A DNA stretch of 57,321 bases, filler included, from Sluysia triapertura (taxonomy: Eukaryota): NCBI GenBank assembly GCA_046118255.1. It is 4 parts of 4 records of this genome, joined end to end, with 100 filler letters (N's around TTAATTAATTAA, not from the genome) between each part and the next. Parts side by side here need not be neighbours in the genome. Positions count along the whole stretch, not along the records: positions 35,318 to 57,321 come from JBJNIA010236222.1; 3 more parts are not named here. One strand, 5' to 3'. The notes under the pieces were generated by a model. That model worked only from the letters and a program-made list of their open reading frames with translations, did not search any database and was not told the origin of the DNA. Below, in pieces: positions 1 through 57,321 of the stretch. Positions within the stretch are counted from its first letter, which is position 1, and every line of letters starts with the position of its first letter. A program made the position numbers and the translations under genes.

Positions 1-60
1 TTATTACCACTACCATTACTACTATCACTACTGCTACCAGCATCACCATTACTTCGATAC
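1..60 (-). CDS. Possible exon fragment, Ser/Gly/Asn-rich (YRSNGDAGSSSDSSNGSGN), running off the window edge
   Basis: On the minus strand a T-rich tract and ttcag acceptor lie at 61-65, followed by an open low-complexity frame. Confidence 0.3.
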
Positions 61-1897
61 CTGAATTTATGAAAAATAATAATAAAAATGAATAATAATA
101 AAAAATTTGGTTCAAAAAAATCAATAAGTTAAATGATAATCTTGCTTAAATGTATATTATCCTTGTTATTCCTTCATTTCTCATTCATATCAAAGTATTT
201 CGAAGATGGATACTATGTATTCGAAAAGGGAGATCCCAATGTTACATTAAAAGGTATTATGGTGAACACTAACGTAATTGATGGAGTAAGATGGTTATCG
301 GTGAAGTCAGCAATTAAAGACTATATATACGAGACGGGTATTTATGCCACAATTTTGGAATTGGTAATACTAAAATATTATTGATGAAACAACCATTCTC
401 CCTAATTCATGAACTATTAAGTAGGATTATATTTGTTTTTGTGATACTGTTTATGTATTTTAATAAAGTTAAATTATTAAATTTTATTGAATTGTTCATT
501 TTAAAATTGTTTGCCGTTGTAAAAGGCATTAAGCCTAGTTATTTTCTTTGCATGTTTAAATTTAAAATCTCAACCTTCTTAAATAGTTCGAAGTTAAAAT
601 TCTATTTGAAAGTTAAAATAATTTCAATTAAATTAATGTCCTCCAAATTAAACAGTGATGATCTAGGAATTGTAATTTGAAATAGTCAAAAATCACGTAT
701 CACTGACATAGAAGCACATCATCCACCAAAATCTAACTTTGTACAAACGTTTATTATTTAGGCTGTTTTCCTAGTACAAATGGCATTTATAATATTCAGT
801 TTACATGCAGCTAATTTCAAAATTTCTCAATTTACAATTTTTTTGTCAGGGTTGATGTCTGTGAGGTATTACGTACGTTTATGTTTTATATTTTGGTTTT
901 GGTTTTTCTTTTGTTGAATAAAATGCCCAGTAAATGTCACAAGCGGCACTATAGCACAATATTGATGCTAAAATATCCAATACCAATATATGTGACATTC
1001 GATGATGTTTTACCTAAAAATATACGGCATAAAAATCTTATAAAATTAAAACACATAACAGTAATAATGATTATTACAGTCATTATAATAAAATAATAGT
1101 AATATTATTATTATTATATCATTAATAAGGATAACAATAATATTAATGATAGTAATAATAGTAATAATAAAACAATAATATTGATAATATTATAATATAT
1201 TACATTAATGATAATACTAGTATATTTTGTGATTTTAATAAAGATTATTTTGTTAAACGACAAAAGTATCCACCGAGGTTCCAAACTCGTCGAATTAGTA
1301 TTGATTAAAAAAATTTCATAAAATGGCCAACATAATAACGCAATATAGCGATTGAAAAAATTATGCATTTACATCAGGATTTAGTGATTACATACCAGTT
1401 TATGGAATGACTAAAATATCTAACGTGAAAATTTTATCTCAATCATACAGTTATAATTTAATTGCCACATTTTATTTGTATTTTTATATTCCTATTGTGT
1501 ATTAATCACATTGAGTTATGATGAAACTTCATAGAAAGTAATATCTTAACTATAATAAGATATTTAAACATTGGACATTTGAAAAATTTCTAACCAATAA
1601 AAAGCTCTATATCACTATTACTAAAAATTAAAAATTTTGTGTTAGGTTATTTTGATTCCTATAAGACAAATTACGTGAATAATTACATTTATAAACGCAT
1701 AATAAAACTTCAATAAGAAAATTATATTATAATATTATATATTATAATATATTATAATATAATATAATATTATATTATAAACGAAAGATATCCAATCGAG
1801 ATGGATACTTTGTTTGATTCAAACGTAAATATGGATAGCAGATAAAATATTAAATCATATTTTGTTAAAGTCGAGAAGGTAGTCACTACAAAATTAA

Positions 1898-2120
1898 CCA
1901 CTGGACAGTTTTATCCAAACTGCATTCAGCGTGAACACTCAGCACGCGCTCTCGAATACTGACGATCCCGAATCTCGCTCGAGCAAGTTTTGTTTTCAAA
2001 ATACATCATACTAAAACTATTTATTGAGTAAATTTATTGTAATTAATTAATTGTATTAATAAATGTAGTCAAATAAAAATAAAGTGACAATAATTTTACT
2101 CATTTTCTCAAAAAAATACG
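1898..2120 (+). mobile_element. Truncated piggyBac-type MITE, same family as 18489-18638
   Basis: Starts TTAA|CCACTGGACAGTTTT. It shares the internal ACTGACGATCCCG..TCTCG block and the TTTTCTCAAAAAAA block with the 18489 copy. No right TIR seen. Confidence 0.6.
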
Positions 2121-2295
2121 ACTCTTAAGAAAACTCTAGGAATTCAGATATTTGCTTCCAAAGAATATTTGAAGGACGCCATCAATGTATTTTATATCAA
2201 CAACCTATAAAATTTTACCTAAAAGCGTTCTCTGAAACAGTAATCCTCTGGAAAAAAAGAAATTATTTCGAAAAATAATGTCTACGTAACTAATT
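2121..2295 (+). mobile_element. Degenerate mariner transposase C-terminus
   Basis: Frameshifted translation LKKTLGIQIFASKEYLKDAINVF / QQPIKFYLKAFSETVILWKK / NNVYV matches the pattern of mariner C-termini (F..P..FY..G...L..RW.K.I..NG.Y). Confidence 0.5.
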
Positions 2296-3409
2296 CTTTT
2301 AAATAAAATAATTTTTTTCTTCCTATGCGTTACATGGTATGATGTAACATCACACTTTGTTTATTCACGTATTACTTTGACAGTAGAAATTGGAAATGTT
2401 CTGGATGAAACACTTCAAATAGATATGGATAATAACTTAGCCTCAAGTACACAACATTATATCAAGGAAACGTATTATTCCAAAAATTAAAAATGCATAT
2501 TATGTCAATAATGTATGGCAAAGTTATACTTTATTGAAAATAATGGGCGAAAACAAAGGTTATTCATATAGTTCCTTTTTTCTATAATATAAAGAATGAA
2601 ACGAAACACTTGGAACTTTTAGAACTAAAATATATTTAATAGAAAAGCACGTCTAAGAAAATATTAAGTTTTAAATTACAAATATCATTGCAAAAATGCT
2701 TTATATATCTTTATATATCTTTATAAATCTTTAAATATTTTTATCTTTTAATAAAGACTTAAATAAATAAATGGTTAAATGCTTAAAATTAATTTCGTTT
2801 TTGTAAATAAAACTTAATAATTTTTTAAACTACACAAAAGAATATATAAGTTTCAACTAACGTTTGTACTTATATTTTTATCTGCGTCATAATTACCAAT
2901 TAAAGACTTCAGCAGAATTGATTCATTAAACTTGCATGCATAATGTAGTGCAGTCTAAAAATCGATATATGTAAATAAGTTAATCTCTCTTTGATAGAAT
3001 ATTATCATTATATGTTACAAACTATATCAGTTTTATTTCTATCATATTTGATATATTTTATATAAAATTCTGGAGTACTGATTCTTAATATAAAAATTTT
3101 TTTCTCATCATCCATAAATTTACATTAAAAGATTAGCCAAATTTGATGCTTTTTAACCACATTTGACTAATAAAATAAAAAATTACACATTCATTTTGTA
3201 TAAATACAAATCCAACATTTTAGCACTTCAAAATTTGTTTGTTTTAACTGAAAAATATGCTTAATATATATTCGTTTAAAACAAATTATTGCAATTCCAG
3301 AAGTATTCATTTATACTTATTCCAGCTACTTTCTTTTCATCTATGTATGTCTTGTTTCTGTTTTTCACTCAAATTCCAGAAAAAAATTGAAGTAAATCAA
3401 TATGTTTAA

Positions 3410-3639
3410 CCTATTAAAGACCAGGGTTTTGTTCAAATTTTAAAAATCGTGACATTCATTTAGTTATCTTGATATATCACCTAACATACGAGCTCATATC
3501 TTATAAAAACATTTTTTGTGTACGCAACACATACCAATGCAATGATTGTGCTAGGAAATTTCATTATTAAAAATATATTGCAATAAATAAAAAATATAAA
3601 CTGTAAAGTCGTTATTTGACAACCATGGTTGGTAATGGG
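3410..3639. mobile_element. piggyBac-type MITE (~230 bp)
   Basis: TTAA on both sides (3406-3409, 3640-3643). Imperfect TIR: CCTATTAAAGACCAGGGTT versus reverse complement of the right end CCCATTACCAACCATGGTT. Confidence 0.6.
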
Positions 3640-3885
3640 TTAATGCATAATGATACTCTGCGATACTTACGTAATACTGAGAATGATTTTTCATTTAACT
3701 AGAACGTAAATCAAATATTTTTAATACTTTATTTTTTCACTGTATGTATTTTACATCAAATATTTTGTAAATTATTTTATTTTTAAATATTAATTTTGTC
3801 AATAAAATAATTAATTAATTAATTTGAAAAATAACATTATATAGATGATGCTAAACATTAAATATTATATATATCCTTTAACCAA

Positions 3886-4141
3886 TTAAGCATCAACAAA
3901 ATCTTTAATTCCAACTAAAACATAGTTTGTTAACCCCATATTGTAGCTATTTGTAACTGAATAATGAATCACAGCTGGTTCCGATAAAGTACTAATACGT
4001 GACATTTCAATCTTGTCACTAACATCATCGTGTCCAGATACTGATTTATAAAATGGGTTCGATTCAGTACCAAATTCACAAAATAATACTGAAATACCTG
4101 CAGGTCGCCATGGATATTTACTCTTAGATTTAGACTTATTT
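3886..4141 (-). CDS. Terminal coding exon of an unidentified gene (NKSKSKSKYPWRPAGISVLFCEFGTESNPFYKSVSGHDDVSDKIEMSRISTLSEPAVIHYSVTNSYNMGLTNYVLVGIKDFVDA*)
   Basis: acag acceptor at 4142-4145, phase-2 start, 85 codons ending at TAA 3886-3888, raised GC. The frame differs from the ORF-track call 3969..4163. Confidence 0.6.
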
Positions 4142-4366
4142 CTGTTTTATATAAATTAATCAAAACGTTTTTTAATAATTCATTGAAGCGAAAACTTAAT
4201 CAAACACCAAAATAAATATCAAAAATTATATTATGTGTATATTATTAAATTACTTAAAATTATTTTTACAAAATAAATGGATACACAAATTCAATAATTG
4301 CACATTTTTTATATTAAATGTTTTCAAATTAAAAAAGGTCAATAATTTTACTAAGTTCGTGCAGTT

Positions 4367-4820
4367 TTATTTGTTGCAAAGAAAACACACCAACTTCTTG
4401 TTTTAACTAATTTGAGTTATATTCATTCATCTGAATTATCTATTTAAATCATTTTAGACTAAGTTTCATTTTCATTACCCTCATTAAAATGGAGTGTCAG
4501 GAAGATAAAAATGAACATTTCCGGCATTTTATTTTCTTTGAGAAGGTGAGGTACCCATGATCCAAGCTTTTGAACTTTTCCCATATTCTTGAGATGACGA
4601 GAAATAGTGGTGTGATCACAATCTATGGCTTGTCCAAGCGCTCGTGTCGACTGACGCTGATCATCATGAATCAATTGGTTTAAACAGTCTTCATCAAAGT
4701 CACAAGGTCGGCCTGACCGAGGTGCATCGTTTAAACCAAAATTTCCATTGTTAAATTTCTAAAACCACTTTTATGTTGTTCGTTCACTGACTGCCTTTTC
4801 TCCATAAACGTGCAAGAATG
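4367..4820. mobile_element. Mariner element remnant with internal inversion
   Basis: Plus strand ATG at 4489 reads MECQEDKNEHFRHFIFF (mariner N-terminus). Minus strand 4820-4541 reads VYGEKAVSERTT*KWF*KFNNGNFGLNDAPRSGRP...ISRHLKNMGKVQKLGSWVPHLL, i.e. the HTH region, GRP linker and WVPHEL-type motif. Confidence 0.85.
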
Positions 4821-4992
4821 TGCTTGAATAAAAAACTTAGAAAGGTGAGTCCACCAATGCATTGGTCTTACAGACTTAACGGCCAACCGTTGGATTTGTT
4901 TTCAATGGTTAAAAACTTTAGTTAGGCTACAAGGAGGTCTTGGACTTTTTAACAAGATTTAAATAATTTAAAAATTTTTAATCAACTCGAAG

Positions 4993-5100
4993 ATTTTAAT
5001 TAGATTCTAAGAAACGAACCTTTCAAATTGATTTTAATAAGGTTCTGAAAAAGAACCTGTAAACTTATAAGATATTTTAATACGGTTCTTACGTTGAACC
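4993..5100. repeat. Three spaced palindromes ATTTTAAT-NN-GGTTC-N7-GAACC
   Basis: GATTC-N8-GAACC at 5003-5020, GGTTC-N7-GAACC at 5041-5057 and 5084-5100. Confidence 0.7.
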
Positions 5101-6619
5101 GGTAATCTATAAAATTTATTACAAATTCAAAATAAAGGTTTATACAAAATTTTATTACACAAGTATACAATGTATATTAGAGTTATAAGCAAAATCGAAT
5201 AATAAAAGTAATAAATATATAATGGAAATAATTTAGAATTGATTATTATAAATATAATCAAAAATAATGATTTTAGTTGATATCATGAAACGATAGCTGC
5301 ACAATGCTTTATAATATTTTAAGTCAAGTTTAATAATGTAATATGAAATATTACTAAAAACCTATGAGAAATAAACTAACGATGAAAATCTGTTATCACG
5401 AAAAAATCTTTCAAAGGTCGATGGTAAAAAATCTTTCAAAGGATTGAATGTCGATGGTAATCGAAGTCGTAGTAGCGTCAAAGAATTGTGAATTTTTTTG
5501 AAAATTTGATAAGATTTGGCGTCCGAATATAAATTTAAAGATGTTTATTTTTTTGTGACTTTGTTTGCAAAATTTTAAGTTATTTATATAGGTCCAGTGA
5601 CCTTGGAAGGTGATTGAAACAAAGTGAATAAATATTGAGATATTTAATTTTAATTGAAAAACTTAACATATTTTTAATGTTTTGAAAAACTTAACATTTT
5701 TTTAAATTTTATTATAATAATATATAATATTTAATCAAAATGATAACGACTTACCTATCATTATATATCCGGTTAATTTATTTTTTCAAAATAATTTCAT
5801 CACATAATTTAAAACATAAAAAAATATAAAACTAATTTTATTGATTAATTATTGATTTAAAACATAAATTTGTGTGTTAAAACTAAATTTACATCAAACT
5901 AAAATTAGAAAACTAAATTTAAAACTAGATATATTTGAAAATTATACATTCCAATTTGTGTGTTAATAGATTTATGTATTTACATATATTTGAAAACTAT
6001 ACATTATTTACACTAATACAATTTACATTATTTACAGTTAATAAGGTCTTAGATGTTCTCACTATTAACAAGCTCAAAGGTACTCTAATGCCTTCAAAGG
6101 TTTTCCAAAACCTTTTCAAGTTTCCACAAGGTCACGACACATAATGTATTCTTCATGTAATGTATTTTTCAGCTGTTAACGTTATTATAGATGTTTTTAC
6201 TTTTATGATTCTTATTCCGATAATGTTTATAATGTTCGATTCATCACTTTGTATCAGCTATTCCTTTTTTTATGATTTTATATATTTTCATCCGTCTTCG
6301 GATCCACAGTTTGGCAATCCCAACAAAAGGAAAATTCCTTACTTCTTTTACAAAGTAGGGACGACAATAAATAAATAAAAATAAAAATGATTGGCGCATA
6401 TGTGATGAAAACAGCATATAAACAATTAAAGTTCAAACATTCCAGAAATAAAGGTAAGATCATAATAGCGATGGAACTCTCGAACGTCAAGATAACCATC
6501 TTCGAGTTCCAAAATAATAGAATAAAATCATAAATATTATATATGTTTAACAATTATAATCAATACACACATATAGTTGTAATCAATAATCAGTATCAGT
6601 ACAATTTCATATTACAATT

Positions 6620-7500
6620 TCACACACGTATTTCACGAGCAGCTTCATCACTAATATGTTGTTCCCTCCAGGGTGAGGTATCAACAGCATGATGAGTATT
6701 ATTATCTTCCTCATCAGAATCATTATCTTCATCTTCATCGTCTTTTTCGTCATTGTTATGTTCTTCATAAACTGGATCTTCATATTTACCATCACCTTCT
6801 TCTTCATCATCTTCGTGATCATCATCACCTTCTAATTCATTTCCATCAACATCTTCTTTACTAGCAGCTGCATCTCTAATACCGCAAATACGTTTTTCCC
6901 TCTGAGTGGGGTTTCAACATCATGATCATTATCATCATATTCTTCATCAGAATCATTAACTGCATCTTTATATTCATCATCATCTCCATCTGCATATTCA
7001 GCATCACCAGTATGTTGTTCCGTCCAGGTGAGCTTTAGTATTAGGATCGGTATTAGCATAAATATCATCATCGTCGTCTATATCATCATCAGTTTCTATA
7101 TCTCCATCTACAGCAGGGGCAACATCTTCTTTGGGATCACTAGAAACAGCATCTGTAGCATCTTCAGAATAATTATCATCATCATGTTCCTCTTGGTTTG
7201 GATCTTCATCAACATCTTGATCATTACCTTATTCGTATTCATCTTCTGGTTTTTTAACTGTGACTTCATTATCTTTTTCTTTTCTATCATTTTCCTGGTT
7301 TTCATCATTATCTTCCAACATTATAGTCTTTTCATCATTGCTTCACGAGGACTAAACACAAAAATGAATCTTGTACCTAGTACAAGTGAGAGGCAACTCG
7401 CATAATTTTCCTTTAAAATGTCATTTCTGCAGGCACCATCATTCCATACTGACCTGGAAGGCCACTCGGGATGATCATGGTGGAGGTACCTCAACCAACG
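6620..7500 (-). pseudogene. Disrupted Asp/Glu-rich ORF with three imperfect internal repeats, probably carried by a repeat element
   Basis: Long runs of GAT/GAA codons on the minus strand broken by frameshifts and stops. A recurring unit (..SPWREQHISDEAA-like) occurs at about 6640-6677, 6864-6911 and 6999-7032. Confidence 0.55.
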
Positions 7501-7910
7501 ATCTGAAAATATTCGCCACATAGGTATTATGCACCTCTTTGGGATTGTCCAGTTAGTGTACAGAAAATTGATTAAAAGGTAAGAGAATTTAAAATATATA
7601 AGAAAAAGTGATATAAAATATCTGAAATATAATAACATAAACATAATTAAATATTCCTAGAGTAAGAATAATCATGCTTATAATCATGTTGAAACCGAAG
7701 ACCTTTGTAGGGTATTGAGACCTTTATGAAGACTTTAGAGACCTTAATGAATCTTTGAGACCTTTGAGTAACTTGGTAAAAATGTTTGGAACCTTTAAAA
7801 TGTTCAAGAATTAAAATCATGGTTAATAATATTAAAGATGAACTTGATACATTAATAATTGAAATAAAAAAGTAAAAAAAGGAATCAGAGTGGTGAAGGT
7901 GAAAACATCT

Positions 7911-8461
7911 AGGGCAGGTTGTTCAAGTCGTATCACATGCATTTTCCACAGACAACAGCATATATATCGGCAATTAAATATACATCTGGGTGAGCTAAGT
8001 TGTGTGACATATTACTATTTACCGTAAGCAAACCACGTTGTAAATTTTCTCATCAAGTAAGTTTACTTCAATTTTCATATAATTTTCTGGATATGTTTCG
8101 TAGTTAATCTTGCAAGTAAATTATTGATAAAATTATGTTTCATATTAAACATAAGTTCAGTAGAATTTACTTAATCATTCGGTCGAAAGGAAATCCTATT
8201 AAATTTATTCAATATTAAATTATTTTAGTTTGAAATAGGTGATACGACTTAAGAAACAAGTTGACTTAGTTGTAACGAAGTAAGTTTTTAAAGAATTAGT
8301 TTCATTACGTGAAAGCCTAAAGATTTTTCTAATTTAGTTATAATACAAAATACCAATATTAACAAAGTGTTGATTAACACATTTAATTTCTATTTATTTG
8401 ATAAATCCTAAGTTTTATATAGTTCTTTTCTTAAGGAGTACGACTTGAGTAACCTTACTCT
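7911..8461. mobile_element. Putative non-autonomous TIR element (~550 bp)
   Basis: Left end AGGGCAGGTTGTTCAAGTCGTA versus reverse complement of the right end AGAGTAAGGTTACTCAAGTCGTA. A partial internal copy (GATACGACTTAAG) lies near 8241. Confidence 0.45.
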
Positions 8462-11437
8462 AATATATTTTGATAAATTTTAATAAAAGTGGATATATTA
8501 TCGTAACAAAGAAAGTGAAGAAAAATGTCGAAATTAGTCACATTATAATTATTAAAAATTATGCAAATTTCAAAGGTAAATTCATTTTATTTCATTATTA
8601 CGGTCGCTTATTATAAAGTTCATAATCAGTGGTCATTGAATGTTTTAACAAAGTTTCAAAAGGATATCCAAATTTTATAAGCTCTAGAAGAATTGAATGT
8701 GGTTTAAAAATTTTAATAGGAAAACATATATATCTGGAAGACCTTCATAATTGGAAAAAGGTACTTGTTGAAACACCTATGCAGACATTTTAAAACATTT
8801 CAAGCTAATTTGGTAGCAGAGAAGAAGTTTATCAGACTCAATTATTAAAACTTTATATTTAACATTTATCGGCTAAAATGTTACGGAATATGAAAAATAA
8901 GTACTATTTGGTAATAAGAGTTTCATAAGCATGCATTTCTGTAGATCATTTAGAAGGATTTATTGTACGTTTCGTAGGATTATTTAAAATGAGTGAAACA
9001 ATATTATCTATTATCTATATATCCATCAGAATTGAGTATTTTTCAGTTAAACTTACTTTTCAATTTAATAGTGAAAAATTCTTTCAAAGTTAAAAGAAAT
9101 ATTCACAAAATTAATGTGTGTATGTAAAAAATAAAAGCTATTCAATTATGGATGAACTAAGAAGTTTGAAATTGATAGAATTTCGACTTTTAATGAGAAA
9201 TCGAAATTGAGGATCAATAAAAAGAAATTCGTTGAATGGTGATAAAAAATTTCGATATGATTACAATTTATTTGAAAAACTGTTCAAAATTGACTTGAGT
9301 CAGGCAAAATGAATGTAATATGATGATCACGAATTGTCAAAATGTTTACTGATTTTTGAACATGCACTGTTCTTATAAATAATGAATTCTAAAATAATCT
9401 AATGTAATGAGTTTTGAAATACGCGGATGAAAATTATTATGCATTTTATTTAATCATGTAAAATTCGTTCAACAATAAATTTATTAACATCTATTGTTAT
9501 CTCAATTCCTTTAACTATTATTGTTTAAATAAACTCAGCAGTTTCAAGATGGCTCATACTTCTTTCCGTTTTAATTCAATGTATTCTTTATTATTTTTTA
9601 GTGGATATTCTGTACCTTGTCTTTCATTTTTGTGTATTTCTGCAGCCAAATAAGTAGAAGTAAACAGAGTATGTGGTAACATATTTGATCTTGACACTTT
9701 TGATATAATTGGATTTTAAATTGTGTAAGTACAATTTTTATTGATGTATTTTATGTAAGTAAATTTTATTGGACACCCTAGAATTGTTTATATTTTGAAT
9801 GAAATAAATATCCCAAATATGATTCTTATATGTAGTTAAATGCGTCATACATTCATATATTCTATTTTATATTTATTACAACCTATTGAATTACTAATAT
9901 AAAGTACAAGCAATTACGAATATTAAAAAATATTGAAACAACTTCATTGTCAGTGAAAAAAAATTCAAATGAAAATAATTTTTACACAACTGAAAGCAAA
10001 AAATGCAAAATTTAATAATCAGAAACTACATTTCTCTTCATATTTATAATTAAAGATATGTTTTCTCTAATGACTTTAGAAAAATTCTCAAATTTTTATT
10101 CAAAAATACAAAATTAATTTTAAAATCAATAATGGATATAAAATTAAAATTTTTTTATTAAAATTAATCGATGAAGAAGGAATATGAAAAGTGTCCTAAC
10201 TATACGAAATGATATTAAATCTTGACTTAAGTTACACATTTGATTAGATACTTATTTTGTTTTCATACAAAATAATAAACAAATAAACATGTTTATTAAA
10301 TAAATGTTTCAAATATACAGTTCTTAATTGTTAAATTTAAATTATTTTAATGAATATCAATTTCAACCTCAAAATAATATAAAATTACATTGAAGATAAA
10401 ATTTTATAATAATTTCGTTATTTATTTATAGTTCTTTATTGATTATAATATTTTATGAAATTCGAATCGTGTAAATAAAAATGTAGAAATAAGCAAACAT
10501 GATTTCGCTAATGAAGTTCACATCATAATGAAAATCAAGTTTTTTATTGAAATATTAAATTAAATTCGATTTTGACATTTACGAGACTGATTTATTAATT
10601 CTTAACTTTTATAAATAAATAAAATATTATTGTTGTTTATTCGATATTACTTTTAAATGAAACTGTTTCAATTTAGACATTTAATAAAATAATTAATAAA
10701 ATTAATCTCACTGAGTTTTTCGGCTAAAACTTAAAATTAAAAGCTAGTCATATAAATACAAAAAATTATCGAAAGACGTTAAGAAAATTAAATTATTTTA
10801 ATGATAAAATTAAATGTTTTTGTAATTTGAATTCTTTGACGAAAAAAGTTGTACAATTCATGAAATAAAAATATTTTTATTATTTTATCAATTTGGTATC
10901 TTCTTGCCCGACCGTGGTATGCATTTTAAAACATTAAAAACCTAAAAACTTTATTACTTATCATTATAAGAATTTATAAACGTATTTAACATTTAATTAT
11001 TATTAATTTTACTTTTAATTTTTCTTTTAAATTAATTAATTTAACCTAATTTAATTTAGAAGTGCCAATTTCGCTTTCTCTGAGTGAGTGATTGATTAAA
11101 AAAAACATTTATGGATTTAATTAAATATTAAATATTAAATATTATTTTAATTTTTAACACGAAACTCTAATGAGAAAAATCACTGAACATATCTTCATTC
11201 AATAGATCAAAGTTAACTCTATTTTATCTTGAATTTAACGAACTATTTGATTTACTGAATAATAATGTATTCTGAAATTTAGTTTTTTAAATAAACTTTT
11301 TAAAATTAAAATAAATTGGGAAAATAATTTTCTTTCACAATGTACTCACCGAATTCCTTTTTACTTATTGTGCACTTAAAAAGCAGAATAATATAAATTA
11401 TTATAAATTATAATTAGGCACTTTAATGATACTATAA

Positions 11438-11438
<1 letters not shown>

Positions 11439-11488
<50 letters not shown>
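11439..11488. repeat. (ATT)n microsatellite; others at about 17549-17597, 18026-18102, 29939-30005 and 57127-57163
   Basis: Perfect trinucleotide runs seen directly. Confidence 0.95.
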
Positions 11489-11491
<3 letters not shown>

Positions 11492-12058
11492 TGTAGATTT
11501 ATTTTAAATAAAAACAATACAAATACGATAATGATTACATTTTCGACGTAAATAAGCGGAAGTGAAATATATTGATAGGTTATTCTTATTATAACGTATT
11601 CTAATTATAATAACATTATTGTTTAATAATCACTTAAATAATTTAATTTTTAGATTTTGAATTACTTAAATATTTTATTATTCGAAATATTATTCGTAAT
11701 CATATATACTGAACAATTTTAAACAGCTCCTTAAAATTGAAATTTCTATGTTTTTAGGGTATTAGGTTCAATATTTTATTGGACGCACTCAAAATGTTTC
11801 ATATTTTTTATTTTATTTGGTGCTACCTCCAAAATTTTCTATTAAGTTTTTTCTTAAATTCAATATACTTCCTTCAAATACATTTTAGAATGCAATTAAC
11901 CTATGTAAGAGTAAAAAATCGATTTAAATTTATTATATTTTATTATTTTGTGCTTTTTGATATAGGAAAAATTATCATAATTTTATTTTTTGTGTAATTA
12001 TTCTCATTAATTACGAAAAAACTAAAAGATCACATTACAAATATTCAAAATTATCTCA

Positions 12059-12158
12059 NNNNNNNNNNNNNNNNNNNNNNNNNNNNNNNNNNNNNNNNNN
12101 NNTTAATTAATTAANNNNNNNNNNNNNNNNNNNNNNNNNNNNNNNNNNNNNNNNNNNN
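12059..12158. other. Artificial assembly spacer (N-run + TTAATTAATTAA + N-run)
   Basis: The same 100-bp structure occurs three times. The linker has stop codons in all six frames. Confidence 0.97.
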
Positions 12159-13916
12159 TTGTTCTTCTATTTTATATCTGCTATCAACATTGTCGTTTCT
12201 TTTTTCTTCTATCTGTTTTATATTAATTATCTGACAGCTGTCTATTTCTTCTTCTTTTCATTCTTTTATATTTACTTTTATTGTTGGTTTATTTTATTAT
12301 TTTATTTTTATATTTGTATTTATACTTTCTTTATACTTGGTCATTGTTATAAGAATAATTATTATTATTATCACAATATAAGTACCGTCATTATTGTAAT
12401 CATTATGGATTTGTCTAAATGAAAATAACGACAAAGCAAGACAACATAATTTCATTGGACAGACGCATAGATCTTGGAAAGTGGATGAAAATGACGTCTG
12501 ACAATGATGATAATACAATAAAACTGATTGTGCCGGGTTTTCGTCTTTACAAGTAGCTTTACACGTAAATGCAGCTTTAAATATCATTTCAAATGGCATT
12601 ATTAAAGGAAATTAATGATAATAAATATTCTTGCTATTTTTGTTCTCTTTTCGAAATATTCACATACCGAAAACTCTCATTTGTATTCATAGAATACATT
12701 ATTAATAAAATTCATGATGTAGTATGCTATGCGGATGATATATCAATTTACAATAAGTTGTGAATTGTTTGACATCTTTGAAACTTTGATAAGCATTTAA
12801 GACCATTGAGTAAGCTTGTAAAATATTTAAAATCTTTAAAAATACTTGTAAAAATACAATTATTGTTACTGACAAAAGAGAAAAATAAATTAGAATGGTG
12901 TAAGTGAAAATACCTAGAACATTTTAATACTTTATTTTGGACCAAACAACTTTAGAATATTGGTAAAAACTTTAAGCATATAATATGACAAAGTCTTGAA
13001 TTTAATAAATTAATAAAGTTAATTAATTAATAAGATTAAAATCTTATTAATTTAATTCAGTAAAAATACGTTATTTTTATAAATAATATAAATACAATAG
13101 TGACTTTTCGATAAAGATATGGTTTGGTCGAATTCGTGCAAAGTCAAACTTATAATTAATTCTCAAAACGAAAACAATGAAATGAAAGTGAAATGAAAAT
13201 ATGGGATGATTGGTTTCTAATTTGGCTACAAATAGCTGAAAACTAAGATTAAATTCATTATTTTTTTGTATACATTGTTTATACTTTATGATCATTATTT
13301 TAATGTGAGAAGTAATTTTTAGATTTGAGTACAATTACTGCTAATCATTATTTAATTTTTTGCATTTTCTATCTGCAGAAGTTTGACAAGTCATGCTCGA
13401 TTATTAAAAGAGTGATTAGGAAATAAAAAACAGTACAAAAGGGAATAGTTGTAAAATGTGTATTACTGTTTCTTACATACATACACACACAAAGTACTCA
13501 CATGTAGCATTCGCATAATTTTATTAAAATTTACTATTGGAAATATTAAAATTTAAAGATATATATTATTCATTTTTTAAAATTCCGATTATTTTCGTCT
13601 AGTTTTACGATAGGGCACAAATTTCTAAAAATAAGCAGGAAGTTCGTCTTTAACTCCCAAAACTGGACATCCTGAAGCGGGAACATACTTGTAACTTATA
13701 TTTTTACCACAATTTTAGGAAAACGGATGCATTTTGTTTAAATATTATTGGCCACCATTTTTATTCATTATTGTGTTTATTTGTTTGACAGAGTATTTTA
13801 GTACAAGTTAGCACATTAAAACACGCATGGAATAAATTGTACTCATGTCACTCAAGTTAACTCAATAGGTCAGCAAATCATTAATATCAGCCAGCTCACT
13901 AAAAATAGCTCATTTA

Positions 13917-14180
13917 TGAGTCCACTTGATGCAAGTGATGTTGAAGCATGGATAAATTATGATGAAAGAATTGAAGCAGAAACTATTGATCAGGGAAGTA
14001 ATGATTCCGAAAATAAATCAGAGGATTCTTGTTCAAATATTCAAAATGAAAATGGTGAACAGACATAATTGGAGGATGCAGAGAAGTCATGGAGACTGTG
14101 CTCAAATTCAGAGAGCATATGTGTTGCAAAGAGAAATAGCTAAGCAGAAGTTTCAAATTAATTTTAGTGCACTGGATAAA
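13917..14180 (+). mobile_element. Possible pogo/Tigger transposase C-terminal remnant
   Basis: MSPLDASDVEAWINYDERIEAETIDQGSNDSENKSEDS resembles the acidic DV..W...D tail of Tigger-like proteins. Stops follow downstream. Confidence 0.35.
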
Positions 14181-14928
14181 ATTTTCTCTATTGTTAATGA
14201 AAATATTGGTCAATAATATTACTAAATTAATAATATTAAGTTTAATTCGATTTAAAAAATATATTCACATTGTCTTCTATTTCGTAACTTCTATCAATAA
14301 CTTAAAAAATTGATAAAATCTTCAATATAACATATATTATATAGAGAAAAGAAATTAATCATTATTATTTAATATGGTTTTTATTTGTTTTTTTTCCATT
14401 AATGTAATTTTCTTTCAGGACAAATAAAATTAAAGTTATAAAATGATAATGAAAATAAAATAAAATAAAATCGAAGATTATAATTGTATATAATTAAAAA
14501 ATTAATGATATAATTATTTGATATTAGTTAATAAAATAAGATTATTACTAATAATAGTCGTAATAATAATGATAATAATAATAATAATAAAAATATTTTC
14601 AAACAATCAAATCGCGTTTTAAAATTTTTGATATTTCATATAATAGAAATGTGTGTTTTAATAATACATGAATTATTTATTATATGTTTTCTTCTCTATT
14701 TAATTTAGAAGCAACTAGTGTTTTGTTTTGCTTTTATTTGAAATTTTGTTTGTCTAAGATATTGATAATAATGATAATTAATATTAAACTAATAATAATA
14801 TTATTATTTTTATAGTTTTGGAAGCTTTAGAATTGTTATTCGAGTAATTTAGAATTAAAAAAAGGTTTTTTAACATAACTCGACGTTGTTTGTTTTTTCT
14901 GTTTAATATTTTCGACTAAATTTAACAG

Positions 14929-16250
14929 ACGGCAAGACACGAAAAAATGTTATAGATAAATATCTACAAACCCAAACATATGATATTTCAATGATAAATA
15001 TTCCAGTGGGAACAATTGTTTTTTTCAATTTATAATTAATTATACACCGTATTTGAACCAGTCATCTTCATTCTCTACTTTTATATAGCAACGATGAAAT
15101 TTAAAACTGAAAATTATTTTTAGATGAATATTTTTGTACATCTTTGTAGAACTAACTTCAAAACATTGTCAAAGATAATCCTAAAACTTTAATTAGTAAA
15201 GCTTCATTTAACTGAACTTTGAACTTAATAATCAAAAAACATTATTCACATTAAAAAGCATTTCTAAGCTTTGTAGAACTTTTTTTATTAAAATAATTCT
15301 TTAAATTTATAATTGAATATTTTTAATTATTTACATATTTATAATATTTTATAATATAAGTTACCTTGATCAGTTTCAATATGCAACTAATTACATGTTT
15401 TCTTTTCTTTTAAGTGCTTTTTTGAGATATTTAAACATCAAAATTATTATTATTATTATTATCATTATTACTATTTTCTGCAGAATACATTGAAAATTAT
15501 TGAGGAGGAATCAGAATGTAAATGGAATAATTTGATTTGTACTCCCATTCTGGCTCGAAAAGAACCATATAAAGTTATTGCAGTCGTTTGTTTGTATAAT
15601 ATTGATCAAAATTATGTCGGGTTTGTCTAATTATTATCATTATTATCATTATGATAACATTATAATGCATTTCATTGTTTCAGAGCGACATTTTTCAAAT
15701 TACTGTCCCATCATAATTAATTATTGATTTGTTATTATAAAATATTACATGCTAAAAGTATTAGTCATTAAATTACGTATGTGTGTGTATTTTTGATTAG
15801 GTATTTTAGGTTACTTTATTTCATTTAGATTACTCACAGTCATAGTTTTATCTGATTTTAGTAATATCGAAATTTTAATAATAAATAATATTTATGTTTT
15901 GTTGAAGTCTTCTCCTATATTTATGATTTTATTTAGTAAATATGAAAATAGAAATTTATTAAATTGGTATTCATGTAATATTCGACACTTATTTAAATAT
16001 GTTACTACTATAATTACCTGCAGCATTGCTTACAGGCAAGAACAACGTTTGAAGATCAAAACAGAAGTTAGTTATATTATTACTATTATCATTATTGTAT
16101 TATTATTAATTGTGACGATTTATTATCATTATTATTATGTATCAAGACTATGTTACAAGTATCAATGAACATATTTCGTCAATTGGATGATTTACCGAAT
16201 CTTCTAAAAGAAATAATGATTGAAGCTAAGAAATTAACTGATGCGGAAAG
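14929..16250 (+). CDS. PDE2: cGMP-stimulated phosphodiesterase PDE2-like, partial (GAF-A to start of GAF-B); exons 14929-15005 (less certain), 15484-15620, 15937-16066, 16147-16250
   Basis: Phase-consistent GT-AG exons give LICTPILARKEPYKVIAVVCLYN...IRHLFKYVTTIITCSIAYRQEQRLKIKTE|TMLQVSMNIFRQLDDLPNLLKEIMIEAKKLTDAER. This is colinear with PDE2A ([80 protein letters not shown]). Confidence 0.85.
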
Positions 16251-16635
16251 GTTATTCAAAATGCTTAAGAAATTATTATTATTATCATTATTAGTATTAA
16301 TATTATTTCGTCTAAAGAGATATTTTAACAATATAATTAGTCAGAGAATTATAATGTAATGATAAAACAAAATCATAGAATTACACAGAAAATATATATC
16401 AAAATGAAACTTTAAATTACCTCAAATTTGTTATTGATTTTAGGTAGGATTTTTGTGTTTTTTTTAAATAATCTAAAATTTATTAGTAAGCAATAAATTA
16501 AAGAATTTTTTAAAAAGAAATAATATCTTTTTAATTTTTATAATTTCTAACCATCCTTATTTACACCGAATCAATCGATTATTCAATCAGTGTCGCGTGA
16601 AAGTTAGTTAGGCTATTTTAGTTAAATGTTTGGTT

Positions 16636-17496
16636 TGTTAGGTTGTTATCACAACCCTATAAAATAATTAAAAAATGTCATAATGACACTTTAAAACTAT
16701 TGAAAAATATTTAAACCCATCAAAAATTAATTAAAAGCATACAAAACATTTTAAAACCATTTATTAATTTTTAAAATTACTTAAATAAGAAATTATTTTT
16801 CCAAAAAAGAAAATAAAATTTCTAAAATAGAAAATTAACTTTTAAAAAATACAATAGAAGCTTCTATAATGTTCTAGAATATTCGAGAACATTCCATCGA
16901 TTTTCACTGGATGATGACTAATATATAAACTAGCATCAATACAATGAAAATCGCCATTTGATGGTCGCATTTTGGAAATTGCAAATTCGTTAATTCTACG
17001 TGCAGTTCAAGATAATTGTGAATTTAGTAACTGTCACAATTTCGAGCTATTCGTCAATCAATATTGGATACTATCAATATTTGGTAAATTGTATATTTGT
17101 TAAGGTAGATTTTAACTTTTTGAAGTTAAACTCATAAATTCCACTTAAATTTCTCATTAATTTATGAAGTTTTTTAAGTCTCGATATATTGAGGGGTAAA
17201 CTCCACATTAACTTTATTAGTACTAGATTAAACGCTCACTGAGCTTTAATCTTTAAATTATTTATTTTATTCTTATAATCTATAGTCTTAAGTGATTTGA
17301 ATTTTATTGTTTTTAGAATTTTTTGTGTTTTTAATTAATATCCTCACAATTAATTTGTCAGTTAGAGACGTTACTATTTAAGTGATCTTTTAACTTATTA
17401 GTTATAGAAACACCCACTATACGTTGTAAGACATTTACTGTAACTAGACCCTGCTCAAAAATATTTTGCCGTAGGTTAAGAGTTAGAAAAACCACT
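16636..17496 (+). mobile_element. Solo-LTR-like repeat, copy A
   Basis: Begins TGTTAGGTTG..CACAACCCT. Shares blocks with copies B and C: GAAGCTTCT..AATGTTCTAGA, CATTCCATC.ATTTTCA, TGATGAC, AATCGCCATTT, CTCGATATA..GAGG, CGTTGTAAGAC, TTTTGCCGTAGGTT..AGAAAA.CAC. Confidence 0.8.
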
Positions 17497-17548
17497 TTGT
17501 ATTATTTTTCTCATTTATTATTATTATCATTATTATGTTTTTACACAA

Positions 17549-17599
<51 letters not shown>

Positions 17600-18025
17600 T
17601 GAGTAGTTGTATTATATTCTCTAAAATTTAGTTTTGGATACAATATAAAAACGTTTAGTGATTCGTAGAGAAAAGAAGAGAAAACTAAATAAACCAATCA
17701 GATGAAATACAGTGTATGCGACTGATCTGCTTTCAACTATTATTTAAAATTTGTTTAAATAATTATAAAATCATCGTGTAACATAATTTAAATAGCTTTA
17801 ATAAGTTAATTTTATTTTTATAATAGGCAAATATAAATAATATCATTCAAAAAATTTATGAATCTTGACAATTGCTACATGAATAATTGAATTTAAGACG
17901 GATAGGTCATTTATATATAAAGGAGAAATATGTGTTTGATGAGAAGATATCAGGAAAAATTAATGTAACTTTAAAGACAAATGAAGAAAAATTTGTATAT
18001 ACTGCATTATGTTGCATTCACATAC

Positions 18026-18103
<78 letters not shown>

Positions 18104-21073
18104 CTTTTCATCATCATTCAGAGCTAAAAATTCATTTATAACAACTTTTTCATTTTCTTCTTTCTTTTTTTCAATTTTTTTCTGCTTTTTACGTTCTCGT
18201 TTTTCTTTTTGTTTTATTTTTTTCTTTTCTTTGGCATCTCGAAGTTTTTCTAATTCTTTTAATGGATCTGCACCACCTGGAACCTAAAAGAAAATTTAAA
18301 ATTTTTAGTTTACTGTGCAATTTATAGATATAACAATTCTACTGATTGCAAGTCAAATTGACGTATTCCAATAAAATTTTAAAACAATAAATAATTTGAC
18401 AATCTAACAAAATGTATGTAAAATGATCAATAGTACAAAATTGGATAAAATTTAAAACTTATAAATATGGAAATTGAGATTTATTTAACCACTTGACAGT
18501 TTTGCTCGAATTTCTCTTACACTGACGATCCCGTGTCTCGTTCACGGCAGGTTTTGTGATTTACTCGAGTATGTAACCTAATAGTCAATTAATAATAGTC
18601 TTTTTTACCCCTTTTCTCAAAAAAACGATGTTAAGTGGTTAACAGTTATGTAGTGATGGACGATATACTTAGTTAAAATTAAAATTATTAATAAAATTTC
18701 ATTATTATAACTATAATTAATTTGTATCCAATTTTCCATCTGTGAGCAATATGTTAAAAGTCCAATTTTCTGTGTGACTTTTAGAAATTTTAAATTACCT
18801 ATAAATCTTAAATGTTATAAATGTTAAACCTACATTATCGATTAGACAATTTGTATATATGATTAAATTGATAATCTTCATTAGAAAATTTTAGAAAATT
18901 TATGCAAAGAGCAATATTTTCATTAAGAAACAAGAAATGTAAATGTTACACCATCCGTAGATGATGATAGTAAAGCTGAAAATTTAGAAGACATGCTAAA
19001 GGTAAATAAATTCTGTATATATTCACAACAGTTACAAAACGTTTTCTAAAATAATGTTAATGATAATTATTTGAACACTTTGAGCTTGTAAAAATATTTG
19101 AAGAATGCTTAAATTCGTATAATCAAAAAAGTGAATGTTTGAATGTTATAATTTAACTTGTTATTGATTTAATTGTATGATGAGCCATTTTGATATTAAT
19201 AAAAGATTCAAAAAATTGAAAACTTGTATGCATAAATAATGACAAACCATTAAGAATTTCATAATAAAATATTATTGCAAATATTAATTATGATGAGCCA
19301 TTTAATTGGGCAAACCTGAATGCTCAATTAAATGTTAACGAATGAACTAATAAAGGAAAGAGGATGAATAATGGAATAATGGAAAAATGTTATATGTTGA
19401 ACAAAATTATAGAAATATTAATTATTAGTTAAATATTGAAAAATATAAAGCAATATATGAAATGATTTTAAATGAATATAGTTTAATTATTAATGAATCT
19501 ATAATCCGTAATTAATATTAATTAATATTATAATTAATTAATTATACTAAATCATATTTAATTTTAAATGAATATAATCAGTAGTTAATTTATGAATGAA
19601 TAATAATAAATGTGATGTTGCTTTCAATAAAATTATACATAAATTTTGTAATAATCTAAAGTTAATAATTTTGCTAATGATGCAGAAAAATAAAGTATAG
19701 TAAGATCTCCATATAACAAACACCAATTTTAAAAAATTCCATGTTCGTTAACAAATGTGTTAATGTGGTGTTCGTTATGTAGGGGTCTGACTGTATTATG
19801 TATGAAATTTTATTTAATTATTTTGTTACATTTCATCGATAGATTAATACACTTAGTATAAATAAAAAAATTTGTTTCGATTCGATTTCGGCAAATAACT
19901 TTGTATTAATCGGATTTGGGTAGTAATTCAATTTCAACAAATACAATGTAATTTTGGTAAATAATTTTGTATTATTATTAAAATTAAGTTTCCATCATTA
20001 AATTTTTATAAATAATTTTGTATATACGTTTGTTAATAAATATCTTGTTAAGTAAAATCTTAATTATTTGAAGAAAAGAGTTTGGGAAGTGGGATTTTTA
20101 AGAATTCTAAATAATTTATATTATTAATTTAGCAACTCCTAATAAAAATTAAGGAAAAAGAGGTTTTAATATTAAATCAATTGAGTAATTTAAAGAATAA
20201 GTCATAAATCAGGAAATCTAAAATTATCAAGACTGTAGTAGTAAATTTGTAAAGGAATCACAGTTTATAAACTTTTCGATTGTAATGTGATTATAGAGTA
20301 ACGCTTTGAAGAATTCGAATAAATAAAAGAAAGTTAACAAACGTATAATCGGAATATTTTGTCATAATAATGTACATTATAAATGTTACATTTTAACATA
20401 TTGAAAATTTTACATTACTCAAGAGTAAATTTTGAGAAAAATTGTAGTCAATTAAGACTTGAAATTAAACAAACCCTATTTTACAACAAATAGCCATTTA
20501 AATTGTTTAGGTGACAATGTGCCGTACTGAGAACACTGTATTCTAAACCTGTTTGTTTAATCTTTTTTAAGTACAAATATAGAAATTTTTAAAATCTCCA
20601 TTAATTTTGTTGAAAATATAATTTAAATTAAAAAGCCACAATGAAAAAAATCGCAAAATTACAAAAAATTAACAAACTCATAGCATTAATTAATAGAAAA
20701 TTAAAGTAGTTAATAATAGTTACCTTTGCTGCTGCATAATCATATTGATATGGGTTATCAAACATGTACTGTTTCATAATGTCACAAGCTTCATTTTTAC
20801 CTTGTTTTAGAGCAGAAACAAAAGGAGTTTCGTTATTATGATTTCTAACTGTAGGACAACAACCAGCTTCTAACAATAATCGAATAACCGAGAAACTGTT
20901 CTGAACTATAGAAACATGTAACATTGTTTGATTGCGTGTGTTTACCGGTAATGACAATAACTCGGCAACTTTTTCTGCAGATGTACTTAATAAAAGGTGT
21001 TCAAGATATGGTTTCAAATCTTCAGCTGAATCATTTAGCACGTAATGGAATATTTTTTCGCGAATTAAGTTAT
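18104..21073 (-). CDS. ANKZF1: ANKZF1/Vms1-like protein, partial; exons 21073-20724 (ankyrin repeats) and 18283-18104 (coiled coil); possible last exon 18001-17960
   Basis: QTMLHVS..VIRLLLEAGCCPTVRNHNNETPF...QYMFDNPYQYDYAAAK|VPGG...K/E coiled coil...EFLALNDDEK matches the ANKZF1 order ankyrin-(FM..NP.AYDY.KAQVPGP)-coil-(F.ALSDREK). Splice sites are canonical and phases match. Confidence 0.85.
18489..18638. mobile_element. Complete piggyBac-type MITE (150 bp) in an ANKZF1 intron
   Basis: TTAA|CCACTTGACA ... TGTTAAGTGG|TTAA. Confidence 0.8.
19698..19793. mobile_element. pogo/Tc1-type MITE (96 bp)
   Basis: TA flanks. 28-nt imperfect TIR: TAGTAAGATCTCCATATAACAAACACCA versus reverse complement CAGTCAGACCCCTACATAACGAACACCA. 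Confidence 0.65.
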
Positions 21074-21869
21074 CTGAAAATAATTATATTGTGTACATGT
21101 ATGCATAGCATGCAATAAAATTATATACTATTAATATTAAATTGTATCATTGCATATATGCATACATGTACTATTCTATATGTGGATATTTCAGTGTAAT
21201 ATATTAAGATACCAATAATTTCGCACTAGTAAATAGAAAATAAATATGAATGTATGTCAATTACATTAATAATAACATTACTTAACAATGTATAATATTC
21301 AGTAATTTTAACATTATTTAATATATAATATTCAGTAATTAACATTTTAATATTTTATAGAGTATATTAATAATTTAATAATCGTGGAATTCAAAATGGA
21401 GTGGTAAATAAGTTATTACTATTATATTACATTATAATATACATTATTCAAACTATAAAAATTAAAAAATTAAAAGTACAAAAAATTATTTTCAGTTTAA
21501 CATTTGTTACAATAAAAATTTGGTTTTGCTGCTATTATTATTATTTTGACATGAAATAAAATACAGATATATGATTTTATAATTACATGTACATACATTA
21601 CTATTTATAATTATAATTATTTGTAGAAATTATTATTACTAAAATTTATTTACCCAGAAAATTAAAATCAATTAAAATTTCTGTAGAAAATTATTCTGTT
21701 TATTTCATACTATTTATAATTATAATTATTATACTGAAATTATTTTGCTGCTATTTGTACCAATAAACCTGTAAAAATTATTATTATTATTATACTGAAT
21801 TTATTATTATTATTTTGGAATTGAATATAAAAAGACAATATTCTGTTTTAATCGTGCAATAACAAAAGT

Positions 21870-22022
21870 GAAAAACAATAATCGTATATTCGAAAGCGAA
21901 AAACAATAATCATATACTCGAAAGTGAAAAAACAATAATCGCATACTTGGAACTGAAAGACAACAGTCGTGCACTTGGAATCGAAAGATAATAATCATAT
22001 ATTTGGAATCGAACGACAATAA
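21870..22022. repeat. Minisatellite, about 5.5 copies of a 28-29-bp unit (GAAAAACAATAATCGTATATTCGAAAGC)
   Basis: Head-to-tail units with progressive divergence and no unique spacers. Confidence 0.85.
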
Positions 22023-23294
22023 AGCTATTATCTGTGAGTGATTATTTATTATTCTGTTTTTGTTTTTCCACGATTTTTTTATAGAATTAAAATAATTAAG
22101 TATTAATAAATAATTTTTCTTTATTATTATTTTGATTTTGCATAATTTAAAAAATCTTTTGAAATAGAGAATTTATGAAATTTGTAATAAATTAAATTTA
22201 TAAGAGTGAATTCACATAGAGAGATAAACTATTAAAGATACTAACTGCTAAGCACTTCCATCCTAAACATTTAGGACGAGTATTATAAGCTCACGCCTCC
22301 AGTTAAGTTTAACATAAAGTGATAATATTTAAATAAAATTTAAAGTAATTACGAGTTTTATAAAGAGATTTGAATTGATAACATATAGTGAGGATTTTAA
22401 TAATATAAATTAATATTTGAATATTTTAGTAATCGATAAGTAAGATCTAAATTCTTAAGAATAAAAATAAGTCAAGAGCAAGGCGATTGAATAAAAGAGC
22501 AGTAAAGAAAACAGAAAATTTTATTATATTTTGCAAAGTTATTTATTACAATATCATTTTGTTTAGTTTGAAAAATGATAGTGAAATGCTGGAATGGCTC
22601 ACGATTTTTGGAAATATGTAAAAATTATTGTATGTAATATTAACACTGATCACATAAATCCGAGATTATAGTATAAATGTAGCTGGAAACGTACATATCA
22701 CTAAAATAGTGAAATTTAAATGTGAATAATTGTGTTTTTCGTTATTAACAATTTGGATATTTTTTGTCCCTCGTTGTAGGCTTAGGCGTATAAATGTGAT
22801 GTAGTTTGTGTAATGATTATTAATAATGTTGAGACTTGCTATTTTTTAGATGTTATTAATGTTGAAAGGTGATTCACGTTTTGTACTTTTGAATAATTAA
22901 AGTCAAGGATAGTAAATTGATAAATGGGGTGTTGAAAAGTTTGATATTGTTTATTGAATGTTCTAAAGACTCGAAATGAATATATTTAAATGTTATGTGG
23001 TTGACATAAGTTGCTTTTTGACTTAGTAAATGTTCAAATTGCAAGTTAAGGAGTGAGCCAGCACATTAAGTATCTTTATACATTTGATTTTAATATATGA
23101 AATGGGCTTATCTTGATATTTTAAACTATAAACAGATTGTGTAATATCGTGAATACAATTAACTCGTCTTTTGTTTAGCAAAAATGGAAATACGATACAA
23201 AGTAAGATTTCAAGTTTTTGAACTTTCTTGTAAGATTAGCAATAAATTATAACAAAGAATATTACCTAACTAAAAATAAAATGTTACCTTAATC

Positions 23295-23320
23295 CAGGGG
23301 TCTTCAACCTGGGTTCCGCA
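23295..23320 (+). mobile_element. Possible hAT-type transposon terminus, cut off by the gap
   Basis: CAGGGGTCTTCAACCTGGG resembles CAGGGGTTCTCAA-type hAT TIRs. Confidence 0.35.
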
Positions 23321-23371
23321 ACTGATTAAGTCAAAACACATATAACATAATAACGATGTATACAACATAGA

Positions 23372-23471
23372 NNNNNNNNNNNNNNNNNNNNNNNNNNNNN
23401 NNNNNNNNNNNNNNNTTAATTAATTAANNNNNNNNNNNNNNNNNNNNNNNNNNNNNNNNNNNNNNNNNNNN
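23372..23471. other. Artificial assembly spacer
   Basis: N-run + TTAATTAATTAA + N-run. Confidence 0.97.
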
Positions 23472-23590
23472 ATTTATATTATAAATTGAGTAATTTGTAA
23501 TCTCTTTTTGTCTTTTTGGTAAATAAAACTTTTCTGATTAAAAGTCGTGTTTTGAATTATTACTAAATATTAAAATCATTATCAAACGCT

Positions 23591-24547
23591 AGACCGTAAT
23601 AAGGCTAGCTTAACATTCTAAAATCAAAGTTAGAGTTTTCAATAATTAGACCGTGAACGGCTAATTTAATATTTCATTGACAAGTTAGACCGCAAAAAGG
23701 CTAACTCAAAATCAGTTAATCTTATTATAAATATAACGTTTAAAACAAGTTAAAAAATCTTCTTAGGTAATCTTTAGAGTGACGCTTGATTATTTCATTA
23801 TTTCTTGCAGCAAATCCTAACAAGCCGCCGTCATTCTGACTTATGTCGTTTTCTGTTAGGCGAACTCTCTCCAGGCTACATTTGCATCGTAGGTTAGGTG
23901 AAAACCATCTTTGCACTATAAATGTTTTCTTCATGATTCTTTCTCGAACAGTATTTATAATGTTCTATCCATTACTTCATATCAATTTTTTCTTAATTTT
24001 TTTAGTTATATGCATTTTACTCATTTCCTAAGCCACGGTTTGGCAATCCAAACAATATTCTAAATGTTAGATTTGCGGAGGTTTTAACTTAAGAGAAACC
24101 TACTGAGCAAATTAGAGAAGGTGAGTCCGGCTAATTAGATACGCTTTACGTCAAAAAATGATGACGGTCAAATTAGACTTTCGTAGTTAATGATACTGAT
24201 AAGTTACTCGTTTTACGATCAAAAATAAAATTAGTAAGATGATTATATTTTTTAATCAATTATCAAAAATTAAGAAAGCCTTTTTTACGGTCCGCCAATA
24301 TAAAAGTTATTTTATAAATTAAATAAGCCTTTCTACGGTCTGATCAATGACTTTATGATTTTAATAAACAAGATATTAATATCGTTAAATTTTATTAAGC
24401 ACAAGAAGTAAGTACTTTACAACAAAAAGTATATAAAGATAAAAATATAATAATGATACTGATTTTTCTACCTTAAGCTTAAGGTTTAGGCGTTTGAAAC
24501 AATTAAAAAATTTAAAATTACAAATTGACTTAGCCTTTTTATGGTCT
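23591..24547. repeat. Two oppositely oriented arrays of the motif AGACCGTAAAAAGGCT (3 + 3 copies)
   Basis: Forward copies at 23591, 23648 and 23687. Reverse copies at 24277, 24326 and 24532. Confidence 0.75.
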
Positions 24548-25171
24548 AGGAAACAAATTAATATTTTAGGTAAGATTATAATTATGACCTTGTTTAAACC
24601 TATGTAATAAAAATTTACTTCTTAATCATGGAATATTTTATGGAATTAGATGTTTGATAACAATGAGAATCTTCTGATAGGGACCAAATAATTTTATGTC
24701 GTTCTTCCAAATCGAATTTTCAAGTATAACGAATATAATATTAAGCAACTATTTTTTGTTTATTTGAACTAATTCCAGAAAGATTTGTTTTATATACATA
24801 AATTGTTCTTCCATTTTGTTTATTTAAAATAATATTTTAGTAAAACAATTAATTCTAAAACAATATTATTTTTAAAATAAATAATTTACTTTATACTTTG
24901 AATAGTTGAATAATATAAAATTTATTTATTATTTTTTTATTTTGTCTTAAATATTTTTTAAATATAATATTTAATAATAACATTAAAATATAAAATGACA
25001 ATTGAATAATATTTAATAATAATATTAAAATATAGAATAAAATAAGAATAAAATGATAATTAATAGTCAAATAATAATAATTAATAATCAATAAAATCAA
25101 ATATTAATAATTATCACATAAAATCAAAATAAAATAAAAAAATTGACGATTTATGAAATCATGTCTTTACA

Positions 25172-26001
25172 TGTTATCATCACGACCCTCTAAAATCACA
25201 AAATTTTTTAAAATTATTTATAATTTTCCAATAAAGAAATTTTTTTTCAAAAAAAAAATAAAATTTCTAAAAAAGAAAATTCATTTCTAAAAATAGAATA
25301 GAAGCTTCTGTAATGTTCTAGAGCATTCCATCTATTTTCATTTGCTGATGACGAGTATGTGAACTAGCATCACTTTAATGAAAATCGCCATTTTGAAAAC
25401 ATAATTCAATTTATTAGTAGTGAGCGCCATTTTGAATTTATTACTCGTCATTCTATTACATCAGCTTCTACAAGGATTGGAATTTTAATCAAGTGAATTC
25501 ATAGTAAAACATTCGTTTCAGTTTCATCTATTCCATGAAACGATAAATTATATTTTGGTGGTTTTCTTAAATCAGAATCACAAAATTTGATCATTGTATT
25601 GTAAGGACCTCGATATATAGAGGGGAAACTTTCAATTTAAATTGAAAAGAAAGAAGATTAGAGATCCCTAAAAGATTTTAATCTTAAAATAATATTCAAA
25701 GTTTTGTTTTTTGTTGTTTTTATTGTATAAATTTTGTATTTTGAATTCTAGTTATTTTTACTCCTGCATTTAGTTTAATATAATTAAAAGTAATTGGGTT
25801 TTTCCATTGTGATATTTAAAGTTTTAAGACCCTCTTAAAAATCATTAAGTTAGGAACATGCTAAACGTAATTTTTAAGTGATTATAGCGATATTATTAAT
25901 TTAAGATTATAGGAACACAAACTATACGTTGTAAGACGTTTATTGTAATCAGACCCTGCTCAATTTAATTTTGCCGTAGGTTTAGTTTCAAGAAAAACAC
26001 A
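25172..26001 (+). mobile_element. Solo-LTR-like repeat, copy B
   Basis: TGT...ACA termini and the same ordered blocks as copies A and C. Confidence 0.8.
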
Positions 26002-28188
26002 TCATGAATGAAACACAATAAATTAGTCTTACTTTTAAATAATTTAAACAGATAATATACAATTAAAAATACAAATATATAAATAAAATACTAAATAATT
26101 ACACTAATACACATGTTAACATATTTTTAGACTTAACCTTACTTCATATTTAAAAGTTTTATTATGATTCTAAAATTATTTAGGCCCTCAATGACCTCTG
26201 GATATTTTCACCTTCATCACTCTGATTCAGGTTTCTACTTTTTTATATTAATTATTAATGTATCAAATTTATATTTATTATTAGTAATGTAACACACACA
26301 CTATATTTATATGTAAATATAATGAGTACACACACTGTATTTGTATTTAAATATATCGATTAATAGTAACAACATTATACTGATTTTATAATAAATATAA
26401 CACATTGTATTTTGAATTGATCACACACATTGATTTTATTGATATTTTTAATATTGATATTTTGGTTTTTATTACAAAATTTTATGATTTCGGAAATAAT
26501 TATTTATTTTAATTTATTATTAATTCAAATTTTATTTAAGTAATACTTTATATTTTTTATAATTTTTAAATTAACGTAATTATTATGTTAAAATTTTTAA
26601 AATTAATTTTATAGACTAACGTGATTATTATGATTATTTTAATTATTTTAAATATTTAAATGTTTTGTTTTAGTCTGACTAAAACAACTATATAAACAGC
26701 AACATTTTTGTAAATTTCTTACAATTCTTATTACGATTTTCATTACAATATTTTATAAGTATTATTAAAAGTTTTGTTTGGTATCTCCATGTGAATTCTG
26801 GTGTAATAATCATCGAAGATAGCTACTCATTCAAGATAAATTTTTGAACATAGATAGATTCTTTATACTTTGTTTTTAACTGCTCATTGAATAATTACGT
26901 TAGTTTAATTGTTATAAGTTCGATATTTATATGTCATACGTAAAATGCACCAAAATTATTAAATTGTTTTTTGGATCATATAGGAGATCCGTGGAATAAT
27001 CATTTCAAAAATTCTATTTATCAATAAACTAACTCACGAAAGTCCTTGCAAATTCATTATCATTATTATTTAACTAACGGTTGTATATTTTTAATCTATC
27101 ATTTTTGCATAGTTTAATAATAAAGTGTTTAGAATTAATTATTTAATTTTCATAGTTTTAACTTCTAAAAATCAACAGCTGTATTTGTTTTCAAAAAGCT
27201 AGAATTTAACACTAGAAACGAAAAATCTGATACAAAGATTCCATGTGAAGGAATTTAAGCAAAATCACCTAATAAATTTTATTAACGAATCTAATTTATA
27301 ATTTATTAATAATTCAAGCAAAAATTGTAGACAGTTACTAGAGTACCCAAGTTTTTAAAATCTTTTACAAATACCTTCGGGAATCACTATAGACTTTAAT
27401 AAAGCTTACCTCCAGATAGAATTAAGCATTAAAGTTTCCGAACATATTTCTTACTAGAATATTTGAGAATTTACTTTAATTTACAAAATCCAACGTCTGG
27501 CCCTAACTCACTTTGATAATTTTTTTATTCTATTACTTTTACTACTTTTTCTCACAGTAACAATAACTTCATTTCTCAAATATTTTAAAGATTTCAAATA
27601 CTTTATAAGGTTACTCATATACTTTATTTCAAATACTTTATAATGCTTATAAAGGTCTCAGGATACCCTAATACCTCTAGACGTTTTCCAAGCCCATCTC
27701 AAGTCTAATAAAGGTCTCGAAACCGTATAAAGGTCTTTGAAACTCTAAGGTACTCTTCACCTGTCAACATTACTGTAGATGTTTTCATCTTCATCGTTTA
27801 TTTTTTTTGTATAGATTCTTTCTCCAATTTCCAATTTCATATCTTCTTCACCAGTTTAATATTCATCAGTTTGGTAATTTCAACACCATACAAATTTTTT
27901 AAGTAAAAAATGGTTTTCAGGATATTATAAATCGTAAATATTTTATTTTAAAATATTCATTATATACGCAATTAATTAGCATTTTCATAAATTTACTGTT
28001 AATTCAAATAAATATATATTATTTTTTTAAATAAATCATTTTGTGATATATTTGTAACGCTGTTGCTAATATCATTACTTAAAACTTATCGGCGGTATTT
28101 TAAATTTTAAATTTACTTAAAGTAGTTATTGTGAATTGTATATTTTCTTTCAAATTTGGTTTATTTTACTATTTTTACTCAATGAAAC

Positions 28189-29571
28189 ATGGCTACAGGT
28201 TGGGTTTCTCAAATTTCAGGTCCAATCCCTGGTCATAAAATTTATGAACATACTGAAACAAAACCGTATGAAAAACATTATCCTCCGAAGTTAAATATCA
28301 ATGTTCAAGGAAAAGGATACTTGGGATCTTTTAGTAATCGTGGTAAGTCTACAGTTTGATGTTTAATAAATAATTTTGCAGAATTTTTTAATTAAACTTT
28401 TTTATCCATTTTTTTATATTTAAAATACAATTTAGTTTATATTGAAGCCTAACTGAAGATTAATCATTAACAAAGATTCATTCTAAAATCTAAGTCATCT
28501 TACTTTTTTAATGGTATTTTATTTTTATCTATCACCTAAAACTATAGTACTATATTACACTCTGCATTTTTTGTGTTATTCAGTATTTGTACAACCAAGT
28601 TTGAATTCTAAAAACAAAGGTGTACATTTCATTAACACTTTCTATATTTGCATGATCTTTGCTATTGATAAGATTTTTAAAATAAAGTATTTTCTCATTG
28701 CACTATTTTGACCACAGTTAAAAAGAAATAAAATTTTGGCAACCGTTCATTGCAATGAAATAGCTTTTGGTCATGCATGCTTTAGAAAAATCTATAATCT
28801 TGGATGGTTCAACAATTTATAAAACGTGAAATTTATGATAAAAATTCTTTAATCCTTTAACTGCAGAGGTCACAAATTTGCAAAAAAACCGTTTAGTTTT
28901 AATGTTCATATTGAGTTAATGAAAAGTATTTTATCATTATCATTATATTATATAAATCGATGTTACCACTCTTGTACAATTTAATGGTAGCTACCTAATA
29001 ATGTCCACAACTTATTTTGAAAGCTATCATAATCTAAAAACTATAATCTAAGTCATTTGGGTATGAGCTTTTATTCGTGTTTTAATTGTAATCAAAATAT
29101 TAATGTTCCTGTAAATTTGTTTTTTATTGAATATAGGTCATTAACCCTTAAATTCCCATGCATGGTCCTGTCAGAGCCTCGCTTAATTTAATTAGTTTAA
29201 TGATAAATATGAATATATTTTTATTATGATTAATACAATAAATTATCATGTGGTTCACTTTTTTAATCTTATTTCCGTGAAGACTGATAACGTTTTCTAC
29301 GTTTCTTAGGCAGATTTACTCGCTCAGGTATATGTTCTAATTTGATAAACACTTGGTGACAAGTAACGAGTTAAAATGCTTAAGCATGTAACTACAAATA
29401 GTTACAAATTTGCATGTCTGAAGTCCTTAAAAGACTACGCATTGGCATTTAAGAATTAAATCAATATTCAGAAATATTTTTACTGAATTGTAAAATTTAG
29501 TATTTTCTGTAGAATCATACAAAAAAATTTTTGATGATACACACCGTTTAAAAGTTACAAAGAAGATTTAA
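28189..29571 (+). CDS. Two-exon 70-aa hypothetical microprotein; exons 28189-28342 and 29513-29571 (MATGWVSQISGPIPGHKIYEHTETKPYEKHYPPKLNINVQGKGYLGSFSNRESYKKIFDDTHRLKVTKKI)
   Basis: aaacATGG start, perfect G|GTAAGT donor (phase 1), ttttctgtag acceptor in matching phase, coding-like composition. Confidence 0.65.
29145..29455. mobile_element. piggyBac-type MITE (~310 bp) in the microprotein intron
   Basis: TTAA flanks. TIR CCCTTAAATTCCCATGCATGGTC versus reverse complement TTCTTAAATGCCAATGCGTAGTC. Confidence 0.65.
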
Positions 29572-29938
29572 GATAGTATTCGGTCGAGAAAAATATTCCT
29601 CATTTTAAGAGTTAATGAAAACAGTAAATTAGTTGAATAATAAGTGTTTACTTGATATTTACGTTAAATTGTATCAATTAATATATCAATTATTATTCAT
29701 TAGTCCCTTGTTTTGTAATTCAAGCTATTGCAATGCTTTTTTTGCTTATATTTTGAATATCATATTTCCTAAAATTATTAGTCTAAAATTATTGTTTGTA
29801 TTTAAGTTTTGTTAAAAATAAAAACTTTCCTAATAAATTTAAATATTTTGAAAGTTATTTTTTAATCAATTTATTTTTAAGAAATTAAAAATTAAGTTTT
29901 AGTAAAAATAATTCCTCTTAAATTTGTAATAAAGAAAG

Positions 29939-30006
<68 letters not shown>

Positions 30007-32060
30007 TATTATTATTACAATAACTTTCTTGTATATTAAATTTATTCGAAATTTAATTAAAATAATCAAGAACAAAGTAAATTAAATTTGCAAATAATAT
30101 TTGTTCCTTATTTTTATTGATCTCAATATTATTAATATGTATCGTGAGAAATTAAATTTGCTTTCAACTCAGTACTAGTACTTTTTATTGTTATTAACCA
30201 AATAATACCAATTTAAAAGATTGTGAAACATCACAAATAAATTTATAATTTATTTATAACATTATAAATATTTATAACATTAAACTAACATTTTTATTAC
30301 ACTAACCAATTGTTATGTTTTTAATGTTTTCACATAAATAGGTTGGAATTATAGATTGTCGAATTATTGTGTAAAAATATGGATTATACTATAATTTGTT
30401 TTTAAGAAATAAAATTATAAATACTATTATAATTTAACAAAAACTTAATTAAAATAATCACAATACATTCCAAAGGCATCAAAAGGAGAAAAATAATCTT
30501 AGAGAAAATATAACATAAATAATACTTATTGCGATATCACAATCAAGAAATGTATTAAATTATAAATCTGAATTCTTTCAACATCTAAACAAATCTGTTA
30601 CTTCATATCCAATCACTCAAAATTTCATTTTCATATTTCTGTGCATTTTTACATCTTCTTCACCAAGGCTCAAATACTTTAATAGATTTTAAACACTAAT
30701 ATTAAATAATTTTATTATTATTAATATTGTTATTGTTTTGCAGTAGTACTCTTTATTTTCATTATTAATAAATAATATTAAGCCAATAAAACACTATTAA
30801 TTTTCAAAATAAATTCGTTTATTTACAAAAAATAATTTTACTATTCGTAAACACAATAAAAATATTATATCATTTTTATGGTAAGGTTATTAATTAAATA
30901 TATTTTAATGAAATTAAAAAATTATTTTTTAATACTAAAATACTCTCAGAAGATTTTATGAATAATAAAATAATAGAATAAAATTGTATATGAAATCAAT
31001 TCTTAATCAATTTTTCAAGAACAGTGTGATATAACAACAAATATTCAACGATCAAGTTATCCTTTTGGAATACAATTTGTGAACAAGGCATTCTTTTATG
31101 ATCAATATATGTTATATCTTACTTACGTAAGAATTAAAATACACTCAAATTATATTTTAGTTGTTACATCTAATTTTATTATAGCTTTAGAATCATACAA
31201 AAGTATTTTATGAATAATAAAACTTATATTTTAGCTGCGTTATTTTATATAAAAGACATAAGAACAACGATCATTAGAAGAGAACTTAGTAAGAAAAATT
31301 TTCTTTGACAAAGAGGAAGATGTGTCTCATTTAGATAAAAAGAAAGCGACAAATTAAGCTCAAAATATTAAGGCGACAGAAACAGAAAACAATTCTATTC
31401 TAGAAGAGACCCTCTGCACACATTTAAATAAATTAAATTACTATCGATACGTCTTTGACCAGGTATAAAACGTATCCTATAGGCGAACCCTAAGGAAATC
31501 ATTTTTGTAAATAATTTATCTGTAAACGTTATTATGATTATTAAAATTATAAATTATTATGCAAAATTAGTTTTAAAAATTTTTATTTTATAATTAGAAA
31601 AATTAAAAAATTAAAAAATTAAAAATAATTAAATTATTTAAATTATTTAATTCTTACAAAAAATTAATATTTTGTCAGCTGCAACAGCTCCATTATAAAA
31701 TCTTAATTTTAAAGAGAATTTATAAAGAAGAATTAGTTAAATTTTAGCTGTAACAGCTGTATAAAATAATAGACAAGTAATAAGAATTTTAGAATTATTA
31801 TACAACTTGTTTTCATTAAAAAGGAACTCAAAATTTTAGAGTTGGAATTTTTTCCAGTGGAGAAAATTTTCGGAAATTTTAATTGAATTTGATTTTTGTA
31901 AGTTTGTATTTATTAACTACAAAATATTACGCAAATTGCTAACTTATTTATGTTAGTTTAAACTAGCAATAAAATCAGCAATCGAAGGTCAGAAACCCTC
32001 TTCTGTCACAAGTAGTTATTCGTATTATAAATTTTTATTTAGCAATGTTATTTTTAATTA

Positions 32061-32879
32061 TGTTGGGTTGTCACCCTCTAAAATCATATTAAATGCTTTA
32101 AAATTATTTATACATCTCTAAAAACACAAAAAATATTTATTTTCCAAAAAGAAAATAAAATTTCTAAAAAAAGACAAAAATAGAACAGAGGCTTCTAGAA
32201 TGTTGTAGAACATTCCATCGATTTTCATTGGCTGATGACTAGTATATAAACTAGAATCAGTTTAATGAGAATCGCCATTTTGAAAACATAATTCAAATTA
32301 TCAGTCATCATGTGAAGTGCTTTATTGAATTTTTAAAAATTTGAAATTTTTTAGTTAATTAATTCAACATTTTCTTTATGCAACCAAGGATTTCTTCTCG
32401 TTCCAGTCTTTCCCATGAAATAGTAAACTTTTTATTGTAAGGCAATTTTGGTTTATTAAATCAGAATTTTAAAATAAACGTAAAATCTAAATTTTATCAT
32501 TTTACCGTAAGGATCTCGATATACTGAGGTCCCACAAAGATTTTAATCACAAAATAGCTATTCGATTTTTTGTTTTTTAGTCTTTAGAATAATTTTAATT
32601 ATTTTATAAATTTTGTTTTGAGTCTTGACTAATTTTAATGTTATATTTAATCAATATTTTAATAAACTTATTGTTGGTAAGTTTCTTGTTGTGTTACATA
32701 AATTGTAATGAAGACCCTCTTAGAAGTTACTATGTTAGAGACGTATTAAACGTGTCTTTTCGAGTAAATATAGTGAGATTATTAACTTAAAGATTCTAGA
32801 AACGTTGTGAGACGTTTACTGTTACCACACCTTACTAAATTTTGCATTTTGCCGTAGGTTTGGATTTAAGAAAACCACA
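32061..32879 (+). mobile_element. Solo-LTR-like repeat, copy C
   Basis: TGTTGGGTTG...AAAACCACA termini and the same blocks as copies A and B. Confidence 0.8.
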
Positions 32880-33326
32880 GCAGTTATTTATTTCTACTGA
32901 ATTCATAGATAATTAAAAGAATTATTCGAATTGTAAACAGTAAAGTCCACTAGGGTAGATATTACAATACGCATAATAAAACACATACAGATACGTCTAT
33001 AAGTTATTAGTGTACATCGTAAACTTGGGCAGACCCTTATATTCATTTTTGCAAAAGTTATAAAACATGTAAAATCTTTCATTTCGTTTATTAGTAAAGA
33101 AGAAATGTTGCAATTATTATTAATTTTACTATCAAATTATTATCAAATTTTATTATTTGTTTTATTATTTTTTTTTCGTTTTGTTTATATATTACTAGTG
33201 TTACACGTTAATAAACAATAAATTAATTGAAATAATTTGTACATCGGTTTATGTGAATAGTAAATGAATAGTGAATTTATGATTCACTTTTGAGGTATTC
33301 TACATTTTGTTCAAAATCTCGTTATA

Positions 33327-33539
33327 ATGACATTTCCAGTAATAATGATATCTGATGTCAAGTCTTTTGATGGTCAAGAAATAATCAAATATGGAAGTGA
33401 TAAAGAGTATGCCATCAAGGATGATTTGATTATCATTAAAAACCATGTGCGGGCTCCACATGCAATTGAAGGATATATAGAAGGCATATTTATTGTAGAA
33501 ACTATGATTGGAAACTATGAAATATATCGATATAATTAA
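33327..33539 (+). CDS. Intronless 70-aa hypothetical protein
   Basis: True ATG to TAA, balanced globular amino-acid composition, higher GC than the flanks. No recognised motif. Confidence 0.4.
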   Translation: MTFPVIMISDVKSFDGQEIIKYGSDKEYAIKDDLIIIKNHVRAPHAIEGYIEGIFIVETMIGNYEIYRYN

Positions 33540-35217
33540 ATTTAATTTCTATAAAATAATTAACTTTATTTGATTTATCATATTAGACTTATTATTATTT
33601 ATTAGATTTGAAAAGTACATAAACAAAACAATTGAATTTTAAATATTTCAATGAGAAATCATAAATTTAAAGCTAGTCAACTTAAATTTTATCTAATAAT
33701 TTTGTTTTATTTGTAAATAATAATATTATATTGTAAATTTAAAATTTTGCTTTAAAAATTTATGCGTTATTTCTTTGACTTTACTTTATTAAACTTTCGT
33801 CAAATTTAAATGTCTGAATACTGTTTCATACTTTATAAATTTTGTACCTACTTGAAAAACTCTTGTTCTTTATTATTAATTTAAATTTCTTTATGAATTC
33901 TTATAATATTCTAAACTTCTCTATTAATGTTATCACTTTATATTAAACTTAACTGGAAGCATGAATTAATATACTCGTCCTTGTTGTTCATGATAGCATT
34001 GCTTAATGAAACATTTTTTAACTCTTTAAATATTAATTAATTCTGAACTTTATTAAATCCTTCAGTAATTGCTTTTCCTTGTTTAATTGTCTCGACGTAA
34101 TTATGGGGCTCTACTATCAACCCCTTTAATTAACTTTATTTTAAAAAAATGCATAACAGTTACTAAATTCAAGAGGAATTTAAAAATATATAAGTTAATT
34201 TTATATTAAATCAAAGCAGTTAAAGTTATTAATTTCTTTAATTATGTTACACATATGATTAATATGCTTGTAATAATAAATTAATTAAATTAATACTTAA
34301 TTTTAATTCTTTATTCTTGAGGCTTTAATTTCAACTAAATGATTAAAAGTAAAACACAATTTAAAAATTTATTAACAAATTAATTTGAGAATTCAAACAA
34401 ATGAAATGATAATTATCTGATCAATAAATTAAATTTTAAATTTCTAGGTTTACGGATCGTATAAATGTGACTTAATTGAATTGTTGTAAATTATTTTCTG
34501 ATGGATTTGATGGTGTAAATCTCTGGTATATTTGAATGTCCTAACATCAAATTCCTTCGTCTTTTGTACAATATTAATGTTTTTACTTGTGATAAGTGTC
34601 TATTTTTATACTCGCAGTTTTTAATTTTGTCGCATATAAATATAAATTGTCAATATTAATCCATTTCAATATAAATTGTTAATAACTAATAATAATACCG
34701 TTCAGTATAAATGGTTAAATAATTTTATTCTGCAATAATAATAATGATCATCTAATTATCATTTTTGTCTGAATTATATATTAATATAATTTAATTTTTA
34801 CTGATTATTATTTTTTCTACTCTGCCCAATCTTAATTTAAATTAATTTGGATCTAGTTTTATGCCCGTAAAATTTGATTTTATACTGTTATTATTAATTC
34901 TCATTTTAAGATAATATTTTTGACCATAATAGTAAGATTTAATATTTATAAATTCTAATTTCATATTAACTTTAAAGAATCTAACTTTAAAATATTTATT
35001 TCTACATTTTCGCTCTAAATTTAATTATTTATTATTAAATTTTAAATTTATATAGACTTGTAGTGGCCAACTCCGTAAGTTAAGATTGAAAATAACTCTA
35101 CAGAAATAAAATTTATCACAACCATACTCTACAACTACACTCACCACACAATTCATCACATAAAACAACAATACACAATCATAACACTTTTCCAACTCAC
35201 ATTCACCAACGAAACAA

Positions 35218-35317
35218 NNNNNNNNNNNNNNNNNNNNNNNNNNNNNNNNNNNNNNNNNNNNTTAATTAATTAANNNNNNNNNNNNNNNNNNNNNNNNNNN
35301 NNNNNNNNNNNNNNNNN
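35218..35317. other. Artificial assembly spacer
   Basis: N-run + TTAATTAATTAA + N-run. Confidence 0.97.
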
Positions 35318-37338
35318 TATAATAAATTAAATAATAAATTAAAAGAATAATGAATTAAGAAGTCATTTAATAAATACAAAGTCAATTAATAATTAGAAAT
35401 GCAAAAAAATTCAAATATTTATCTAAATTTTGACCTTCAAGGTTATTTTTGTACGATATAAAACAAGAATTTTAGAAAACTTTTCACGCAAGAAAAATTT
35501 AAATCGTTGATCATTAATACTTCGTTTTAATCATTAATCACTAAAACGTTAGAATCAACTCAGTTAATTCATCGACGGAAAACTATTGAAAAGAATCCAG
35601 ATCTTCCTTTATCGTACCGTTGGTTTAAATTTATATATATAAATTAAATAATACTTTTGATGATTAATTGACTTTTCTAAAGTGAAATACTTCTTGTTAA
35701 GAAACAAGACCATTTATATATCGTAAAACTTTATGAAACTCATGATTATAATAATGTTTATTGTCATACTTTTACACATTCGAGCAGTATTGTAAAATTG
35801 CGCTTCAATCATTTTATAAAAATTATAAAACTAAAGTAGAATTGACTGACAAGACGTAAATTCTAAAATTAGAAGAGCAAATGTTAGTAAATCGATTCAC
35901 TTAATAATGTATTTTAAATCTTAAATATTTCTTACTTTATGTATACTTATGTACATGTGCATGTCTCTCTTGTTACATTTATTAGTATGTTATTATTGTT
36001 ATTTTACATGTTTGAGTATTTGTGCATATACATATCTATCTCATAATATTGTCCAAGTTGTCTAAAACAAGCTATTCTTCATAATATTTCTGAAAGAGAA
36101 AAATATTATCTAATTTTGCTATATGTATGCCTTGAGAGTCTACATAATAAGTCACTTCTTAACTTCTCGTTATAATTAATATTTATTCTTTTACAATGAT
36201 TTAATTTATCCTACTAGTATTCTCTCAGTCTTATGAAATAAAATGGTTACTAAAATTATTCAACTTATATTAAAAAACCTTATCAACATATTCGTATTTC
36301 TATAATTGTCCTAACTCCCTAATGGAGTTTACAATTCTCATTTATTTAACAATTTCTTATTTGAATTCTATTTATCTTAAACGCTATTTGTTTTTTGAAT
36401 TTTAACTTTCTATCTGAAATCTTGATATTTCCAATTTCTAAAGATTCTTAAAAATTCAAATTAATAACAAATTTCTTGTTAACTTATTTATATCTTTAAA
36501 TCAATTTACAGCTTAAGCATTTATAAATCGGCTATTAACTTCTTTATATCTTTAATTGATTATCATAGACAAAATTCACTTTGCGGACTAAATATTTATT
36601 ATACATAGCACGATAAAATAGAGAATACATATAAAGACAAATATACACGAAATTCCCTATTATGAACAAGTATGCATTAAGATTATATTTTTTATTAACA
36701 AAAATATTATTTCTAAAAATTCCTTTATTTATTTTTTATCAAAATTTTAAAAAAATTTTATTTCTACGTTAATGTAGATTCAACAATGATGATATTTGAG
36801 TAATAATTTGTATTTCCATTAATAACGGAAATTAACTTACGAGTATGATATAAAAATGTTTTCGGAATATTTTGCGAGATTAATGAAACCTTCTGCAAGA
36901 TCATGTGACTCAAACTAGGACATTGATTAATTATAAACTATAAAAATATATACATTTGAGTTTCTTCTATCAGACCTAACCTACATCTTATAGGTAACAT
37001 CAGTTAAGTTTGAACATAAACTAGCCTATAAAATTTACCCACTGACGTTTAAAGTTAAATATCTACTATAAAAAGAAACACTTATCTTTATCACAATTGA
37101 AGTTTCTTTATATTTAAATAAGTTAACTTTTGGTAACGCATTTATAATTATATTTCTATTTTCTAAAATTACAGTTTTACTATTAATTCTCAAGAAATGC
37201 ACTTCTCGTTTTTAATTTATCGTTCTCAAAACAGAATTTGAAACAAATTTACGAACAAAACATATATTTATATAACAGAAAGAATCGATTTTATTTATAA
37301 AATTTAATGACAATTAATTCAATAACATATACTAAAAT

Positions 37339-40300
37339 TCAACTATCTTCTTTTTGAGATGACCTGGGAGAAATTGACGAATAAAAACTGTTTGATTTCG
37401 ATTTCGACTTAGACTTTGAACATGATCGTGAATTAGATTTCGAGGACTTACTAGAATCAATCGATTTAGATCTACTGCGGGACTTTTGGCTTCTTTTGTA
37501 ATAATTTTTACCTCGTGATTTATCTTCTTCAATACGAATGTGAGAAGAGTGACCCTAAATGATAGGAAAGAGAACTTTGTTATTTTTATGGTCATATTTT
37601 CAAATTCCTGAAGTATCAACAATAATATAAAACACAATAATTACAAAATATTTTAGGTTTAATATTTGCATCTCGGAAATAAATTTTTTCAAAAGATTTC
37701 AAAAAAAACTTAACGAAATAGTGCCTCAACTTCAAATACGACATTTGGTCAGAAATAATACAGTCGAACTTCGGTTAATGAAGGCTTTTTGATTCGGTTT
37801 TTAAATATGAATTTTTTTAAAACGTTTCATTAATTCGTATGTTCTAAAATAAAACAACATACACGAAGGATCCTCACTAACGAGGTCCGCTAATAATTCA
37901 GAGAATAGTAATAGTCATTTATTATTTATTCTTTAATTAGTTAAACTCTAAAAGATTGTGTTTCTTTTGTATTTTTCAGGAAAAATTAAAATTTGATATG
38001 GTTTAAAAAAGTAAGTGACACAATGAAACAAAATAAATAATTTTACTATATATAAAAATGGAATCCGAATTCGATTTGTCAGACAAGTGAACAAATGTAA
38101 TTTAAAAAATAATTAAAGAAGCTTCAGTTGCGGCTACTTTTTAAATCGATTTTAAAGAAGTTCTTTAATTGAAGAAATGGAAAAGCTTCTGTTAATCTGC
38201 TTAAACCGGTTGAAATATAGTCACTCTCAATGCTTACCACGCCGCTATTATTTCAAAATTTCAATTATCCTAGACTCGAACTTCTAATAGATATAGGTAA
38301 AGTAGTGTCCGTAATCCCTAATACGTTATGCAAGAAAACATCACAACCAACACAATACTTAACAGCAGCTAATGGTTCATCGGTAGCGTTTTACGGATCC
38401 CATTTACCACAATTTAAGAAAAATTTTCAGTGTAATTTCGACATAGCTACAATCATCGACTCATACTAGGAGCCTCTTTCTTCGACCATTACAAAGTCCT
38501 GGTAGGCTGCAGGAACAAAACTTTAAAGGACAAATATCTCAAATAAATTTGGACCATGCTAGTGTAAATAAAGAAAACGTGATAACTTATAGTTAAATAA
38601 AATATCCAGATTTATTGAAAGAGTTTTCAGTATATCACAACTCAATTTCTGTCTATTTCATCAACACATTATTAACAGCACTTTGTAAATTACGACGTCG
38701 AGAGTTATCGCAAGGAGTTCGGGCGTAAGCTGAACAAGAATTCCTCGCTATGGAAAAGGGTTTGCGCGCCGATCTTCTTCCTCTTGGGCAATTAGGAACA
38801 ATTAGAACATGCGGTGACTATAGAATGTTAAATAAAGTCACAATTCTTGACGCATATCCAATGCCATTAAAACCCGATATCTTACATTGTTTTTCCGGCT
38901 GCTCAGTATTTTCGTCAATTGATCTGGCAGAAGCCTATCACCAAATCCCGATGCAATCCGAAGACTGCAGTAACTACACCTCTCGGTTTATTCGAATACA
39001 TGTGAATGCCGTTTACTCTTCGAACGGACCACATATTCTCTATGAAAAATCCTTCAATTTCGATAAAACATATCCCAGGACAGGAAAATGTGGTCACTGA
39101 CGCCTTGTCCCGAGTTGGAATCAACAGTATTGCATTCCAAACAATGTTCACGATCGAAGATTTAAAAGGTGATCCTCCTTCTGCAGAAGACTTATCTATG
39201 TTCAGCTCAACACTGATGACCTACAAAGGAGTTTATTTCGATCACCAATTGTCAGGATTTTGCGACCAATTTTAGGTTGATTTGATTTTATCCACAATCC
39301 AACGCAGTAAGGGGTAAAATCTACCCGTGAAGTACTAAAATCAAAGGTTATCTGGCTTTTATGCGGGATGTGAAACTCTGGACCAAATCATGCTTAACTT
39401 ACCAAGCAGTAAAGACCTATAAGCATACTAAGCCAGAGATTCTTCGACACCATGCATATGGACATTGTCGATCCATTACCGAATTCAAAAGGCTACCCAT
39501 ACATCCTGACAAATATCGACCGACATAACCGTTGGCCAGAGGCGTATCCTCTGTGTTCCATTCAACAGAGACAATATCTAATATCTTGGTAACACAATGG
39601 ATTTCGAGATTACCTATCAAGGCAGATAATTCGAATCAGAATTATTCAATAATTTATTAAAACTCGAGATTAAGAACCACAGCCTATCATCCTCAATCAA
39701 ATGGAATGATAGAACTTCACTCCGAGCCCTTTCAATCAAACTCAACTGGTTGAATGCGCTGCCTCTAACATCCCACCCTCTTCAATAGTATATTCTCCAG
39801 CTCAAATCGTTTTCCGTACTAATACTAGATTACCACACTAATTATTTGACATTCTCCCGGCATCTGCAAGACTATTTCAAAGAATTAGACAATACACCAG
39901 AACAATTTGATGTGGACTGAAAAAGTAAGTGACGCTGAAGCAGAATAAATAATTTTGTATATAAAAATGGAAAGTGAACAAATGTAATTTAAGGCAAAAA
40001 ATAATTAAATCTTCAGTTGCGGCTGCAGTGAGGACAATGATATATCGATTTCAACGAAGTTCTTTAATTGAAGAAATGGAAAAGCTTCTAATTATATGGA
40101 TAAATAAGCGTTAAATTTCTGCTGATTTTATGTCTTAAATTGGATCATTTGTAAAAATTTGAAGAAAAATATCAGCACCAAATAAAGCAAATAGAATTCA
40201 AATGGAAACGGAAGATAATGTAAAATTTAAAGTTTAATTAGATGTGGAGCCAGTTCAAATAAGAAAGATAATAAGAAATTTGTAATAGATCATTACTAAG

Positions 40301-43300
40301 TTTAATTGTGATTAGTGTGATTCTTTGGAAACTGAACAAATTTATAGAAATATATACCTATGAAAGATAGATTAACACTTATTTTGTCTAATGCAATGTT
40401 ACACCAATATGAGTCTGCCATTCTAAGGCATGAAGAATATTCAAAAAGTTGTTTTCGAACACTAAAACAACAATCTGTATCATCTACAACTGATCAGCAA
40501 AAAAAGGACAAATTCCAACTATTAAAGAGGTATAGCATGAATGATAATATTAATGCAACTTCAACTATAAAACTTTAAGTTTAGCTATTAGTGACAAAAA
40601 TTGAAGATAAAATATATTACTCGATTTTTATGGGAAATTAAATGATGCAAATTATAAACAAGAGCAAAAAGAAAATAATTTATAAGTTAACATTTTAAGG
40701 ATGAAGATGCAGTGGCAGTAAAAGTAGACATGCTTACTTGGAATTAGGTTTTGATTGGATTTTTGTGAAAACATAACGAAATTCAATTTAATACTCAACT
40801 TTTATATATCAAATATATGGTGTCACAAATGTTTATATAGGTTACAAAAATAAGCTTATATTAAACACATATGCTGTCTTGTTATTTTATGGTGATTTTA
40901 AATCGTGTTTAACTGATGACACAAACCTCTTTCGGCTGGTCTGTTAATTCTTCGACAATTACTAAAATTATAAATTATATCGTTGGCTTAATAAATCAAA
41001 GGATTGAGACAGAAATGTCAAAAAATATCTACTTTTATAATTTATAATTTGCAAAAACATTCAGAAACCAAAAATATTCTTATTTTTAACCTTAGAGACA
41101 TTTTATATTAACAAATAATTACAATAAATAATAACCATAATTATAAAATATAAACCAACACTAGCGGATTTAAATTTAATATTATTAACATATTTAATGA
41201 CGTATTTAAAATCTTCTTTAACTACAAAATCACAAACTCCGGTACCATTTGGAAATACATCTGAATAACTGACTTCACCATATCGTCTCATAAAATCTTT
41301 TAAATCTTGCCAATTGGTATTTGCTGGTAAATTGTATAATAATACGCGGTAGTCAGAATTTCGTGGCGGCCTAGGTCGTCGATTTGATCTAGAATGTGTC
41401 AATTAATTTGTTAGGTTATAGCACTTACCATCCTCATTTGAGGAAATATAATTATAATAAAATAAAATTATAAGATATTATCTACTTACTAAATTAAATA
41501 GATAATAATAACTAAACAATATATTTTAAAATATAAAAATAAAATTACTATTTTCAAATAATTACTTACTTACAAAAGTAAGTATTAAAGAAAAATTAAT
41601 TTTATTTTAGCATATAGAACGTGACACGATAGAAACTGGTATATATCACCTTCACAATATAGTTTCACTATTTATATTAATTGTAGCACCAATCAATAAT
41701 TCGTCACCATCTTGTTCTATTTGTTCCAACTATTTATATAATCTAGTAAGTTTAATTCAATTGTAAGGCGGTTTATATTAGTCGAAACATTTAAAATAGT
41801 ATTTGTAAGTTTATTTCCAGATTTAGTGAACACTAAAATCCTTATTAAAATTCATCTGTTATATATATTGCTGTCCTCACTACAATAAATCCACTTTTAT
41901 GATTTTTAATTAGATTTAATTATTCTTGAAATTATATTCATCTGTAACTTCTAAATTTTTGTATTGAAAATATTAAATACGTATATTTTGTGCATAATTT
42001 GGTGTAAATTAGTATCACACTATAAAATTTAATATCAACATTAAGTAGTGACTACTATTTAAAACAACTATTTGAAAATTATATAAGAAAATTTTAAGCA
42101 ACCTATCAAGGATTCGAAGTCAAAGTTAAGATAAATTCACATATTCATAATTGTAATTACAGACACGCTTATTGTACGTTTTAAGTCGACCGGACACTGC
42201 TAAAACTTATTTGATAGGCACAAACCATAGAAAATTTAATTGCAAAAATGTTGAAATTTTATTCGATATATATTAGATTTTGAATCGAATCATAATTATT
42301 TAATTATTATTAATTATTATCAGATCTTGCTTGTGAACTTGCCGGATGAATGTAAAGTCGTTATTAAATTTTATGAATGCTCTGCTCTAAACCATTTTGG
42401 AAACAAATAATGGTCAAATTCAAAAAGATTATTTAATAATTTCTTTGTTTTATCAATTATTATTAATAAATTATTAATTATTTCTTTGCTTAATTCTGTA
42501 AATGAGCTTAATCATAATAGCTTTATTTCTTTTATCTGACTACTATTTAGGTCAGAATAGATGAATTGGTAATCAGGAATGTATTCTAATTGAACTATAC
42601 CTTCAAAATTCCACCAAACACACAAATTATGACTTTTTAGACCAATATCGTCATTATCTCACCATTCTTTTTCACTTTCTTTGCTATGATAATATACTAT
42701 CCATTTTTCGTAACTTTTTTAAAACATTCAAATCATTTAAGCATTCCAACAAATATATAATCTTTTTCTTGGATTTTCATCGATATTTTGTGATATTTAT
42801 TAGTCTTTCCTGATACATTCGATAGAGATGTAAAGTTATAATTTTATATAAAAATTATTCATGTTTTACTATAACTTATTATTTATATTTTAATATTTTA
42901 TATTTTTATTTTTTATACTTTATGTGTTTTAGAAAGAATTAAAATATTATTAAAAATCACAAATTATTATAATTATAATTAAAAATTATAATAAAAAACT
43001 ACATCAAAAATTGGAATTGAAAAATTAAATTTAAGAAAAAGAATAATCTGGAAACTATTTGTGCTTTTATCAATCAAAAAATTAAATATGAGTCTTTATG
43101 TCAAAAATTAATATATAAATGGATATTATTAACAAAGACTTCACAGCAGACAAATAAAGCTCATAACAGAAAAATAAAGTTAACGCCATAATCGATAAAC
43201 AAAGGAAGATACCACAAAGAAGATAACGTTAACAGACAAATAAAGCATCATTATATTCGACAACAAATCTACTGCAAGTGTTTACATTAGATTAGCGCAA

Positions 43301-46300
43301 CACCCGACAACAGTTTCAACAGCAGCGGAATTCTATTGATTGTGGCCAACAATTTATATTTAAAAATTTCAATTAGTAAGTCTAATTTTTATAGATTGAA
43401 CTCGAATAGAGTCATAAAATCTTACGTAAAATATCCTATTCCCGTTGGTCCTTAAAGCCAATGATAAAATCATTTTTAAATTAATTAAAATTTCTAGCCG
43501 AGCCTCTAGTAGACTAGGTCTTTTTAAAATGAAAAATACTTTATTGTTATTATTATTATTTTTGATTATATTATTAAACTAATTGAATTTTTAGACATTT
43601 TGTTGTTAATTGAATATTTATTCTTACGTTAATATTGTTGTCATCTTAATATTTTTATAATAAATATTGAAGTGTTCATCATTTAATTTTGGATAATTGA
43701 ATATTTAGAGTATTGATTATTTAAGTAAATAATTTTCTAATAAGATAACGTTTAGCATAAGTGTATATTAAAGCACATTAGATTTTTAAAGATTTCAAAT
43801 ATACCAATAGAAAGGTTATTTGACAAAATAGTTTTATTGAAATAATCCACGTATTTCAACGAATTTTTTTATCTAATGATTTTTACTTTATTATTTCACG
43901 TATCTAGAGCCACGCCATTCGTAAGTCGTGTATTGTAGACGAACCTTTTTATTCCATTTTGCTGATTTAGTAAGGTTAAGATATTGTATGAATCACTAGG
44001 AACTGGATTTGTTTCAGCAAAGGTCTTTAGGTATCTAAATCTGTGATATCTAAGCGTGAAAATCTTTCTTTATCATTAAACTCTGAACATCAAAGCTTTC
44101 TACTTGCATATCAATCTACATTTACATTAAATAAATCATTTTGTATAATAATGTCGAAACAATTTATGTATTACAAGTTTCTATCTCTGTTTCAATTAAA
44201 TTAAATAATCAAAAAATATAAAATGCCATCTTTGAAATGATGTACTGTTTTTTTGATATTTTTCATGTTATATCAATTTAAAAATTGTATTTTAAAAAAA
44301 TACTCAATAATTTCTATATATGGAAAAACCCGATGTATTAGTCACAATTCTTGTTTAGTCATACGTATATTTCAGAATTATGAAACAACCAATTATTTTA
44401 AGGGGTGCATTTTATTTACAAGTTTAAGTTATTTAAAGTAAAAATTTGAAAATGTCTCCTAAAAATAGGATTAAATAGTCATTTCTTTAATATAGATAAT
44501 TTTTATCTAGATTATTATAGGATTGGTGTCTCTAATTCAGTTTTAAAGGTGAATAATAATTAAATAATTATTATAATGGAATTTCTGAAATGTCTATAGT
44601 TTAAATCTATTATGAAGTTTAAGACAATACTAATAATCATCAGGTAAAATTACGCTAGTATTCTAAATTTTAAGTAAAATGTTGAAATGAAAAATGATTC
44701 CATAATAAATAAAAATCTAGTATTCTTGTTTTTTTTATTGTTGTTCGATTTATTATATCAAAATCTGTTAAAAGCATTATTAAAACAAGAATGACCTACA
44801 TGTAAATTTATATACTATATATAAAGTACAATTAAAGATCCAGGAAAAGCACCAATTGATAACTAGACATTCTTTATGATTTAACCCTTACATACATGAT
44901 TTTTATTAGTCAAGAATTTACCTTTGAAACATTATCTATCAGTGGTTGACATTTAAATATTTTCGAGATAATAATATTCATAGCACCTTTATTTTTTTTA
45001 TCGAACTTTTACTGAATACAAATTATTGATATGTAGCCATTTATCTGTATGGATGTAACGTGTAATTTAAAGAGGTTATTACAAGGTTTAAAATGATAAC
45101 CAAATAATCTGTCCAAGTTAGAATATAAATTTTCTAATTTCTTTACTTTCTACATATAATAAATAAAAAATTGAAGTTTAAAATTTAATATTATGAAAAG
45201 AAATATCAAAATAAAATTTTTCATCACTCTTATAAAACTAGATTCACATTTATTTTTGGAGCATGACTCATGACCCTTTTAAACATAAATTAAATAATTC
45301 TCCTTAAATATTTTTTCTGTGACGCTACATAAAACGCATAATGCAGAAAACTACCAAACGCAAGATGTCCCATCAAAAATCTGTTTTCAAAAATGTTAAA
45401 TATTTATCCAAGGACTATAAATTAGTTGAGCTAGTTACCCGAAACATAACATCCCAACTAAAATATGCATCTCCTTTGCTACATTTCTTTAAGCCAAAGA
45501 ATACAATTGCTTAGATGATTGTGAAATGCATCAAACTTGATCAATTTTCGAGCTGCAGCCGCTACTTCAACGTGATGTTGATCATAATTAAATTCATCAC
45601 TCCTAATGCCACTTAATTCCTAATTCACTTTTAAAATTCACAATATTTCAATTTCCCTAATGTTTGTTCTACTTTCTTCCTGAATTATTCCAGGATCTCT
45701 TCTTCATCATTTTCAATTGCTTCCCATCCAGAGCGCAGCCGAATAATTGTTTATAAACGCAGTTTTAATTTTGTCACGTTTAACAACCATAATAAACCAA
45801 AAGTATGCTTAATTCATTATCACATTAGACCTTAACCTTCATTTAACCATTTAAGTCTATTTAATGCTTAATAAATAGCTCTTGGAAAACTTAATTTGGT
45901 TTTTTGTTTATACAATAAACTGTTATCAGGTAAAAATATCTAACATATCAAATTAAAAGTAAAAACAATGAAACAAACGTAAATCACAAGATTACAATAT
46001 TTTAAAAAAATTGTAAATTCCAAACGCTACAAAAAATTTTAGAACTGATAATACCAAAAATAATTATTCAGACAAACGTGAAACATAACTAGCTTACTAT
46101 TTAAAAATTGTACAAGATATCAAATTTACCTGTGTGACGCATTGTTAATCCAATATGAGAATATTGGTGACTAACATATTATTTACTAAAAGTGAAATAA
46201 TTATATAAAATGTTTAAAAACTGGTTCTTTTGACATTAGCCAATACATTCATATAATTGTGTCAAACATGTTTTCTCAACATTTTTTCTGAATCAACTGA

Positions 46301-47562
46301 TTGATTAAGAGTAATAACATTATCGACAACTTATTTAAATGTCAATAAATTTACATTGACAGCTCATTAAATTCACACAAATGCTTAAATATAATTTAAC
46401 ATAAATTAAGGACACAAATCGAAGATATAATTAGTTTATCATGTGCAACTAATAATTCTGAAGCAATTTAAACATTAAATTCAGATTTAGTAAGTGCCAG
46501 TGCATAATGATCCGTATCAAATTCATTGTATTTGAAATATATAAATTTTATTAAATATTAAGTAATATAAAACTTAATTTTAAATACTGAAAATTGCTCT
46601 AACGTTCATTCAATAAAATATTTTAAAATATTTACTTAATTGAATGTCAAAAACAACTGTATACACTTGAATAATTTCTCAGCTTAAATAAAATTGTATT
46701 TTTATGTTATATTAAATCAAATAATTCTTTTCATAAACAAAAAACTTAAATTACCGACCTATTATGTATAATAAACAAACCATAATAAATTCTTTATAAC
46801 CATTTTAACACCTCACGATTACTACCTATTATCGTCAAATAATATTATATCTATTAAAACGTATTATCAGATGTTTCTAAGCATTTCTCCAATTCATTTA
46901 AAAATATGCATGCTTGAGATACAATAACATATTTGGAATGGGAAACGTGATACAAAACAAGCATAGTATAAATAAGTCTAAAGCAAATTATTTATCGATA
47001 GAATTAAAATGTATGCATCTTTCTAATTTAATGTCGATATTAAAGTATATTAAAAATGAATTATTTACCTGAAATTAATGTTATTATGATTATGAAAACG
47101 AGCCATATTACGATAATCATTGTAATAAGCACCAGTAGATGGGTAATATCCAAATGGTGTTGGTATATACATTTCGTATGGTACAAAATGGCCACTATTA
47201 CTACTACTACCACCACTGCGTCTGTTATCTGAACCGTGATCAAACCTTGGATCTCTATTGTCATGACGACGTGAAGTATTTCTCTTAAGATCTCGAGGAA
47301 ATTCAACTCGCAAAGAAAATCCATCTAAATCATAACCATCACGATCACGTACAGCATCTTCAGCATCACTAAAATATTTATTTAATAAAACTTAATAGAA
47401 ACAAAACCGCTTATCATCAAATACTAAAAAAGCAAAAGGTGGTCCATTGCGATTTTTAATATCTATATCAACAATTTTTCCGAATGAATTGAATAATTTT
47501 TCTAAATCTTTTGTTGTCGTATCTGGGGGTAAATTACCAACGTAAATTTTTCTGTCAGACAT
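37339..47562 (-). CDS. SRSF1: SR splicing factor of the SRSF1(ASF/SF2)/SRSF9 family; exons 47562-47408, 47368-47069, 41388-41160, 37554-37339
   Basis: RRM1 reads [46 protein letters not shown]|[25 protein letters not shown]. The pseudo-RRM reads [29 protein letters not shown]. It continues KFKSAS|[11 protein letters not shown] into an RS/KS tail. All four exons are phase-consistent with GT-AG introns (39 nt, ~5.7 kb, ~3.6 kb). Confidence 0.93.
38006..38195 (+). mobile_element. pogo/Tigger transposase N-terminal fragment, copy 1
   Basis: [21 protein letters not shown] is the start of a CENP-B-type HTH. A TA|CAGTCGAACTTCG TIR-like end lies upstream at 37761. Confidence 0.55.
38230..39900 (+). 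mobile_element. Internally deleted Ty3/Gypsy pol remnant, antisense within SR intron 3
   Basis: Protease-like LLIDIG..LTAANGS; [21 protein letters not shown] and [15 protein letters not shown]; RNase H end [17 protein letters not shown]; integrase HMDIVDPLP and [14 protein letters not shown]. Many frameshifts. Confidence 0.9.
39920..40130 (+). mobile_element. pogo/Tigger transposase N-terminal fragment, copy 2
   Basis: Direct repeat of 38006-38190, extending to [20 protein letters not shown]. Confidence 0.6.
42480..42830 (-). mobile_element. Degenerate mariner catalytic-domain remnant in SR intron 2
   Basis: YEKWIVY (DEKW.Y motif) and KVII../[15 protein letters not shown] (VWW..G.V..E motif) in shifted frames. 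Confidence 0.7.
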
Positions 47563-48302
47563 ATTTAAATCAATTTAATTTTTATTGATATACTTTTTAA
47601 ATAGTAAATTAACTGTAGCAATACCGATGTTAGTCAGAAAATAATTTTTTAGATAAAATATCACAAGTAATATTGAGTTATAATAAATTTTAATGTTGTA
47701 ATTTATTATTTTACAAAAACTCACAATTTATTATAGGTTAATTTTTAAAAAATAACTCTCTATTATAGAATAATAATAATATATTAATTTATATTGCGCT
47801 CGTATCTACTGCGTAAGTACTCAAAAGCGCTTAAGGTAAGTCATTCACCATAATTTTATGAAACGGAAAGAAAAATGTCTTAAATATTTCATAATCTTAC
47901 AGTAATTTGACGTTCTCTGGTAACTGGTTGTATATTTGGAGACAAACGGATACACAACCTATCACCTATCTTGTTATCACTCTGGATTATCATGCCTCAA
48001 TGAAATATTCATCTTGGTTTCCAATTTTCGTATTATTTCTAAAAGATATCGGGGACTTCCGTAATGTAAGCATTTGTAAATTATTGTCATGATTTTGAAT
48101 TCTTTTCTTTCTTTTATTGGCAACCAATATAATTCTTTAAGATAAGGTGTTATATGACATCTTCCAACTTGGAGAATTAGTCTTTGTTAGGTTGTCATCA
48201 CAACCCTAACAAAAATGTCTTAATTGATTAAATTAAAAAATGGCCTACGCTCAGAGATAAGAGCTTATGTAAGTTTGATCGATAATTTAGCTTTTAAGGA
48301 TA

Positions 48303-49941
48303 TTGTTAAAAAATTATTGGGGCATCGAGAGATCTCGAGCCGAAGAAAAAGATAATATAAGTTACATAAGTGATAATTACGATAATTATAAAAATAGAAA
48401 CTTTAAGAAAATAGGGTCTCCAAGGTCTGAACAAAAGGTTATGAATTTCAATGATAGATATAATAATTTAGAATATGGAGCATTTAACTCAGTTAATCAT
48501 AGAGGAAATAATTTTAAGAGTAACAATTTTAATAGAGGCAATAATTATAGAACGAATAATTATGAAGATCCTGGTTGAACTGGAAATAATATTAATTATA
48601 GAGGAAATAACTATCAGGCCTCTAGAAATAATAACAATTTTGGTTTTAAGAGTAATAATAAGAACATAGGTTTTGGTGACTATGAACAAAGACCTTCACC
48701 AAGAAGGCAAAGTTATGCTAGTGAAAATTTTAATAGACAAAATAATAGTAATAACACTATACATAGGAGTCCTGTAAAGTTTAATAATATTAATAGTATC
48801 CTTAAGACTCAAACAAACATAAAGGGAAATGTAAAATGCAGTCATTATGCTAGGAATTTTAGGAAGTTAAGATCCAATAATTTTAATCAAAATCTTATTA
48901 AAGTGTAAGATTACACAAGTGGAGCAAGTTCTGATAGAAAAGTAAGGTTCAATGAAAGTAAGAATAAGAATAAGGGACAAATAAATTATAATTATAATAA
49001 AATACAAAATGATTACAATAATTATGATGAAGGTGCGTATGGAGATTACGATTATGGAGAAGAAGACTGTAGGAGAGAAGGATTATACTATTATAATAAC
49101 AATGGATTTATTAATGAATTTTCTAGAATAAAACTAGACGGTGATGATGATGATGATGATGAAAAGGAAGATAGATATAACAGACAGAAAGAAGAAGAAG
49201 ATGCATTCATACATTATATGTATGAATATTATCTTAATTATTTAAAACGAAAGGAAGAGTTAAAAGATAAGGAGTTCGGGAATAAAAAGATTACATCTAC
49301 GATAAATAATAAAAACAAATAGATAATGATAGTGACAGTTCAAATTTAACATCAGATGAAAATACCGATACCGATTCGATTATAACTGAGAAAAATGATT
49401 CAAATAATAGTACCGAATAGATACAACACATACAGAATCACCAACAAGTGATTATCCCGAAACAAGTTCGACAATAAGTGAAGCTGAAAGTTCGAGTATA
49501 AGTGAATGTAAAAATTTAAATACAAGTGAAGATATTAATTCGAACGTAAGTGACGAAGTCAGTGTAGAAAGTGAACGTGAAGCGGAACCAATAATAGTAT
49601 CTGTCAACGAAGAGAAGAAAATAAGTGCACCAGAATTAAATACAAATAAAGAAGTTATTACATTCCTTCTAGGTTTAAGTCAAGACTTACTAGATACAGA
49701 AAATATCGAAAATGATTTAGAAAATTTATATAAATCGAACTTAAGTTTGCAAGATGGTCATAAAATTAAGTCTAACTTAGTTGCATTAAGTAGAGGAAAT
49801 AGTCATAAAGGTAAGGCACGAAAGATATTAAAGAAAATTGCATTATTAGTGAGAACCGAAACACCAAAAGCCTTAATGAATGTTAATGATGCAATAAATA
49901 TAATAATGGAACTACCTGAGTTAAGGAAGTTATGGAGTTAA
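48303..49941 (+). pseudogene. Putative gag-region ORF remnant (N/R/G-rich NYRGNN repeats, then acidic and S/E-rich tracts)
   Basis: Purine-rich, coding-like strand with in-frame stops and frameshifts, upstream of pol. No CCHC knuckle recognised. Confidence 0.45.
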
Positions 49942-51289
49942 TTAAAATAAATGATCCTAATTCTACTTTTGTAACTTTGTGTTTTCATGATAGAAATTTG
50001 GCGCCCGATGAATTTTAGTGAGTATGATTACCCTCTTGGAATTGTTGTGTCTTTAATACTTTTATTTTACAAATTATTAATCAAAACTCAATAACTAAAC
50101 AAATTCTTTGAATAATCATAAAATTATAATTAAAAGATATAAATTATTCTTTATGACAACGACAATACAAAATACACGTTATAACACTTTATAACAGTAT
50201 TTTTTATAACAGTATTATTTTTTATAACAACGTAAAAAACCAGGGGTGATACAACTTAAATCTTTGCTCCCGTATTAATGCAAAATATACTCAATAAAAT
50301 ACTAACCCTAGGTCCTCTAACTCTAAATATTTATGTTGATATCACCGTTAACCACAGATGTATCAAACATGGTCCCTCAGCTAGAAAGTTTTAGTAACTC
50401 AAATCTAATTTATATCTCTGTCGTTTATCTCTAATATTATGAAACTGCATATGCATCAGTTTTATGATGCTGTAGGAAATTAAAATCAAGAATTGAACAA
50501 GATGGAAATTAAAGCTGTCTTTTCTCTTTTAGTCGGCAATAAGCCGACTAATTTTACTGATTGAATTTCGGCAGCAATTTCCGTCTATGTTCATATTCAA
50601 TCTAATTTTAATTATCTAATGATTATAGGATTATCTTCTTAACATCACCTAATCAAAATTTAAAATCATTGTTACATTGCTATTATACCAAGAACGTAAT
50701 TTGTCAACTTAATCTGAAAATAAAATTTATAAAATAAATAAATAAATAAAATAAAATTTATAAAATAATAAATCCATTTCTCACAGGAGTATTTTTCATT
50801 AATATGTTTAAAACCTTTCAAAGTATCACCCGATAATTGTAGGGATGCATTTGAAACTGGTTAAATAAACTTAAATAAAAGAGATAAGTTAAGAATAAAG
50901 GATAATGAAAAAATAATTTACAATGTAAGGACTTCAAGGAATGTATTACTAGATGGAACATGTGAAAGAGGTTCCATAGAATATGAAGGTAAAATATATC
51001 ATATTGTAGTTGCACAAGAAACCTACGTAGTAAATCTAAAATCTTTTAATGAGAGTTTTGATATAGAAAAATGCACTATGATGTCACGTTCTTTTTGTAA
51101 GATAGATCAGACTAACTGTGATACAGGGGAATAAATATTACTCTACGAATTAAATAAATTTCAGTGACCGTTAATATTTTTAAAAGAAATTAATCTTAAT
51201 CTTGTATCGGGATTTGTATTTCAGAACGATTAAGATAAAGAAAATTTAGAAAGACAAAGACTGAAAGAAGTAGAAACAACTGCGATTCT

Positions 51290-54200
51290 ATGGCAAATAT
51301 GGAAGAAGATGGTTTAATATTTATGTCAAAAAATATAGAGACGAATTACCAAGGAATTCCTCAAATATTTTCTGTTGTAGGAATATATAAGATATCAGGT
51401 TTAACCTGGCGTTTAATCATAGGATGTTTCCCTTTCTTAGCTAAATATTTACTTCGTCGCCACGCAAATTCTCAGATAAACGTGTTAAAGAAGGAGCTCA
51501 CACAAGTTAATATACAAAACACAAATGCGAATCAAAATAACGAAATTCAAGAAGAAAACATGGAAGATATTGAAGAAATTAAAGAAGAACCAAATGAAAA
51601 TTGTATCCAATTCCTCCAACGTCACAGCCCAAGAATGATTTGCGCAAACTATTATGGTGCGAAACGGTCAATGGTTAAAATTAGAATTTATGGCATAATA
51701 ATGTCAGCTTTAATTGACACAGGAGCAGTAGCCTACCTAATAAACGAATCTTTCTTAATAAGTGAAGAACTTCAAAATTTAAAGGACCATTTTGTGAGTT
51801 AGGAAAAAATAAGTTTGAAATAAAATTAAGAGTTACGAAAAATTGTCCTGAAGATATGATTTTAGGTTTGGATGTATTATCACAATTAATGGAGTCGTAT
51901 TAGATTTTGATAAGGCGAAATTGATGGACAGCTATACAAACCATACAATAGATGATAATGATGTATTGTGGATGAATCATTTTGGTTATTAAGCAGGGTA
52001 GAATACTTTACTCCAGGAAAAACAAATAGCTTACTAACAGGTTCCATAATGTTTATTGCACCGGAGCTCAATCAAGAGAAATTAGTTATAAGAATTGCAG
52101 ATTCTATTTGTAACCTTTGCGAAGGTAGGATCCCCATAAGAATCATTAACTATTCTAAAGAAGATAAGTGTATATATGTGTGAACAAAATTAGGAAGAGT
52201 CGTAAACTATAAAGTTGAGTCTCATATTAAGCGAAAACAGAGTACAGTTAAATTACAGCTAAATATTGATGAGGATTACGAAGATATAAGAATTAATAAC
52301 AAGAATTTAACGAGAAAACAAATAGAAAAATTATATGCAGTAATCAGAAAATACCCTCATGATATTTCTCGTAATAAATATGATTTAGGAGATTCGGTAA
52401 TAATAAAACATGAAATACCACTAACCGAAGATAAAGTTATTCGTAAAAAACCAATATTACCGAATACCAATGTGCAATCAAGAACAAATAGAAACGATGA
52501 AAAGGCAGATATTATAAGACCAAGCTTTTCTTCATTCTCCTCACCTGTTCTTTTTCGTTACTCAGAATAGACAAGATGTTAGATAAATTACGAAACGCGT
52601 TGGATTTACAAAGTGGATGCTGACAGATATAAATAGCTGAAAAGGATAAACACAAAACTGCTTTTATTTGTGGAGATAAAGTGTACAAATGTGAAAAAAT
52701 GCCGATTGGTTTGGCAGAAGCACCGGCAACATTCTAACGCTGTATGAATTTCGTCCTTTCGGGTTGTAAGAATATAATGGTTTATATTGATGACATTATA
52801 ATCTTTTCGAAGGATTTTGACACATATGTTGCCAACACAGAAAATATTCTAAGAAGATTACAAGCTGCTGGATTAAAAGTTAAACCAACTAAATGTGTAC
52901 GGGAACAAGAGCAAGTAGAATTTCTTGAACACATCTTATGGAAGATTGGATCAGACCAAATTCACGGAACATTGAAAAAGTGGTTAAGTTTCCTCAACTG
53001 ATAATATTAAGAAAGTACAAAGTTTCTTAGATTTAGCTAATACTACCGTAGATTTTGCTAAAATTTCACACCCGCTAAGAATTTTAACTAAAAAAGATGT
53101 TGAGTTCAAATGGACAGATGCACAGTTAACAACCGCATCAATTTTATTCTTTCCTGATATTAACAAACCTTTTATTTTAACTACTGATGCAAGTAATTAT
53201 GCAATAGGCGCAATATTAGGTCAAAAAGATAGAAATAATTTCGAAGGAGTAATAGCATGCGCTAGTAGAATACTAAAAAAACAGAAATGAATTACTCAAC
53301 AATATGAAGAGAGTGTTTAGGAATAGCATTATGATTGTAAATTATTTCGTCATTACTTGTTAGGACAAAAAGTATTCCTGTACACTGACTATAAGCCACT
53401 AACTTACTTGTAAATCATAGAGACGAAGTAAGTAGATAAAATAGGTTTAATAAGTTATCCGAATTCGATATAGATATAATCTATAAACGCGGAACTCTCA
53501 ATAATGATGCAGATTACATGTCTCGATTGACGAGTGTTGACGAAGATGGTAATATAAATTTTATTGATATCACGAATATTTCGGGTAAGGCTGAATATCC
53601 TAAAGAAATATCCTAAACTGGCTGAAAATTAACAATAATAGATGGAGTTTTGAGATTTAAGAATTCGAAAGATCAATGGAGAACTTTAATTCCAAAATTT
53701 AATTCTAGGACTTTAACTGTACTACTCATTCAATTTCACGATGGACAATTAGGTGGTCACCTTTCCCATAGAAAAAAAGATAAAAGATAAATATTATTGG
53801 GATGGAATGGAAGAAATGGTGCAATGATTTTACTGTTTGTTACAGAAGAAAAAATGCAGATGTTAAAACAAAGGTACCACTTAAACCAATGCCTGTACCA
53901 TTATCACCAATGGAATTTATAGCTATGAATATAATAGATCCATAACAGAAACAGTGGCGGGGAATAAGTATATCATAGTTTTGGCGGATTACTTAACTAA
54001 ATATCCAATGCCTAATCAAAAGGCCGAAATTAGTTGAGAAAATTATATATAGATATGGAGCTCCAAGGAAATTATTAACAGACCAATGTACAAATTTTAC
54101 AAGTGAAGTCATTAAATCAATTGCTAAAATATTTAACATATTAAGGACCTATACATCCCCAAACCATCTGCAAACTGACGTTCTTGTCTAAAGATTTAAT

Positions 54201-54789
54201 AGAACTTTAACTAACATGCTTCAATCATATGTAAATGATAGGCAAACCGACTGGGAATTGTATATCCTCCATGTTTGTTCGCTTATAGAATTTCTGTACA
54301 TCCTGCTACTAACTTTAAGCCTTTTATTTAATGTACGGTAGACATTCAAATATGCAAGTAGACTTAGATTGGATGCCACCAACTTCACAGTATTTAGAAA
54401 TTCCCGATTATGTTATAGTTATGCGCAAAAATCCAGAAAATGCTTGGAAACGCGCTGGTTTACAAAAAAGATATTCTCAGGAATCATACAAGGATACGTA
54501 CGACAAGAAAGCTAAGGATCAAAATTTTAAGGTAGGAGATAAAGTTTTAATAGATTATCCTTTAACAAAACCCGGTCACTCTCCTAAACTTCATAAACCT
54601 TTTAAAGGACCGTACGAAGTCACTAAAACAACTTCAAATAATTTATGTGTTAAGGAACCGAATAAAATAAACTCTGAGACATTTGTGGTTCATGTAAATC
54701 GATGTAAATTAACGTCAAATAATGAATACAATTTAAGAAATAGGAAAATCACAAAAACAGTATTGAAAGTAATACCTAAAAAAAGATAA
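51290..54789 (+). pseudogene. pol: pol polyprotein remnant (protease, RT, RNase H, integrase with GPY/F)
   Basis: ALIDTGA (DTG at 51716-51724) and MILGLD; MPIGLAEAPATF and YIDDIII (52783-52794); LTTDASNYAIGAILGQ (~53180); FHDGQLGGHL (~53735); LLTDQCTNF; FKGPYEV and VHVNRCK. Confidence 0.93.
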
Positions 54790-55223
54790 AGACAAACCAC
54801 ATGTTATTTCCTCGTCAGTGAACAAACAAATAATAATGATGATAAAATCTTCATTAAATTTAAATTTAATTAATCATATATAACACAAAACGTTCAAATT
54901 AACCGAAGATAGATTAGAGCCGTTATTGATACTGGTGCCAGTAACTCTATCGTTAATACAATATGTTGACTACTTTAGAAGTTTCTATGATGCATCAACC
55001 AGCACTAACTGTCTATTGTGTCAACAATATTCCCACTGACATAAACGGGGCATTACAATGTCAAATTACGATTTTATATACGAATGTTTGTGTTCCGATA
55101 CTAGTATGTCCTTATGAAATATTTATCGATTTGGATGTGATCAAACATTTAGAGGATATAGTAATTCATAGTAGGCACGGATTTGTGAAATTACCAATAG
55201 GCTCGCGTATAATTTTATCATAA
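54790..55223 (+). pseudogene. Second retropepsin-like aspartic protease domain downstream of integrase
   Basis: In the integrase frame it reads VQINRR*IRAVIDTGASNSIVN (DTG at 54928-54936). After a frameshift it continues in ORF 54963..55223 to YEIFIDLDVIKHL (ILG.D-like). Confidence 0.75.
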
Positions 55224-55297
55224 GTGGTTCTTTCGTCTATAGGCGTTCAACCTAATCCAACACAACAAGTTTATAGCACCACACATTAGTCCACATC

Positions 55298-56449
55298 ATG
55301 TCATCTACACCAGACTTGAAATCCGAATCTTCATCCGATAGTATAGATAACTCAGACGTAACATCACTTTCTTCCGAAAATGAAACCTACCATCCCAATG
55401 TAATGCTCGTTTCAACACGTAGTAGAGATACAACATTCAGGATAAAATCACTCTCTGTTTTAAGATTGCTTTTCTTAATTCTGCTATTATGTATTAGAAT
55501 CACGGGTTTTACATATGTAGATGAAATCGAAAAGGAAATGCGCAATACTAGAAATGCATTACGATATAGTGTTGAACAAACATTTATGCTTAAGAATTTT
55601 TATAACTAATATTGGCCGATAAATCCTATGTTAAAATTCCCCAGACATTCATCGTTATCTCATTGAGTTTATTTCAAACCATTACTGATAAGAAAACCGT
55701 ATACACTCTACAACAGCTCTTAATGTCTGCATTATGCTAACAGATCCGTGCCAATAACACTTGCTTTAGTAGATGATAGAGGTAAATCTGTTGAAAAGTT
55801 TTATCAATCTATCAGTAATCATGCAATTGTGACTAATGATACAAACAAATCTCGAGACATTTTTACGACATCTAGTAAAATTTTTGAAATTAACTCTTTA
55901 CCAGAATATAAGTCACTAGGTAAGATCACATTACTATTACTAGTTTTTACTGTTTGTTACACATTATACTACATCTTCATCTTTAGGCGAAATGAGAGAT
56001 TATTCATTAATAAAAAATTGCTACTTTTATTAGCTTTGATCATAATGATTTCATCAGCTAACAGTGAACACACTTTTAGGTCGGAATATTTCGAATTCCA
56101 TAATTTAGATAGTGAAATAAGAGTTAAGTTTTTGGATAATAATATTCGTGCAAAATTTACTTGTCTTCGACCGGCGAGACTTAATTGGAGCTTTTGGATA
56201 ATTCATGAGCTACTTATAAATAATGTAATACATTTTTTTACGATTTGTTCAGATATACTATCAAGTGAAGATAGACACATGATTGCTCGAATTCATTTAA
56301 ACCGTAAATGCGTAGAAGAGTTGCATTTTTCATTTAAGGGAAGGAATACAAAGACCAATATCATAGAAAGTCTCAATAACCATCAATTTGCAATATTTTT
56401 TATGGTCTTTACAGTAATAATCATTCTAGTATTAATAATCTTTTTTTAG
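55298..56449 (+). pseudogene. env-position membrane polyprotein (ORFs 55298..55609 and 55748..56449 are in the same frame, separated by three stops)
   Basis: Four hydrophobic segments: LRLLFLILLLCIRITG, ITLLLLVFTVCYTLYYIFIF, KKLLLLLALIIMISSANS and FAIFFMVFTVIIILVLIIFF. Confidence 0.6.
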
Positions 56450-57120
56450 TAGTCTGTCTTTTCACTCGATACAGAAATGTTTCTTCCAATTTTCATTCTA
56501 ATACAGATAATGGTCATTATTCGATACCTTATCATTATGATTCTTCATTTTAAAATCAATTCTTTTATAATTAAAAGTTTGCAGATGCTTTAAAAGGTTT
56601 TCAGATATTTTTAAGATATTTAAATATAAAATTTATTCAAGAGAAGATATCAAAGTTTTTAAAAGAAAAGATTTATTTAAAATTGTAATCTACATCACAT
56701 AATTTACAAGATTTTTCTTTTGGACATTTAATTGTATCGTTAGTTTTATTCTTTATAAGATTAGCAATACTTAAAATTGCGTTAATAAAATCCAGATTAA
56801 AACATTTCATTAAGATAGCTCAGTAAAATCATTTATTTAAAATATAAAAAAAGTAAAATATAAAGAATAATCTATTAAAACTATTTATCATTTTATTTAT
56901 AAAATTTTGTTATCGTTTTTTATCAAGTTGTATACCTTTTGTATTTAATATACCTTCATAGTTTAAAGTATTTTTAATTAATCAAAAATAAATATACTTT
57001 CTTTTAAGATGTCTTATAAGAAACCTCAATAAATTTTCGATAATAATTATAAACTTAGAAAATTGATTTGTATAAGTTAGGAATAATAACGTTAAAAAAA
57101 GAAAGAACAAAAACATTAAT

Positions 57121-57164
<44 letters not shown>

Positions 57165-57321
57165 TGATATCTTCTTCCAACTTGGAGAGTTAGTCTTGCT
57201 GCTTGATTAATTATTAATTGTAATTTTTTCACTTTTCTATCTGAAATTGTTAAAATCTATGTTGCTAGTTATCAATGAGTGAACAATAAGTTTAGCTGTT
57301 TCTTTATTAATAAATTTTCGA

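Follow-up and report, generated by a model that had tools for sequence, protein, structure and literature searches.

As a rule, LTR retrotransposons and retroviruses have one protease, upstream of reverse transcriptase (RT), and at most one surface protein. A sequence-only reading of a Ty3/Gypsy element in an assembly of Sluysia triapertura reported a second retropepsin behind the integrase (IN), followed by a membrane protein of about 384 codons with four hydrophobic segments. Do these parts belong to the element, and what would a second protease do in this position? We approached the question through the whole stretch of DNA analysed (57,321 nucleotides, filler included; hereafter the window) and through relatives of the element in protein collections.

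The window is AT-rich and eukaryotic, with a GC content of 18-38% per kb, and the host is presumably an animal. Pfam and tblastn place a decayed pol at ~51.7-54.8 kb on the plus strand, in the order PR, RT, RNase H, IN (Table 1). Alignment to the intact relative P0128 gives 14 frameshifts and 6 stops across ~2.2 kb of pol (8 and 5 in RT/RNase H, 6 and 1 in the integrase). The window element is a dead copy, and its worth is that of a pointer to its clade. A gag capsid HMM detected no capsid in the window; the capsid is present in ten listed full-length relatives. The open frame at 49411..49941 has no meaningful Pfam match, and the helical and ubiquitin-like block of relatives does not match it. 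The short motif downstream of this frame resembles a tRNA-Lys primer-binding site. No ankyrin, ubiquitin/SUMO-like, BCL2, BIR or MATH cargo was found in the window.

Host features in the window include an SRSF1-like gene at 47065-47574 (-), with a first intron of ~39 nt and an RRM confirmed by Pfam, and an exon with ankyrin repeats at 20628-21083 (-), which we take to be ANKZF1-like. A decayed Gypsy fragment with RT and IN pieces, unrelated to the main element, lies at 38729-39714, and scattered repeats of 200-370 nt with 68-80% identity occur at 16732-16959, 25185-25418, 32073-32305 and other places. The stretch 47977-48186 (-) is presumably the RT end of a CR1/L2-type LINE, which it resembles by eye; 25 nt of it recur at 57173-57197 beside a (TAA)n tract. 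This 25-nt repeat (48160/57173) was rejected as an LTR because it sits, by eye, inside the LINE-like fragment. No LTR pair was found in positions 40000-57321 of the window, which stops 870 nt past the membrane ORF, or in the relatives' loci L001-L003, whose contigs end near the ORFs.

Table 1. Features of the window element, in order along the plus strand.
Feature	Position	Strand	Evidence
Possible gag C-terminal N/R-rich region, stop-broken	48291..49322	+	Weak low-complexity tblastn, best E 8e-6; tentative
176-codon open frame, putative accessory-domain position of relatives	49411..49941	+	Open frame; tentative
10-nt primer-binding-site-like motif, adjoining no LTR	49999..50008	+	Pattern scan
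Env remnant, N-terminal part (class III, Monjiviricetes-like fusion glycoprotein)	50811..51293	+	Env HMM and PF24664
Env remnant, C-terminal membrane-proximal part	51359..51541	+	Env HMM positions 606-667, 46.8 bits; tblastn E 1e-8
PR1, pre-RT retropepsin, frameshifted, internal deletion	51671..51891	+	PR HMM positions 3-41 and 69-96; Pfam RVP E 0.028
PR-RT spacer domain common to relatives	51965..52519	+	tblastn E down to 1e-17
RT and RNase H, decayed	52549..53410	+	Pfam RVT_1 E 3e-17, RT_RNaseH_2 E 3e-19
Integrase with C-terminal GPY/F-type tail, decayed	53650..54789	+	tblastn to relatives; weak Pfam rve, Integrase_p58_C
PR2 N-half, DTG active-site motif intact, IN frame	54889..54963	+	PR HMM positions 5-29, 20.2 bits
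PR2 C-half, frame other than that of IN	54966..55151	+	PR HMM positions 31-95, 7.7 bits; colinear with N-half
Broken membrane-protein ORF	55298..56449	+	Hydropathy, shuffles
H1 of membrane ORF, signal-like, after polar linker	55451-55507	+	Hydropathy; signal reading by eye
H2 of membrane ORF, TM, after ectodomain 1 and before short basic loop	55925-55981	+	Hydropathy
H3 of membrane ORF, signal-like, before ectodomain 2	56000-56056	+	Hydropathy; signal reading by eye
H4 of membrane ORF, C-terminal TM	56387-56443	+	Hydropathy

The second retropepsin (PR2) is real. Past three in-frame stops, the C-terminal IN frame (54319-54789) reaches the active-site segment of a retropepsin, as the sequence-only reading had noted when it placed IN and protease in one frame. 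This holds for the N-half of PR2, but not for the C-half, which is the part that the reading quoted; the membrane ORF lies in the third frame. With an X at the break, the full domain scores 48.8 bits, a value reached by none of 300 shuffles of the C-half (maximum 30.8). Profile matches in both halves, taken with this shuffle control, therefore identify PR2 as the remnant of a full-length retropepsin. As judged from its sequence, it retains the hydrophobic-D[TS]G motif, the full 95-residue domain and a C-terminal hydrophobic-G-x-D-like motif, with one frameshift. Pfam protease families matched it (gag-asp_proteas, E 9.9e-5; Asp_protease, E 3.3e-4; others ranging to 4e-3), all below their gathering cut-offs. 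A PDB search with the N-half returned DDI1 and HIV proteases at E 0.08-1; armadillo repeats at the top of that search were rejected as a repeat artefact. When the IN tail and PR2 N-half were compared with longer proteins, the matches were three bivalve pols, aligned over the IN part only, and scans of viral contigs with the IN tail and with env found nothing.

Relatives were collected in searches with the window RT (best 120 of 137 matches) and with the IN+PR region of a relative (best 120 of 1522 matches). Together with the matches of the search with the IN tail and PR2 N-half, 234 RT-bearing proteins were pooled, and 213 of them entered an RT-RNase H-IN tree; the 21 left out had no IN, had IN before RT, or carried two RTs. 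Among the matches listed, 22 relatives share a clade in which the window is nested (FastTree support 0.997). In a shortened UFBoot run the nested clades of 23, 22 and 21 tips obtained 98, 100 and 99, and the placement of the window inside the clade was weak (67-70). The clade relatives are proteins from metagenome assemblies; one of them, P0134, is labelled as a hypothetical protein of a Flavobacteriaceae MAG, a label that probably reflects eukaryotic contamination of a bacterial bin.

Membership in Ty3/Gypsy is supported by the pol order PR-RT-RNase H-IN and by the nesting of the window among Gypsy-type pols in the trees. The GAG-ENV-POL type, to which the nematode ERVs described in Sacco et al. 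2022 reportedly belong, is likewise supported: a class III env lies between gag and pol in 15 of the 22 listed relatives and, as a remnant, in the window. The canonical errantivirus arrangement, a fusogenic env 3' of the integrase, is not seen here, as the fusogen remnant lies 5' of PR1. Its N-terminal part matches positions 122-282 of the relatives' env HMM (100 bits, iE 1.7e-30) and Pfam PF24664 (Monjiviricetes_fusion; E 2.5e-5, below cut-off), and ~320 residues are deleted between its two parts. The idea that the post-IN membrane ORF is the env of the element has to be given up, since the fusogen is found upstream of pol instead (50811-51541; 100 and 47 bits); the post-IN ORF is therefore a second membrane protein and not the fusogen.

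The architecture at the 3' end is a common trait of the clade. A protease after IN occurs in 10/22 listed relatives versus 0/191 other pols listed, two proteases before RT in 10/22 versus 2/191, and a hydrophobic segment after IN in 20/22 versus 6/191. In all ten relatives with a post-IN protease, IN and PR form one open ORF, which bears out the earlier suggestion of an ancestral element with a second protease behind IN and then a membrane protein. In 15/22 listed relatives an env with PF24664 precedes pol within one ORF; the count of 0/191 for env outside the clade is an artefact of the clade-built profile, as P0160 and P0163, both outside the clade, carry PF24664. Full-length relatives read gag-env-TM-PR-PR-RT-RH-IN-PR-signal-ectodomain-TM. 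A single gag-env-pol polyprotein with a mononegavirus-like env is seen in P0125, P0127-P0131, P0133, P0135, P0136 and P0171, and the broken window copy is consistent with it. Seven listed relatives carry three proteases, arranged as env-TM-PR-PR-RT-RH-IN-PR, and signal-ectodomain-TM then follows in six of them. The distance from PR2 to the first hydrophobic segment is 99 codons in the window and 43-133 codons in eight of the nine relatives that have one; the exception is P0126 (535 codons, with ankyrins between).

The relatives also carry varied cargo. Ankyrin repeats occur in 3/22 listed relatives, and ubiquitin-like domains give weak Pfam matches in 2/22. P0006 has three proteases after IN, placed around ankyrin repeats. 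BIR, MATH and BCL2 domains, which are further cargo of Burro/GYPSM1, were found by Pfam in 0/22; a BCL2-like stretch in P0133 was seen by eye only. A conserved helical domain and a ubiquitin-like domain lie between gag and env in P0010, P0012, P0125, P0127-P0131 and P0133, and occur as two or three repeats in P0130 and P0131. In P0010 and P0012, C2H2 zinc fingers separate the two pre-RT proteases. The 3426-codon ORF L001:2-10279 reads env-PR-PR-signal-FN3-TM-PR-RT-IN-signal-FN3-FN3-TM, with three predicted surface proteins in one chain. ORFs behind the polyprotein at L001:10617-12104 and L002:12085-13470 match the RNase_T (DEDD) exonuclease family (E 1.4e-5 and 1.1e-3) and recall the DEDDy ORF3s of rotifers; another, L003:9958-11778, is in frame after the polyprotein stop and has no Pfam match.

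The membrane ORF of the window is coding by its stop density, and the four hydrophobic segments described earlier are all present. Over its 383 codons the frame 55298-56449 contains 3 stops, compared with 36 and 47 in the other frames, and none of 2000 shuffles produced a 241-codon open frame or as few as three stops. The three stops are confined to 39 codons (chance 0.027), a stretch across which another frame stays open (chance 0.005 per frame). Because the stops cluster and the other frame is open there, the damage probably consists of two offsetting frameshifts rather than three point stops. Domestication, which an apparent lack of frameshifts had suggested, was dropped once these were found. 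By eye, the layout is signal-ectodomain-TM-short basic loop-signal-ectodomain-TM, and most glycosylation sequons fall in predicted lumenal parts.

Homology searches with this ORF gave no matches among 1.84 billion representatives, a best Atlas score of 0.85 without a family, no match in viral contigs and no fusogen match. No fibronectin type III (FN3) domain was matched by an FN3 profile or hhalign, and blastp found no match to the fetched proteins or loci of relatives. A Pfam match to Orf78 (E 3e-4) was rejected, being below cut-off and lying over hydrophobic segments. Kinship of the linker and signal to those of relatives was rejected as well (at best 1/300 shuffles, in 2 of 20 comparisons). 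A single-sequence AF2 model of the window ectodomain was uninformative (pLDDT 44). Since there is neither an FN3-profile match nor any other sequence match, the tie of the window ORF to the relatives' module is one of position and hydrophobic layout only.

In the relatives, the second surface protein can be characterized further. In 14/22 listed relatives the ectodomain contains a unit of 95 residues and two cysteines, in one to three copies (24 clear units, by profile scores that include the seed sequences). One such unit was modelled by AF2 as all beta with a pLDDT of 92.8; its top Foldseek matches are fibronectin and Dscam FN3 domains (E 4e-4, TM about 0.6), and weak PDB profile matches and an Atlas fn3 score of 0.90 agree. 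By this model, the post-IN ectodomain of these 14 relatives is fibronectin-type-III-like. P0135, P0136 and P0137 have a short Cys-rich unit unrelated to FN3, and other tails are unique. L001 carries an extra PR-signal-FN3-TM between env and main PR in addition to the signal-FN3-FN3-TM after IN; the presence of the FN3 cassette at two positions indicates that it moves. Given the predicted FN3 folds and the rapid replacement of ectodomains, the most plausible role of the second surface protein would be in attachment or host interaction.

To compare the proteases, we defined domains located post-env or post-IN as extra and RT-proximal domains as main. Leave-kin-out HMMs assigned 22/22 extra and 19/19 main domains correctly, some with margins of ~2 bits. 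PR2 of the window scored 48.8 as extra and 40.5 as main; PR1 scored 46.6 against 45.9 and was given no class. D[TS]G is kept in 21/22 extra domains, the one dead copy being in P0006. The trees suggested as a check agree in part: the RT-RNase H-IN clade stands at UFBoot 98, but the PR tree splits extra from main domains weakly (88/44), with post-env and post-IN copies intermixed. In 6/6 pairs, which are not independent, the post-IN protease is better conserved than the linker and ectodomain; in 6/6 pairs, again not independent, it is less conserved than the main protease. Distant post-IN copies share 24-36% identity. At the level of sequence, the extra proteases form a class separate from the main PR. 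The membrane module occurs in eleven listed relatives that lack a post-IN protease, and in P0012 the reverse holds, a post-IN protease with no module; given these eleven, PR2 is not obligatory.

We favour, as the likeliest account and with some reserve, that the locus is the 3' end of a dead, Burro-like, env-bearing Ty3/Gypsy element in which extra proteases freed Pol and the second surface protein was exchangeable. The single polyprotein of intact relatives would span the membrane repeatedly. Gag and accessory domains come first, then an internal signal peptide and class III Env with its TM; cytosolic extra PR, main PR, RT, RNase H, IN and a further extra PR would follow, and after these a second internal signal peptide, the second surface protein and its TM. 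Signal peptidase would cut at the internal signal peptides and release both surface proteins. The Env TM and the second signal peptide would hold the two ends of the Pol block at the membrane, and the extra proteases, one near each anchor, would cut it loose. Retropepsins act as dimers, and the extra domains may alternatively raise the local concentration of protease dimers within one chain. The sequence-only reading had suggested that PR2 perhaps processes the membrane protein. PR2 is predicted to be cytosolic; by this topology the linker ahead of the first hydrophobic segment is all that it would be able to cut, and it would be unable to split the two lumenal subunits of the membrane ORF. 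The second membrane protein would be an exchangeable accessory surface protein, of which the window has a two-unit version without known relative.

Other explanations concern, in part, whether the pieces belong together at all. From its sub-threshold Pfam matches and from the second Gypsy fragment at 38729-39714, PR2 might be suspected to be a piece of some other, nested retroelement or a motif that arose by chance. Single tblastn HSPs run from the IN tail into PR2 for four relatives (P0006, P0008, P0010 and P0126), and the spacing from IN core to PR agrees (184 codons in the window, 156-185 in relatives); these observations remove the nested-fragment explanation. Both PR2 halves are significant, and neither an RT nor an LTR, by which a nested element might have been recognized, is seen after PR2, so that this explanation is largely refuted and has hardly any probability left. 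It is also very improbable, if somewhat less so, that PR2 derives from the element and the membrane ORF is unrelated DNA, such as a host gene fragment or other insertion. The ORF has no homology to the tail of any relative, has fewer apparent frameshifts (perhaps 2 in 1.15 kb, versus 14 in ~2.2 kb of pol) and is less A-rich than pol. Yet it is intron-free, lies on the same strand, begins ~50 codons past PR2 and has the PR-to-signal distance and polar linker of relatives, whose own tails are mutually unrelated (among those listed, FN3 in 14/22, a Cys-rich unit in three, others unique).

If the pieces do belong together, the extra proteases could still be redundant passengers, PR modules duplicated or shuffled in a plastic polyprotein, weakly selected and often lost. 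The post-IN protease is absent from 12/22 listed relatives, no extra PR was detected in 9/22 (some of these start mid-element), copy number and position vary, the P0006 copy is dead, and extra proteases diverge faster than the main one. We nevertheless regard this as unlikely: the catalytic motif is kept in 21/22 copies despite only 24-36% identity between distant post-IN copies, the extra domains form a coherent class across distant subclades, IN-PR spacing is conserved and the domain is better conserved than its flanks. Less probable again, though not negligible, is that they target host proteins of immunity or apoptosis rather than the polyprotein. Such a role would suit relatives with ankyrin repeats (3/22 listed), weak ubiquitin-like domains (2/22 listed) and downstream DEDD-type exonuclease ORFs (L001, L002), as well as the cargo of Burro, which accessible portions of two papers tie to apoptosis control (PMC6431247; PMC13465017); against it, the extra proteases repeatedly adjoin membrane anchors.

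The backbone of the element is known. Burro/GYPSM1 is a giant Gypsy of planarians, over 30 kb in size and with long LTRs. It has env in frame between gag and pol in one giant polyprotein, and according to the accessible description it shares with the clade an env resembling mononegavirus fusion proteins, a CCHC gag and a domain between PR and RT, which is dUTPase-like in Burro; its ubiquitin/SUMO-like domain and ankyrin repeats may have counterparts in a few relatives (PMC6431247). Unlike the relatives here, it is described there with one protease and without a post-IN protease or FN3 membrane protein; by description, its ORFs are also longer (4873-5140 aa, versus up to 4057 aa in relatives) (PMC6431247). 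The 'ancient errantiviruses' of GAG-ENV-POL type from Nematoda, Bryozoa and Platyhelminthes likewise have a class III (HSV/gB-type) env ahead of a Ty3/Gypsy pol; in the main text, which uses the word 'protease' once, no extra proteases or second membrane protein are described (PMC13524379).

Partial parallels exist for the tail. The Vesta and Juno elements of bdelloid rotifers carry a small TM ORF3 or a DEDDy ORF3 behind pol, and thus similarly exchangeable membrane or exonuclease cargo; in the available account this is a separate ORF3 (PMC5408684), whereas here the membrane protein is fused after IN via a protease and an internal signal peptide and stands alongside env. The sORF2 of the Drosophila MDG1 group is also an accessory transmembrane protein of an LTR element, described in the accessible text as serving cell-to-cell spread; it is short and replaces Env (PMC11952523), while here a larger ectodomain protein accompanies Env. 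The accessible portions of PMC11410931, PMC13465017, PMC8532177 and PMC13238120 hold no domain-order information. No description of multi-protease or FN3 tails was found in the literature searched; key papers lie outside it, and an earlier mention is possible. The architecture was rightly called unusual as regards its extra proteases and the membrane module behind IN, which we did not find described, but not as regards its gag-env-pol backbone, which is known from Burro and the GAG-ENV-POL errantiviruses. A more far-reaching interpretation, which we put forward tentatively and would not yet expect to hold, is that the clade is an undescribed lineage of invertebrate ERVs that may divide entry between two surface proteins, one a class III fusogen, the other a quickly replaced FN3-type attachment protein, with all parts encoded in one multi-spanning chain and a dedicated second class of retropepsins for Pol release at the membrane anchors, the window being a dead member with an orphan module of two subunits.

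The clade keeps two or three retropepsins per open polyprotein, one of them behind the integrase, and a surface protein besides Env. This raises the question of how processing works, and early self-cutting is avoided, when one polyprotein yields Gag, Env and Pol in equal amounts, and also whether separate attachment and fusion proteins exist in invertebrate retroelements. For annotation it is a warning that a TM ORF after integrase is not necessarily env.
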